Program-made: the position numbers and the translations under genes
Part shown: piece by piece, positions 1 to 32,894 of the stretch
How the letters are laid out: each line of letters begins with the position of its first letter
Numbering within the stretch: the stretch's first letter is position 1
Notes under the pieces: generated by a model
The model's input: only the letters and a program-made list of their open reading frames with translations
Databases searched by the model: none
What the model was told of the DNA's origin: nothing
DNA from: Pseudomonadota bacterium
GTDB lineage: Bacteria; Desulfobacterota; Desulfobacteria; Desulfobacterales; C00003106
Assembly (NCBI GenBank): GCA_043818915.1
Contig: JBDRFJ010000121.1
Location: forward strand, 1 to 32,894
Direction: 5' to 3'
DNA: 32,894 nucleotides

Positions 1-1152
1 GTTGTTGATGATCAGCCCGAGATTTTAGAAGATTACTTAAAAATCTTGGGTTCGTCCACTCATGAGAAAGGGGATGAGCTGACCGCACTGGAAGCGGAGC
101 TTTTTGGCAACCCCAATGATACTGCCCGGATATCTAATATGTCGAGCCTAATAGAAGAAGAGTATACAATAGACACGGCCAGTCAGGGTGCAGAGGCAAT
201 ATCCTCAGTTAAGCAATCAGTTAAAGATAAAGTGCCTTTTGCTGTTGCCTTTATGGATGTAAGAATGCCCCCCGGCATCAACGGTGTTCAGGCCGCTTCC
301 GAGATTCGCAAGATTGATTCGGATATAGAGATCGTCTTTGTCACAGCGTATTCCGATGTCTCTCGGAATGACATCCTGGACCAAATGGGAACTTCCGACA
401 AAATACTCTATATTCGCAAGCCATTTGACGCGGATGAAATAAAACAATTGGCCCTGACATTGACCGAAAAGTGGAATTTAAACAAGACAATCGATAAGAA
501 AACAGAAGAACTAAAACTGACCCACGCCATAACTATGCGTGCTTTAGCCGGACTCGCCGAACTAAGAGATACTGATACAGGGAACCATTTAAAAAGAGTA
601 GCTGAATACTCAAAGTTTATTGCTCAAGAGCTTGGCAAGCTCACAGCACCTAAGTGGTGTAAATATATAACGCCCTTGTATATAGAAGATATCGGTCAAT
701 CAAGTGTATTGCATGATATCGGAAAAGTTGGCATTGCTGATGGCGTCTTGCTCAAAAAAGGCAAGTTGACCTCCTCGGAATTTGAATTAATGAAAAGCCA
801 TTCCACTATCGGAGGAGATGCTTTGGCCGGGGCTGACGAGGAACTGGGAATTCGATCCTTTCTCACCTTGGCGAAAGAGATCGCCTACCACCACCATGAA
901 AAGTACGACGGCACCGGATATCCAAAGGGGCTAAAAGGTGAGGAGATTCCGCTTTCCGCACGGATTGTGGCATTGGCCGATGTCTATGATGCTCTGACGT
1001 CTGATAGACCCTACAGAGAAGCTTTGCCCCATGAAACAGCCGCAGACATAATTACCGGGGATATGGGAAAAAAGCATTTTGATCCAATAGTCTTAGACGT
1101 GTTTATCAATAATCAACATGAATTTAAAAAAATCCGCGAAAAGTATTCCTAG
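1..1152 (+). CDS. Response regulator receiver domain fused to HD-GYP domain (c-di-GMP phosphodiesterase, RpfG-like). The 5' end is truncated by the window edge.
   Basis: Frame 1 is open from base 1 (VVDDQPEILEDYL...), so the gene starts upstream of the window. The receiver region includes FMDVRMP, and the later HD domain carries HDIGK plus HHHEKYDGTGYP (GYP motif). ORF track entry 46..1152 covers the same frame. Confidence 0.85.
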   Translation, partial: VVDDQPEILEDYLKILGSSTHEKGDELTALEAELFGNPNDTARISNMSSLIEEEYTIDTASQGAEAISSVKQSVKDKVPFAVAFMDVRMPPGINGVQAASEIRKIDSDIEIVFVTAYSDVSRNDILDQMGTSDKILYIRKPFDADEIKQLALTLTEKWNLNKTIDKKTEELKLTHAITMRALAGLAELRDTDTGNHLKRVAEYSKFIAQELGKLTAPKWCKYITPLYIEDIGQSSVLHDIGKVGIADGVLLKKGKLTSSEFELMKSHSTIGGDALAGADEELGIRSFLTLAKEIAYHHHEKYDGTGYPKGLKGEEIPLSARIVALADVYDALTSDRPYREALPHETAADIITGDMGKKHFDPIVLDVFINNQHEFKKIREKYS

Positions 1153-1171
1153 GAGGCAATTTCAAAACGTC

Positions 1172-2491
1172 CTATTTCTCCAATGTCAAAAGAACAACTT
1201 CTCCGGGGCAATTAAAACGAAGGGGTACTCCTGACGTGCCAACGCCGGAGCTGGTATAGCCGCGCATATCTCCGTATTTCCAAAGGCCGCCGGCAGTCCT
1301 TCGGGGAGCACGGCTGTGTGTCATAATGGGACCGTCATAGAAGGGGAGACGGATCTGCCCTCCATGGGTATGCCCACAGAGATAAAGGCTGGACATGTGC
1401 TTTGCAGCCTCCTTGTACGCCTCGGGAGAGTGAGCCACAAAAATACTGAAGTCGCTTTTGGGCACCTCCTTGAAGGCCGACCTTAAATCGTGGGATTTAT
1501 AATAGTGCGGGTCATCGACACCTACCAGCCACATGGTTTCCTTGTTACGCTTTAGCGGATAGGCATCGTTTACGAGCATGCATATTCCGGCATCCTCAAG
1601 ATCAGGTATTATCTCAATACAATCATGATTCCCGAGTACACCAAAGATTCCGTCTGTCGCCCTAATGTTCTCAACTACCTGTCGTAAACGCCGAATGGCC
1701 AGATAGGAGGAACCATACATTTCCGTCCGAATATCCCCCCCAATAATACAAACGTCGCATTCAACACGCGAAACAATGTTAATAATACGCTCGGTAAGTC
1801 CGGGCATTCCGTCAATGTGAAGGTCGCACAGAAAAAGGATGCGAAAAGAATCAAATGAGGCGGGGAGGTCAGGGAATTGCATTTCTAATTGATGAAACTT
1901 CACATCAAATGCGTTCCGTACACCGGTATCGTATTGTTTGATAAGCTTAAAAAAACCGGTTATTATCCATTTATAATAGATAATATTTTCAAAATTAAGA
2001 TAGCGTTCCAATGGAGGGAGGGGAATATGGCATGCGCGCCATGCCTTAAAACGAGTACGCGATCTTACGAGTCGTGGATATTTTTCGTGGGGTCTTGGAA
2101 GGATCTCTTTCTTAAAAAAACCAGCTCCAAAATGAGTAATCGGGATAAAAAGGAGAAGCAAAACAATAATCGGAATCCAATCCCATGAAAAGTAATGCTT
2201 AACAAATAAAAGAGGGAAAAGACCTTCCAGTAATTGATCAAGGATCGGTACCGCGGTGCCGGAAGCTAAGCTAAATCTTCTCTTAAGAAAACTGGACAGA
2301 GTATCTCCCAGCATCGAGAAAAATCCAATACAGAATCCCAAGATGGGTGAGAGGCCTAACAATAGGCTGAACAATATCCCGGTTGCTATGCTTCCGACCA
2401 CTCCACGGATGGTCTTGTGGGTGCCCAGCAGAGGTTCCCCATCCATAAATTTTCGATTGCCGTCAAGCGGCCAATTCCATTTGTCTTCCAA
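1172..2491 (-). CDS. Membrane CTP-transferase-like (CarS/DUF46 or CdsA-like) N-terminal domain fused to a calcineurin-like metallophosphoesterase. The start codon is uncertain.
   Basis: The N-terminal ~125 aa have WPLDG...GTHKTIRG, 3-4 TM segments and SFLKRRFSLASGTAVPILDQ, a CTP-transferase-family signature. The C-terminal ~300 aa have metallophosphoesterase motifs (CDLHID, GGDIR, GNHD, GHTHGGQ). The annotated start is a TTG; the frame stays open upstream to a stop at 2645-2647. Confidence 0.7.
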   Translation of the reverse strand: MEDKWNWPLDGNRKFMDGEPLLGTHKTIRGVVGSIATGILFSLLLGLSPILGFCIGFFSMLGDTLSSFLKRRFSLASGTAVPILDQLLEGLFPLLFVKHYFSWDWIPIIVLLLLFIPITHFGAGFFKKEILPRPHEKYPRLVRSRTRFKAWRACHIPLPPLERYLNFENIIYYKWIITGFFKLIKQYDTGVRNAFDVKFHQLEMQFPDLPASFDSFRILFLCDLHIDGMPGLTERIINIVSRVECDVCIIGGDIRTEMYGSSYLAIRRLRQVVENIRATDGIFGVLGNHDCIEIIPDLEDAGICMLVNDAYPLKRNKETMWLVGVDDPHYYKSHDLRSAFKEVPKSDFSIFVAHSPEAYKEAAKHMSSLYLCGHTHGGQIRLPFYDGPIMTHSRAPRRTAGGLWKYGDMRGYTSSGVGTSGVPLRFNCPGEVVLLTLEK

Positions 2492-2799
2492 TAAAAGCGC
2501 GAGAATAGGGGGCGCCGCGTTTACGGCAAAGAGAAGGATTATGATTTTGAGACCGACAAGTAAGATGGTGGGTCTCCCGTTTATATAAAAATTAATTCTC
2601 TCGCCCGCTTTCCCGCTTTGCGGGATCGCTCGAGTCCACGGAGGTCACAGAGATGAACAATTTGTCTGATTTTTTGAGAGGAAAAATCAGACAAAACACT
2701 CAGCCACTGACGTGGCATTTGTAATCTGGGTCATGACAACGCGGGACTCAAAAACTCTGAGTCTCTGTGGGCTCTGTGAGAGATAAAATATCCTCTGAT

Positions 2800-3546
2800 T
2801 TACATTGGCGCTGCAAGCAGCATCAAAAATTCCTTATTCCCTTTTGGTCCCAGAATGGGGGAGGGAACAACGCCCCGGATCTTGAGCCCCAGGTCTTGAA
2901 AAAACCGGCTCAGATTTTCAATTACCGCCTGATGTTGGCGTGGATCGCGAACGACCCCTCCCTTTCCTACAAGTCCTTTTCCTACCTCAAACTGGGGCTT
3001 TATAAGAGCGATAATAGATCCGCCGGGTTTTAAGAATTGTAAGACAGCCGGCACAACAATACGAAGTGAAATAAAGGAAACATCAATGGTCACAAGATCG
3101 ATAGGGTAAGGCAGCGCATTGGGCTCAAGGTGGCGAATATTGGTCCGTTCAAACAATGTCACCCTTGAATCCTGGCGAAGCTTCCAATCTAACTGACCGT
3201 ATCCTACGTCAACGCATGTAACCGCGGATACGCCTCTCTGTAGCAGGCAATCAGTGAAACCACCTGTTGAAGCGCCCACGTCAAGACACAGGAGGCCGGA
3301 GACATTTAGTTTGAAATGATCAAGGGCGGCCTCTAATTTGATCCCCCCGCGGCTTACATGCGGAATATCCTTGCCATGAATGGTAAGCGCGGCCCCTGCT
3401 GGAACCTTGGCGCCCACCTTGTCTATAATCTCTCCGTTTACAAATATCTTGCCGGCAAGGATCAATGCCTGTGCACGCTGCCTGCTTTTTGCCAATCCCT
3501 GTTCCACCAAGAGAAGATCGATACGCTTTTTTTCAATCAAGGCCAT
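2800..3546 (-). CDS. tlyA: TlyA-family rRNA (cytidine-2'-O)-methyltransferase (hemolysin A-like), S4 domain plus FtsJ-like methyltransferase
   Basis: An S4-like N-terminus (RIDLLLVEQGLAKSRQRAQALI) is followed by the SAM-binding motif LDVGASTGGFTDCLLQRG. Length is 248 aa. It sits downstream of dxs in the same orientation. Confidence 0.9.
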   Translation of the reverse strand: MALIEKKRIDLLLVEQGLAKSRQRAQALILAGKIFVNGEIIDKVGAKVPAGAALTIHGKDIPHVSRGGIKLEAALDHFKLNVSGLLCLDVGASTGGFTDCLLQRGVSAVTCVDVGYGQLDWKLRQDSRVTLFERTNIRHLEPNALPYPIDLVTIDVSFISLRIVVPAVLQFLKPGGSIIALIKPQFEVGKGLVGKGGVVRDPRQHQAVIENLSRFFQDLGLKIRGVVPSPILGPKGNKEFLMLLAAPM

Positions 3547-3587
3547 TATTTTATAATTATATTATCAGAAGGAAAGTGTCAAAGGTC

Positions 3588-3768
3588 GAGGATAGAGGTC
3601 AGAAGACAGAGGTCAGAGCGCCTGCGGCGGAGAGGTGAAACGAAAGAAGATGAGAAGTTGTGAAGGTGAGAAGGTGGGACTTTTCCCCAACTTCCCAGCC
3701 TCCCATCTACCCATCTTCATCAGTTCCGTTCTCTGACCTCTATTCTCTGACCTCTATTCTCTGTCCTC
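3588..3768. repeat. Long imperfect palindromic element. The arms are built from tandem GAGGTCAGA-type units around a GGGACTTTTCCCC centre. The right arm forms the last ~14 codons of dxs.
   Basis: The left arm 3588-3620 (gaggatagaggtcagaagacagaggtcagagcg) is the near-perfect reverse complement of the right arm 3729-3768 (gttctctgacctctattctctgacctctattctctgtcctc). Inner purine-rich and pyrimidine-rich segments are also roughly complementary. Confidence 0.75.
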
Positions 3769-5639
3769 AACTTCAGCGCGGCATTCACGACGGCGGCAGC
3801 ATCGATTCCATATTTTTCACGGAGTATTTTTTGGGGGCCGTGCTCTATGAATTGGTCTGGAAGGCCTATCCGGGCTACCCTTGTTCCGGTTATGCCGGAG
3901 TCCGTTAAACATTCCAGCACAGCACTTCCAAAGCCTCCTTGTATTACGTTGTCTTCAACGGTCACTATATTATGAATTCTTTGTGCCAATGAAAGTATTA
4001 ATTCAGAATCGAGCGGTTTAACAAAGCGGCTGTTTACCACGGTGGCAGAAATATTCTGTTCTGCAAGCATCTTCGCAGCATCAATAGCCGGCCCAACGGT
4101 TATACCGATTGCCAGAATCAGCACATCACTACCCTCGGTCAGAACTTCCCCCTTTCCTATGGGAAGGGACTCAATTGTCGATTTCAGCGTGACTCCGAGA
4201 CCACATCCTCTTGGATAGCGGTAGGCAATGGGACCGTCATATTCAAATGCGGTACACATCATTCTGCGCAACTCATTCTCATCCTTAGGGGCCATTACAA
4301 CCATATTCGGCATGCTTCTCAGATAGGAGAAATCAAATACGCCCTGATGTGTCGGACCGTCATCTCCCACAATTCCTCCACGGTCAACAGCAAAAATAAC
4401 CGGAATGCGTTCAAGGCAAACATCGTGCAATATTTGGTCATAAGCCCGTTGCAAGAAGGTAGAATAGATTGCCACTACAGGATGAAATCCTTCAGTAGCC
4501 ATTCCTGCGGCAAAGGTAACCCCGTGCTGCTCGGCAATGCCTACATCAAAAAAACGATCCGGGAAAAGCTCTGCGAACTCTGTTAGACCGGTCCCTTCCG
4601 GCATAGCCGCGGTGATGGCCACGATTTTTTCATTTTTTCGGGCACATGCGATCATGGTATCGCCGAAGACCTTGGTATAGGTAGGAATACGCCTTTTAGA
4701 AACACAATTGCCCGTTTTAATCTCAAAACCTCCTACGCCGTGGAAATAGGTGGGGTTTTCTTCCGCGGGGGGATAACCTTTCCCTTTCTTGGTGGTTACA
4801 TGGAGCAGAACAGGCTCTTCCATGGTTTGTATGTTGCGAAGCGTGGGAATCAGATGATCGAAACGATGCCCCTTTATAGGGCCAAGGTAATCAAAATTAA
4901 AGGCCTCAAACAATATCCCCGGCGTAAGAAAACTTTTGAACGAATCTTCTGTTCGCTTGGCCAGTTGGTACATGTTGTCGCCGACCCGTGGAAGAGACTT
5001 GAGGAAATCTCCAAAATCACGTTTTAGGTTCATGAAATGTTTGGCGGAAAGTTTCCGGCTTAAAAACGATGACAACGCCCCCACGTTTTTGGCTATAGAC
5101 ATTTCGTTGTCATTCAGTATTACGATGAGGTCCTTGTGGATATGCCCGGCCTGGTTCAGCCCTTCATAGGCGAGTCCTGCCGTCATTGATCCATCGCCGA
5201 TTACAACGATTATCTTGGAGCGGTCTTTCTTGAGACGTTTGGCACAAAGCATACCAAGTCCCGCGGAAATTGACGTGCTGCTATGGCCGGTAGAAAAGGA
5301 GTCATAGGTACTTTCGCTCATTCGGGTAAAACCGCTCAGCCCGCCATGCTGCCTTAGGGTGCTAAAACGGTCTCTTCGCCCGGTAAGTATTTTGTGTGTA
5401 TAAGACTGATGTCCTACATCCCAGATTATCTTGTCTGTTGGCGCGTCAAAGACATAATGGAGTGCAATGGTCAATTCTACCACGCCAAGGCTTGGAGCAA
5501 GATGCCCTCCGGTTCTGGAAACGGTTTTAATTATAATCTCCCGGATTTCCTGTGCCAGCAAGGGCAGTTCAGATTCATCTAATTTTTTAAGATCCTGCGG
5601 AGAATTGATTTTATCTAAGTATTTCATATCATCTGTCAT
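3720..5639 (-). CDS. dxs: 1-deoxy-D-xylulose-5-phosphate synthase
   Basis: Full-length (639 aa) transketolase-like protein with the TPP-binding region [19 protein letters not shown] and [14 protein letters not shown]. Gene order is conserved with ispA and xseB. Confidence 0.95.
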
Positions 5640-5685
5640 CTGTCATTAAAAATCGGATAAATCCTATTGCCGTCTTGTCAAGTGA

Positions 5686-6576
5686 CTATCTCTTTCTTTT
5701 TATTATATACCTTGCCAGTTCCCGCAACGGTTCTCCTCTTTTATCAAAGATAGTCAAAGTCTGCAAGGCACTTGCCACCAGATCTTGCCCTTTTTCTTTT
5801 GCCTTGCTTATTCCGAGCAAAAGAGGGTAGGTGGCCTTTTCCCGGTCAAGGTCCGTACCGGTCTTTTTACCCATTCGCTCTTGTGAGCCCTCTATATTTA
5901 ATATGTCATCATATACCTGGAAGGCGAGCCCGATAAATTTTCCATATTCTGAAAGCGCCTTGATTTCATTGTTTGTACCTCCTCCAAGAATAGCTCCGCT
6001 TCTAACAGACACTTCAATAAGCGCGCCTGTTTTTAGCCTATGCATCCTTTCAAGCTCTCCAAGCCCGACATTCTTTCCCTCTGAGTCGATATCGAGCATC
6101 TGCCCCTGAATCATTCCAGCGTATCCTGCCGCTATTGCGATCAGATGGGTTGTCTGCATCCACAATAGGTGATTTGCAGAGATATATTTTGGGTCAGTAA
6201 GAATTTCAAATGCAGCCGTAAGAAGAGCGTCACCGGCAAGGATAGCCGTGGCTTCTCCGTAAACCTTGTGACTGGTCGGTTTCCCGCGCCGAAGATCGTC
6301 ATTGTCCATAGCGGGCAGGTCGTCGTGAATAAGTGAATAGGTATGAATCAATTCAAGAGCGCATGCCGCATGTATTACGTCCTCCTGGCTTCCTCCCACT
6401 GCCTCTGAGGCAGCTATGCAAAGAATAGGGCGCAGTCGTTTTCCGCCCGCCATAAGGGAATAGCGCATTGCGTTAAGCAACCAGGAGGGATCCTCCATGC
6501 TATCCCATAATCTCTCTAATTTTTCCTCGACAAGCTTACGTTTTATGCGAAGATATTCTTTAAGATCAATCGACAT
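5686..6576 (-). CDS. ispA: Farnesyl-diphosphate synthase / geranyltranstransferase
   Basis: First aspartate-rich motif LIHDDLPAMDNDDLRRGKPT and second motif YDDILN. Length is 296 aa. It overlaps xseB by 11 bp. Confidence 0.92.
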   Translation of the reverse strand: MSIDLKEYLRIKRKLVEEKLERLWDSMEDPSWLLNAMRYSLMAGGKRLRPILCIAASEAVGGSQEDVIHAACALELIHTYSLIHDDLPAMDNDDLRRGKPTSHKVYGEATAILAGDALLTAAFEILTDPKYISANHLLWMQTTHLIAIAAGYAGMIQGQMLDIDSEGKNVGLGELERMHRLKTGALIEVSVRSGAILGGGTNNEIKALSEYGKFIGLAFQVYDDILNIEGSQERMGKKTGTDLDREKATYPLLLGISKAKEKGQDLVASALQTLTIFDKRGEPLRELARYIIKRKR

Positions 6577-6805
6577 CGGAATCTTTTTCTGTTTCAGATA
6601 TAAAATCTACCTCTTTTTCTTCGCTTTGTACAAGTATCGAGACCTTCTTTTCAATCTCATCCAGCTTGTTCGAACAAAATCTCGAAAGTTTTATTCCTTC
6701 TTCAAACTTTTTAAGAGAATCCTCAAGGGATAGTTCTCCTGTCTCAAGCTCTTTTACAATATCTTCGAGACGTTTCATCGAAGTCTCAAATTTCTGTTTC
6801 GCCAT
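6566..6805 (-). CDS. xseB: Exodeoxyribonuclease VII small subunit
   Basis: 79-aa coiled-coil protein: FETSMKRLEDIVKELETGELSLEDSLKKFEEGIKLSRFCSNKLDEIEKKV. It lies immediately downstream of xseA. Confidence 0.9.
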   Translation of the reverse strand: MAKQKFETSMKRLEDIVKELETGELSLEDSLKKFEEGIKLSRFCSNKLDEIEKKVSILVQSEEKEVDFISETEKDSDVD

Positions 6806-6808
6806 ATG

Positions 6809-8083
6809 TTACTTCCTTTCTACTCGACAGACCATCTTCCCTCGAGCAACTATCACCTCAATCTGTTGCCCCACAGAAACAGTTTGTACATCTCTTATGA
6901 CCCTATAGTCTGGAAGTGACCTGGCAATACTGTATCCCCGGCTCAGCGTGGAAAGAGGGCTAAGGGAATCGAGCTTGCCGGCCACCGCATGAAGAATCCC
7001 TCGATGGTATTCAAGGCGCCGCTGTATGCTTTGGCAAAACCTTTCGTGCCAGAAGTTTCGCCTGTCTCCGGCTTTACGGATATCACTCGAGAATGAATAA
7101 ACAATTCTCGAGAGATTGTCGTCCACACGAAGCCGCAGGTTCTCAATCTGTTTTCCGGGATCCGACAGTCGTTTTGCAAGATGGTATATGTGCTCGCGAA
7201 GTCCGCTGATTTTATTCAAAAGGGTAATTCTAAGTGAGTCGGCCATATCGGCGGTGCGCGCTAACAAATCCGCTTTGCGCGGAACTACGAGTTCAGCTGC
7301 GGCCGAAGGAGTAGGGGCCCTCAAGTCAGCCACAAAATCAGAAATCGTGTAATCGGTTTCGTGCCCGACAGCCGAAACAACAGGAATATGAGATTTATAA
7401 ATCGCACGAGCGACCTTTTCGGTATTAAAAGGTTGGAGGTCCTCTAATGAGCCGCCGCCTCGCGCAAGGATAATCACATCAATGTCATCCCGCTTATTAA
7501 ACAATGCTAAGGCGTTTACGATCTCTTCGTCCGCGCCGTCACCCTGTACGCGCACCGGTGCGATTAATAAGGTCATGTTATCGAACCTGCGCCGCGCGAC
7601 ATTGATAATATCTCGAATGACCGCACCGGTTGGCGAGGTTACTACACCTATTTTTTCAGGCAGAACCGGAAGAGGGCGTTTATGAACCTCGTCAAAGAGT
7701 CCTTCATTTGAGAGTTTTTCCTTGAGTTGTTCAAAGGCGAGTTGAAGTGCGCCGATACCTTTTGGTTCCATAACCTCCAGAATAATCTGGTAGGCGCCTC
7801 GTGGCTCAAACACCGTGATTCTGCCCATGGCAATCACTTCCATGCCGTCTTCGGGCTGAAACTTCAGAAATCGGTTTTGACCGCGAAACATTACCGAATT
7901 GATCTGGGCCTCAGGATCTTTTAATGTGAAATAAAAATGGCCCGAGGTCGGAACACGAAAATTAGAGATTTCACCGGTGACCCAGACAAAAGGATAGGCT
8001 TCTTCCAAAAGAGACTTAATGGAGTGAGTTAGTTCGGAAACGGTATATATGCGCTGTTCCAATTGAGTGGAAAAATTGTCCAT
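6809..8083 (-). CDS. xseA: Exodeoxyribonuclease VII large subunit
   Basis: 424 aa with an OB-fold N-terminus (VWVTGEISNFRVPTSGHFYFTLKD) and a catalytic region (ARGGGSLEDLQPFN). It is first in the xseA-xseB-ispA-dxs-tlyA operon. Confidence 0.93.
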   Translation of the reverse strand: MDNFSTQLEQRIYTVSELTHSIKSLLEEAYPFVWVTGEISNFRVPTSGHFYFTLKDPEAQINSVMFRGQNRFLKFQPEDGMEVIAMGRITVFEPRGAYQIILEVMEPKGIGALQLAFEQLKEKLSNEGLFDEVHKRPLPVLPEKIGVVTSPTGAVIRDIINVARRRFDNMTLLIAPVRVQGDGADEEIVNALALFNKRDDIDVIILARGGGSLEDLQPFNTEKVARAIYKSHIPVVSAVGHETDYTISDFVADLRAPTPSAAAELVVPRKADLLARTADMADSLRITLLNKISGLREHIYHLAKRLSDPGKQIENLRLRVDDNLSRIVYSFSSDIRKAGDRRNFWHERFCQSIQRRLEYHRGILHAVAGKLDSLSPLSTLSRGYSIARSLPDYRVIRDVQTVSVGQQIEVIVARGKMVCRVERK

Positions 8084-8128
8084 TGTGGAACCGATTTATA
8101 GCACAGAGTCCGGATGACAACAATAAAG

Positions 8129-8226
8129 AAATTTAGGAATTTAGGGATTTAGGAATTGGGGATTTTTCCCCTCCGTCAAGTTCTTATAATCCTTCAATCC
8201 CCACATTCCTTAATCCCTAAATTCCT
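8129..8226. repeat. Inverted pair of the dispersed AATCCCC-AATTCCTAAATCCCT-AATT motif flanking a GGGGATTTTTCCCC centre. It lies ~45 bp upstream of the xseA start.
   Basis: 8129-8165 reads aaatttaggaatttagggatttaggaattggggatt. Its reverse complement matches 8196-8226, aatccccacattccttaatccctaaattcct. The arms are built from TTAGGGAT/TTAGGAAT 8-mers. Confidence 0.75.
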
Positions 8227-8280
8227 ATAACGTCTGATAATGTATATTATGTAAACTTTGGCCTGGATGCAATCATATCT

Positions 8281-8583
8281 TCAAATCCCCGGCTTCCCAG
8301 ATCCTGAATCACCAAATTGTTCCCCTTTCCTTTCAAGAATATTTCTGATCGCCGGTGTCAGGTATACATTATCAAGGTTCATACGGTTCAAACATGCGGC
8401 CAAAAGTTCGATTCTCCCGTCAAACGGTTCAGTCTTGTCGATGACAACAATATAGCGCCCCCCTGTTTTGCAAATTCCGCTTTTTGTGGGGGGATTTGTC
8501 GTCTTAAGGTTCCGCTCGGACACCACCACTCCGAGCTTTTCAGCCACCGAGCGCAATTCGCTATAGATCCTTTCTGGCTCCAC
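8281..8583 (-). CDS. Small hypothetical protein (100 aa), family not recognised
   Basis: A clean ORF lying 2 bp downstream of the stop codon of the upstream dGTPase-like gene on the same strand. It has no matching antisense gene. No motif recognised. Confidence 0.45.
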   Translation of the reverse strand: MEPERIYSELRSVAEKLGVVVSERNLKTTNPPTKSGICKTGGRYIVVIDKTEPFDGRIELLAACLNRMNLDNVYLTPAIRNILERKGEQFGDSGSGKPGI

Positions 8584-8585
8584 TG

Positions 8586-9809
8586 TTAAAATTCACTCCC
8601 CAGGCGCCTTGGAAACAAAAGTTTATTGCATTCCTTTAGAAAATATTCGTCTGTCATGCCGGCGATATAGTCTCTTGCAATCTCAGGGTTTGAGGTGTTC
8701 GCGCTATAGAAATCATCCATGTTGTCGAGAAAACGACGGAAGATCTTTGAATCCGCCCTTTGTTTTTCAAGACCACTTAGATATTGTTCAAACAATACTT
8801 TAAAAAGATGCTCTATCTTGCCGGAATCCGGTCTTATTTTTGAATTAAGATAAATATATTTCAGATTGAATTCCTTTAGTTTTTTAACCACTTCTGAGAC
8901 CTCCTGACTAAAGGCTGCATATGGTTGCTGAAAGCTGTTTTCAATTACGTCTTCCACTAATTTGTAGACTATAGTCCCGTTGGCATCACCCAGACGCGCA
9001 ACAACATCTCTTGGAATATCGGCTCGTTTAATTAGACCGAGGAGTATGGCATCCTCTATATCCCTCCCGATATAACTAATGGTGTCGGCTATGCGAACAA
9101 CACATCCTTCAAGGGTCATAGGAACGAGGTCAAGGTCGGGATTTGTATATTTTTCAAGAAGTTCTCGGTCAAACATCTCAAAGGTTTTCTTGTGAATCGC
9201 CTGGAGCCTGTCGCTGTGGACTTCGCCGTCATGACACATAATACCGTCCAATACCTGAAGCGACAGGTTCCACCCCTTCCCTTGTCTTTCAATTTTTTCA
9301 AGGAATCTGACACTCTGAAGGTTATGCTGAAATGGGCCGATTCCGTGCGCTACGCACAGTTTTGATAAATAGGTTTCGCCGTCGTGCCCAAATGGAGAAT
9401 GACCTATGTCATGCCCTAAGGCGATCGCCTCAATGAGGTCTTCATTCAGACCTAAGAATCGACCGATTGTTCTTGAAATCTTTGATACGAGCTGCACATG
9501 AAGAACTCTGTGAGTAATTTGATCGTTGTCTACAAGGGAGAAAACCTGGGTCTTGTCAATGTAACGGGTATAAGCGGCAGAATGAAGGATGCGGTCTGAA
9601 TCAACTGAAAATTCCTGACGATGCCCCTCTTCAATCCGCGGATCAGGGGCACGTCTCAGTGCATCCCTGCTCAGCGTGGCATGGGGTGAGAGATTTTTTT
9701 CCTCTCTGTCATTTAAATGCTTTTTTATATCTCTTAAATCAATCATAATAAATTCGTAACTACTCAGGTTGTTAGGTTCACGGTTCACGGTTGGGCTATA
9801 TGTACTCAA
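8586..9809 (-). CDS. dGTPase-like HD-domain phosphohydrolase (deoxyguanosinetriphosphate triphosphohydrolase-like)
   Basis: Carries the HD motif (ALGHDIGHSPFGHDGE) and HRVLHVQLV, with typical dGTP triphosphohydrolase-like architecture. The start may be the internal ATG at 9746 (MIDLRDIKK...), because the first ~20 codons are encoded by a palindromic repeat. Confidence 0.8.
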   Translation of the reverse strand: MSTYSPTVNREPNNLSSYEFIMIDLRDIKKHLNDREEKNLSPHATLSRDALRRAPDPRIEEGHRQEFSVDSDRILHSAAYTRYIDKTQVFSLVDNDQITHRVLHVQLVSKISRTIGRFLGLNEDLIEAIALGHDIGHSPFGHDGETYLSKLCVAHGIGPFQHNLQSVRFLEKIERQGKGWNLSLQVLDGIMCHDGEVHSDRLQAIHKKTFEMFDRELLEKYTNPDLDLVPMTLEGCVVRIADTISYIGRDIEDAILLGLIKRADIPRDVVARLGDANGTIVYKLVEDVIENSFQQPYAAFSQEVSEVVKKLKEFNLKYIYLNSKIRPDSGKIEHLFKVLFEQYLSGLEKQRADSKIFRRFLDNMDDFYSANTSNPEIARDYIAGMTDEYFLKECNKLLFPRRLGSEF

Positions 9810-9862
9810 CGTCCGGGGTGATATAAAGACCGCAGTTTAACCTTGAACCGTGAACCCGGAAC
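9775..9862. repeat. Imperfect palindromic element with tandem GGTTCACGG units in its arms
   Basis: 9775-9792 ggttcacggttcacggtt versus 9839-9862 aaccttgaaccgtgaacccggaac (reverse complement match), with a 46-bp spacer. The left arm overlaps the annotated 5' end of the dGTPase-like ORF. Confidence 0.7.
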
Positions 9863-9896
9863 TTGAAACCTGATAGGAATTACAATGGAATACATT

Positions 9897-9938
9897 CAAT
9901 TCCTCAATCCCTCAATTCGCAATCCCTAAATTTCATTT
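9897..9938. repeat. Third copy of the AATTCC..AATCCCT..AATT dispersed motif. It overlaps the stop codon of the ATP-grasp gene.
   Basis: caattcctcaatccctcaattcgcaatccctaaatttc shares the AATTCCT/AATCCCT/AAATT blocks with 8129-8226 and 30192-30223. Confidence 0.6.
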
Positions 9939-10702
9939 CTCTCAATCATCTCATCTACAAGCCGATAATAATTGATTCCAGCCTTCTTGAACCCCTTTTT
10001 TCCATACTTCATATTCGCCTCAAGTACCCAGTAGCGCCCCCCGGCAAAACATATGTCAAGACCCACGTCGTCAAAACGACACAGCCTGGCTGTGTTGAGC
10101 GCCAAATCAAGGCCTTCCTCCGGTATATTATCGAAACTGATCTCCCCTCCCAGGGATACGTTGGTACGAAAGTCGCCTTCCGGAGCGATACGCCAATATG
10201 CATGAATTATGCGATTTCCCATAATCACCACACGGAGGTCACGATCGAATTCAAGATACTCCTGGATATAGGCCACGTGCGTTAATTGGATATAATCGGC
10301 AAGTTCCTGTTTGTCACGGATCAAGTAAACGCCTTTTCCGAAAGCCGATCCCCTTGGGATTTTGCCAATGAGCGGGAATTGAAAGCGATTAAGGATACCT
10401 CCCTTTTGACGATTCCCATAGAAAAAGCGTGTCTTTGGGTGAGGAATATCCAGAAGCCGAAACAGGGTGGTCTGTTTGATCTTGTCCTGCGTAAATTTGT
10501 ATGTATGATAGGTGGGAAAAGTTCGCTTTCCTATGGTGTCGAATATGTCAGCGTAAAAAGCAGTGGGATAGTATATAACAGAAGAATTTCGTATTAATTC
10601 CTTTTCCCAATCTTTGTAATCGGAAAAATTAGGACGTACCCCGAGTGTAATGACGTTCTTGCAGCGGTTTAAACGATATTCAAGCGCAACGTTTCTTTCC
10701 AT
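9926..10702 (-). CDS. ATP-grasp family ligase (RimK/glutamate-ligase-like)
   Basis: 258 aa with an ATP-grasp fold pattern: FPLIGKIPRGSAFGKGVYLIRDKQEL, RVVIMGNRIIHAYWR, and YWVLEANMKYG near the C-terminus. Confidence 0.65.
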   Translation of the reverse strand: MERNVALEYRLNRCKNVITLGVRPNFSDYKDWEKELIRNSSVIYYPTAFYADIFDTIGKRTFPTYHTYKFTQDKIKQTTLFRLLDIPHPKTRFFYGNRQKGGILNRFQFPLIGKIPRGSAFGKGVYLIRDKQELADYIQLTHVAYIQEYLEFDRDLRVVIMGNRIIHAYWRIAPEGDFRTNVSLGGEISFDNIPEEGLDLALNTARLCRFDDVGLDICFAGGRYWVLEANMKYGKKGFKKAGINYYRLVDEMIERNEI

Positions 10703-10729
10703 TCAACCACGAAAAATCCCGGTTTTAAT

Positions 10730-12127
10730 TTACTTTTTAAAATCCTTGGGGCTCAGGTTATATTTTTTAAGTAGATTGTAAAAGTCTGCCCGATACTTTG
10801 AGGCCATCTCTGACGCCCTGGTTACATTTCCTTTGGTTAGCTCAAGCAGATTAATCAGATAACCTTTTTCGAACTCCCCCTTGGCATCTTTCAATGATTT
10901 TGGTTGCAGTTCGTTTGGGACAATGTTTTTATGCGGCAAAACATCTTCTTCTGTAATTACATTCTTTGTGTTCATTGCAACCGCATATTCAATAGTATTT
11001 ACCAGCTCCCGTACGTTTCCGGGCCAATCATGAAGCATCAGTTTCTGAATAGCTCCCGGTGTAATGTCGGAGATATCTTTTTTCATCTCTTTGCTGTATT
11101 TTTTCAAAAAATGTTTAGCTAAAGCCGGTATATCTTCCTTTCTTTCCCTCAGCGGAGGCAGACAAATAGGAATAACATGTATTCGATAAAAGAGGTCTTC
11201 TCTAAAAAGTCCGTTTTTTACCTCTTTTACAAGGTCCTTATTGGTTGCCACAATCAATCTTGCATCTACATCTACTGGTTTTTCCGCCCCTACCGGATGG
11301 AACTGGTGGACCTCTAATACTCTTAACAGCTTTGCCTGAAGAGAGGGAGACATCTCCCCGACTTCATCAAGAAACATTGTCCCACCGTGAGCCTGTTCAA
11401 AGAGTCCACGCTTATTTCGAACAGCGTTAGTAAATGCCCCTTTTTTATAGCCAAAGAGTTCGCTTTCAAGGAGAGTATCGGGTATGGCGGCACAGTTTAC
11501 AGCCACAAAAGGGTCTTCCTTTCTGTGACTGCTCAAATGGATTGCTTTGGCGATCAACTCTTTTCCTGTACCGCTTTCACCATGCAGATAGATGGTAGAA
11601 TCGGTCTGCGCAATGCGGGCCACCTGCTGGAGCACATTCCGCATTTTCTCGCTTCGGGTCACGATATTTTTAAAATCATACTTTTCCTCGAGGCTACCCT
11701 CCAGTATCTTAATTTCTACAGCCAGCTTGCGTTTTTCCAGCGCTTTTTCGATATGAGAAAGGAGGTCCCGCGCATCAAACGGTTTTAAGAGGTAGCTGTA
11801 AGCCCCTCTTTTCATTGCATCTACCGCATTTTCAACACTGCCATGAGCGGTGAGAATGATAACCGGAAGATCCGGATTTATCGCATGAAGCTCCTCCATT
11901 AAACTGATCCCATCCGTACGCATCAATTTCAAGTCGACAATTGCGAGGTTAAAAACATGCTTTTGGGCAAGCTCAAGCGCCGCGTCTTCCTTCTGTGATA
12001 TTACGGCTTCATATTTTGCCGCCTCTATCCTTGTTTTCAACAGTTCGAGAAGGTTCTTATCGTCATCCACGATTAAAATTTTTCCAAGCGACATATTACT
12101 CAGTCCATTCTTTTTTCTTTTTTTCAA
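10730..12127 (-). CDS. Sigma-54-dependent response regulator (NtrC family: REC plus AAA+ sigma-54 activation plus Fis-type HTH)
   Basis: Receiver region (ILIVDDDKNLLELL...VDLKLMRTDG), Walker A (GESGTGKE), the GAFTNA motif (sigma-54 GAFTGA equivalent), and a C-terminal HTH (GNVTRASEMASKY). Its start overlaps the end of the upstream TPR gene. Confidence 0.93.
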   Translation of the reverse strand: MKKRKKNGLSNMSLGKILIVDDDKNLLELLKTRIEAAKYEAVISQKEDAALELAQKHVFNLAIVDLKLMRTDGISLMEELHAINPDLPVIILTAHGSVENAVDAMKRGAYSYLLKPFDARDLLSHIEKALEKRKLAVEIKILEGSLEEKYDFKNIVTRSEKMRNVLQQVARIAQTDSTIYLHGESGTGKELIAKAIHLSSHRKEDPFVAVNCAAIPDTLLESELFGYKKGAFTNAVRNKRGLFEQAHGGTMFLDEVGEMSPSLQAKLLRVLEVHQFHPVGAEKPVDVDARLIVATNKDLVKEVKNGLFREDLFYRIHVIPICLPPLRERKEDIPALAKHFLKKYSKEMKKDISDITPGAIQKLMLHDWPGNVRELVNTIEYAVAMNTKNVITEEDVLPHKNIVPNELQPKSLKDAKGEFEKGYLINLLELTKGNVTRASEMASKYRADFYNLLKKYNLSPKDFKK

Positions 12128-12908
12128 GTTCGATATCGACCTGTTTCATCTTCTCAAGAATTTCCAGTACTCCTATCCATATTTTTGCCCGTTCCACCAT
12201 CGGACTTTTTGGATGGTTTGACACAAGCTCTTTGAAGTAGCCAAGAGATTTTTCATAATCTCTCTTTGCGTTCCCATAATGCGAATATACTAATCCTAAC
12301 ACAAAAAGGGCCTCATCTTTTGGCGAATCCTCTCCGGTCAAATCAAGAATTTTTTGGCTTTCCGCTATGGCCCTTTCATAGTCTTCCCGGCCTAAAAGCT
12401 CTTCGGCATGATCAAGAAATCCCCCTATCTGTTCCTCGTATCCAAGAGGTTTCTCAAATTTTCTTTTCTTTGTTTTTTCAATTAGTTGAAGTGTATCTAT
12501 CCATATCCTGGACTCCTCGACCAAAAGACTTTTAGGATAATCTGATACGACCTTTCTGAAATAGGCAAGAGATTTTTCATAGTCTTTTTTTGCCTTTCCA
12601 TAATGTGCATAGATCAATCCCAAGGTGAACAGAGCCTTGTCTCCCGGCGATTTATCGCCTGCTAAATCCAGTGATCGTTGGCTCTCCTGTGCCGCCTTTT
12701 CAAAATCGCCCTGTTCCAGAAGTGTCTCCGCACGGGAAAGATGCTCATACGCGCTCCACATGTTTTGTAAGCCCGCGCATGTGGCGCATCCGGAAAAAGT
12801 AAGCAGAATCAAACCGGCAAGGTAAAAGTAAACGTGCTTCCTTGACCCTTCTTGCTTTTTGCCCATATCTTCCCTCCATGGACATTTATAATATTTTTTG
12901 CTATACAA
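12096..12908 (-). CDS. TPR-like lipoprotein with an internal ~100-aa tandem duplication. The probable start is 12866.
   Basis: Lipobox LLTFSGC follows MGKKQEG (second Met). Two near-identical modules occur: DKALFTLGLIYAHYGKAKKDYEKSLAYFRKVVSDYPKS and DEALFVLGLVYSHYGNAKRDYEKSLGYFKELVSNHPKS. It sits between the kinase and the sigma-54 regulator and overlaps both. Confidence 0.75.
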   Translation of the reverse strand: MYSKKYYKCPWREDMGKKQEGSRKHVYFYLAGLILLTFSGCATCAGLQNMWSAYEHLSRAETLLEQGDFEKAAQESQRSLDLAGDKSPGDKALFTLGLIYAHYGKAKKDYEKSLAYFRKVVSDYPKSLLVEESRIWIDTLQLIEKTKKRKFEKPLGYEEQIGGFLDHAEELLGREDYERAIAESQKILDLTGEDSPKDEALFVLGLVYSHYGNAKRDYEKSLGYFKELVSNHPKSPMVERAKIWIGVLEILEKMKQVDIELEKKKKEWTE

Positions 12909-14254
12909 AGTCCTAAACCTGTACCTTCTCTTTTTTTATGATCTTTTATTGATACCTGCTGAAATTTATCGAATATGGAAAATAATTTTTTCTCTGGTAT
13001 GCCAGGCCCTGTGTCAGCTACCGAAACAGTCACCTCATTGTCTGCAGAGTCCGCGCTTACCAATATCTTTCCGCCTTCCGGGGTAAATTTAATCGCGTTG
13101 CCAAGCAAGTTTCTTAATACATGAAGAATACGTTCACGGTTTATATTCACCTCCGGCAATATTCCGGAGATTTTTCCTGTAATCTGTATCTTTTTCCCTT
13201 CTACAAGTGGCTCTGTTTCAAATATTACCTGATTAACAAGTGGGGCAATACTCATTATTTCGAAATCTTCCGGCATCATACCCGCCTCAATTTTTGACAG
13301 ATCGAGGAGAGAATTGACAGAGCGTATCAAACGGTTACTTTCTTCACCGATAATAGTCAAAAGTCTTTTTTGCTTATCTGAAACATTCCCCCCTACCCCT
13401 TCTAATAATAAATTAGTCCCCTCTCTTATCGATGTCAGCGGTGTACGAAGGTCGTGAGAAACATGGGATAAAAAATCGGCCTTCATTTGATCTAACTTTT
13501 TCAGCTTGGCACACATAAAATTAAAAGAAGTTGCCAAATCATTTACTTCAGGCGGAGATGACAAGTCTAAATATCCGTCAAACACCCCGCTTTGAGCTAT
13601 TTTTTTAGTCCGATCTTTCAATAAAGAAAGGGGCTTATTGATACTCTTGGTAATTATCAAAGAAATGAAGAGTCCGACAATCAACGTGGTTATTGTCATA
13701 ACCAAAGACATCTCAGCGGCCCTTTTGCCGGTCGCCTCCAGGATCTTCATTTTCCCGTCGATATTAGCTTGTGTATAAGTATTTAATTCTTTTAAAATAT
13801 CTATTACGCTATTAATATACTCCTGTTTTTCTTCTTTATAAGAAATTCCTGAAAGGTTTTTCCCCTCGTTCAGATATTGCACCTCTTTTTCAAAAAGAGA
13901 AAGATACTCGGAGTGGAATTCCTTTATTCGCCCTATCAAAGCGCCTTGATCCGAGTTAGAATCATAAGAGAGCCCTGAAAGATATCGGACAAAATCCTGT
14001 TTTGCTATCTGAAATTGTTTATAAAAACTTTCGTCTCTCGTGAGAAGATACTTATTTTCATATCGGATCTGGGATAACAATGAGTCTCTAATCTTAGTTA
14101 CATCATTTATCGCAACATTGTCCACGTTAAGGATAAGATGTGTAAGATTGTTGAGACGGTACAGCTGGTAAATCGTATACGTGCTCAAAGCCACAACAAG
14201 CAAAAAAATACTCAGGTAGCCAAGAACAAGACGCTGAAAAATCGTAAGTTTCAT
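12809..14254 (-). CDS. Sensor histidine kinase (periplasmic sensor, HAMP, HisKA, HATPase_c)
   Basis: Two TM segments flank a ~150-aa periplasmic domain. H-box FLSHVSHDLRTPL, N-box LRNLLGNAIKF, and G-boxes DTGPGIP and GTGLGL. Confidence 0.92.
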   Translation of the reverse strand: MKLTIFQRLVLGYLSIFLLVVALSTYTIYQLYRLNNLTHLILNVDNVAINDVTKIRDSLLSQIRYENKYLLTRDESFYKQFQIAKQDFVRYLSGLSYDSNSDQGALIGRIKEFHSEYLSLFEKEVQYLNEGKNLSGISYKEEKQEYINSVIDILKELNTYTQANIDGKMKILEATGKRAAEMSLVMTITTLIVGLFISLIITKSINKPLSLLKDRTKKIAQSGVFDGYLDLSSPPEVNDLATSFNFMCAKLKKLDQMKADFLSHVSHDLRTPLTSIREGTNLLLEGVGGNVSDKQKRLLTIIGEESNRLIRSVNSLLDLSKIEAGMMPEDFEIMSIAPLVNQVIFETEPLVEGKKIQITGKISGILPEVNINRERILHVLRNLLGNAIKFTPEGGKILVSADSADNEVTVSVADTGPGIPEKKLFSIFDKFQQVSIKDHKKREGTGLGLCIAKNIINVHGGKIWAKSKKGQGSTFTFTLPV

Positions 14255-14368
14255 CAGTTGATGGTTTCGTAAAAAGTCTTTTGAAACTGCCTCTTTTGAG
14301 AGTTGAAAAACCTTACTTGTACGTTACAGTATACATTTAGAAGATACAACTATTTTTTGTATGGTGTT

Positions 14369-14533
14369 TTATGAGGCTGTCCGAGAATTCTGATCCTACT
14401 GCAAAAGAGTGAGAAACGGCCCAAATTCCCGCAAGTTTTCGTCAAATAGGCCTGCTATTCTCCTCAAATTTGCGAAAATTTGGGCCGTTTCTCACTCTTT
14501 TTCGTTACGGACATAATTCTCGGACAGCCTCAT
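14369..14533. repeat. 165-bp near-perfect palindrome (65-bp arms, 35-bp spacer), a MITE-like or structured-RNA element in the intergenic region upstream of the kinase operon
   Basis: Left arm 14369-14433 (tatgaggctgtccgagaattctgatcctactgcaaaagagtgagaaacggcccaaattcccgcaa) versus the reverse complement of 14469-14533. The arms share identical 20-nt and 25-nt blocks and are flanked by TA. Confidence 0.8.
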
Positions 14534-14584
14534 AGCGCTGAAATTTGGTAGCTTGTGAGTTCAATCTTGAGAACCTTCTCGGGT

Positions 14585-15754
14585 TCATCTTATACTTTCA
14601 AGATAGGCAAGATCCTGGTCCTGGGTGTTTTTCGTGCCAATGGCCACTATTTTGGTATTCGGTTGATCATCCTGTTGGAAATAAATTCTTCCTGAATAAG
14701 AAAAGTCCACCTCCAGAATATTCATTTTTCCGCCTTTGCCGAATACCCTTCTTTTGACAGATACAAGAGAGACGTCTTCATTGAGCCTGTGTATAATCTC
14801 TTCAGCTTTGAGCTGAAATTCATTGGTGAGTGACAGAAACCCCATAATGGCCCGCTCAGTAAAGACTAAATTTTTATAAAGTGCTTTAAATCTCTTGCCG
14901 GTAGTTTCAACTTTTTTCTTCTTTTTCTTTGGCTTTTGGAGTTTTCCTTTCAAACGACCCAATTCTTCCCTTAATTCCAGCACCTCATATTCAGTTGCTT
15001 CCTTCACGTCTTTTTGGGTATCTAACCCTTCCTCCAGTTTTTCAATCTCTTCCAACAATGCGTCAACATCTTTTGAAAGATCTGTTTTCTCTTTCTTAAG
15101 ACCCGCGATCCTTGTTAAGTAGTCGACCTGGTTGGCTTTCACAGCTTTTAGTCCGTTCTCAGTCTTGCGCAACCGCCTGGTAAGACCCCGAATGACCGTT
15201 TCGTGTTTTGCTTCTTGTCTCTCTGTTTCTCTAATCCCCTTTTTTATAAACCTTTGGACGATTAAGACAAAAATCAAGACGTAAAAAACTATGACGCTGC
15301 TCGACAACAACCCGTAATATTTGATCTCAACATTAACGAGGAGTGTCAGGCCTTCGTTTAAAATTTTGTAGTTTTCCACACTGACTTCCACGTAATTAAG
15401 ATTTTCAGCCTGAAATTCCGAGAAACCGTCTGTTCCCTGGAAGTTTTTGTGATCCATTTCAAACTGGCTTGGATAGAGTATGCGATCATCTTTTGTCTTT
15501 ACCAGTATGTCTATTTTGACACCCAGTTTGTATTTAAGGCATCGGCTTAAATATTCCTCTATATTCCTGTTGATTTCTTCCTTGACTGTGTATCGACCTT
15601 CATAAAGGGCCTCGTCGTTCTGGATAAGGATCTGATTGAGTTGAGATTCCTCATGATTATGAAAGTAGTTTTCCAATACCTGGAGCGTCAGGATATAGCA
15701 TATGGGAGGCAGTAGAATGCTAACCAACAATATTTTGAGGGGAAAACGTTTCAC
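14585..15754 (-). CDS. Hypothetical bitopic membrane protein: two TM segments flank a periplasmic domain, followed by a cytoplasmic coiled coil with a poly-lysine tract
   Basis: TM1 ILLVSILLPPICYIL and TM2 LLSSSVIVFYVLIFVLIV. The coiled-coil region (LEEIEKLEEGLDTQKDVKEATEYEVLELREELGRLKGKLQKPKKKKKKV) precedes a C-terminal ~100-aa domain. No catalytic motif recognised. Confidence 0.55.
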   Translation of the reverse strand: MKRFPLKILLVSILLPPICYILTLQVLENYFHNHEESQLNQILIQNDEALYEGRYTVKEEINRNIEEYLSRCLKYKLGVKIDILVKTKDDRILYPSQFEMDHKNFQGTDGFSEFQAENLNYVEVSVENYKILNEGLTLLVNVEIKYYGLLSSSVIVFYVLIFVLIVQRFIKKGIRETERQEAKHETVIRGLTRRLRKTENGLKAVKANQVDYLTRIAGLKKEKTDLSKDVDALLEEIEKLEEGLDTQKDVKEATEYEVLELREELGRLKGKLQKPKKKKKKVETTGKRFKALYKNLVFTERAIMGFLSLTNEFQLKAEEIIHRLNEDVSLVSVKRRVFGKGGKMNILEVDFSYSGRIYFQQDDQPNTKIVAIGTKNTQDQDLAYLESIR

Positions 15755-15763
15755 TTGTTCCTT

Positions 15764-17044
15764 TTATCTCGAGGCTGCAGGCGCTTCGAGGTTTTTTAAT
15801 ATTCTGTGGGCCTCTTCCGCCAGATGCGGATTGATCTCCATCGCCTTCAGTAAGTCCTGTTTTGCCGGCTTCCGCTCCCCTTTTTCTATCAAGGCCAGTG
15901 CCCTAAAGTAATAACCCATGGCACACCGAGGCCGCCCTTTTACCACCAGGTCGAACCTATTCAAGGCATTGTCAAAGTCCTCTCTGAGCATATACATTCT
16001 TCCTTTTAAAAGATTTGCCGGAAGATATCCCCCGTCTTTTTCAAGAACCTTATCGACCGCGGACTCGGCATCCTTCGTATGTTTAAAGTCAAAATGCAGC
16101 TGCGCAATGCCTGTCATGATATTCAGGTCATCCTTGTTAATGGTTGCTGCTTTTTGCATCGTTTCCAGAGCTTTCTCGTAGGAATTTCTCCGGGCATAAT
16201 AGCCCCCTAAATTCATTAATGGCGTACTCTGTTCCTGAGGTCCATGGTGCACCGCTGCTATATAAGTCTTTTCCGCCTGGTTCCACTGCCCGGTGCTTTC
16301 GTAAAAACGTGCAAGCATGTGGAGGTCCTGATGCTTAGCTCCCAAAGCCTGAATCATCTTCTTCAATACTGACTCAGCCTTTGCCTGCTCCCCCTTCTTT
16401 TGATAAAGCTGGGCCAATTCTATGTAGGAAACGCGCAATTCAGAATCTAAGGATAAGGCTTTCAAGTATGCCTTCTCCGCCTGGTCAAACTCCCCTTTTA
16501 TGACTAAAAGACGAGCAAGGGACAGATATTTTTTGAAATGATGGGGATCAATGGATGCGGCCTTATTCAGCGTCTGTACGGCCGAATCTATATCCTTTTT
16601 CTGAACCTGGACACCGGATAGTAGAATGAGAGCCTCGATGTTATCCGGTAATTTTTCCAGAACAAAGTCGGCCTTTTTTCTTGCTTCTTCAGTTTTCCTG
16701 TCCAGAAGAAAAATATGACCCATTTTCAACTGGGCGTCCAGATTGTCCGGGTTAATGGAGGCCGCATGAGCAAAGGCTTGAAAGGCCTTTTTCCCATGCT
16801 TAAGCTTGAGATAGGCCTCACCCAGTTCATAATAAGCATCATCATTTTCTGGATCGAGCTTAATCGCATGGTTGAACTCAATTAACGCCTCTTTAAATTC
16901 GTTTTTTTCGATGTATTCCCTGGCCCTTTCCAGATGATTGGTCTCTTCCTCTTCCTTGCTTGTGCATCCAACAATGAGAATAAACAGACTCAAGACAATC
17001 GTTAATATGGACAGAAACCCGGCCAGCCGGATAGTATGTTTCAC
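15764..17044 (-). CDS. TPR-repeat lipoprotein
   Basis: Signal peptide with lipobox (ILIVGCTS). Multiple 34-aa TPR repeats (AYYELGEAYLKLKHGKKAFQAFAHAASINPDN and similar). Confidence 0.8.
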   Translation of the reverse strand: MKHTIRLAGFLSILTIVLSLFILIVGCTSKEEEETNHLERAREYIEKNEFKEALIEFNHAIKLDPENDDAYYELGEAYLKLKHGKKAFQAFAHAASINPDNLDAQLKMGHIFLLDRKTEEARKKADFVLEKLPDNIEALILLSGVQVQKKDIDSAVQTLNKAASIDPHHFKKYLSLARLLVIKGEFDQAEKAYLKALSLDSELRVSYIELAQLYQKKGEQAKAESVLKKMIQALGAKHQDLHMLARFYESTGQWNQAEKTYIAAVHHGPQEQSTPLMNLGGYYARRNSYEKALETMQKAATINKDDLNIMTGIAQLHFDFKHTKDAESAVDKVLEKDGGYLPANLLKGRMYMLREDFDNALNRFDLVVKGRPRCAMGYYFRALALIEKGERKPAKQDLLKAMEINPHLAEEAHRILKNLEAPAASR

Positions 17045-17291
17045 GTTTTCTCTTTGCTCCTTTCAACAAACACTGTCGCATTTTATATAAACAAGATACA
17101 AATTAGCTACATTAATGTCAAACCGATTGAAGTACCACACAACCGACAATGGACAACGGGCAAATTTTAACTCAACGAAGCTCCCCATAGCAAGCGGATG
17201 GGGTATAAGAAAGCTTAATTAAACTTAAAGACATTATCCGGCAATACCGATACAAAATAGAAAAATCAAATAAGACGAAGGGGAGGTATTT

Positions 17292-17564
17292 ATGGAATTT
17301 CTTTGTCAAACAGAGCTGGCAATTCCACTTGTGCAGGTTGTGTTTCTTTTGCTGTTCAGTACGTTAGCCCTTCTTTTTGGACGGGTGAAGTTAGCGCTTC
17401 TTATAAATTATCTTTTTACCTTTTACTGGGGGTACGTCTTTAATGGCCAGCGGTTGCTTGCTACTAACTTTGAAAACATGAGTAGATTTGTTATCTTTTA
17501 TTTTGTTTTTGGCTTTGCTATCGCCATCTTTGCCTTAATCGGATTTCTTGTACGGTCAGATTAG
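17292..17564 (+). CDS. Small hypothetical membrane protein (3 predicted TM segments)
   Basis: 90-aa hydrophobic ORF that diverges from the TPR gene. There is no competing long ORF, but support is weak. Confidence 0.35.
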   Translation: MEFLCQTELAIPLVQVVFLLLFSTLALLFGRVKLALLINYLFTFYWGYVFNGQRLLATNFENMSRFVIFYFVFGFAIAIFALIGFLVRSD

Positions 17565-17585
17565 CGCTGCTGGCGAGCAGATCTA

Positions 17586-18101
17586 TTAGATTTTGCCCTC
17601 TATCCATATCCTATTAATTTCCTGCTGTATTCTGTAGATATACACAAACATAAAAATAGCCCCTAATAGCCCTAAAAACGGTATAAAATTACCTATAAAC
17701 GCGGTTATTAATCCGATGATGCAATACTTATAAATATTTGATACCTTGAAATAGGTGAGTTGGCATTCACTTTGAGCAGACGCAATTGCCGTTGTATAAA
17801 AGTAGAAAAACACTGCGCCCACAACAGTGCTAAGCAACAGAAACGGAATGATAACGGGATTAGGGGCACCAGGTTGTGAAAGGCCTACGGTGTAGGCAAC
17901 AAACATAACCACAATCGAAGTAGCGAGATACGCAAAAAATATTTTTTGTACCGTTGCAATGCCACGTTTGTTTTTGTCTTTAGTGAAGGCCTCTTTTATC
18001 TCTTGCAAGTTAATATAGAGCCAATAAAAGTAGTAGATTCCCAATGTTATTATAGAAAGCCCCAGAAATGTCCCGAAACTTCTCACCTTGCCTTTTTTCA
18101 T
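17586..18101 (-). CDS. Multi-pass membrane protein with an internally repeated GIY..YW-type motif (DUF4234-like)
   Basis: The N-terminal half (LGLSIITLGIYYFYWLY) and the C-terminal half (IGLITAFIGNFIPFLGLLGAIFMFVYIYRIQQEIN) are hydrophobic repeats. Length is 171 aa. Confidence 0.5.
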   Translation of the reverse strand: MKKGKVRSFGTFLGLSIITLGIYYFYWLYINLQEIKEAFTKDKNKRGIATVQKIFFAYLATSIVVMFVAYTVGLSQPGAPNPVIIPFLLLSTVVGAVFFYFYTTAIASAQSECQLTYFKVSNIYKYCIIGLITAFIGNFIPFLGLLGAIFMFVYIYRIQQEINRIWIEGKI

Positions 18102-18369
18102 GATTTTGCCTTCCCTAATAACTGATGGTTGACCAAAATTATTTCATACCATTATAACTATATAACTTCAAGACGCCAAAAAAGATAACTCTGAAGTAGA
18201 ACCTCAAATGTCATTCGCATAGATGGACGTTAAAATAAGATAATGCAGTCCGCCAAAAAGGTTAAAGTGTTTTTGAATTAAATCCGATTTGCAACTGTAG
18301 TTGTAGTATGTCCTTTCAACCACAATCTATCATAGCACTATCACGCTTCAGTCAAAAAGGAGAAAGTAA

Positions 18370-19494
18370 ATGGGCACTGATAACGTAATCTTTTTAGAGG
18401 TAATAGAGTGGTTTGATGAAACAGGCCAGGAACTGGTGCATAGAATTCCGGAACAAGGTTCAGGTGAGATCAAATTCGGAGCTCAACTCACTGTGCGAGA
18501 GAGTCAGGCGGGTATATTATTCTACAAAGGTAAAGCATGCGAGGCTTTCGGGCCAGGCCGCCATACCCTGAGCACTGCAAATATTCCAGTCCTAACAAAA
18601 ATCCTGGCCCTGCCCTGGGGCATGACCAGTCCACTACGCGCCGAGGTCTATCTCGTCAATATGAAGGTCTTTACCAACCTCAAATGGGGTACACGAGATC
18701 CGGTGGCCTTCAAGGATTCGGAATTAGGACTCATACGGCTCCGAGCCCACGGAGTGTTTAATATCCAGGTAGTCCAGCCTCTCCTGTTTATCAACAGTCT
18801 GGTAGGCACCATGGGCAGATACACCACGGAAGAGATCGAAGAATACCTCCGACTCGTCATTATCTCGCGCCTTAACGACTACCTCGGCGAGCACTTAGAC
18901 AGCATCCTAAATCTTCCCGGAAGTTACGACGAGATCTCCGTAAATCTGCAAAAACGACTGCAAAATGATTTTAGCCACTTTGGACTGGCCTTGACTCACC
19001 TCTATATCACCTCCGTTACACCTCCGGCTGAAGTGCAAGAGGCCATTGACGACATGAGTCGCCTCAGCGTAATTCAGGACCTTGACAAACTGGTAAAGAT
19101 GAAAGCGGCAATGGCCATGGAAAAGGCGGCTGAATCGACCGGCGACGCCGGCGCGGGAATGGGCATGGGATTGGGCTTCATGATGCCGGCCATGTTTGCC
19201 GATATGTTCAGACCACAGAGCGGGGCTGCCGCTGCCTCGCAAGAAATCAAGTGCCCGGACTGCGGTTATGCTATTTCCAAAGATGCCAAGTTCTGTCCAC
19301 ACTGCGGTCACCAGCAGTTGGTTTTTGGTCAGTGCGTCAACTGCGGCAAGAATATGCCGCCCAACGCCGAATTTTGCCCCAAGTGCGGTCACCCGGCAGA
19401 CGAAAAGCCTGTTCCCAAAGCCTGCCCCCATTGCAAGGCCGAAAATCTGGCCGGCTCTATGTTCTGTAATCAGTGTGGGGAAAAGTTAGGATAA
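18370..19494 (+). CDS. SPFH/band-7-like protein with C-terminal tandem zinc ribbons (YdjI-like, COG4260 'putative virion core protein' family)
   Basis: The N-terminal region (FYKGKACEAFGPGRHTL...PLRAEVYLVNMKVFTNLKWGT) resembles the Bacillus subtilis YdjI family pattern (RAEV.FVN.K.FT..WGT). A Gly/Met-rich linker (GAGMGMGLGFMMPAMF) is followed by four CxxC pairs (CPDCG, CPHCG, CVNCG, CPKCG, CPHCK, CNQCG). Confidence 0.8.
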   Translation: MGTDNVIFLEVIEWFDETGQELVHRIPEQGSGEIKFGAQLTVRESQAGILFYKGKACEAFGPGRHTLSTANIPVLTKILALPWGMTSPLRAEVYLVNMKVFTNLKWGTRDPVAFKDSELGLIRLRAHGVFNIQVVQPLLFINSLVGTMGRYTTEEIEEYLRLVIISRLNDYLGEHLDSILNLPGSYDEISVNLQKRLQNDFSHFGLALTHLYITSVTPPAEVQEAIDDMSRLSVIQDLDKLVKMKAAMAMEKAAESTGDAGAGMGMGLGFMMPAMFADMFRPQSGAAAASQEIKCPDCGYAISKDAKFCPHCGHQQLVFGQCVNCGKNMPPNAEFCPKCGHPADEKPVPKACPHCKAENLAGSMFCNQCGEKLG

Positions 19495-19495
19495 A

Positions 19496-20725
19496 ATGAA
19501 CCTTACGGTTGAGCAAGAGTGTCCCCAGTGTGGAGCGCCTATAGAGCTGGACGAAACCGACCATGTGCTGCGCTGTCCTTATTGTAATGTAAAAAATTTC
19601 CTTTTTGCCCCGGATCATTTTCGTTTTGTGTTACCGCATAAAGCGACCAACAAGGAGATCATTTACGCGCCGTATCTCCGCTTTAGAGGGAATGTCTATT
19701 CTTGCCAGAGCCAGGCTATCCAACACCGCGTCGTTGACATCACACACCTGGGAACAACTTTAAAGGGCCTTCCCGTCTCCCTGGGGGTGAGGCCCCAGGC
19801 CATGAAGATGAAATTCGTCACTCCAGATCTGGCCGGCTCGTTTTTAAAGTCCTCAGTCAGGACAAGCGACATGCTGACCGCGGTCGGGAAGCATGCCTCG
19901 CTTTTTATTTCCGGCAAGACCTTTCACCGCGCCTATATCGGTGAGGCCTTAAGCCTTATCTATCTTCCAGTGTTTTTGGCAAACAACATGATCGTTGACG
20001 CAGTGACCAACAGCCCCATCACGAAACTCCCTTCTGATCACGACATCTTTGAACCAACCGTAATAAATAAAAATCCCAACTGGGGGCTTACCTTTATGGC
20101 CACCCTCTGCCCACAGTGCGGCTGGAATCTGGAAGGTGAAAGGGATAGTGTGGTCTTGACTTGCAGCAACTGCGATACTGCCTGGGAGGCCTCGAAAGGC
20201 AAATTTACCCGGGTGGATACCTCAATAATACCAGGCCGGGGAACAAACACGGTATATATGCCCTTTTGGAAGATATCGGCTACGAGCAAAGGAGTGGAAA
20301 TAAACTCTTACGCCGACTTCATCCAGGTCACCAATCAGCCACTGGTAGCTAAAAAGGATTGGGGAAAACAAGATATGAATTTCTGGAGCCCGGCCTTTAA
20401 AATTCGGCCAAAGATCTTTTTGCACCTGTCAAGGCAACTGACCATCTTGCAGCCAAATTTTCGGGCAGAAAAGGGATCCGCCAAGAACAATCTCTATCCC
20501 GTGACACTGCCCCAAACCGAGGCCGCGCAAGGGATGAAGCTGACTTTGGCAGGATCGGCCACTATCAAAAAGAAGATCATGCCCCTCCTAACGCGTCTCA
20601 ACTTTAACATAAAGGATTCAAGCCTGGTTTATCTTCCATTCACGGACACGGGGCACGATATGGTCCAGCAACAAACGCCGGTCAGTATAAACAAAAAGGC
20701 TTTGGAGTTCGGACGCCATCTGTGA
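19496..20725 (+). CDS. Internally duplicated double zinc-ribbon protein (two CxxC-x~17-CxxC ribbons, each followed by a ~170-aa domain). Possible YdjG-like partner of the SPFH protein.
   Basis: CPQCGAPIELDETDHVLRCPYCN matches CPQCGWNLEGERDSVVLTCSNCD, and the downstream repeats match too (IYAPYLRFRG/VYMPFWKISA, SLIYLPVF/SLVYLPFT). Its start codon lies 2 bp after the stop of 18370-19494, indicating translational coupling. Confidence 0.7.
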   Translation: MNLTVEQECPQCGAPIELDETDHVLRCPYCNVKNFLFAPDHFRFVLPHKATNKEIIYAPYLRFRGNVYSCQSQAIQHRVVDITHLGTTLKGLPVSLGVRPQAMKMKFVTPDLAGSFLKSSVRTSDMLTAVGKHASLFISGKTFHRAYIGEALSLIYLPVFLANNMIVDAVTNSPITKLPSDHDIFEPTVINKNPNWGLTFMATLCPQCGWNLEGERDSVVLTCSNCDTAWEASKGKFTRVDTSIIPGRGTNTVYMPFWKISATSKGVEINSYADFIQVTNQPLVAKKDWGKQDMNFWSPAFKIRPKIFLHLSRQLTILQPNFRAEKGSAKNNLYPVTLPQTEAAQGMKLTLAGSATIKKKIMPLLTRLNFNIKDSSLVYLPFTDTGHDMVQQQTPVSINKKALEFGRHL

Positions 20726-20817
20726 CCATTCCCCCGCCGCCTCTTTAGCAATAGCCTCTTCGATTCCTTTCATAATACCTATTTTCAGAATCATCAACTG
20801 ATAACAGCCTAAGCACC

Positions 20818-21933
20818 TTACTTCTCCCTTGAAGCCGTTGTCGGAAGTACCACCGTGAAGGTGCTGCCTTTGCCTAATTCACTTTCTAATTCTATCCTGC
20901 CGCCAAAGGTTTTCACGATATTATCAATGATGAAGAGCCCCATACCCATACCTTCTTTTTTTGTGGTATAGAAGGCCCCAAAAACTGTCTTTAAATTCTC
21001 TTTAGGTATGCCGGGGCCCGTATCTTGAACAGCTATGTACACACAATTATTATCTGAACTCCCTTTGATAATAATTTTACCCTTCATCCCCTCCATAGCC
21101 TGAGATGCATTGCGAATGAGATTGAGAAATATCTCTTCGAAATGGACATAATTACCTTCAATCTTGGGAATACCTTCATCCAGCTCCTTGATAATCTCTA
21201 TATTAATCAAAAGACGCTTAAACCCGTCTTTTGCCATTTCAATGGAAGCGTCTACTACATTATAGATATCGACTTTTTCCACATGACCAGGTTTGGCAAA
21301 ATCGCTGAGCCGTCCTACAATGTCTGTTGAACGCTTCGCATATTCCTTCGTTTTTATTAAGAGGCCATCTAACTCGGGATCACTAAAGCCCTTCATTTGC
21401 ATGTGCTTAAGGATGCAATCTATGCCAAGGTTGATTCCGGAAATTGTATTGTTGATCTCATGCCCGATACCGGCTGACATTTCAGCAATAGTGATCAATT
21501 TTTCAGATTTGATCAGGCATTGCGTAGCCGCTTCTAAGTCTTCTTTCATTTGATAATATTCAATTGCCTGCTTGATGATAAGTTCTATATCATGCATCGG
21601 CAAATCTTTTCGGATATAACGATAGACATCTCCTTTATTTATCGCATCAACAGCGGCTTCTATGTCAGAATAGGCAGTAATTAAAATCCTTACAATCTTA
21701 GGGTGGGCTTCTTTAATCTGAGTTAACAATTCTACCCCGGACATTTCAGGCATACGTTGATCGGAGATAACCACGGCAATGTCTTCTTTGCTCACAATAT
21801 CCAGGGCCTCGGCGCCGCCTGAAGCAGTGGTCAAATTATAATCTAATTCAAAAGCAAAGATCAGATTCTCCAGATTGTTTAATTCATCATCGACCAATAA
21901 TATCTTGTAGTTCTTATAGTCCAGCTTTGTCAT
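20818..21933 (-). CDS. Hybrid response regulator-histidine kinase (REC plus HisKA-like plus HATPase_c)
   Basis: Receiver region (ILLVDDELNN...VISDQRMPEMSG). H-box-like EMSAGIGHEINNTISGI. ATPase motifs LIRNASQA, DTGPGIP and GMGMGL. Confidence 0.88.
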   Translation of the reverse strand: MTKLDYKNYKILLVDDELNNLENLIFAFELDYNLTTASGGAEALDIVSKEDIAVVISDQRMPEMSGVELLTQIKEAHPKIVRILITAYSDIEAAVDAINKGDVYRYIRKDLPMHDIELIIKQAIEYYQMKEDLEAATQCLIKSEKLITIAEMSAGIGHEINNTISGINLGIDCILKHMQMKGFSDPELDGLLIKTKEYAKRSTDIVGRLSDFAKPGHVEKVDIYNVVDASIEMAKDGFKRLLINIEIIKELDEGIPKIEGNYVHFEEIFLNLIRNASQAMEGMKGKIIIKGSSDNNCVYIAVQDTGPGIPKENLKTVFGAFYTTKKEGMGMGLFIIDNIVKTFGGRIELESELGKGSTFTVVLPTTASREK

Positions 21934-21944
21934 TTTCCCTTCCT

Positions 21945-22015
21945 ATAAATTTTATCAGTCTAACAACGCCCTCTCCCTTGTCGAAGATTCCGAACTCTGA
22001 GCGGGGAAGGGCGAG
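21945..22015 (-). terminator. GC-rich hairpin between the hybrid-kinase stop and the REC-kinase start (weak intrinsic terminator or attenuator)
   Basis: acgccctctccc...gggaagggcgagggtcg forms a stem of about 10 bp. No clean U-tract follows, so the function is uncertain. Confidence 0.3.
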
Positions 22016-22020
22016 GGTCG

Positions 22021-25000
22021 TTACTTCGGCTGCCTGATAGGCAGGACGATGGTGAACTCTGTTCCCTGTCCGGGAATATTATTTACATCGACAGTTCCGT
22101 GGTGAGCTTTAATAATATTATAACAAATACTTAATCCTAAGCCGGAATTTTGACTGTCTTTGGTGGAAAAAAAAGGAGTGAATATCTTGGAAAGGTGTTC
22201 CTGAGGGATGCCCAGGCCATCATCGGCTATGGTGATGGTAACATTATCTTCGTCTTGCGCTGTCTTGATCCGGACCGTGCCCTTCTCTTCCATGGCCTGG
22301 TAGGCATTTATCAGCATATTCATAACAACTTGATTGATTTCTTCCATTCGACACTCTATGTTGGTTATCTCACCGTACTCCTTGTGAACCGTAACCTTGT
22401 TTTTAATCATAGGCAAAACCATGGCAAGGGTGTCGTCAATCCCTTTGTTTATATCAGAAAAAGCAATTCCTTCTTTATTTTTCCGGGAAAAATCAAGCAG
22501 AGAGTTCACAATAAAAAGAGAATGTTTTATGGCCTTATTATTGGTATCTAATGCTCTTTCGAGACTTTTGTACGTATCTTTTATGTCGAGCTTACCTTCC
22601 GAAAGCATGGTCAAACGCTTGTTGATACCATCTAAGCCTGCCCGTAAGCAGTATATGTTGTTTTTTATTTCATGGGCTACACCGGCAGCCAACTGGCCCG
22701 CGGTCTCCAGCCGCGCCGCTTGCACGAGTTGTACTTGTGCTTCCTCAAGTTTATGTAAGGCGTCTTTTAACTCTAAATTGCTTTTGTTTAATTGAGCCTG
22801 AAGCTCTTTTTTCGTTAGTAAGGAATCAACCACCGCGTGCAATTCATTGGGATTGAATGGTTTGGCAACATATTGATCCGCGCCATGTTTCAGGCCCGCA
22901 ATTTTATCATCAATGCTGGTCTTAGCTGTTAATAAGACAAGCGGTATGTGCTGCGTCCGCTCGTCGCTCTTAATCTTTTCGCACAACTCATACCCATCCA
23001 TTTCAGGCATCATCACATCCGATACGATGAGATCAGGCATTTTCTCGTTAACTCTATCCAGCGCTTGTTGACCATTATACGCTACAAATACATGATAGAA
23101 TTTTGTTAGACTTTTAGCGATGTTGCCGGCTAAGTCCCTATTGTCCTCCACTACCAGGACACTTTTTTTCTTTTCACCTGTCCCAGCTACCCCGTTAACT
23201 GTTTCTTCAGAATATTCTATTCCCTGTCCGAGGTCAGAAAATTGTACTTGTAATAAATCAATAGTCTCTCTATCTTCTCCCGTTATCTCGCGTCTGTCCC
23301 AACCTCTTCGCTCTTCTTGACGCCGCTGTTCCTCCCTGCGTTCTACAAACCCGTCGCTTGTCTCAAAAGCCTGTTCGCCTTCAAGTTCGTGACTTTCATA
23401 ATGATCCATGCCTTTCCGTAGATGAACGGTAAACGTTGTGCCTTTGCCCAATTCACTCGTCACATCAACAGATCCATGGTGCAATTCAACAAGCTCCTTC
23501 ACAAGGCACAGCCCAAGGCCTGTCCCTTCGTACTTCCGTGAGTTGGAGCCGTCCACCTGTTGGAATCGATCAAAAATATAAGGCAGGTCCTCTTGAGCAA
23601 TACCGATACCTGTATCATTTATCCGTACCTCAATATGGTCGTTCGCCTCCTTAGTCTTGATTTCTACTTTGCCTCCGCGATCAGTAAACTTTAAGGCATT
23701 ACTTATTAAGTTCGAAAAAACTTTTTCCATCTTATCCGTATCCAAATAAATCTCAATCAATTGATTGTCCGGCTCAAATACTAAGTCAATGCCCATTTCT
23801 TTAGCCCCGATGGAAGAGGCTACGACAACATCTTCCAGGATACTGTTTAAATCTCGCAGGCTGGCCTTAATTCCCATTTTGCCTGCTTCGAGCTTGGAGA
23901 TATCAAGTATTTCGTTAATACGCTTGAGTAATTTTCGGGCATTCCTCAGCATAGCCTTCTTTTCTTCGGTATTCTCAGGATCTAACTGTTCGCCAAACTT
24001 TGATAATACGTTTTGTAGGGGCAGAATTATATTGGTTAAGGGCGTGCGCAACTCATGGCTGACTTTGGCGAAAAATTCATTTTTGAGGGAGTCGAGTTTT
24101 TTTAGTTCCTCGTTAGCGCGTTTCAATTCGTTGGTTCTTTCCTCCACTTTTTGCTCAAGGTTAATATTTAATTCGTTTATTTCTTCATACTTACGACTGT
24201 TCTCAACAGCTACGGCCAGTTGGTTTGCCATGGTTGAAAGCACTTTCAGTTCTTCCCTTGAATAATCGCCGGCACTTTCCTTCTCGGATATAACCATAAA
24301 ACCTGTTAGTTCATGTTCAAATTTTATTGGAATACTTATATATGCCCCGAGCTCGTCAAGCTCCTTTAGTATTGACATATCACTGGGACTGTCTTTACTC
24401 GCTTTCTCATTTTTGACTATTTCATCTGTATCTTGCATGTATTGTACTAACGCACTACTTCCATCGATTTTATAATCCCCTTTATATCTTCCGTAAGATG
24501 ATCTGAGTTCGTATTGTCGATCATTAGTTAACAAATACGTACCAAAGGCATTGGTATCTATAGCACTGGCAATCGTTTCTGTAGTATTTGATAGAAGTTC
24601 TTTAAGGTTTTGCAGGTTGGCAATTTTTCTTGAGAGATCATCTAAAGCTTCTCTGTAATCAAACGCCCCCTTAAAAAGTATATTCTCAAGATTTCTCTGG
24701 GCCTGCACTTTTATCCTGGGAAATATGAAACCAACGAGGACAAATAGAGCACCTAATACAGGGTAATAGAAAACTGGGGCGAAATATTTTTCTGCAATTA
24801 TAACAACACCAAAACAGGGCGTGATAAGTACCAGAAGGACCAGCGAGTACGCAAAGGTCTTCTTGATAATAACTCTAATGTCCATGAGTTGATGCCTGAC
24901 TATGGAGTATGCTATAAGTGATATCCAGGCTAACGCAATAAAATGACCGAATGGATAACTCTCTACACCGCAGTCTGTGGCAACATCTGCACCCCCGACA

Positions 25001-25548
25001 AGACCTATGACGTAGGCAACGAGTAGATATTTTAACCTATTGCGTTCTTTAGCGCCTTCGGCGGTCGCCTTCATCACAAGTAGCAGTTCTCTAAAACTCA
25101 GGACGAAAATCACAACGAAAGTGAGAAAGAATGTTTGAGCACCAACATGGTTTACTTTCGTATGATACCCCCAATAGTAATCATGCAGCCCTGTGACCAA
25201 TTTATCCGTAGTAAGCACCAAAATACAAAAGATAATACTGTTTATGTATAGCAAAACAAGTGTCTTTCTTCTCTCTTCCGCCTTGTGAAGAAAGCTCACC
25301 GTGAAATGATAAAATAACGTCGGGATGAAAACTACGCCCGTATAAAGAAACTTAGCGCACCACAAAGCAAAAGATTTATTTGTTGTCGAATACATCATGA
25401 AATATCCGAACAACCACATGAAGACGCAGAGACATTCGAAAAAAAAGGTGATGTTAGCCGTAGACCTTCTATTTTGCAAAAATACAAATATACCTACCCC
25501 AAAAACTAGCAAACTTGAAATTAAGGGCGGAAGGGAATATATTGTCAT
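22021..25548 (-). CDS. Large hybrid sensor histidine kinase: N-terminal multi-TM sensor (7TMR-DISM-like), GAF-like region, coiled coil, HisKA/HATPase core 1, Glu/Arg-rich linker, REC, second HisKA-like/HATPase core
   Basis: There are 6-7 N-terminal TM helices. Core 1 has FFAKVSHELRTPL, DTGIGIA and GTGLGL. The linker is EERREEQRRQEERRGWDRRE. The receiver region is VLVVEDNRDLAG...DLIVSDVMMPEMDG. Core 2 has GVAHEIKNNIYCL, DDGLGIP and GLGLSI. Confidence 0.9.
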   Translation of the reverse strand: MTIYSLPPLISSLLVFGVGIFVFLQNRRSTANITFFFECLCVFMWLFGYFMMYSTTNKSFALWCAKFLYTGVVFIPTLFYHFTVSFLHKAEERRKTLVLLYINSIIFCILVLTTDKLVTGLHDYYWGYHTKVNHVGAQTFFLTFVVIFVLSFRELLLVMKATAEGAKERNRLKYLLVAYVIGLVGGADVATDCGVESYPFGHFIALAWISLIAYSIVRHQLMDIRVIIKKTFAYSLVLLVLITPCFGVVIIAEKYFAPVFYYPVLGALFVLVGFIFPRIKVQAQRNLENILFKGAFDYREALDDLSRKIANLQNLKELLSNTTETIASAIDTNAFGTYLLTNDRQYELRSSYGRYKGDYKIDGSSALVQYMQDTDEIVKNEKASKDSPSDMSILKELDELGAYISIPIKFEHELTGFMVISEKESAGDYSREELKVLSTMANQLAVAVENSRKYEEINELNINLEQKVEERTNELKRANEELKKLDSLKNEFFAKVSHELRTPLTNIILPLQNVLSKFGEQLDPENTEEKKAMLRNARKLLKRINEILDISKLEAGKMGIKASLRDLNSILEDVVVASSIGAKEMGIDLVFEPDNQLIEIYLDTDKMEKVFSNLISNALKFTDRGGKVEIKTKEANDHIEVRINDTGIGIAQEDLPYIFDRFQQVDGSNSRKYEGTGLGLCLVKELVELHHGSVDVTSELGKGTTFTVHLRKGMDHYESHELEGEQAFETSDGFVERREEQRRQEERRGWDRREITGEDRETIDLLQVQFSDLGQGIEYSEETVNGVAGTGEKKKSVLVVEDNRDLAGNIAKSLTKFYHVFVAYNGQQALDRVNEKMPDLIVSDVMMPEMDGYELCEKIKSDERTQHIPLVLLTAKTSIDDKIAGLKHGADQYVAKPFNPNELHAVVDSLLTKKELQAQLNKSNLELKDALHKLEEAQVQLVQAARLETAGQLAAGVAHEIKNNIYCLRAGLDGINKRLTMLSEGKLDIKDTYKSLERALDTNNKAIKHSLFIVNSLLDFSRKNKEGIAFSDINKGIDDTLAMVLPMIKNKVTVHKEYGEITNIECRMEEINQVVMNMLINAYQAMEEKGTVRIKTAQDEDNVTITIADDGLGIPQEHLSKIFTPFFSTKDSQNSGLGLSICYNIIKAHHGTVDVNNIPGQGTEFTIVLPIRQPK

Positions 25549-26039
25549 TTTTTGGTTTCCTGCTAGAATTCGTGCCTACTTAACACCCGAGGCACATCGC
25601 CAGACGTGTCATCTCATCGGATGCGGCCTCGTATGTCTCAAACTTGCCAAGCCTTAATGTCCAGTGAACTAGGGCAATTCCACAGATCCTGTCCCGGCAA
25701 GTAATTCACAGGATGCATATTCCGAGGCAAGTTCAGCATACCTGATCGGTGTGGCGACAGACAATCGCCTGTCGACCACAAATCCGAATAGGATAAGTCA
25801 CCTTTTGGGCCTGATCTTTCTATCGTCTTCTATTGCTTGAAACTAAAGAAATGTGCGAATCTAGCGTGCTGCCAACATATTTCTATGTCATAGTGAGATT
25901 TAAACGTCAAAAGAGTGACTAGGGTTATTTGAGCATTCCGCGTTAGGGACTGAGGGTTGAGAAGGTAATGGCCTCGTGAACTAACAGTTTATCGCACACT
26001 CAAGATCGGGAATGCTCTCATGACATTTCACAAATTGTC

Positions 26040-27407
26040 CTATGTACGGGGCGCAAGCTGATCATTTGACTTAGATTGTACCTTGGCCATATCCGAAAAT
26101 ATCTGCTTGAAATGCCTAGCTACAGATAATCGAGCTTCCTTGTTATAAACCCTCATGTAAATATCCAAAACCCCGGCTTCGAGTTCATCAATTGTTAGGT
26201 GTTTCGGAGCATAGTTCACATCTAAAAACGTATACTTATCCCACGAGGATTCCAACAGTCTCTTCTCCGCTGTCAACCTTTCTCTTAATCTAGTCCCCGG
26301 CAATGGTGTTGGAACAGTGATTTGAGATGCGTAAAGGTTAGTATCAAGAATAAAGTTTGCCACATCATTGAAAACGGAACTCTTGTCGTTATCGAACCCC
26401 ACAAGGAAGGCACCCATTATCCCTATTCCATGTGACTGAATCCTTTGGATAAGCATCGGATAGTCTTTCACCCGGCGCCTTTTCCAATCGTTCTTACTTA
26501 GTCCCTTCAAGTTATCCTCATTAATGCTTTCAAATCCTATTAACAGGATGGTGCAGCCACTTCGTCTCAATTTTTCCAAAAACTTCTCATCATAGCCAAC
26601 GGACACGTCAGTCGATGCCGCCCATCTTATTTTAAGTGGTTCAATCCTATCTAATAGATCATTCGCATATTTCTTGTTAAAAAAAATATTGTCATCTGCG
26701 AAATTAATTTGATAATTACCCCACGTATCTATAACATAATCTATTTCTCTCATTACTTGGTCTATCGACTTATGCCTGTACTTTAAGCCAAAAACCTTGG
26801 ATGCTGCACAAAACTCACAATCATGTGGACAACCTCTACTCGTTTGTATCCACACCATCTTATAGTGCTCAATATCCAGCAAATCGTATCTTGGAACTGG
26901 AGAGTTTCTTAAATTAAAATAGCTGGCAGATTTATAGCATCGTTTCAGCCTCCCGTCTTCTACATCCTTAAGTACAGTACTCCATATAGTTTCTACCTCA
27001 CCGATCACTACACTGTCTGCATGCTCAACCGCTTCCTCTGGCATTAGGGTGGGGTGAATGCCGCCAACAATGACCTTGCAATCCCGCTGTCTGAATTTAT
27101 CCGCTAAGTAATACGCTCTGGTCGCTGTTTGGGTTATCGCACTAATACAGACTAAGTCATATTTTTCCTTGAAATCCACCTGCTCAATATTCTCGTCAAT
27201 CAGGCTTATTTCGTGTTCTTCAGGGGTCAGTGCCGCTATTATCAAAAGGCCCAGACTGAAACCGGACCAAAAGTCAAGCCGTGTTGATAATACAGTGTGC
27301 TTGTCTGCATCCCGAACATTGTTCCAGAATTTTTTATACTTTTCGTTCTTGCTGAAGAACGTTCCTTTTGGATTTATAAGAGCTATCTTCATCTGTCTTC
27401 CCCTCAT
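26040..27407 (-). CDS. B12-binding-domain radical SAM enzyme (class B rSAM). The probable start is the Met at 27392.
   Basis: An N-terminal cobalamin-binding Rossmann-like domain (MKIALINPKG...KVIVGGIHPT) precedes the radical-SAM cluster motif SRGCPHDCEFC (CxxxCxxC). Length is about 450 aa. Confidence 0.85.
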   Translation of the reverse strand: MRGRQMKIALINPKGTFFSKNEKYKKFWNNVRDADKHTVLSTRLDFWSGFSLGLLIIAALTPEEHEISLIDENIEQVDFKEKYDLVCISAITQTATRAYYLADKFRQRDCKVIVGGIHPTLMPEEAVEHADSVVIGEVETIWSTVLKDVEDGRLKRCYKSASYFNLRNSPVPRYDLLDIEHYKMVWIQTSRGCPHDCEFCAASKVFGLKYRHKSIDQVMREIDYVIDTWGNYQINFADDNIFFNKKYANDLLDRIEPLKIRWAASTDVSVGYDEKFLEKLRRSGCTILLIGFESINEDNLKGLSKNDWKRRRVKDYPMLIQRIQSHGIGIMGAFLVGFDNDKSSVFNDVANFILDTNLYASQITVPTPLPGTRLRERLTAEKRLLESSWDKYTFLDVNYAPKHLTIDELEAGVLDIYMRVYNKEARLSVARHFKQIFSDMAKVQSKSNDQLAPRT

Positions 27408-27564
27408 TTATGTGCGCTTCACGTAATTAAATTCGATCCAGTGCGGCCAATACCAGGAATCCGAGATTTTTTTCAGGCTGATTCCATCTATTGGTTTTGA
27501 GAAGGCTCTGACTATGTAGCAATTCTTCAATATTGCCATGACATAAACAAAATCAACAAAAACA

Positions 27565-29055
27565 TTACATAGACAATTTATGAGGAATCTTGTATGAGCT
27601 TATCCGTCTCCTCAAAACACGCCTTAGATCGTTCGAAGTGAAACTATCATGATCTCTCCCACGTGTAATCTTAGCTGCTATTTTATGACCCCATACAACA
27701 TCCTCATGCAGATCAAACGTAACATCTTCAACCTGCTTAACCGACAGGATCAGGTTTCTTAGCTCGGCAATATCAACAGCATTACCCCCTACCTTAACAA
27801 TGTGCTTTTTTAATCCTTCAAAGTATACATAACCATTCTGATCGACTTTCCCGTAATCTCCAGTACAAAGCCAGCCATCCTTAAGCACTCTCATGGTATC
27901 ACGTTTATTTCTATAATAACCTGCCATATTTTGCGATGTTTTTATAAGAATTTCTCCTACTTTCCCGATTTCACAATCCCTTCCCTTTTCGTCTACAATT
28001 CTCATTTGGACACCATGGAGTGGAAGTCCCAAAGTCTCTGGTTTGTTATTAGATAAATAATTGCAGGTGACAGGCTGACATTCAGTCAAGCCATAACCTT
28101 GAAGAACATCAAGATTCATCTTCTCTTTTATCAATCTGTTGAGTTGGACAGACATGAAACTGCCACCTGATATGCCATATTTTAGAGAAGATATGTCATG
28201 CTGCGCACTTTTGTAATGTCGCAACAAGGCAGAAAATAACGTTGGTACTAATATTACTATATTAACCTTATTAGATGAGATAGCATGAAAAATCTTTTTA
28301 GAACTATAATTATCTACTATCACAACCTTGGCCCCTACTAAAAGTGGGGCTAAAATGCTTCCTTCCAGCGGAAGTATATGTGTGCATGGCAGTACCAATA
28401 GATGAGTTTCAGTGCTGGACAATTTCCTGTGCCGTATATCATTGAAAGATCCGTGAATATAGTTCGTATGCGTCAACATGGCTCCCAGAGGGTAACCATA
28501 ACCACGATAGGTATAATTAATACTTGCTACTTGTCTCGAACTCGTATTATGTGTTTTCCACCTTTGATCACCATCTCTTCTACCCATTTCATAAAGATCA
28601 CTGAGTGTATGCAATAGTGATTCTTCCAAGTGCCCTTCCTTGTCCAAGATTGGAATCTCCCTCGTTTCTTCTCTCACTATTAGTGTCCTGTTTGCCAATA
28701 AGGAAGGGCTCTCATCCAATATCTTGTTGAGAAGAGTAGGAGTGAGGATTACGACCTCAGGTGTGCAGTTCTTAAAAATCCCGGAAAGTTCCCAGCATGT
28801 CATCTGGGGTTTCACAGGAACTGCTATGGCATTCACATTAAGGAGGGCAAAAAAACTGTAGATAAACTCTTTACAATTTGGAAGGAGTATTGCGACTCTG
28901 GTATTTTTTCTTATTCCTATAGACCTAAATGCGTTTGATAAGGATGCTATCTGTTGCCATAAGCGCTCATAAGATATCTTCTCTTCATCTTCAATAAGGG
29001 CTATCTTTTGAGGGTATGTATCAGCCGTCCTTTTTAGCAAAGAGGACACGTTCAT
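27565..29055 (-). CDS. ANL-superfamily adenylate-forming enzyme (acyl-ACP/acyl-CoA synthetase-like) with a divergent phosphate-binding loop
   Basis: ANL motifs GYGLTE and TGDYGKVDQNGYVYFEGLKKHIVKVGGNAV, plus a C-terminal lysine region SYKIPHKL. The canonical T/SSGTTGxPKG loop is replaced by YTYRGYGYPLGAMLTHTN. Its start overlaps the reductase stop (ATGA). Confidence 0.75.
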   Translation of the reverse strand: MNVSSLLKRTADTYPQKIALIEDEEKISYERLWQQIASLSNAFRSIGIRKNTRVAILLPNCKEFIYSFFALLNVNAIAVPVKPQMTCWELSGIFKNCTPEVVILTPTLLNKILDESPSLLANRTLIVREETREIPILDKEGHLEESLLHTLSDLYEMGRRDGDQRWKTHNTSSRQVASINYTYRGYGYPLGAMLTHTNYIHGSFNDIRHRKLSSTETHLLVLPCTHILPLEGSILAPLLVGAKVVIVDNYSSKKIFHAISSNKVNIVILVPTLFSALLRHYKSAQHDISSLKYGISGGSFMSVQLNRLIKEKMNLDVLQGYGLTECQPVTCNYLSNNKPETLGLPLHGVQMRIVDEKGRDCEIGKVGEILIKTSQNMAGYYRNKRDTMRVLKDGWLCTGDYGKVDQNGYVYFEGLKKHIVKVGGNAVDIAELRNLILSVKQVEDVTFDLHEDVVWGHKIAAKITRGRDHDSFTSNDLRRVLRRRISSYKIPHKLSM

Positions 29056-30158
29056 AATAATATTCTATCCTGAGGAGTTATAAATTGCGCATCAAGGCAA
29101 AATTTAAAAATAGTATGCAAGAGCTTTCTATCTATTTGGGGCCATTCAAATCCATTTTTCTTTAAGATATTCATGGCCCTTCTGTTGTCATATTTCACTC
29201 CATTATGATTAAAGTATGGTATATACGGCTCCAACAGTAGTCTTCGAGCACCTTTCAGTGTGCTCATATCAAAATTCTCCAAAGGTATCCTCTCTGGATC
29301 AGGGTAGCCGAAAAAATCACTCGCGGTTTTAAAGATGAAATCTCCTGTCACATCATGGGTATTGGTCAAATGAAATGTCTCGTTACAAGGGTGGGTGTGG
29401 GCATGAATTCGATATATCGCGTCTGCTACTGAGTCTACTGGTATAAGATTATAGTTGACGCCCCCGTCGGCTGGAATTTGCTTGTAAATTCCTAAAGAAA
29501 AAATGTGGATCGGTTGATATATCACTCTGAAGTTTATCGCATAACCATCTTGAGAATCACCCACGATAGCACTTGGCCTGAAAATATTCACGTTAAGGCC
29601 CTTCGTCCTATACGCGTGGACGAGTTGTTCAGCCTCAAATTTCGTTTGTTCATAGGTGTTCTTAAAATACTGCCCCTTATCTAAAGAATCTTCATAGAAT
29701 GTGCCGTGATACGCTCCGGCGACGGCAACGGTACTGATGTGGTTCACGGACTCAAATGATCCGTTCTTGAGACATTGCAATGCAAAATCAAGGATGTTTT
29801 TTGTCCCTTCTACATTTATCTTCTTTATTCTTTCATACGATACATTAAACTGAGCAAGAGCTGCGCTGTGAAAGATAACAGTAACCTCTCGTGAGAGCCT
29901 TTCTGCATGTTTTTTGCTCAAGCCGAAATCCGGACTTGTTATACTCCCCTCGACAATCTCCACCCGAGGCCTTATCCTGTGGTATTCAGCCTCACTATAT
30001 CGTTCTTTTAATAATCTCTCTACTCTTTGAGGAGCAGAAAGACTTCCCTGCCGCCTCACTAATAGAATCACTTTGACATCTTTATCTTGAAGAAAGCGCC
30101 TGACGAGATAAAATCCCAAAAAGCCAGTGCCACCCGTTATAAGTACTTTTTTACTCAT
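29052..30158 (-). CDS. Thioester-reductase-type SDR (NAD_binding_4 / 'male sterility' family; acyl-thioester to aldehyde/alcohol reductase)
   Basis: N-terminal KVLITGGTGFLGFYLV (TGxxGxxG), a catalytic YEQTK (YxxxK), and an extended C-terminal substrate domain. Length is 368 aa. It overlaps the ANL gene by 4 bp. Confidence 0.8.
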   Translation of the reverse strand: MSKKVLITGGTGFLGFYLVRRFLQDKDVKVILLVRRQGSLSAPQRVERLLKERYSEAEYHRIRPRVEIVEGSITSPDFGLSKKHAERLSREVTVIFHSAALAQFNVSYERIKKINVEGTKNILDFALQCLKNGSFESVNHISTVAVAGAYHGTFYEDSLDKGQYFKNTYEQTKFEAEQLVHAYRTKGLNVNIFRPSAIVGDSQDGYAINFRVIYQPIHIFSLGIYKQIPADGGVNYNLIPVDSVADAIYRIHAHTHPCNETFHLTNTHDVTGDFIFKTASDFFGYPDPERIPLENFDMSTLKGARRLLLEPYIPYFNHNGVKYDNRRAMNILKKNGFEWPQIDRKLLHTIFKFCLDAQFITPQDRILL

Positions 30159-30191
30159 GATATATCTTTATTGCTTTGTAATCCACAATTG

Positions 30192-30223
30192 CTCAATTCC
30201 CCAATTCCTAAATCCCTCAATTT
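30192..30223. repeat. Fourth copy of the dispersed motif (ctcaattccccaattcctaaatccctcaattt), between the PilZ-ACP gene and the reductase gene
   Basis: Near-identical to the reverse complement of 8129-8165 and to 8196-8226 (AATCCCCAATTCCTAAATCCCTnAATT core). Confidence 0.7.
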
Positions 30224-30226
30224 CTT

Positions 30227-31018
30227 CTACACTCTCTGCTCAGAATAATCCTCTACAAGATCCATCATATCTCCTACGGTTATTACCTCTATAACTCTAC
30301 TAACGTCTATTTCTATATCATAGATAGTTTCCAGAACAGCTAACGTTTCCACCGCCATTAGAGAGTCAACACCAAGGTCTTCACGGATTCTCGCGGAATC
30401 GGAAAACGACTCTTCACTGATTCTTCCTACTTGGGCCAAGACCTTCTTAATCTTTTGTCTGTTCTGAGCCCGCTGTTCTTGCTTGAGAACAATCATTTCT
30501 CCCACATAAGAAGAAAGTAAGTCATTCTCAGCCTTGCTCATATTTACAAAACGTAAGCCCATTCCATATTTTGTTTTGACCGACAGTCCTTTTAAATTAT
30601 AGATCCAGGCCACGTCGGCCTTTGGGCTTATATTATTATTTTTCCCCACAAGCTGTATGTTGAGCTTCAATTTCTTCTTTTTAGCTGATAGTTCTTCGAC
30701 AACTGTTTTGTCAGCAATAATAGCATTACAGGAAACCCCTCCAGTGCCTATGTCATGGGTCTGAGCGTCATATTTTGGAAAAAATATTCCACTGGTGTGA
30801 TCCCCGTCAAATACTGTAAAATTAATAGACAACGCTTTTGCTATCCTTGGGTGACTCCGTCTATCAGATATCTCATTCAGTTCCGTCTCAGTATTACGTA
30901 ATTCCATATAATGACCTCCCGTAGCTGTTATATAAATTAACTCCTGCGCAAGCTTGTTTAACAGGTCTAATATCACATTTTTCCCAAAAATGTCCAGACT
31001 AAAATGGGCATAACCCAT
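30227..31018 (-). CDS. PilZ-like domain fused to an acyl carrier protein (phosphopantetheine-binding) domain. The probable start is the internal Met at 30907.
   Basis: The N-terminal half has RRSHPRI (RxxxR) and, ~35 aa later, DIGTGGV (D-x-S/G-x-G-G), consistent with a c-di-GMP-binding PilZ fold. The C-terminal ~75 aa are a canonical ACP (KIKKVLAQV...REDLGVDSLMAVETLAVLETIYDIEID; DSL holds the serine that carries 4'-phosphopantetheine). Confidence 0.7.
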   Translation of the reverse strand: MGYAHFSLDIFGKNVILDLLNKLAQELIYITATGGHYMELRNTETELNEISDRRSHPRIAKALSINFTVFDGDHTSGIFFPKYDAQTHDIGTGGVSCNAIIADKTVVEELSAKKKKLKLNIQLVGKNNNISPKADVAWIYNLKGLSVKTKYGMGLRFVNMSKAENDLLSSYVGEMIVLKQEQRAQNRQKIKKVLAQVGRISEESFSDSARIREDLGVDSLMAVETLAVLETIYDIEIDVSRVIEVITVGDMMDLVEDYSEQRV

Positions 31019-31235
31019 TTATATTTGGCAATATTCTTGTATGTGCCTATGGGAGCTATTTTCAGATATTATTCTCGAGACAAACGGTAAGAATACAGGA
31101 AAGAAACGTGAAAAACGCTATATCAAAATTCAAATGTGATACTTTTTTATATCCCCCCTCACCCTTTCAGCCATCGTAGCCAAGGTTACTAGGGCTGAAA
31201 GAGGAGGGGAAGAAATATGACTTTTTACGTAGTCA

Positions 31236-32561
31236 TCAAAATTGATATTGAATACCCAAGGCAAAGAGATGGACATCGATGTCGACCGAACTGTTGTCAT
31301 AATCTCCGCCAAGGAGTTTGCTGGTTCCTACGGATTGCCGGGAGCCAAAAGAATATTGATAGGCAAAATCAAAGGACCAGTTCTTCCAATTACGACCATA
31401 TCCGAGGGATATCAGGTGTTCGAGAATTCCAGGGATCACCGGCACAAGTGTAGAGCTTGGGACGGGATTTTCGGTATATACATAACCGAGGCGCAGGGTA
31501 TCTGCCATGGACAGGAAATATTCATATCCCAAGCAATAAGAATAACTATCCTTCCAGTCAAGGGCCAAGGTGTCCTGTGGCTTAGTTCCGGCCAAAGCAT
31601 CGAACTCGGCATTGTCACCATTGGAGAGTTTAAACGTTACTTTGTCAAAAGCCGAAGACCAATCAATCCATTTCACATCCGCTGAAATTCTGTGGTCGTC
31701 TTTGAATCGATGCGTAATTCCTACACCCAGGCTCTGGGGCCATGTAAAATCAAACTCAACGTCATACTGAGCCGTAGAGTCTGTTACGGGCAACGGGTAT
31801 CCGGTAGTGTCCAAATCCGCATCCCCACCCATATGGAACTTATCCTGGTAATGATAGGCAAAGCATAGGGTTGTGTTTGACGATATCCGCCACTGTGCCC
31901 CCAGATTCCATGCTAACGCCCAATCATCCCCTTCCAGGTCAAGCAGTGCGGGAACTCCCTGAAGCGGTCCGGTCTGAAAGGTATAGGGCTCCTCGAATTC
32001 CAGCTTGCTGTATGAAGGACCCATTGCAAGGCCTATGGAAATTTGGTCCGTCATTTTCCATCCCAAACCGAACAGGATCTTCGTAAGGGAGGCGTAGGAA
32101 GCATATTTTTGTTCGCCATAAATAGGGTGAACCAAGTCATATTCCGTTGAAAACCCGGCAGGATGATAGACTCCCAGCCCGAGACTGAAGCGGCCCTCAG
32201 CATATCCTTGAGCGTATGAAAAAGAGGGCAAGAAACAAAGAATGTCTTTTCCATCCTGATCATTATCCGCATCTTTGTAGCTCGGAGATAGGAGTAAAAA
32301 ATCAAAATCCGCTTCGACCCTTTTCCCCTTCAGCTCAGTCAACGCGGACGGGTTATCGTGAATGAGCATGCCGTTGTCGCTATGGGCGATATTTGTTCCT
32401 CCTCGCCCGCTGGAGATAGGTCCCATGCTGTCTCGCAAAACTCCGTTAGCGAAACTGTGACTAACTAAACATAAACACATGCAACAGGTAAGTGCCAAAG
32501 CTATGTATATTTTTCTCATTTTTTCCCTACCCCTCCTTTTCTTTTCCATTACAGAACACAT
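31236..32561 (-). CDS. FadL/OmpP1/TodX-family outer-membrane hydrophobic-compound channel (14-strand beta-barrel). The probable start is MRKIY at about 32519.
   Basis: Signal peptide (MRKIYIALALTCCMCLCLVSHSFA). An N-terminal hatch-like segment (SSGRGGTNIAHSDNGMLIHDNPSALTEL; compare the FadL pattern SGLGRA...NPAL). Alternating amphipathic beta-strands and a C-terminal aromatic (GIQYQF). Confidence 0.65.
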   Translation of the reverse strand: MCSVMEKKRRGREKMRKIYIALALTCCMCLCLVSHSFANGVLRDSMGPISSGRGGTNIAHSDNGMLIHDNPSALTELKGKRVEADFDFLLLSPSYKDADNDQDGKDILCFLPSFSYAQGYAEGRFSLGLGVYHPAGFSTEYDLVHPIYGEQKYASYASLTKILFGLGWKMTDQISIGLAMGPSYSKLEFEEPYTFQTGPLQGVPALLDLEGDDWALAWNLGAQWRISSNTTLCFAYHYQDKFHMGGDADLDTTGYPLPVTDSTAQYDVEFDFTWPQSLGVGITHRFKDDHRISADVKWIDWSSAFDKVTFKLSNGDNAEFDALAGTKPQDTLALDWKDSYSYCLGYEYFLSMADTLRLGYVYTENPVPSSTLVPVIPGILEHLISLGYGRNWKNWSFDFAYQYSFGSRQSVGTSKLLGGDYDNSSVDIDVHLFALGIQYQF

Positions 32562-32894
32562 ACAAATTCACCAGAGCCCGAAAGGCGTTGATATTTTATT
32601 GCTATCGACAGTACTTATACGTTTTTTTAGCTTTTTTTCTGTAAAATATGGACAGAGGGATGTAGGACGTTGGAAAAGTCGAGTGGTAGAGTATTGGGTT
32701 GATGGAAACGTCATGCCCTAAGGGCAATATTGTGGAGTTATTGCTACACATCCAGTAACTATTCAGCGTAATCAGCGTAATCCGTAACGATACTACTCTT
32801 GTAGAAGAAAATCCGGTAATTTTCCGCCAAACAGCAGGTCAAGCGCCTGACTTGACGAGACACCATGTTTTCGACAAGTCGACAAGTAACCTCG

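Follow-up and report, generated by a model that had tools for sequence, protein, structure and literature searches.

Octamer arrays at gene boundaries of a Desulfobacterales contig: probable ends of an intervening-sequence-like cassette

The window analysed here is a stretch of 32,894 nucleotides of Desulfobacterales DNA, in which a short motif recurs four times, two of the copies forming an inverted pair upstream of xseA. What are these copies, and do they act on the genes beside them? An earlier note on this DNA described a dispersed motif of about 30 bp and proposed either a REP/BIME-type repeat family or a conserved protein-binding site reused across operons.

The four copies in the window

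All four copies are present within a few bases of where they had first been placed, and the ORF and Pfam maps locate every one of them at a gene boundary (Table 1). The gene labels used from the start (xseA, ATP-grasp, PilZ-ACP, reductase) were correct, since the Pfam assignments agree with them; almost all genes near the copies lie on the minus strand. The copies do form one family, but this family has no fixed 30-bp word. Each copy is an array of four to six tandem 8-bp units, AATYCCYN on one strand (C-type) and NAGGRATT on the opposite strand (G-type). TRF reported a period of 8 (plus 15-16) at 8130-8165, 8190-8226, 9896-9932 and 30182-30222, and the four copies were grouped as one family by a repeat finder. 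The consensus of 1106 units is A.98 A.97 T.92 Y(T.62/C.36) C.95 C.86 Y(T.76/C.21) N. Positions 1-3 and 5-6 are thus near-invariant, positions 4 and 7 are pyrimidines and position 8 is free.

Table 1. Arrays, associated elements and neighbouring genes in the window
Feature	Position	Strand	Remarks
xseA	6809-8083		Pfam
Array A, 5 units	8126..8165	-	read on -: AAATCCCC AATTCCTA AATCCCTA AATTCCTA AATTTCTT; 3' C-type hairpin arm (gene-sense - strand)
Complete gene-less inverted pair (hairpin)	8126..8227	.	loop 8166-8187; between the dif-like site and the xseA start (8083)
Array B, 5 units	8188..8227	+	AATCCTTC AATCCCCAC ATTCCTT AATCCCTA AATTCCTA; 5' G-type arm on the gene-sense (-) strand
dif-like Xer recombination site, outside the repeat family	8230..8257	+	ACGTCTGATAATGTATATTATGTAAACT; 2 bp from array B
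Unassigned 100-aa ORF	8281-8583
HD/dGTPase-like gene	8586 to ~9743		Pfam
Remnant unit of the lost partner arm of array C	9875..9881	-	AGGAATT on +; pairs with 9898-9904 across the loop GAATGTATTCCATTGT
Array C, 4 units	9898..9932	+	G-type arm on the sense (-) strand; holds the TAG stop (9926-9928) of the RimK-type ATP-grasp gene
RimK-type ATP-grasp gene	9926-10702		Pfam
sigma-54 response regulator	10730-12127		Pfam
AMP-binding enzyme	27565-29055		Pfam
NAD_binding_4 reductase	29052-30158		Pfam
Array D, 6 units	30180..30226	+	solo G-type arm on the sense (-) strand
PilZ-PP-binding protein (PilZ-ACP)	30227-31018		Pfam
FadL-type porin	31236-32561		Pfam

The 27-mer given in the earlier note, searched with at most three mismatches, matched the window twice, compared to 0.00 expected from 100 shuffles. 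A detector of unit chains recovered the four arrays and a weak 3-unit match at 31404-31437 inside the FadL ORF, which is probably due to chance; shuffled sequence totalling 814 kb contained 7 arrays, or about 0.3 per window.

The window holds one complete pair, one pair minus its C-type arm (9875-9932) and one solo G-type arm. In the 8.1-kb pair, two arms of 28 nt (8134-8161 and 8200-8227) face each other in inverted orientation and are 89% complementary, and the proposal that it forms a hairpin is borne out by RNA folding (-48.8 kcal/mol, z = -4.7, none of 200 shuffles being as good). Copies C and D fold no better than shuffles. Array D fills the 68-nt spacer between the PilZ-ACP and reductase genes, starting 5 nt past the TAG stop (30227-30229) of the former and ending 21 nt short of the ATG (30158) of the latter. 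The likeness drawn earlier between the centre of the 8.1-kb hairpin and that of an element at 3.6 kb (GGGGATTTTTCCCC and GGGACTTTTCCCC) extends to a common hairpin architecture; it is confined to the innermost stem, and the two belong to different sequence families. Rfam gave nothing in the window at the gathering score, and relaxed thresholds yielded spurious plant miRNA-precursor hairpins, far below threshold. No rRNA was found in the window.

The pair had also been described as lying over the xseA promoter. No sigma-70 consensus was found at this place to bear this out. The conserved block beside the hairpin was considered as an xseA promoter or operator and rejected: it resembles dif, the site of Xer recombination. 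This block has matches in at least 120 unrelated metagenome contigs, with differing flanks; dif itself was not recovered when the block was compared by BLAST with E. coli genomes, since the query was too short. A search for intrinsic terminators (GC-rich stem followed by a T-tract) found none at 8000-8320, and T-runs are missing from the flanks of most inverted pairs of the family.

Distribution, polarity and turnover of the family

The motif recurs well beyond the four copies of the window. Its core 20-mer AATTCCTNAATCCCTNAATT, which by inspection fits copies A, C and D, and copy B with one mismatch, occurs at no fewer than 118 loci of a species-representative genome collection. About 100 of these at least 118 loci are labelled, by record titles, as Thermodesulfobacteriota (Desulfobacterota-type) lineages: Desulfobacterales, Desulfobacteraceae, Syntrophobacterales, Desulfomonilaceae, Desulfatiglandales and MAGs named 'delta proteobacterium'. 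The other loci among the matches listed include two Scalindua MAGs, another Planctomycetota MAG and one Nitrospiraceae MAG, and some low-coverage contigs in this group may be misbinned. Complete chromosomes with the motif include CP070694.1, CP070746.1 and CAWGGE010000001.1. The motif is also present in 25 viral contigs of IMG/VR, where most occurrences are hairpins devoid of a gene. When the window was compared with the motif loci by BLAST, the arrays were the only matching parts.

Arrays of three or more units number 223 in the window and the at least 118 motif loci, compared to 7 in the shuffles. Their size peaks at 4 units (~32 bp) and reaches more than 20 units. Only 13 of the 223 lie inside crude ORFs, so that 94% are intergenic though 83% of the sequence is coding. 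The window has 120 arrays per Mb and the flanks of motif loci have 42, compared to 12 in 720 kb of metagenome contigs that were selected for dif and are otherwise unrelated, and to about 9 in shuffled sequence; the sampled sequences span 42-350 per Mb. Among the tandem repeats of the motif loci, periods of 7 and 8 prevail. A repeated element of ~140 bp that contains one array (loci L027 and L038) has no ORF and no Rfam match. Our literature searches found no prior description of AATYCCYN arrays or of a link between them and PF05635 genes, nor any description of the unit sequences in work on repeats in Desulfobacterota.

About half of the arrays are paired in inverted orientation, the arms being -4 to 82 nt apart. 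The orientation of these pairs relative to genes follows a strict rule: all 53 of 53 read 5'-(NAGGRATT)n...(AATYCCTN)n-3', an identical polarity on both strands. A general preference for a G-rich 5' arm in hairpins was considered and rejected. Other hairpins in the same loci show a ratio of only about 2:1 (21 versus 10), and strict polarity is therefore specific to the octamer family. Inverted pairs lie between co-directional genes in 34 cases and between convergent genes in 12. A single pair among 47 lies between divergent genes, compared to 18% of background spacers. Pairs therefore belong to the 3' ends of genes. Where a solo array separates two co-directional genes, it is G-type on the sense strand in 34 cases and C-type in 15; the G-type ones start at a median distance of 12 nt from the stop codon of the preceding gene, an arrangement also seen in copies C and D. 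Many pairs are nested within outer arms of another unit, for example (CAGGTGT)n/(ACACCTG)n. No target-site duplications are evident in the pair flanks by inspection.

The arms were also compared for covariation. The complementarity of an arm to its own partner is not above that to arms from other genomes (0.74 versus 0.77 ungapped identity), and G.U is not in excess over A.C on the sense strand (57 versus 48). A selected RNA helix is therefore not supported by covariation, and the ability of the arms to pair comes with the consensus of the family.

Comparison with relatives shows how individual copies persist and disappear. The closest, Desulfobacterales MAG CSMAG_2399 (L119), is syntenic across the whole stretch with an xseA 90% identical to that of the window, and carries 5 arrays in 14 kb. 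Upstream of xseA it has the orthologous hairpin, with fewer units and with other bases at the free (N) positions. In its ATP-grasp/HD spacer a complete pair (6367-6461) consists of a G-arm, the loop GAATGTATTCCATTGT and a C-arm, and the corresponding slot of array C in the window keeps the G-arm, the same loop and one unit of the C-arm, followed by a different hairpin made of GGTTCAC units. Copy C is therefore a decayed pair, as indicated by the complete ortholog and the conserved loop. In a further relative (L120, 79% identical, 11.6 kb) no octamer arrays were found; the 8.1-kb element is absent, and the xseA slot contains unrelated sequence, another short-unit array and the remnant ATCCCTAAATTT. 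Whole slots are thus replaced between relatives that are 79-90% identical. Moreover, the unit number at one locus is 12, 7 and 9 in near-identical sequences from three samples (L254, L255 and L256). The elements are long-lived at their sites, yet open to mutation and replacement.

These observations bear on the functions first suggested for the copies. A conserved protein-binding site reused across operons is not supported. The sequence of the xseA slot is entirely different in the 79%-identical relative. The regulatory link proposed to the candidate A/T/R cluster likewise found no support; copy D is a solo arm and copy C a decayed pair. Nothing in the evidence indicates that the window copies regulate xseA or the A/T/R cluster.

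A four-helix-bundle gene bracketed by octamer arms

All-versus-all clustering of the 678 ORFs of the motif loci identified one small-protein cluster, with five members in five loci, all five of them within 300 bp of an array. The ~124-aa protein matches PF05635 (1.3e-24; 23S rRNA-intervening sequence protein), TIGR02436 (1.5e-29; four helix bundle protein) and the Xanthomonas S23p structure (PDB 2GSC). Four of the five members are bracketed by arms on both sides. The fifth shows the C-arm only and is cut by the contig end. A sixth, frameshifted copy of the gene is present in locus L091. The large ORF clusters near arrays, among them histidine kinases, ABC ATPases, aconitase and FeoB, were rejected as associated factors, being ordinary abundant families.

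As an independent test, homologues were picked by protein search alone (more than 6000 at E <= 1e-10) and their DNA was then fetched. The best 120 of these more than 6000 homologues are all at least 74% identical, and many of them lie on contigs of 500-1000 bp. The loci picked in this way, L242 (Olavius Delta 1 symbiont), L246, L253, L254-256, L258 and L260, are all bracketed. With orthologous loci counted once, the bracket is present in 9 of 9 distinct flanking-gene contexts, five of which were first found by protein homology alone. A subfamily HMM run over 1.6 Mb found no distant PF05635 members associated with other unit families.

The full-length form in related loci has a constant layout: stop codon of the host gene, G-arm, ATG of the ~124-aa S23p-like gene, its stop codon and C-arm. 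In every context the cassette gene is read in the direction of the host gene before it, and the G-arm begins at the stop codon of that host gene or immediately behind it. In most contexts the G-arm ends at the cassette ATG, with GAGGG 4-5 nt upstream of this ATG; in L254-256 it ends ~30 nt upstream. The C-arm follows the cassette stop. For the full cassette of L253 (1160-1615), the terminal stem between the two arms is present in both the MFE and the centroid fold.

The window copies represent the much commoner gene-less form. No four-helix-bundle gene was found in the window, in L119 or in the motif loci save the six copies mentioned above, and the window copies are therefore tied to the cassette by sequence family only. 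An origin of the gene-less pairs by deletion is not borne out by the start of the ORF, ATGAATT, which only 4 of 53 of them keep at the inner end of an arm. They may still be deletion derivatives of the cassette, or else the gene may be a cargo that was put into hairpins. The gene-less hairpins recall MITEs, short non-coding elements whose inverted ends are related to those of a gene-bearing version. Unlike in MITEs, the gene-bearing version has no recognisable transposase, inspection showed no target-site duplication, and the ends are tandem arrays of variable length.

The layout of the cassette resembles that of rRNA intervening sequences (IVSs). The IVS of Coxiella is 428 nt long, with terminal inverted repeats that form a 28-bp stem cut by RNase III, an S23p ORF inside and, directly upstream of it, tandem heptamers (GACAGAT) whose number is strain-dependent (PMC4990558). 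The octamer cassette shares with S23p IVSs of the Coxiella, Leptospira and Xanthomonas type the inverted ends with a long stem around a ~120-aa PF05635 ORF, the purine-rich tandem repeats of variable number directly before the ORF start, the sense orientation within the host transcript and the occurrence of gene-less short forms. The S23p ORF that characterises IVSs is present in the family, in all nine contexts, and absent from the gene-less window copies. Other features set the two apart. IVSs lie in helix 25 or 45 of 23S rRNA, whereas the octamer copies examined all lie between protein-coding genes. The units have 8 nt rather than 7, and arrays extend to more than 20 of them; the elements are apparently many per genome and mostly gene-less; and the same arms are common to several orders of Thermodesulfobacteriota and to some phage contigs. 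Excision of octamer elements by RNase III would be an analogy only.

We therefore propose that the arrays are the terminal inverted repeats of an IVS-like cassette and that the window copies are gene-less or half-decayed passengers, a reading to which we assign a probability of about two in three. Upon read-through from the upstream gene, the two arms would anneal into an imperfect RNA duplex of ~30 bp. By analogy with rRNA IVSs, this duplex might be cut by RNase III, and the transcript would then be broken or made less stable at this place. Each G-type unit contains an AGGA/GAGG sequence similar to a Shine-Dalgarno (SD) motif, and the units could provide the cassette gene with its ribosome-binding leader. 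The elements would persist at gene 3' ends as passengers that are probably selfish or near-neutral rather than dedicated regulators of xseA or the A/T/R cluster, and gene-less copies would have at most incidental effects on neighbouring genes.

Alternative readings and wider meaning

The main rival to the cassette reading is recognition of the units by a protein at the DNA level, which we consider unlikely. The arrays would be sites for an abundant nucleoid-associated or global-regulator protein, possibly that of the cassette itself, with one protomer per 8-bp unit and inverted arrays building up a symmetric nucleoprotein complex. Conservation of the unit across orders with position 8 free, the size peak at 4 units and the strict 53:0 orientation all agree with this model, and the behaviour of arms as independent samples of the consensus, showing no co-evolution, somewhat favours it. 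Ribbon-helix-helix proteins bind repeat arrays of this kind, as in the case of MetJ on 8-bp metboxes and omega on 7-bp heptads in direct or converging orientation. However, the pairs shun the divergent regions where promoters are expected and sit close to stop codons, so that transcript-level or passenger elements fit better than operators. The variation of unit number between near-identical populations and the loss of arrays from orthologous slots also argue against binding sites, and no candidate binding protein recurs beside the gene-less copies.

The same model receives some support from G. metallireducens, where very similar inverted pairs have been annotated as class 1-3 putative global regulator (IHF/HU) binding sites (Aklujkar et al. 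2009, PMC2700814). These pairs are the nearest precedent outside rRNA. Like the octamer pairs, they consist of 3-5 tandem repeats of 7-9 nt at variable spacing, and they occur in dozens per genome, in intergenic regions of a member of the former Deltaproteobacteria (PMC2700814). Their units are different (GTTGCTYN, TCTCCGTS[Y] and MTYCTGA, versus AATYCCYN), they were described as unique to one species, and no association with a four-helix-bundle gene has been reported for them (PMC2700814). A second precedent is provided by the cyanobacterial STRR and the Beggiatoaceae TAACTGA arrays, which also have short units, are confined to intergenic regions, often near start codons, and are common to distant lineages with no evident transfer mechanism (PMC4679880). 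Their period is 7 instead of 8, and they are almost exclusively direct repeats, with 169 direct sets versus one indirect set in BOGUAY (PMC4679880). Neither an inverted-pair rule nor a bracketed gene accompanies the STRR and TAACTGA arrays.

It is less probable still that G-type arrays are translation elements, whose SD-like AGGA/GAGG runs would hold ribosomes ready for the following gene, as standby or re-initiation sites; copy D would serve the reductase of the A/T/R cluster. The position of the G-arm just before the cassette ATG in most contexts, with its GAGGG, would suit such a role, as would the 34:15 bias of solo arrays and the location of copy D 21 nt before the start of the reductase, which has no SD sequence of its own. 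On the other hand, many arrays are separated from the nearest start by hundreds of bases, C-type arrays too precede genes that have their own SD, and the strand bias is equally explained if the G-arm is simply the arm beside the upstream stop codon.

The REP/BIME reading of the earlier note is improbable. According to this reading, the copies would be extragenic palindromes of the REP/BIME (REPIN) type, which a RAYT spreads and which stabilise mRNA or terminate transcription. It correctly captures elements that are dispersed, extragenic, apparently numerous, able to form hairpins and more frequent at 3' ends, and the mosaic with other repeat modules, such as the outer (CAGGTGT)n/(ACACCTG)n arms, would be in keeping with it. 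The family is nevertheless the wrong one. A single copy is a direct tandem array and not an imperfect palindrome of 20-40 nt, and copies C and D fold no better than shuffled sequence. REP families are usually species- or genus-specific, whereas the octamer family spans several orders and phage contigs. No Y1/RAYT-like cluster and no other recurrent transposase was found beside the arrays among the 678 neighbouring ORFs, and the gene that arrays do bracket encodes a four-helix-bundle protein. The stem-plus-T-tract structure of a terminator is absent at 8000-8320. Finally, a chance similarity of low-complexity AT/C-rich stretches of separate origin, which the shortness of the copies and the insignificant folds of C and D might suggest, is negligible in view of the 0.00 expected matches and the excess of arrays over shuffles, the strict 8-bp register and polarity, the orthologous conservation in L119 and the phylum-restricted recurrence.

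The cassette reading can be extended, tentatively, further than the copies in the window require. The S23p/TIGR02436 gene with its octamer arms may constitute an autonomous and previously unrecognised mobile cassette, for which rRNA would be one landing site among others. Such a cassette would settle at gene 3' ends, and hundreds of gene-less hairpins in Thermodesulfobacteriota and their phages would be what it left behind; its protein would recognise the units, as RNA or DNA, for spread or processing. The 'regulator sites' of Geobacter would be a further case of such elements, built from other units. We regard this extension as possible rather than likely. For IVSs, mobility hypotheses in which the ORF would provide the mobility function have been cited, and IVSs have been an unexplained curiosity since their discovery (PMC4990558).

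The link between arrays and a PF05635 gene seems not to have been described before. S23p/TIGR02436 proteins form a very large family, with more than 6000 close homologues in the subfamily concerned. The arrays break short-read assemblies, in keeping with the many cassette genes found on contigs of 500-1000 bp. If the same layout does occupy ordinary intergenic spacers in many copies, most of them gene-less, throughout an environmentally dominant phylum, this would provide a concrete origin for unexplained intergenic repeats, including those of Geobacter, and a large set of natural variants for probing the roles of the protein and of the arms. It would also warn annotators that conspicuous motifs of this kind upstream of operons are probably passengers and not operators.

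A dif-like site beside the xseA hairpin

The gene-less octamer hairpin upstream of xseA is flanked by a dif-like Xer recombination site, ACGTCTGATAATGTATATTATGTAAACT. The site matches the dif site of B. subtilis at 23 of 28 positions and that of E. coli at 20 of 28, and within the core 19 of 21 positions are identical to each. Matches to the core were found in at least 120 metagenome contigs whose flanks are unrelated to one another, as expected for a site present once per genome; the neighbouring genes include xseA, a mobA-like gene, tRNA-Gly, mazG and the ends of GGDEF genes. The dif-like site is kept upstream of xseA in both the closest relative (L119) and the further one (L120). No switch in gene orientation occurs at the site, and GC skew is uninformative across the 33 kb.

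Coordinates of the dif-like site, repeats and spacers (window, + strand coordinates, unless a locus is named)
Feature	Position	Strand	Location or basis
Long composite hairpin	3578-3768		Spacer, dxs (3720-5639) / ORF 2800-3546
Dif-like Xer site	8230-8257	+	Match to known dif sites
Tandem-unit hairpin (GGTTCAC)n ... (GTGAACC)n	9775-9792 + 9838-9870		
Inverted repeat, 80-nt arms, 81% complementary, 5-nt gap	14370-14534		Between genes 12809-14254 and 14585-15754
490-nt stretch without long ORF	25549-26039		Between 1175-aa gene and gene 26040-27407
Imperfect 34-nt inverted repeat CCCCCTCACCCTTTCAGCC ... GGCTGAAAGAGGAGGGG	31148-31217		Spacer, FadL-type gene / PilZ-ACP gene
Weak 3-unit octamer match	31404-31437	-	Within FadL ORF
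~140-bp repeated element GATGGYTTCGTAAAAAGTCAAAACTTC ... AATTCCTTAATCCCTAAATTCCTTAATCC ATGTAAAAAGGACTTTTTACATGGGCATCA	L027 2560-2700; L038 5190-5340		

Other hairpins and repeated elements

The long composite hairpin overlaps the dxs stop with its 3′ arm. Its arms are themselves tandem repeats (outer GAGGTCAGAGAATA, inner AGAAGGTG), with purines dominating the 5′ arm and pyrimidines the 3′ arm. In architecture it resembles the octamer hairpins, although it is built from another family of units. The equivalent slot in L119 holds an unrelated hairpin, the centre of which, GACGTAGCGCGGCTACGCC, is similar to the GRCGTAGCGCTGCTACGCC repeat family described from Geobacter (PMC2700814). The GGTTCAC/GTGAACC hairpin lies at the place occupied in L119 by the C-type arm of the octamer pair. 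For the HD-domain gene, the ATG near 9743 is a more probable start codon than the TTG at 9809.

The 80-nt-arm inverted repeat is MITE-like, and its match to L119 is limited to a 38-nt piece. Near it, at 14258-14278, lies GATGGTTTCGTAAAAAGTC, which also occurs at the 5′ end of the ~140-bp element of L027 and L038. This element has sharp boundaries, a single octamer array inside and a strong hairpin at its end, and contains neither an ORF nor an Rfam match. It also occurs in about 10 further loci (L009, L049, L050, L053, L056, L058, L086, L089, L111); MAG CSMAG_1163 holds several copies, and several other MAGs carry it too.

The imperfect 34-nt inverted repeat is located downstream of the FadL-type stop (FadL-type gene 31236-32561, PilZ-ACP gene 30227-31018, both on the minus strand) and had no match elsewhere in the compared sequence. 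For the 490-nt stretch, Rfam gave no hit at gathering score, and nothing in the compared loci matched it. The octamer match within the FadL ORF is most likely due to chance, since shuffles yield about 0.3 such matches per window.

Octamer arrays at a cassette locus and in viral contigs

L254, L255 and L256 represent one locus in three samples. Their G-type arms, which precede the four-helix-bundle gene (bases about 470-600), contain 12, 7 and 9 units respectively, the remaining sequence being near-identical, which is direct evidence for slippage-type copy-number variation.

Gene-less octamer hairpins were also found in 25 IMG/VR viral contigs (L261-L285), with the same polarity as the other octamer hairpins and often with a Shine-Dalgarno sequence and start codon immediately downstream. 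The four-helix-bundle gene was present in none of the 25. Phages may be vectors of the octamer elements, or may simply be colonised by them.

Follow-up and report, generated by a model that had tools for sequence, protein, structure and literature searches.

Correia elements (CREE/NEMIS) of Neisseria are MITEs of ~100-155 bp that insert at TA, lie between genes, form a hairpin when transcribed, and occur in full-length and internally deleted forms, as does the family described below. They have a TIR sequence of their own, a central IHF site, documented effects on transcripts, and are cleaved by RNase III. Bacterial MITEs derived from IS630/Tc1-mariner elements have TA-centred targets and CTAG-like flanks. 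MITEs derived from IS1182-family ISs are already known as well, and the element reported here probably adds one to them. MITEPye1 of Paracoccus yeei is an IS1182-derived MITE with 18-bp TIRs, 4-bp repeats and a long stem-loop (PMC11578231), and the MITEs derived from ISMac2 (IS1182 family) in Methanosarcina acetivorans are 160-169 bp long, with 14 copies of the 160-bp form, IR 26 and DR 4 (PMC3852290).

The palindrome analysed here lies in a Desulfobacterales contig, of which a stretch of 32,894 nucleotides (the window) was examined, and we consider it likely to be a MITE copy that is mobilised in trans by an IS1182-family transposase. Like MITEPye1, it is small, non-coding and intergenic, with a predicted long stem-loop and ~18-bp TIRs resembling those of IS1182-family ISs, and trans-mobilisation has been proposed for MITEPye1 as it is here. 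The two belong to different host phyla, and no sequence relationship between them was seen. While MITEPye1 has clear 4-bp direct repeats and a partner, ISPye18, in the same species, the window copy has a TA duplication only, and no partner of its family was found in the Desulfobacterales loci examined. The copy number of the window family (at least 9-11 loci per fragmentary MAG) appears higher than that of MITEPye1 (1-3). Judged by their description, the ISMac2-derived MITEs are like the window element in size, probable parent family and multi-copy status, with the 4-bp duplication class that the flanks of the window family favour, and unlike it in being archaeal and in having an identified autonomous partner. 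The TIRs of Correia elements are unrelated to those of the window element, for which these elements are a useful model of possible RNase III processing and promoter effects. The IS630/Tc1-mariner-derived MITEs resemble the window family in targets and flanks, but the termini of the window family match IS1182-family ISs and not IS630.

A repeat search found the two arms of the palindrome at 14370-14449 and 14455-14534, each 80 nt long, 81% complementary to each other and separated by 5 nt. The palindrome picked out earlier in a sequence-only reading is therefore present, but that reading numbered it one base low (14369-14533 instead of 14370-14534). The 20-nt block TATGAGGCTGTCCGAGAATT is exact at 14370-14389 on the plus strand and 14515-14534 on the minus strand, the 25-nt block AAAAGAGTGAGAAACGGCCCAAATT is exact in the left (plus strand) and right (minus strand) inner stem blocks listed in Table 1, and neither had a match in shuffled sequences. 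Both blocks had been claimed in the same reading, as had a diverged patch between them, which exists with 13 nt instead of 12, and a TA on both sides, which we found at both ends. Inside the TA-flanked unit of 165 bp lies a 159-bp core, GAGG...CCTC (14373-14531). The longest ORF overlapping the 165-bp element has 35 aa, in keeping with the supposed lack of coding capacity, and the size of the element is within the MITE range (under about 300 bp). Either strand of the palindrome is predicted to fold into a single long hairpin, at -102 to -104 kcal/mol and with z = -15 to -16, and none of 200 shuffles was as stable. A search of Rfam with the element gave nothing at the gathering threshold, and the matches far below it were to unrelated families (miRNA precursor, sRNA, IRES). 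The 32.9-kb window holds one copy of the palindrome.

Table 1. Positions of the probable MITE copy, its parts and its neighbours in the window
Feature	Position	Strand	Remark
Complete copy of the probable MITE including flanking TA (TATGAGG...CCTCATA)	14370..14534	+	Orientation matching family members at 93-96%
Left terminal inverted repeat GAGGCTGTCCGAGAATT	14373..14389	+	Same as IS1182-family IS ends
Right terminal inverted repeat (AATTCTCGGACAGCCTC on the + strand)	14515..14531	-	Inverted match to left terminus
Left TA of duplication	14370..14371		Flanking tetranucleotide TTAT (14369-14372)
Right TA of duplication	14533..14534		Flanking tetranucleotide ATAG (14532-14535)
Left subterminal patch CTGATCCTACTGC	14390..14402	+	Non-complementary to right patch
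Right subterminal patch TCGTTACGGACAT	14502..14514	+	TCGyTACGG motif conserved in distant relatives
Left inner stem block, 25 nt	14403..14427	+	Exact complement of 14477-14501 in the window copy only
Right inner stem block	14477..14501	+	Pairs with 14403-14427
Private patch of 5 substitutions, consensus TGTCTCG to GGGCCGT here	14482..14488	+	Sole differences from family consensus
Asymmetric central core TTTTCGTCAAATAGGCCTGCTATTCTCCTCAAAT, hairpin tip	14436..14469	+	Kept in metagenome MITE families otherwise 62-71% identical
Promoter-like block upstream of the kinase gene	14316..14360	-	Conserved in orthologous loci; context, outside the MITE
GlrK-like sensor kinase (CHASE3, HAMP, HisKA, HATPase_c)	12809..14254	-	First operon gene, 115 bp from the element
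389-aa gene upstream, without solid Pfam match	14585..15754	-	Stop codon 50 bp from the element

The element belongs to a dispersed repeat family. An exact 18-mer, TGAGGCTGTCCGAGAATT, was used to scan species-representative genomes (one genome per species) and returned 47 loci, of which five Desulfobacterales/Desulfobacteraceae MAGs account for 25 (11 in CSMAG_340, 9 in CSMAG_2399, 3 in CSMAG_1126, and one each in CSMAG_2398 and 4484_190.2); the matches outside these MAGs were isolated and single, in unrelated taxa and without the element sequence. BLAST and inspection identified ten full-length copies including the window copy, and three more that are cut by contig ends. The nine full-length copies from the MAGs are 93-96% identical to the window copy one way round and 73-75% the other, which gives the element an orientation that a true palindrome would lack. 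Internally shortened forms of ~72 bp and ~110 bp also occur, together with a 34-bp form that is a minimal palindrome made of the two termini alone. The copies are dispersed between genes, with 16 of 20 overlapping no ORF of 110 aa or more and the other four touching the edge of a naively called ORF by 1-74 nt. Their flanks are mutually unrelated, many of them lie at contig ends, and they have no consistent orientation relative to neighbouring genes. The suspicion of a MITE-like element was thus borne out by ~25 dispersed loci in related genomes and by an empty site in three syntenic relatives (see below), and the copy-number comparison suggested with it showed the element to be multi-copy and dispersed, at 25 loci in five MAGs. 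BLAST of the element against plasmid and phage collections gave no match, and viral contigs scanned with a 17-mer had two isolated matches, neither with a second arm. No description of the family was found in the literature searched.

Some loci carry more than a single copy. In L170 (1459-1700) two MITEs are arranged head-to-tail with one CTAG in common, in L005 (5766-5819) a 34-bp minimal palindrome is inserted beside a solo terminus, and in L049 (3359-3470) two copies of ~110 bp overlap. The record names of two MITE-bearing CSMAG_340 contigs, L026 and L042, give a coverage of ~126-138x versus ~14x for the rest of the MAG, and these contigs may be a plasmid, a multi-copy region or mis-binned.

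Comparison of the window copy with the consensus of the nine other full-length copies revealed five differences, all in 14482-14488, and none of the five substitutions is present in any of the nine. Each of the five makes a previously mismatched position pair with the left arm, which raises the complementary positions from 60 to 65 of 82, and the predicted fold of the window copy has -93 kcal/mol compared with -59 to -64 kcal/mol for typical copies. This clustered change explains why the window copy looks like a near-perfect palindrome. Since five independent mutations with such an outcome are implausible, we infer that the patch arose by a single templated conversion, for which quasipalindrome template switching and conversion from the inverted arm are the candidate sources. 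Quasipalindrome template-switch mutations, reportedly described by Ripley and, in E. coli, by the Lovett laboratory, are clustered substitutions that perfect an imperfect inverted repeat. The patch at 14482-14488 has the same outcome, judged here by comparing copies, and gene conversion from an inverted copy would leave the same change; the patch is a clean natural candidate for quasipalindrome correction. The distant relatives L057, L138, L170 and L061 each have their own arm sequence, yet the two arms of each match each other. The two arms of this MITE lineage may evolve in concert, with the window copy as an arm-homogenising event caught in the act, and on this rests a reading of the hairpin as not incidental, which we regard as rather improbable (see below).

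To define the origin of the termini, metagenomes were scanned for exact matches to TAKGAGGCTGTCCGAGAATT, which returned at least 120 loci. Most of the matches listed are not MITEs, and the motif is the end of 1.6-1.9-kb elements. When a second end was searched with up to 4 mismatches and the ends were placed 1.3-2.2 kb apart, at least 44 complete TIR-bounded elements were found among the matches listed; 43 of the 44 have an IS1182-like gene (tblastn), and 40 of the 44 are flanked by CTAG/CTAG. Two of the encoded transposases scored 318 and 407 bits against the NCBIfam model NF033551, 'IS1182 family transposase' (cut-off 270), and the clade comprises 7468 proteins at E < 1e-40, with the Pfam domains DUF772, DDE_Tnp_1 and DDE_Tnp_1_6. 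The terminal 17 nt of the MITE are identical to the transposase-distal end of these ISs and have at most 4 substitutions relative to the other end. Two loci fetched by protein similarity alone, L175 and L176, have TIRs that differ by only 1-2 substitutions, and their flanks are again ctag. The search for a parent IS therefore led to 1.6-1.9-kb elements that, among the metagenome matches listed, share these termini and encode IS1182-family transposases, and the Tc1/IS630 parentage that the sequence-only reading had entertained was not supported. Given the IS1182-type termini and the published IS1182-derived MITEs, we file the element as an IS1182-type MITE and not as an IS630/Tc1 derivative.

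Short elements with these termini are found beyond the Desulfobacterales family, with a dozen others (68-277 bp) among the metagenome matches listed. One of 277 bp (L083) matches the end of the soil IS copies L071/L144 over its left ~55 nt, as expected if it were an internal-deletion derivative of such an IS. At 62-71% identity, L170, L057, L138 and L061 are more remotely related to the window element, with which they have in common CTACTGC on the left, TCGyTACGG on the right and the core TTTTCGTyAAATAG..CTATTCkCCTCAAAT. The CTACTGC motif of the left subterminal patch is conserved in L170, L057, L138, L073 and L101.

A tblastn search found no IS1182 transposase gene, and hence no partner, in the window or in the 30 Desulfobacterales loci examined. 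When an IS1182 copy of the host MAGs was sought by protein homology and through protein clusters, metagenome contigs alone came back, and BLAST of the MITE arms against the full-length ISs retrieved gave no similarity beyond the 17-nt termini. We rejected L035, L046 and L034 as parent ISs, as they have solo or cassette TIRs beside ordinary genes, and L080, in which a truncated left arm lies beside a 511-aa ORF with no NCBIfam match. The 493-aa ORF of L116 was rejected as the transposase: it is weakly IS66-like (75 bits, cut-off 180), with no other tblastn match among the loci examined. A MITE-type terminus adjoins this ORF at 2374-2393 of L116, which is probably a different IS inserted beside an IS1182 end. 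In Desulfobacteraceae bacterium 4484_190.2, a 1032-bp segment (L035, 4092-5123) has the same inverted termini and the flanks CTAT / CTAG. The segment contains a terminator-like hairpin and a 277-aa ORF that by eye is crotonase/enoyl-CoA hydratase-like, and it looks like a mobile insertion cassette carrying a passenger gene. A similar-looking segment with two non-transposase ORFs is seen at L101 (3-1398).

From these comparisons we propose that the element, whose 159-bp core is non-coding and has 17-nt terminal inverted repeats at its ends, would not move by itself. A DDE transposase of the IS1182 family would recognise the terminal repeats and move the MITE in trans, and insertion would occur at short TA-centred intergenic targets (NTAN, mostly CTAT/CTAG) with duplication of target bases.

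The window copy lies in an intergenic gap between two minus-strand ORFs, upstream of a kinase/TPR/NtrC operon, and the gap measures 330 bp (14255-14584), exactly the length given for it before. The kinase gene is followed by the genes for a TPR protein and a sigma54-type (NtrC-type) response regulator. Relatives of the kinase carry the JGI name GlrK, and an exact look-up returned no exact match on record for the window kinase. The order in 10730-14254 (kinase, small TPR protein, sigma54 activator) resembles that of enterobacterial glrK-yfhG-glrR, and a RimK-like ATP-grasp gene, conserved in all orthologous loci, comes next after the GlrK-like operon. The window has two other intergenic clusters of inverted repeats, 3588-3618 / 3731-3761 and 8134-8161 / 8200-8227, composed of short motifs that are rich in G or in AT (GAGGTCAGAG-type and TAGGAATTTAGGGATT-type), and the former cluster sits in a region with many gaps relative to L050.

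The closest relatives of the kinase (96% amino acid identity) are on three contigs from independent samples, L050, L051 and L052, which run collinear with the window for as much as 14 kb, with a nucleotide identity of 92-98%. The element is missing from all three at the syntenic site, and an empty site was thus found where the earlier proposal to compare orthologous regions had pointed. Two distant orthologous loci, L053 (78% kinase identity) and L054 (74%), are also without it, and when the MAG loci were compared all against all to find more empty sites, no informative overlaps turned up. On the minus strand the empty site reads CAGCAC-TA-CAAAACCATAC, with CAAAACC after the TA, and the filled site reads CAGCGC-TA-(TGAGG..161 nt..CCTCA)-TA-AAACACCATAC, with AAACACC after the second TA. 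By alignment, the net gain of the filled over the empty site is 163 bp, and the filled site has two TA where the empty site has one. The insertion would postdate the separation of this lineage from the closest relatives sampled, and it lies with the upstream stop codon on one side and the conserved promoter-like region of the GlrK-like operon on the other. Outside the five-base patch, the window copy is identical to the family consensus, and this points to a recent insertion.

The promoter-like region is a block that the alignment shows to be kept in four orthologous loci, between the element and the kinase start. Its consensus, ACAAAAAAyAGTTGAATcTTCTAAATGkATaCTGTAACGTACAAG, is found in loci with only 74-96% kinase identity, and it includes a -35-like TTGTAT (14344-14349; TTGTAT in the window instead of TTGAAT), a 17-nt spacer and a -10-like TAACGT (14321-14326). 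The block is a candidate promoter or operator of the GlrK-like operon. The MITE lies ~10 nt upstream of it and 20 nt upstream of its -35-like hexamer. On the other side of the element, a 24-nt insertion at 14564-14587 (minus strand TGAACCCGAGAAGGTTCTCAAGAT) with a small GAACC/GGTTC hairpin is missing in L050-L052. The stop codon of the 389-aa gene marks its start, copies of a short repeat (AAGATGAAC / AAGATTGAAC) border it, and it may have arisen by duplication or slippage. A scan for consensus promoters and terminators found its only terminator-like site inside this separate insertion (14566-14583, plus strand).

By default, we assume that the window copy is neutral or has a mild effect on transcription, and we read it as a tolerated insertion just outside functional sequence. 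A local effect on expression, which would be an addition to the MITE explanation and not an alternative to it, is unlikely, and the same holds for the forms it might take: uncoupling the kinase operon from upstream transcription, stabilising the upstream mRNA, or displacing upstream promoter elements. The sequence-only reading had suggested a mobile promoter, a terminator or a long hairpin RNA as possible roles. The position of the insertion, close behind the upstream stop codon and close to the conserved -35-like hexamer, the exceptionally stable predicted hairpin of the window copy, and a weak outward sigma70-like site scored in the right arm on the plus strand (TTCTCA-17-CATAAT) would be compatible with such an effect. 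However, the scan found no sigma70-like site facing the kinase, there is no terminator-like U-tract after the hairpin on either strand, the family copies have no preferred direction with respect to their neighbours, and a site just outside a conserved block is what purifying selection against disruptive insertions leaves. A read-through transcript with a stem of ~78 bp could block or pause the polymerase or be cut by RNase III, to which we give a small chance. An equally slim chance is given to the idea that the hairpin is not incidental, either because it is needed for IS1182-type mobilisation or because loci such as this one have come to use the element as an RNase III-sensitive insulator.

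The flanks of the family bear on how the target is duplicated. TA is at the centre of the flanking tetranucleotide (NTAN outside GAGG) at 53 of 54 family ends, and the tetranucleotides at the 54 ends include CTAT (25), ATAG (11), TTAG (6) and ATAT (6). Perfect 4-bp direct repeats flank 7 of 18 complete copies versus 3.9 expected from random pairing (p = 0.036), and in 6 copies these repeats are non-palindromic (CTAT/CTAT, ATAG/ATAG). The inner and outer flank bases are associated (C..T vs A/T..G, Fisher p = 3e-6), which fits an asymmetric 4-bp target CTAT read from both sides, and inverted arrangements (CTAT...ATAG) are no commoner than chance. As a whole, the flank pattern of the family speaks for duplication of 4 bp (NTAN). 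The window copy is flanked by TTAT/ATAG, the empty site is GTAG, and the central TA alone is demonstrably duplicated; the 163-bp gain may be read as 159+4 or 161+2. Because three substitutions relative to the empty site fall within 8 bp of the junction, the original target is not exactly reconstructable. Two other models, blunt insertion into CTAT|ATAG and a 3-bp duplication, were rejected because neither agrees with the 163-bp net gain and the empty site. In the family, direct arrangements (CTAT/CTAT, ATAG/ATAG) are mixed with inverted ones (CTAT/ATAG), and this mixture is not fully explained by a simple TA or 4-bp duplication model. Recombination between copies, short-read assembly chimeras or template-switch extension of the palindrome are possible sources of it.

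A 2-bp TA duplication is a hallmark of IS630/Tc1 rather than IS1182, and the IS630/Tc1-mariner family, which duplicates TA, often prefers CTAG. The TA on both sides of the window copy, the one TA at the empty site, the many family copies that read C-TA-(T...A)-TA-G and the CTAG flanks of the related ISs, for which C-TA-G with a duplicated TA is another possible reading, are what would be seen if the MITE had come from an IS630/Tc1-mariner-type element and been moved by it. We nevertheless consider this origin quite improbable. Among the matches listed, 43 of 44 complete elements are of IS1182 type and none with these termini encoded anything else. The non-palindromic 4-bp direct repeats, present in 6 copies and enriched overall, are not predicted by a 2-bp duplication, and an outer C is found at only 2 of 20 G-type ends, against a CTAG preference. 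In addition, IS1182-derived MITEs with 4-bp repeats are documented (PMC11578231, PMC3852290), and 4-bp duplications have been described for IS1182-family ISs and their MITEs (PMC3281130, PMC11578231, PMC3852290), including ISPse1 (PMC3281130).

It is very improbable that the palindrome is a dedicated, positionally conserved cis-regulatory hairpin or structured RNA of the GlrK-like operon, such as an attenuator, a terminator or an sRNA gene. The predicted fold is very stable on both strands and the element is intergenic, upstream of a regulatory operon, as this explanation requires. However, three close and two distant relatives lack the element and keep the promoter-like block, the same sequence is found at ~25 unrelated loci, there is no Rfam match, and no U-tract follows the stem on either strand. 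The element is the opposite of a single-copy sequence conserved in position, being multi-copy elsewhere and missing from five orthologous loci, and with its absence from the orthologous sites the regulatory-hairpin reading is rejected. An assembly artefact from a chimeric or fold-back join is barely credible: short-read assemblers can create or mis-join palindromes and many family copies lie at contig ends, but both window flanks are collinear with three independent assemblies, and at least four independent MAG assemblies contain near-identical copies of full length. REP/BIME elements and IS200/IS605-type elements (PATE) have no TIRs and no target duplication, and their subterminal hairpins are recognised by a Y1 transposase; both were rejected for the window element, which has exact TIRs, a duplicated TA and DDE IS1182 partners of its TIRs.

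Taken as a MITE copy probably mobilised by an IS1182-family transposase, the palindrome should not be annotated as a regulatory RNA or as a terminator of the kinase operon. This result will not surprise a transposon specialist. If co-option as an RNase III-sensitive insulator were true, such loci would have an insulator between the upstream gene and the GlrK-like two-component operon. Repeats like these break MAG assemblies, as is seen from the many copies at contig ends, and MITE copies, whose presence or absence differs between the window and its relatives, are usable as strain-level markers. The analysis defines a MITE family in uncultured marine-sediment Desulfobacterales and links it to an IS1182 clade that is very large and widespread in the environment, has the termini GAGGCTGTCCGAGAA and uses CTAG as its target.

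What the first reader, a model, noticed from the sequence alone, without database searches (positions are those of the whole stretch)
26040..32561. Split carboxylic-acid-reductase-like (A / carrier / R) gene set, with FadL channel, PilZ-fused carrier and B12 radical-SAM partner
Five minus-strand genes make a coherent but undescribed module. In order they are: a FadL-like outer-membrane importer of hydrophobic acids; a PilZ-ACP fusion; a stand-alone thioester-reductase (TR) SDR; a divergent ANL adenylating enzyme; and a cobalamin radical-SAM enzyme. The reductase and ANL genes overlap by 4 bp, and the carrier gene sits 68 bp upstream of the reductase. Adenylation plus carrier plus TR is the domain logic of carboxylic acid reductases (CAR) and NRPS-like A-T-R reductases, and of LuxCDE in function. 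Here the three functions are separate polypeptides, and the carrier carries a c-di-GMP-receptor-like PilZ domain. The implied chemistry is uptake or activation of a fatty or hydrophobic acid onto the ACP, possible C-methylation or other radical modification by the B12-rSAM, and reductive release as aldehyde or alcohol. Second-messenger gating is possible.
Basis: partly seen in the sequence, partly recalled or inferred. Interest (0 to 1): 0.86.

Follow-up and report, generated by a model that had tools for sequence, protein, structure and literature searches.

The report
PilZ-carrier acyl cassette with sensor kinase
The five genes are real, but they are one version of a widespread, undescribed cassette in which a dedicated acyl carrier protein (here fused to a c-di-GMP-receptor domain) and an unusual acid-activating enzyme always sit next to a membrane sensor kinase, while the reductase and the B12 radical-SAM gene are swappable extras.

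Summary
All five minus-strand genes exist and the domain calls hold: FadL/TodX channel, PilZ+ACP fusion, thioester-reductase SDR, ANL enzyme and B12 radical-SAM. The true carrier start is 30907, giving 226 aa, not 31018.

Two things change the picture.

(1) The ANL belongs to a large clade, at least 765 proteins, mostly Omnitrophota. In it the phosphate loop A3 is replaced by NYTYRGxGxPLG, the A8 Arg is Leu, and the protein ends about 8 residues after YK.P. It therefore lacks the A10 catalytic lysine, and adenylation cannot be assumed.

(2) In 18 non-redundant related loci from at least three lineages, all 14 that extend far enough share ACP + NYTYRG-ANL + a sensor kinase (usually 7TM-GAF), often with REC/HD-GYP proteins. 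TR, B12-rSAM, FadL, an SPT-like oxoamine synthase and a dehydratase-like set come and go. PilZ recurs on the ACP or on a neighbouring protein.

Best reading: a c-di-GMP-wired acyl-carrier pathway. In this window the acyl-S-ACP is reduced to aldehyde or alcohol, and the pathway is coupled to a two-component system. The CAR analogy fits only this variant.

I found no description in the literature. Full-length PilZ-ACP fusions number about 6 clusters among 1.84 billion representatives.

The parts
31236..32561 (-). FadL/TodX-family outer-membrane channel. The likely real start is Met15 at 32519, before a signal-peptide-like MRKIYIALALTCCMCLCLVSHSFA.
   Evidence: Pfam Toluene_X 9.2e-44, 150 bits. 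The NCBIfam FadL equivalog scores only 34 bits against a cutoff of 585. A FadL-family gene holds the same position in L001, L003, L005, L007, L008, L012 and L130. The sequences are only 21-24% identical in L003, L005 and L008, against 72-75% in L001 and L007.
30227..30907 (-). PilZ-ACP fusion, 226 aa. The PilZ barrel is at about 30503-30865, followed by a long linker helix, then the ACP at about 30257-30457. The phosphopantetheine Ser182 (DSL) is at 30362-30364.
   Evidence: Pfam PilZ 32.4 bits and PP-binding 38.5 bits. R17 and R21 (RxxxR), I53, G56, G57 (D-I-G-x-G-G) and D181-S182-L183 are invariant in 19 homologues. The ACP fold gives Foldseek TM 0.8-0.9. The N-terminal model has pLDDT 55, and its top hits are the YcgR, MotI, MrkH and PlzA PilZ domains. 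RBS and start.
29052..30158 (-). Stand-alone thioester-reductase-type SDR (TGGTGFLG, YEQTK).
   Evidence: Pfam NAD_binding_4 3e-61. TIGR01746 scores 181.7 bits, below its 213 cutoff. Nearest PDB entries are the MxaA R domain 4u7w at 1.9e-29, plus PKS, NRPS and CAR R domains. It overlaps the ANL start by 4 bp.
27565..29055 (-). Non-canonical ANL-superfamily enzyme. The NYTYRG motif (residues 180-185) is at 28501-28518. The protein ends at ...YKIPHKLSM.
   Evidence: Pfam AMP-binding 7.7e-70. The alignment to PDB 8wev puts YTYRGYGYPLG opposite YTSGSTGRPKG and ends 25 residues short of that chain. The motif and the short tail are conserved in 5 orthologues, in the Omnitrophota and Spirochaete relatives, and in all 120 best database hits.
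26040..27392 (-). B12-binding radical-SAM enzyme of the BchE/HpnJ-like, DUF4070 type. No subfamily could be assigned.
   Evidence: Pfam B12-binding 49.5 bits and Radical_SAM 55.8 bits. The best NCBIfam hits, BchE at 112 bits and HpnJ at 108 bits, are far below their cutoffs. CPHDCEFC lies at residue 188. The protein is only 46-52% identical to the rSAMs in the other deltaproteobacterial-type and Omnitrophota cassettes, even where the ANLs are 72-78% identical.
22021..25548 (-). Hybrid sensor kinase: HisKA_7TM - GAF - HisKA - HATPase - REC - HATPase.
   Evidence: Pfam. A kinase follows the cassette in every locus that extends far enough. It carries HisKA_7TM in most of them, but not in the recorded domains for L125 or in the one Spirochaete kinase scanned (L018). 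It abuts or overlaps the preceding gene in L128, L127, L018, L012, L130, L126 and L003.
20818..21933 (-). REC + HATPase protein, conserved next to the hybrid kinase in the close relatives.
   Evidence: Pfam. Orthologues of 70-79% identity follow the kinase in L001, L003 and L007. A similar gene lies upstream of the carrier in L125.

Best explanation
This locus is the reductase-plus-rSAM version of a conserved cassette. The cassette is built around a dedicated carrier protein, a dedicated NYTYRG-type ANL enzyme and a sensor kinase.

Proposed mechanism, all steps inferred:
1. A hydrophobic carboxylic acid, most likely a fatty acid, crosses the outer membrane through the FadL-type channel.
2. The ANL enzyme places it as a thioester on the phosphopantetheine arm (Ser182) of the PilZ-ACP.
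3. The B12 radical-SAM enzyme may modify the tethered chain.
4. The stand-alone thioester reductase releases it with NAD(P)H as an aldehyde, possibly reduced further to the alcohol.
5. The PilZ domain makes the carrier itself a c-di-GMP receptor. The second messenger would then gate loading or hand-over.
6. The downstream 7TM-GAF hybrid kinase and REC-kinase, with REC/HD-GYP proteins in relatives, tie the pathway to two-component and c-di-GMP signalling. Either they control flux, or they sense the lipid product.

Shown: gene set, domains, motifs, conserved synteny, and the variability of the accessory genes.

Inferred: substrate class, acyl-ACP formation by an ANL that lacks A3 and A10, c-di-GMP binding, and the direction of the signalling link.
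For: - Domains and motifs.
- TR/ANL 4-bp overlap.
- In 5 of 5 loci found through the ANL (L125-L128, L130), an ACP gene lies one or two genes upstream and a kinase lies downstream.
- Loci found through the ACP show the same pattern in Omnitrophota and Spirochaetes.
- The variable partners all belong to families whose characterised members act on acyl thioesters. They are TR, an SPT/BioF-like oxoamine synthase (L012; the equivalent L130 gene carries only a Pfam Aminotran_1_2 call), and 2-hydroxyacyl-CoA-dehydratase-like proteins with an activase (L127). This argues that acyl-S-ACP is the common intermediate.
- There is a precedent for a dedicated ANL that acylates only its own ACP: AasR/AcpR (PMC9386255).
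- At least 24 TR homologues have a longest contig of exactly the same length as that of an NYTYRG-ANL hit. I take these to be the same contigs, so this is indirect evidence.
- c-di-GMP parts recur. There is PilZ on the ACP in two lineages, PilZ on the protein just upstream of the ANL in L018, a REC-PilZ protein near L128, a GAF-HK-PilZ protein in L125, and HD_5 proteins in L003/L004, L012, L018, L125, L127 and L130.
Against: - The ANL lacks the A3 phosphate loop, the A8 Arg and the A10 Lys. These are required for adenylation in characterised family members, and a PyrG A domain lacking A3 and A10 is inactive (PMC10510592).
- The second PilZ motif has Gly in place of Ser.
- The PilZ structural models are low confidence (pLDDT 55-64).
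- No PPTase, promoter, terminator or riboswitch evidence ties the five genes into one transcript. The gaps of 328, 172 and 491 bp allow separate transcripts in this window.
- The rSAM and FadL genes are dispensable in relatives.
- The substrate is unknown. The ANL's nearest solved relatives include aryl-acid as well as fatty-acid ligases.
Confidence: 0.5

Rival explanations
1. The cassette makes or processes a lipid-derived signal, and the adjacent 7TM-GAF kinase is its receptor. This would be an autoinducer-like synthase/sensor pair with c-di-GMP output through HD-GYP and feedback through PilZ. The swappable enzymes (TR, oxoamine synthase, rSAM, dehydratase) would set the lineage-specific signal structure. 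This is the stronger, more specific version of the best explanation.
For: - Synthase-next-to-sensor is the hallmark layout of the CqsA/CqsS and Rpf (RpfB ANL, RpfC hybrid kinase, RpfG REC-HD-GYP) systems. This point rests on my own knowledge.
- The kinase gene abuts or overlaps the cassette in 7 loci.
- Accessory genes diverge or are replaced much faster than the core. The rSAM is 46-49% identical against 72-78% for the ANL, and FadL is 21-24% against 72-75%.
- One ANL of the clade is fused to a receiver domain (P0097).
- An SPT-like oxoamine synthase, in the same enzyme superfamily as CqsA, occupies the offloading position in L012. A class I/II aminotransferase-family gene sits at the same position in L130.
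Against: - The evidence is purely contextual. No ligand is known for HisKA_7TM.
- The oxoamine synthase scores higher against SPT/BioF models (458 bits) than against the CqsA-type model (202 bits, cutoff 428).
- The kinase could simply regulate the operon.
Confidence: 0.25
2. This is a plain split fatty-acid reductase (CAR/ElbD-like). It supplies fatty aldehyde or alcohol for membrane, ether or wax lipids, and the kinase neighbourhood is only transcriptional regulation or inherited synteny.
For: - The ANL + ACP + TR gene set is the ElbD/CAR domain logic (PMC9131029).
- The FadL neighbour.
- The oxoamine-synthase variants resemble bacterial sphingolipid gene sets (Spt + AcpR + AasR + SDR, PMC9386255).
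Against: - The kinase, HD-GYP and PilZ association holds across lineages with otherwise unrelated flanks.
- A carrier fused to PilZ is not expected for bulk lipid synthesis.
- There is no acyltransferase, AGPS or wax-synthase gene in the cassette.
- The ANL is only 22% identical to AasR, and its motifs differ.
Confidence: 0.15
3. The ANL does not adenylate. It may be a non-catalytic carrier-binding partner. Alternatively it may run only the thioester half-reaction, for example AMP-dependent acyl transfer from acyl-CoA to the ACP. In either case the module is not an ATP-driven acid reductase.
For: - A3, the A8 Arg and A10 are all missing, while A5 (GYGLTE) and A7 (TGD), which hold the adenosine moiety, are invariant.
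- An A domain lacking A3 and the A10 Lys is non-functional in PyrG.
Against: - The replacement motif NYTY[RK]G is itself invariant in the 120 best hits and in all three lineages sampled, which points to a selected catalytic role.
- No other activating enzyme is present in any version of the cassette.
Confidence: 0.1

Closest known systems
Carboxylic acid reductases and NRPS-like A-T-R reductases (CAR, MxaA-type terminal reductases)
   Same: The same three functions are present: ANL-fold activator, phosphopantetheine carrier and SDR thioester reductase. The reductase's nearest solved relatives are the MxaA, NRPS and CAR R domains.
   Different: Here there are three separate polypeptides. The ANL lacks the A3 and A10 motifs. 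The carrier is fused to PilZ. The NCBIfam CAR model scores 84 bits against a cutoff of 1300. The reductase is dispensable in sister cassettes.
AasR/AcpR (with Spt and an SDR) of bacterial sphingolipid synthesis
   Same: A dedicated ANL acylates only its own small ACP, to divert free fatty acids to one pathway (PMC9386255). The E. coli BL21 cluster is ANL - SDR - ACP - Spt. In the L012 version of this cassette an SPT-like oxoamine synthase follows the ACP-ANL pair, and a class I/II aminotransferase-family gene does so in L130.
   Different: AasR is a FAAL-type enzyme with YTSGSTRFPRG and SGK motifs, and it is only 22% identical to the window ANL. The E. coli BL21 cluster examined has no PilZ, no kinase and no rSAM. 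The window version has a TR instead of Spt.
ElbD (Myxococcus ether-lipid enzyme: ACS - ACP - FAR-like reductase - acyltransferase)
   Same: A fatty-acid activating domain, a carrier and a reductase are dedicated to a specialised lipid that is also a developmental signal (PMC9131029).
   Different: ElbD is one polypeptide with an acyltransferase domain. It has no PilZ, no rSAM and no linked kinase.
Lipid-signal synthase/sensor cassettes (Rpf DSF system; CqsA/CqsS). Comparison from my own knowledge.
   Same: A fatty-acyl-processing enzyme is encoded beside a membrane hybrid kinase and, in Rpf, a REC-HD-GYP c-di-GMP phosphodiesterase.
   Different: I found no homology to RpfF. No CqsA-type synthase was detected. 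The related oxoamine synthase scores below the CqsA-model cutoff. Signal production is untested.
PilZ c-di-GMP receptors (YcgR, MotI, MrkH, PlzA, BcsA)
   Same: Pfam PilZ scores above cutoff. RxxxR is invariant. There is a beta-barrel followed by a helix, and the top structural hits are these proteins.
   Different: The second motif is D-I-G-x-G-G instead of (D/N)xSxxG. The domain is fused to an acyl carrier protein, an architecture I could not find described.

Membership tests
Carboxylic acid reductase (CAR) | Single A-T-R polypeptide reaching the NCBIfam NF041592 cutoff | tested here: not met
   There are three separate genes. The TR scores 84 bits against a cutoff of 1300.
Carboxylic acid reductase (CAR) | Adenylation domain with A3 (S/T)(S/T)G(S/T)TGxPK and A10 PxxxxGK | tested here: not met
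   A3 is NYTYRGYGYPLG. The protein ends 5 residues after YKIP. Motif definitions are from PMC10510592.
Carboxylic acid reductase (CAR) | Carrier serine and an SDR reductase with a GxxGxxG motif and a YxxxK motif | tested here: met
   The DSL Ser182 is invariant. TGGTGFLG and YEQTK are present, and the YxxxK aligns with that of MxaA.
Thioester reductase domain (TIGR01746 / Pfam NAD_binding_4) | Score above the curated cutoffs | tested here: inconclusive
   Pfam NAD_binding_4 scores 207 bits against a cutoff of 20.1, which is met. TIGR01746 scores 181.7 bits against a cutoff of 213.35, which is not met. The nearest PDB entries are all carrier-protein thioester reductases.
ANL (class I adenylate-forming) superfamily | AMP-binding fold with A5 and A7 motifs | tested here: met
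   Pfam scores 236 bits. GYGLTE and TGD are invariant.
ANL (class I adenylate-forming) superfamily | ATP-dependent adenylation activity | not testable with these tools
   The motifs that support this activity (A3, the A8 Arg, the A10 Lys) are absent in the whole clade.
AasR-type dedicated acyl-ACP synthetase | Sequence membership in the AasR cluster | tested here: not met
   The window ANL is 22% identical to E. coli BL21 AasR, which keeps the canonical motifs.
AasR-type dedicated acyl-ACP synthetase | ANL gene paired with a private ACP gene | tested here: met
   An ACP gene lies next to the ANL, or one gene away, in every locus examined that holds the ANL gene. L008 ends before its ANL gene.
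PilZ c-di-GMP receptor | Pfam PF07238 above the gathering score, and a PilZ-like fold | tested here: met
   Pfam scores 32.4 bits against a cutoff of 22.5. The precomputed family list includes PF07238 for 33 of the 38 family members. The Foldseek top hits are PilZ proteins, but they come from a pLDDT-55 model with E about 3e-3.
PilZ c-di-GMP receptor | RxxxR and (D/N)xSxxG binding motifs | tested here: inconclusive
   RxxxR is invariant. The second motif is D/N-I-G-x-G-G, with Ser replaced by Gly. More distant PilZ-ACPs have the canonical form, for example RDISEGG in P0163.
PilZ c-di-GMP receptor | Binds c-di-GMP | not testable with these tools
   This needs ITC or DRaCALA.
Class B (cobalamin) radical-SAM enzymes | B12-binding domain plus a radical-SAM core with CxxxCxxC | tested here: met
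   Pfam scores are 49.5 and 55.8 bits, both above cutoff. CPHDCEFC is present.
Class B (cobalamin) radical-SAM enzymes | Assignment to a characterised subfamily (BchE, HpnJ, PhpK, ladderane rSAM and others) | tested here: not met
   The best hit is 112 bits against a cutoff of 481. There is no close solved structure.
FadL long-chain fatty-acid transporter | Toluene_X family membership, and the FadL equivalog | tested here: inconclusive
   Pfam family membership is met at 150 bits. The FadL equivalog scores 34 bits against a cutoff of 585. The substrate is unknown.

The most novel reading that the evidence does not exclude
The cassette is a previously unrecognised family of lipid-signal systems found in Omnitrophota, Spirochaetes and deltaproteobacterial-type bacteria. 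A motif-rewired ANL clade loads a private carrier protein that is itself a c-di-GMP receptor. Swappable thioester enzymes (reductase, oxoamine synthase, B12-rSAM, radical dehydratase) define a lineage-specific hydrophobic product. That product is sensed by the adjacent 7TM-GAF kinase, whose REC/HD-GYP partners reset c-di-GMP. The ANL clade would also represent a new way of carrying out, or bypassing, adenylation without the A3 loop and the A10 lysine.
Probability: 0.25. Interest if true: 0.9.

Novelty: new variant of a known kind. Interest (0 to 1): 0.72.

Why it matters
If correct, three things follow.

- It would be the first case in which an acyl carrier protein is directly a second-messenger receptor. 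That would give c-di-GMP post-translational control over a thioester pathway.
- It defines a large ANL clade with hundreds of members, currently annotated as 'long-chain acyl-CoA synthetase' or 'AMP-binding protein'. Its conserved NYTYRG loop and missing A10 lysine challenge the textbook motif requirements for adenylation. Genome-mining tools probably file these genes as 'NRPS-like'.
- The invariable pairing with a 7TM-GAF kinase offers a testable candidate ligand source for the HisKA_7TM sensor family, for which I found no reported ligand. It also offers a candidate signalling system in Omnitrophota, a phylum known almost entirely from metagenome-assembled genomes.

Tried and rejected
- **Metagenome scan.** None of the 80 loci carries NYTYRG, so it gave no information.
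- **Rfam.** The window and seven related loci gave only tRNAs. There is no c-di-GMP or cobalamin riboswitch.
- **Promoter and terminator scans.** Sigma-70 promoter and terminator hits were at shuffle level. Sigma-54 consensus hits were at chance and not upstream of the genes on the right strand.
- **Upstream alignment.** An alignment of the regions upstream of the carrier gene in 8 loci showed only the RBS conserved.
- **PilZ domain searches.** A profile search of the PilZ half against PDB sequences found nothing. hhalign against a single canonical PilZ aligned only the RxxxR stretch.
- **Literature.** Searches for PilZ+ACP, HisKA_7TM, and Omnitrophota/rSAM/ACP found no description of this cassette.
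- **Fusions.** The TR search found no TR-ACP or TR-ANL fusion among the 120 best hits.
- **AasR membership.** This idea was rejected for the ANL: identity is 22% and AasR has canonical motifs.
- **Premature stop.** The idea that the ANL's short C-terminus is a frameshift or premature stop was rejected, because the short end is conserved across the clade.
- **In-frame TAG.** The in-frame TAG in the TR of L003 and L004 is not independent evidence. The two loci are 100% identical over 10.25 kb.


Full report
**1. The observation**

The region 26040-32561 holds five minus-strand ORFs.
- FadL/TodX channel: Pfam Toluene_X, 9e-44.
- PilZ + PP-binding protein: PilZ 32.4 bits against a cutoff of 22.5, and PP-binding 38.5 bits.
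- SDR of the NAD_binding_4 thioester-reductase type: 3e-61, with TIGR01746 at 2.5e-53.
- AMP-binding (ANL) enzyme: 8e-70.
- B12-binding radical-SAM enzyme.

TR and ANL overlap by 4 bp (ATGA), and the carrier gene ends 68 bp before TR.

Two coordinates need correcting. The carrier gene starts at 30907, not 31018. A GGGAGG box lies 7 nt before that ATG, and most full-length homologues, including the identical NCBI protein, are 226 aa. The rSAM most likely starts at 27392. The window is a complete 32,894-bp NCBI MAG contig labelled 'Pseudomonadota bacterium'.

**2. The carrier**

In an alignment of 19 family members, the PilZ RxxxR arginines (R17, R21) are invariant. So are the ACP D181-S182-L183 and a D/N-I-G-x-G-G stretch at the position of the second PilZ motif, with Gly where canonical PilZ has Ser.

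The AF2 model of the whole protein has pLDDT 64. Its C-terminal domain superposes on ACPs with TM 0.8-0.9. A model of the N-terminal half alone is poor, at pLDDT 55. Even so, its best PDB matches are the PilZ domains of YcgR, MotI, MrkH and PlzA, with E about 3e-3 and TM 0.48-0.61.

More distant PilZ-ACP fusions carry the canonical motif, for example RDISEGG in P0163. The fold and the fusion therefore hold. c-di-GMP binding is likely but unproven.

The fusion is rare. A profile search of 1.84 billion cluster representatives found about six full-length PilZ-ACP clusters. The same PilZ subtype is also found fused to a 4HBT thioesterase, an aldehyde dehydrogenase and methyltransferases, and also to a glycoside hydrolase.

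**3. The ANL enzyme is not canonical**

Aligned to a solved feruloyl-CoA synthetase, YTYRGYGYPLG lies opposite the phosphate loop YTSGSTGRPKG. The protein stops at YKIPHKLSM, 25 residues short of the end of that chain.

These features are conserved in the five closest orthologues, which are 60-73% identical. They are also conserved in the Omnitrophota and Spirochaete relatives, at 28-41% identity. All 120 best database hits carry NYTY[RK]G, with a median of 8 residues after YK.P. Only four of them have a terminal GK.

The A8 hinge Arg is Leu (GLKK). A5 (GYGLTE) and A7 (TGD) are invariant.

According to the review PMC10510592, A3 binds the nucleotide phosphates and the A10 lysine is required for acyl-adenylate formation. 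The same review reports that a PyrG A domain lacking both is inactive.

The clade is large. At least 765 proteins score below 1e-40, and most named ones come from Omnitrophota. They are annotated only as 'AMP-binding protein' or 'long-chain acyl-CoA synthetase'. Whether and how this enzyme adenylates is the main open biochemical question.

**4. Reductase and rSAM**

The reductase has TGGTGFLG and YEQTK. Its closest solved relatives are the MxaA terminal reductase (1.9e-29), PKS and NRPS R domains, and CAR R domains. Its 120 best homologues are all stand-alone proteins. At least 24 of them have a longest contig of exactly the same length as that of an NYTYRG-ANL hit. I take these to be the same contigs, so this evidence is indirect.

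The rSAM has the B12 domain, CPHDCEFC and a weak DUF4070 match. It reaches no curated subfamily: BchE scores 112 bits against a cutoff of 481, and HpnJ scores 108 bits. It has no close solved structure.

**5. Comparative context**

This is the decisive part. The table lists the loci examined. Items in square brackets are single proteins. L008 equals L010, and L002 and L004 duplicate L001 and L003.

| Locus or loci | Lineage or relation | Gene order |
|---|---|---|
| Window, L001, L003, L007 | Carrier 52-76% identical to the window's | FadL - PilZ-ACP - TR - ANL - rSAM - 7TM-GAF hybrid kinase - REC-kinase |
| L005 | Close relative | Same as above, but without the rSAM |
| L008 (= L010) | Close relative, truncated contig | FadL - PilZ-ACP - TR, then the contig ends |
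| L125 | ANL 62% identical | REC-kinase - PilZ-ACP - TR - ANL - rSAM - hybrid kinase - FadL. A GAF-kinase-PilZ protein and a REC-HD_5 protein are divergently encoded upstream |
| L126 | ANL 49% identical | PilZ-ACP - TR - ANL - 7TM-GAF kinase |
| L128 | ANL 41% identical | ACP - TR - ANL - 7TM-GAF kinase, with a 4-bp overlap into the kinase |
| L127 | Complete Omnitrophota genome CP070837 | Dehydratase-like - PilZ-ACP - rSAM - ANL - dehydratase-like - activase - 7TM-GAF kinase - sigma-54 regulator - REC-HD_5 |
| L012 | Omnitrophota | SDR - FadL - ACP - ANL - rSAM - SPT/BioF-like oxoamine synthase - 7TM-GAF kinase - REC - REC - HD_5 |
| L130 | Not assigned to a phylum | (HTH) - FadL - ACP - ANL - class I/II aminotransferase-family gene (Pfam call only) - 7TM-GAF kinase - REC - REC - HD_5 |
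| L011, L016 | Omnitrophota; Spirochaete. Truncated contigs | L011: FadL - ACP - ANL. L016: ANL - ACP - rSAM start |
| L013-L015, L017-L019 | Spirochaetes | ANL - ACP - rSAM - kinase. In L018, the one locus scanned against Pfam: [PilZ...methyltransferase] - ANL - ACP - rSAM - [kinase-REC-HD_5] |

The flanks differ from locus to locus: LexA/DnaE2, miaA/mutL, FtsH/FolP, hydrogenase genes, and histidine/tryptophan biosynthesis genes. The block is therefore conserved in its own right.

The invariant set is ACP + NYTYRG-ANL + sensor kinase. TR, rSAM, FadL, the oxoamine synthase and the dehydratase set are alternatives or extras.

All of these variable partners belong to families that act on acyl thioesters. 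That is the best indirect argument that the ANL does produce acyl-S-ACP.

PilZ and HD-GYP-type (HD_5) proteins recur in all three lineages.

**6. Unexplained patterns**

The window's rSAM is only 46-52% identical to the rSAMs in the other deltaproteobacterial-type and Omnitrophota cassettes (41-42% to the Spirochaete ones). That includes L001 and L007, whose ANL, TR and carrier are 72-78% identical to the window's. FadL is 72-75% identical in L001 and L007 but only 21-24% in L003, L005 and L008, at the same position. The accessory genes are therefore replaced or diversified inside a stable core.

One clade member is an ANL-receiver fusion (P0097).

**7. Comparison with known systems**

The closest mechanistic precedents are these:
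- CAR and NRPS-like A-T-R reductases, and ElbD, for acid-to-aldehyde logic.
- AasR/AcpR, for a private ANL/ACP pair that diverts free fatty acids.

I retrieved the E. coli BL21 sphingolipid cluster, which is ANL - SDR - ACP - Spt. Its AasR has canonical motifs and is only 22% identical to the window ANL. The resemblance is therefore functional, not a matter of family membership.

The layout of acyl-processing enzyme, then hybrid kinase, then REC-HD-GYP recalls the Rpf/DSF and CqsA/CqsS systems. This comparison rests on my own knowledge. No homologue of RpfF or of a CqsA-type synthase was detected. The L012 oxoamine synthase scores 458 bits on an SPT model but only 202 bits on the CqsA-type model, whose cutoff is 428.

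Searches of the paper library found no description of a PilZ-ACP fusion or of this cassette.

**8. Verdict**

The reductive-release chemistry and the c-di-GMP gating are plausible for this variant. However, the 'A' enzyme is a motif-rewired clade whose activity cannot be assumed. The rSAM and TR are accessory parts. The functional unit includes the downstream sensor kinase genes.

I rate it a new variant of a known kind. There is a roughly 25% chance that it is a new family of lipid-signal/c-di-GMP systems.

Negative results are listed under Tried and rejected: Rfam, promoter and terminator scans, the sigma-54 scan, the upstream alignment and the wasted metagenome scan.

Noticed in passing
L003:10764-11867 and L004:9025-10128: The TR orthologue carries a single in-frame TAG at codon 163, where the window has Tyr in 'GQYF'. 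L003 and L004 are 100% identical over 10.25 kb, so this is one strain. It could be a pseudogene, a sequencing error or read-through.
   Followed up: partly
window 26040-27392 compared with L001, L003, L007, L125, L127, L012: The rSAM gene is only 46-52% identical among cassettes whose ANL, TR and carrier are 60-78% identical, and it is absent from several. FadL shows the same behaviour, at 72-75% against 21-24%.
   Followed up: partly
protein P0097: An NYTYRG-clade ANL is fused to a C-terminal response-regulator receiver domain (615 aa). It sits on a 2.7-kb contig.
   Followed up: no
proteins P0165, P0205, P0279, P0034, P0163: The same PilZ subtype is fused to a 4HBT thioesterase, an aldehyde dehydrogenase and SAM methyltransferases. 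One further protein has the architecture HTH_17 + PilZ + ACP.
   Followed up: partly
window 1172-2491 (-): This ORF combines a CarS-like (CDP-archaeol synthase family, PF01864) N-terminal domain with a calcineurin-like metallophosphoesterase domain.
   Followed up: no
window 46-1152 (+): A REC + HD_5 (HD-GYP-type) response regulator. It is the kind of protein that sits next to the cassette in relatives, but here it lies about 20 kb away on the other strand.
   Followed up: no
window 18370-19494 and 19496-20725 (+): A gene pair: an SPFH/Band-7 protein with C-terminal zinc ribbons, then a 409-aa protein with only weak, sub-threshold zinc-ribbon matches. It lies directly beside the REC-kinase gene.
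   Followed up: no
L008:4470-4749: The sequence TGGCATTAGTGTTGCT upstream of the PilZ-ACP gene fits sigma-54 -24/-12 spacing. No equivalent was found in the window or in the other loci.
   Followed up: partly
window 8586-14254 (-): A run of signalling genes: HD phosphohydrolase, RimK-like ATP-grasp, sigma-54 activator with a REC domain, TPR protein, and CHASE3-HAMP kinase. I did not link it to the cassette.
   Followed up: no

Follow-up and report, generated by a model that had tools for sequence, protein, structure and literature searches.

The known targets of PilZ effectors range from polysaccharide synthases and flagellar motors to chemotaxis proteins and transcription, and we know of no phosphopantetheinyl carrier among them. 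The window considered here, a stretch of 32,894 nt from a metagenome-assembled genome (MAG) contig, raises the question of whether such control might exist, for one of its genes appears to join a PilZ domain to an acyl carrier protein (ACP) in a single polypeptide. It must be asked whether this fusion is genuine and whether c-di-GMP could act on the carrier through it.

Gene Model and Conservation of the Fusion

The open reading frame at 30227..31018 on the reverse strand is uninterrupted and translates into 263 aa containing RRSHPR, DIGTGG and DLGVDSLMAVETL, exactly as reported in a preliminary description of this DNA. While the gene is real, the extent given there needs trimming, and the coding sequence is almost certainly 30227..30907 (reverse strand, 226 aa) as judged from its sequence features and relatives. 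A GGGAGG Shine-Dalgarno sequence lies ~8 nt 5′ of the ATG at 30907, nearly all homologues are 226 aa long and start with ME/QL, and NCBI record MFH1673121.1 carries the 226-aa form. These observations favor the start at 30907 over the longer one at 31018, and the full 263-aa frame is probably not translated. A start at 30907 had been expected to retain the RxxxR motif; it does so and is also the best-supported start. A promoter and terminator scan of 25900-32894 gave counts no higher than those of shuffled controls. One site from the promoter scan, TGGACA-16-TG-GATATT at 30996..30969, fits a start at 30907 and is not significant, and an upstream GGCAC...TTGC element picked out by eye was rejected as a sigma-54 site on account of its spacing.

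Roughly 43 homologues of the PilZ-ACP are found in uncultivated bacteria, down to ~31-33% identity and including one on an Omnitrophota chromosome, and the fusion, the RxxxR arginines and the serine of the ACP Asp-Ser-Leu motif are kept across them. The gene is a real, conserved PilZ-ACP fusion. It is exceedingly improbable that a frameshift, or an error in assembly or gene calling, has joined two separate genes. The window does come from a MAG, and one relative, P0033, looks chimeric at its domain boundary; however, the reading frame is unbroken, one continuous helix spans the junction in the AF2 model, and the 220-235-aa architecture recurs in over 40 sequences drawn from independent assemblies (NCBI, JGI, ENA and Logan) as well as on the closed Omnitrophota chromosome. 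P0033 itself, which carries PilZ and half a methyltransferase, was considered as a second type of fusion and set aside as a probable chimera or rearrangement, because the match to the methyltransferase profile is confined to the C-terminal half of that profile, the context differs (Lon lies upstream) and the gene stands on a single short contig. The acidobacterial, Ktedonobacteria and actinomycete loci L048-L073 were also set aside as unrelated carriers, which match the ACP part only and have neither of the AMP-binding (ANL) and radical SAM (rSAM) neighbors described below.

The Carrier Domain and Its Junction with PilZ

The preliminary description had proposed profile searches and structure prediction as checks, and both bear out its reading of a PilZ domain fused to an ACP. 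In Pfam, the PilZ profile PF07238 matches aa 52-172 of the 263-aa frame with 32.4 bits (E 1.3e-7; gathering cut-off 22.5 bits), and the PP-binding profile PF00550 matches aa 188-254 with 38.5 bits (E 1.4e-9; cut-off 20.8 bits). As both scores exceed their cut-offs, both matches are well beyond chance. Two AF2 models show a PilZ beta-barrel and a four-helix ACP: that of the window protein (pLDDT ~76) consists of the barrel, a long helix and the four-helix bundle, and an independent model of P0041 (45% identity) gives the same architecture. The best structural matches in fold searches are c-di-GMP-bound PilZ proteins and ACPs. In the 226-aa protein, the PilZ domain occupies aa 15-135 (30503..30865, reverse strand) and has the six-stranded beta-barrel followed by a C-terminal alpha-helix that defines the fold, with an additional helix inserted at aa 67-74. 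The C-terminal PilZ helix and ACP helix I form a single continuous helix at aa 125-161 (30425..30535, reverse strand; pLDDT ~85) with no flexible linker between the domains. This apparently rigid joint is predicted from AF2 models of moderate confidence.

The ACP domain spans aa 151-217 (30257..30457, reverse strand). Its predicted phosphopantetheine attachment site is Ser182 (codon at 30362..30364, reverse strand), found in an Asp-Ser-Leu motif at the start of helix II, where DLGVDS182LM aligns to DLGADSL of E. coli AcpP and Ser182 to AcpP Ser36. D181, S182 and L183 are invariant across the family, and the C-terminal ACP with a conserved serine that had been proposed is thus upheld by both this residue and the PF00550 match. 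The score against TIGR00517, the equivalog for the AcpP of fatty acid synthesis (FAS), is 35.8 bits, below the curated cut-off of 70.45, which marks the carrier as a specialized one rather than the FAS ACP. No phosphopantetheinyl transferase gene was identified within the window.

The PilZ Domain and Its Possible Ligand

The first PilZ motif, R17-S-H-P-R21 (30845..30859, reverse strand), lies in a flexible N-terminal arm, and the second, D52-I-G-T-G-G57 (30737..30754, reverse strand), has the form [D/N]hGxxG with Gly in place of the canonical Ser. The PF07238 match covers profile positions 1-100 of 102, with the start of the profile corresponding to the RxxxR motif. The motif is kept in each of the 41 members whose N-terminus is complete, in distant stand-alone PilZ relatives and in the Omnitrophota orthologue; R17 and R21 are strictly invariant from 100% down to ~24% identity. 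In the AF2 models the arm that bears them has low pLDDT and is disordered, without a structural role. In the second motif, the family conserves D/N (Thr in one member), h and the last G, and it also keeps Phe120 of the PilZ signature, while the Ser position is filled by Gly in 40 members, Ala in one, Cys in one and Ser in none. Of the two hallmarks originally noted, RxxxR is therefore invariant, but the supposed D-x-S-x-x-G variant lacks, in the window protein as in every member, the Ser that contacts c-di-GMP.

The absence of this Ser from all members could mean that the PilZ domain no longer binds a nucleotide and instead acts, without any ligand, as an adaptor through which the ACP docks onto a partner such as the rSAM enzyme, reductase or kinase. 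Some divergent PilZ proteins offer a similar case, and a review of PilZ diversity notes repeated loss of the binding motif in fusion lineages. The Pfam score of 32 bits, a modest one for a PilZ domain by sequence, would also fit; the Omnitrophota orthologue scores 31.3 bits, and some relatives are only weak matches or fall below the PF07238 cut-off. We nevertheless consider an adaptor of this kind unlikely. Two arginines that stay invariant to ~24% identity within a disordered, fast-evolving arm are hard to explain without a ligand, and the spirochaete version of the gene cassette has fully canonical PilZ domains and HD-GYP. Furthermore, PixB of M. xanthus, a PilZ-PilZ-GNAT protein in which both PilZ domains keep RxxxR and are without the conserved second-motif Ser, binds c-di-GMP in DRaCALA (PMC8316039). 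Binding of c-di-GMP by the PilZ-ACP is plausible from its sequence.

A further alternative, which appears highly unlikely, is that the Ser-to-Gly PilZ domain reads another nucleotide or ligand, such as a different cyclic dinucleotide. Conservation of Gly at the Ser position across phyla suggests a selected site and not a decayed one; however, all of the linked signaling genes are of the c-di-GMP type (HD-GYP, and canonical PilZ in spirochaetes), and the residues that read guanine and phosphate, in RxxxR and at D/N, are still in place. Searching representative sequences with just the PilZ part brought up no more than 10 clusters among 1.84 billion proteins, which marks this PilZ clade as rare and without annotated relatives. 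Elsewhere, a PilZ domain from this clade is joined to a 4HBT thioesterase, beside a 7TM kinase.

A Conserved Gene Cassette

The PilZ-ACP gene is part of a conserved cassette with the order (FadL), PilZ-ACP, thioester reductase, atypical AMP-binding enzyme, B12-radical-SAM enzyme and 7TM-GAF histidine kinase. A cassette of atypical ANL enzyme, ACP, B12-rSAM enzyme, two-component system and PilZ/HD-GYP is shared by Spirochaetota, Omnitrophota and a lineage of MAGs labelled only "Pseudomonadota bacterium" or "bacterium." The PilZ-ACP, reductase and ANL genes occur together at every locus with enough DNA, usually accompanied by the rSAM and 7TM-GAF kinase genes. In the window, all of these are on the reverse strand. 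Upstream of the fusion lies a FadL/TodX-family outer-membrane transporter for hydrophobic compounds (31236..32561; Toluene_X, 150 bits), which is likewise upstream in L003-L006, L009, L011, L016 and L020 and absent in L001 and L013. The stand-alone thioester reductase (29052..30158; NAD_binding_4, 207 bits), with GGTGFLG and YEQTK motifs, follows the PilZ-ACP in all close relatives. It scores 181.7 bits against TIGR01746, below the cut-off of 213, and its closest solved structures in the PDB are MxaA and the reductase domains of PKS/NRPS and carboxylic acid reductase (CAR) enzymes. A carrier-dependent thioester reductase of the SDR type thus adjoins the carrier, as in adenylation-thiolation-reduction (A-T-R) systems.

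The ANL gene (27565..29055; Pfam, 236 bits) overlaps the reductase gene by 4 nt, and its product departs from the canonical adenylation domain. At the P-loop position it reads YTYRGYGYPLG in the window and in all 12 aligned cassette homologues, and the protein ends shortly past YKIP, without the PKTxxGK motif that holds the A10 lysine, again in 12 of 12 homologues. Since both the canonical A3 P-loop and the A10 lysine are missing, ATP-dependent loading of the ACP is not assured. Beyond this gene are a BchE/HpnJ-like B12-binding rSAM enzyme with DUF4070 (26040..27407), which has homologues at 40-52% identity in the Omnitrophota and Spirochaetota cassettes, and a hybrid histidine kinase (22021..25548) composed of HisKA_7TM, GAF, HisKA, HATPase, REC and a second HATPase domain. 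A PDB sequence search with the rSAM enzyme matched the cluster motif only and so gave no functional lead, and in a literature search HisKA_7TM came up only in surveys of two-component systems in archaea. Kinases of the 7TM-GAF type come after the cassette in L001, L003-L005, L008, L009, L012-L014, L020 and L074. The last gene of the conserved block encodes a receiver and HATPase protein (20818..21933), 70-77% identical to its L003 and L005 orthologues.

The link to c-di-GMP had previously been drawn from an HD-GYP protein at the start of the window. This gene is real (46..1152, forward strand; a response regulator-HD-GYP protein with HD_5 at 98 bits and HDIGK and GTGYPKG motifs), but it is 29 kb away and outside the operon, and no linkage follows from it. 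No diguanylate cyclase was seen among the annotated ORFs of the window. The HD-GYP genes in or next to the block at Omnitrophota loci L020 and L014 and in the relatives L003 and L004, where a REC-HD-GYP gene comes right after the receiver-HATPase gene, give the link to c-di-GMP stronger support than the distant HD-GYP of the window. In addition, about 33 Spirochaetota loci have the same ANL/ACP/rSAM core with a stand-alone ACP and an HK-REC-HD-GYP protein, and all those with sufficient upstream DNA encode an upstream PilZ-PilZ-methyltransferase of ~1137 aa with canonical PilZ motifs. These spirochaete neighbors are an independent tie between the pathway and c-di-GMP. The tailoring or release enzyme varies among cassettes and may be the reductase, a 2-hydroxyacyl-CoA-dehydratase-like enzyme, a class I/II aminotransferase or a hydrolase-methyltransferase.

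A Proposed Mechanism

On balance, we favor a reading in which the PilZ-ACP is a c-di-GMP-gated carrier of a split A-T-R pathway resembling carboxylic acid reductase. The ACP, once phosphopantetheinylated, would serve as dedicated carrier in a small thiotemplate pathway that the operon encodes. The adjoining ANL enzyme would load it with a hydrophobic carboxylic acid, which FadL may import, the B12-radical-SAM enzyme would modify the tethered acid, and the stand-alone thioester reductase would free the product as an aldehyde or alcohol. It is envisaged that c-di-GMP binds between the RxxxR arm and that face of the barrel which bears [D/N]hGxxG, and that binding repositions or occludes the rigidly joined ACP, opening or closing the carrier to the partner enzymes. 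The output of the pathway would in this way track cellular c-di-GMP, which may be set by the co-encoded kinase and receiver proteins (HD-GYP in relatives). Of this scheme, the analysis shows the domain architecture, the fold, the conserved motifs and the conserved synteny with its link to c-di-GMP genes, whereas we infer that the ligand binds, in which direction it regulates, and what the substrate and product are.

The same receptor and carrier mechanism could instead serve bulk lipid metabolism and not a dedicated signal, with imported fatty acids turned into (methylated) fatty aldehydes or alcohols that go into ether lipids, wax or a remodeled envelope while the cells live as a biofilm. The FadL-type transporter upstream, the long-chain fatty-acid ligase that is the best NCBIfam match of the ANL enzyme, and the placement of the reductase in the "male sterility"/fatty acyl reductase Pfam family are all in keeping with this. 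It is possible, if rather unlikely, as sensor kinases and HD-GYP proteins are linked to the cassette closely and in varying ways in three lineages, the swapped tailoring and release enzymes look more like those of a specialized metabolite pathway, and L001 and L013 are without FadL.

Quite unlikely, and put forward as a tentative extension, is that the PilZ-ACP is the feedback node of a multi-phylum signaling circuit that makes a lipid-like autoinducer. The ANL enzyme, ACP and B12-rSAM enzyme would build the signal, a lineage-specific enzyme would release it, and the adjoining 7TM-GAF or hybrid kinase would sense it and drive an HD-GYP phosphodiesterase by phosphorelay. c-di-GMP would then feed back on synthesis via PilZ, which in the present gene is part of the carrier protein and in spirochaetes belongs to the neighboring multi-PilZ protein.

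Relation to Known Systems

CqsA/CqsS, LqsA/LqsS and PhcB/PhcS are pairs of an autoinducer synthase and a membrane kinase, with aminotransferase-fold enzymes and methyltransferases being the enzyme types of CqsA and PhcB. The cassette resembles them in that genes that may make a lipid-derived small molecule adjoin a polytopic membrane histidine kinase, and in having a class I/II aminotransferase-fold enzyme in one Omnitrophota variant and a methyltransferase in the spirochaete variant, a likeness drawn from general knowledge and by enzyme type, not family membership. The ANL/ACP/B12-rSAM core and the coupling to c-di-GMP have no counterpart in those systems. With CAR, Lys2 and MxaA-type A-T-R systems, the cassette has three functions in common, namely those of an ANL enzyme, of a carrier bearing a DSL serine and of a thioester reductase of the SDR type, here a homologue of the R domains of MxaA and CAR. 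It differs in being split over three polypeptides, in the PilZ domain borne by the carrier, in the B12-radical-SAM enzyme added as part of the core, and in the non-canonical P-loop and missing A10 lysine of its ANL enzyme.

Among PilZ proteins, PixB is similar in that PilZ is fused to an output related to acyl transfer and c-di-GMP is proposed to tune the attached activity; its output, however, is a catalytic acetyltransferase, it has two PilZ domains, and its context is motility and development and not an A-T-R/rSAM operon. BcsA, Alg44, YcgR/MotI and MapZ share the fold and the bipartite layout of the binding site, and in the canonical effectors the C-terminal PilZ helix is likewise the element that couples to the regulated partner. 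Unlike in those fusions, the motif Ser is Gly here and the helix passes straight into ACP helix I. The fusion partners given in a review of PilZ domain architectures are glycosyltransferase, HlyD-like, PilZN, REC, GGDEF/EAL/HD-GYP, MCP, CheC and kinase domains, and a phosphopantetheinyl carrier is not among them. Literature searches for PilZ-carrier fusions or for the cassette (PilZ/ACP, rSAM, AMP-binding and HD-GYP links) returned nothing relevant, in agreement with the earlier statement that no such fusion is known to have been characterized.

If c-di-GMP does gate the ACP, this carrier would be the first thiotemplate shuttle to come under the direct control of a second messenger. Fatty-acid, polyketide or NRPS-like chemistry would gain a new point of control, and the engineering of inducible pathways a compact part. 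Ultimately, the cassette allows the link between c-di-GMP and small-molecule or lipid synthesis to be tested directly with few recombinant proteins.

A PilZ Domain Fused to an Acyl Carrier Protein

The minus strand of the window carries an uninterrupted open reading frame (ORF) of 263 aa at 30227..31018, which the preliminary description had read as a fusion of PilZ and an acyl carrier protein (PilZ-ACP). Translation confirms its RRSHPR, DIGTGG and DLGVDSLMAVETL motifs, and both domains score above their Pfam gathering cut-offs, PilZ at 32.4 bits against 22.5 (ORF aa 52-172, profile positions 1-100 of 102) and PP-binding at 38.5 bits against 20.8 (ORF aa 188-254). NCBIfam returned ACP equivalogs only, all of them sub-threshold; TIGR00517 reaches 35.8 bits where its cut-off is 70.45, which marks the domain as a specialised carrier and not housekeeping AcpP. 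The true start is most likely ATG 30907, because GGGAGG precedes it by ~8 nt, homologues share a length of 226 aa and start with ME/QL, and the NCBI entry ('phosphopantetheine-binding protein [Pseudomonadota bacterium]', MFH1673121.1) has this 226-aa form. This start keeps RxxxR, as previously proposed, within the N-terminal arm of the 226-aa form, whose numbering is used below. A sigma-70-like element (TGGACA-16-TG-GATATT, 30969..30996, minus strand) sits after the upstream ATG 31018 and before ATG 30907 and fits the shorter CDS; promoter-like sites around the gene are no commoner than in shuffled sequence.

A word-indexed search recovered 42 proteins with 45-100% identity to PilZ-ACP, all from MAGs or metagenomes and nearly all already annotated with PilZ and PP-binding. 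A full HMMER search of 1.84 billion representatives with the PilZ part as sole query found only 10 clusters, among them P0043, a further distant PilZ-ACP at 31% identity, and P0045, in which PilZ is fused to a 4HBT thioesterase. Full-length relatives occur in only four of the genomes that represent GTDB species, and one of these is a closed Candidatus Omnitrophota chromosome (33% identity). That chromosome and the over 40 independent sequences exclude an assembly artefact for practical purposes. The two-domain architecture taken by itself is virtually certain. In a separate protein, P0033 (L007:3198-4370), a PilZ domain 75% identical to that of the window gives way, precisely at the PilZ/ACP boundary, to the C-terminal half of a class I methyltransferase, with a Lon protease upstream; a chimeric assembly or a recent rearrangement is the probable cause.

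Predicted Structure and Ligand Site

An AlphaFold2 model built from a 27-sequence alignment (pLDDT 76.7, pTM 0.65) places RxxxR in a disordered N-terminal arm (aa 1-17), followed by a beta-barrel with strands between aa 27 and 121 and one inserted helix (67-74), a single long helix (aa 125-161) and a helical bundle running to aa 225. The PilZ barrel expected from the motifs is thus present in the prediction. In a Foldseek comparison of the model with the PDB, MotI/DgrA ranks highest (E 4e-6); the YcgR PilZ domain, MapZ, BcsA and PlzA come next, and then ACPs (target TM ~0.9). The continuous helix recurs at aa 117-153 in a second model based on P0041, a homologue with 45% identity, and phmmer aligns aa 150-219 with E. 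coli AcpP, setting Ser182 on Ser36. From these models, which are of moderate confidence, we infer that the canonical PilZ C-terminal helix continues in register into ACP helix I, without a flexible linker.

RxxxR is found in 41/41 family sequences complete at the N-terminus, and the D-S-L of the ACP is invariant. The PilZ review gives the second motif as [D/N]hSxxG, with the Ser touching c-di-GMP, and describes a Phe conserved in the final strand, which is F120 in PilZ-ACP. Across the family, the first position of this motif is D or N (one Thr), and the position of the canonical Ser is Gly in 40 sequences, Ala in one, Cys in one and Ser in none. More distant stand-alone PilZ relatives (P0047, P0048 and P0051) have the canonical N/D-x-S-x-x-G, which makes the Ser-to-Gly change a derived one, fixed in the PilZ-ACP clade. 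The missing Ser would suit a PilZ domain acting as a ligand-free adaptor, but the arginines are invariant, and M. xanthus PixB (PilZ-PilZ-GNAT), which likewise keeps RxxxR and has the Ser in neither of its PilZ domains, still shows specific c-di-GMP binding in DRaCALA (PMC8316039). A missing Ser is therefore no bar to c-di-GMP binding, and the persistence of two invariant arginines in a disordered arm argues for a maintained ligand site. Recognition of a different nucleotide ligand is an alternative to binding of c-di-GMP.

The Window Operon and Its Atypical ANL Enzyme

PilZ-ACP shares the minus strand with a FadL/TodX porin (31236..32561), a NAD_binding_4 thioester reductase (29052..30158) that begins 68 nt past the PilZ-ACP gene, an AMP-binding (ANL) enzyme (27565..29055) whose gene overlaps that of the reductase by 4 nt, a B12-binding radical SAM enzyme (26040..27407), a hybrid histidine kinase of 1175 aa (22021..25548) and a REC-HATPase protein (20818..21933). 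The reductase has GGTGFLG and YEQTK motifs, and its nearest relatives are the terminal reductase domains of MxaA, PKS/NRPS and CAR enzymes. The kinase is ordered HisKA_7TM, GAF, HisKA, HATPase, REC and a second, C-terminal HATPase module. At the cassette end, 18370..20725 (plus strand) encodes a divergently placed pair, an SPFH/Band-7 protein that carries several zinc ribbons at its C-terminus and, after it, a 409-aa protein with weak zinc-ribbon matches only. Elsewhere, the minus-strand ORF 1172..2491 joins a CarS-like (CDP-archaeol synthase family) N-terminal region to a calcineurin-like metallophosphoesterase domain, a pairing unusual for a bacterial MAG.

The P-loop/A3 position of the cassette ANL enzyme (the window enzyme and those of L001, L003, L005, L009, L014, L015, L019, L020, L028, L038 and L045) reads INYTYRGYGYPLGAM, not YTSGTTGxPKG. 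In all 12 aligned cassette homologues, YTYRGYGYPLG replaces the ATP-binding P-loop, and the protein terminates a few residues past YKIP, without the A10 catalytic lysine motif; GYGLTE, TGD and GGNxVD are retained. Both oddities are shared by the window enzyme and its Omnitrophota and Spirochaetota counterparts. By sequence, these enzymes form a distinct ANL subfamily, whose chemistry may depart from standard adenylation.

Cassette Variants and Linkage to c-di-GMP

The order PilZ-ACP, reductase, ANL enzyme occurs in every relative with enough DNA, usually with the radical SAM enzyme and 7TM-GAF kinase next, and in L003/L004 a REC-HD-GYP gene follows the kinase genes. Two Omnitrophota loci are variants with differing tailoring enzymes. 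L014 (8934-18983) retains PilZ-ACP, the radical SAM and ANL enzymes and the kinase, has two HGD-D proteins (2-hydroxyacyl-CoA-dehydratase D-component) and a BcrAD-type ATPase in place of the reductase, and adds a sigma-54 response regulator, with an HD-GYP match nearby. L020 (1422-12936) encodes an SDR, FadL, a stand-alone ACP, the ANL and radical SAM enzymes, a class I/II aminotransferase, the kinase, two REC proteins and a GAF-HD-GYP protein.

The cassette core was also found, by tblastn of window proteins against all fetched loci, in ~33 Spirochaetota loci (L015, L017-L047 and L053; e.g. L038:5148-14063). Each has an ANL enzyme (29-33% identity), a stand-alone ACP (31-45%), a radical SAM enzyme (40-46%) and a HisKA-HATPase-REC-HD-GYP protein. 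Wherever upstream DNA is available, the gene immediately upstream encodes a ~1137-aa protein that opens with two canonical PilZ domains (RRKNVR...DISRTG and RLIPR...NISTEG), has a middle region with only sub-threshold serine-hydrolase and LuxD-type acyltransferase matches, and ends in a methyltransferase. This block appears to be an undescribed c-di-GMP-linked cassette. P0045 (L074:143-1927), whose PilZ belongs to the PilZ-ACP clade, is directly followed by a HisKA_7TM protein and is another acyl-thioester enzyme tied to this type of PilZ and kinase; a NAD_binding_4 reductase follows P0043. Taken together, these contexts indicate that PilZ is attached to the ANL/ACP/radical SAM core in at least two architectures, as a carrier fusion or as part of a neighbouring protein, and HD-GYP phosphodiesterases travel with the core as well. 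An HD-GYP gene at the window start had been cited as a sign that c-di-GMP is active in the organism; the gene (46..1152; HDIGK, GTGYPKG) is genuine but lies 29 kb from PilZ-ACP, and the recurrent, Rosetta-stone-type linkage is a much stronger argument.

Proposed Function

We take as established that the protein has two domains of the fold described, that its ligand-site arginines and carrier serine are conserved, that its conserved operon partners require a carrier-bound thioester, and that c-di-GMP genes are recurrently linked to it. The ACP would be the dedicated carrier of a split pathway with carboxylic-acid-reductase-like adenylation/carrier/reductase (A-T-R) logic, with radical SAM tailoring taking place on the carrier and a substrate that is possibly a hydrophobic acid imported via FadL. 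Binding of c-di-GMP to the PilZ domain would control how far the attached carrier can reach its partner enzymes. An alternative is that the cassette serves bulk lipid remodelling and not a dedicated metabolite or signal. The full mechanistic statement, a dedicated pathway gated by c-di-GMP, seems to us somewhat likelier right than wrong.

Full-text searches joining PilZ to acyl carrier protein, phosphopantetheine, radical SAM or AMP-binding, or radical SAM, ACP and HD-GYP to one another, returned nothing relevant, and public databases hold automatic names only. The fusion partners catalogued in the PilZ review do not include a carrier protein, in keeping with the initial remark that no such fusion is known to have been characterised. 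PilZ-ACP is best classed as a PilZ effector fusion whose output domain has no precedent, inside an undescribed cassette.
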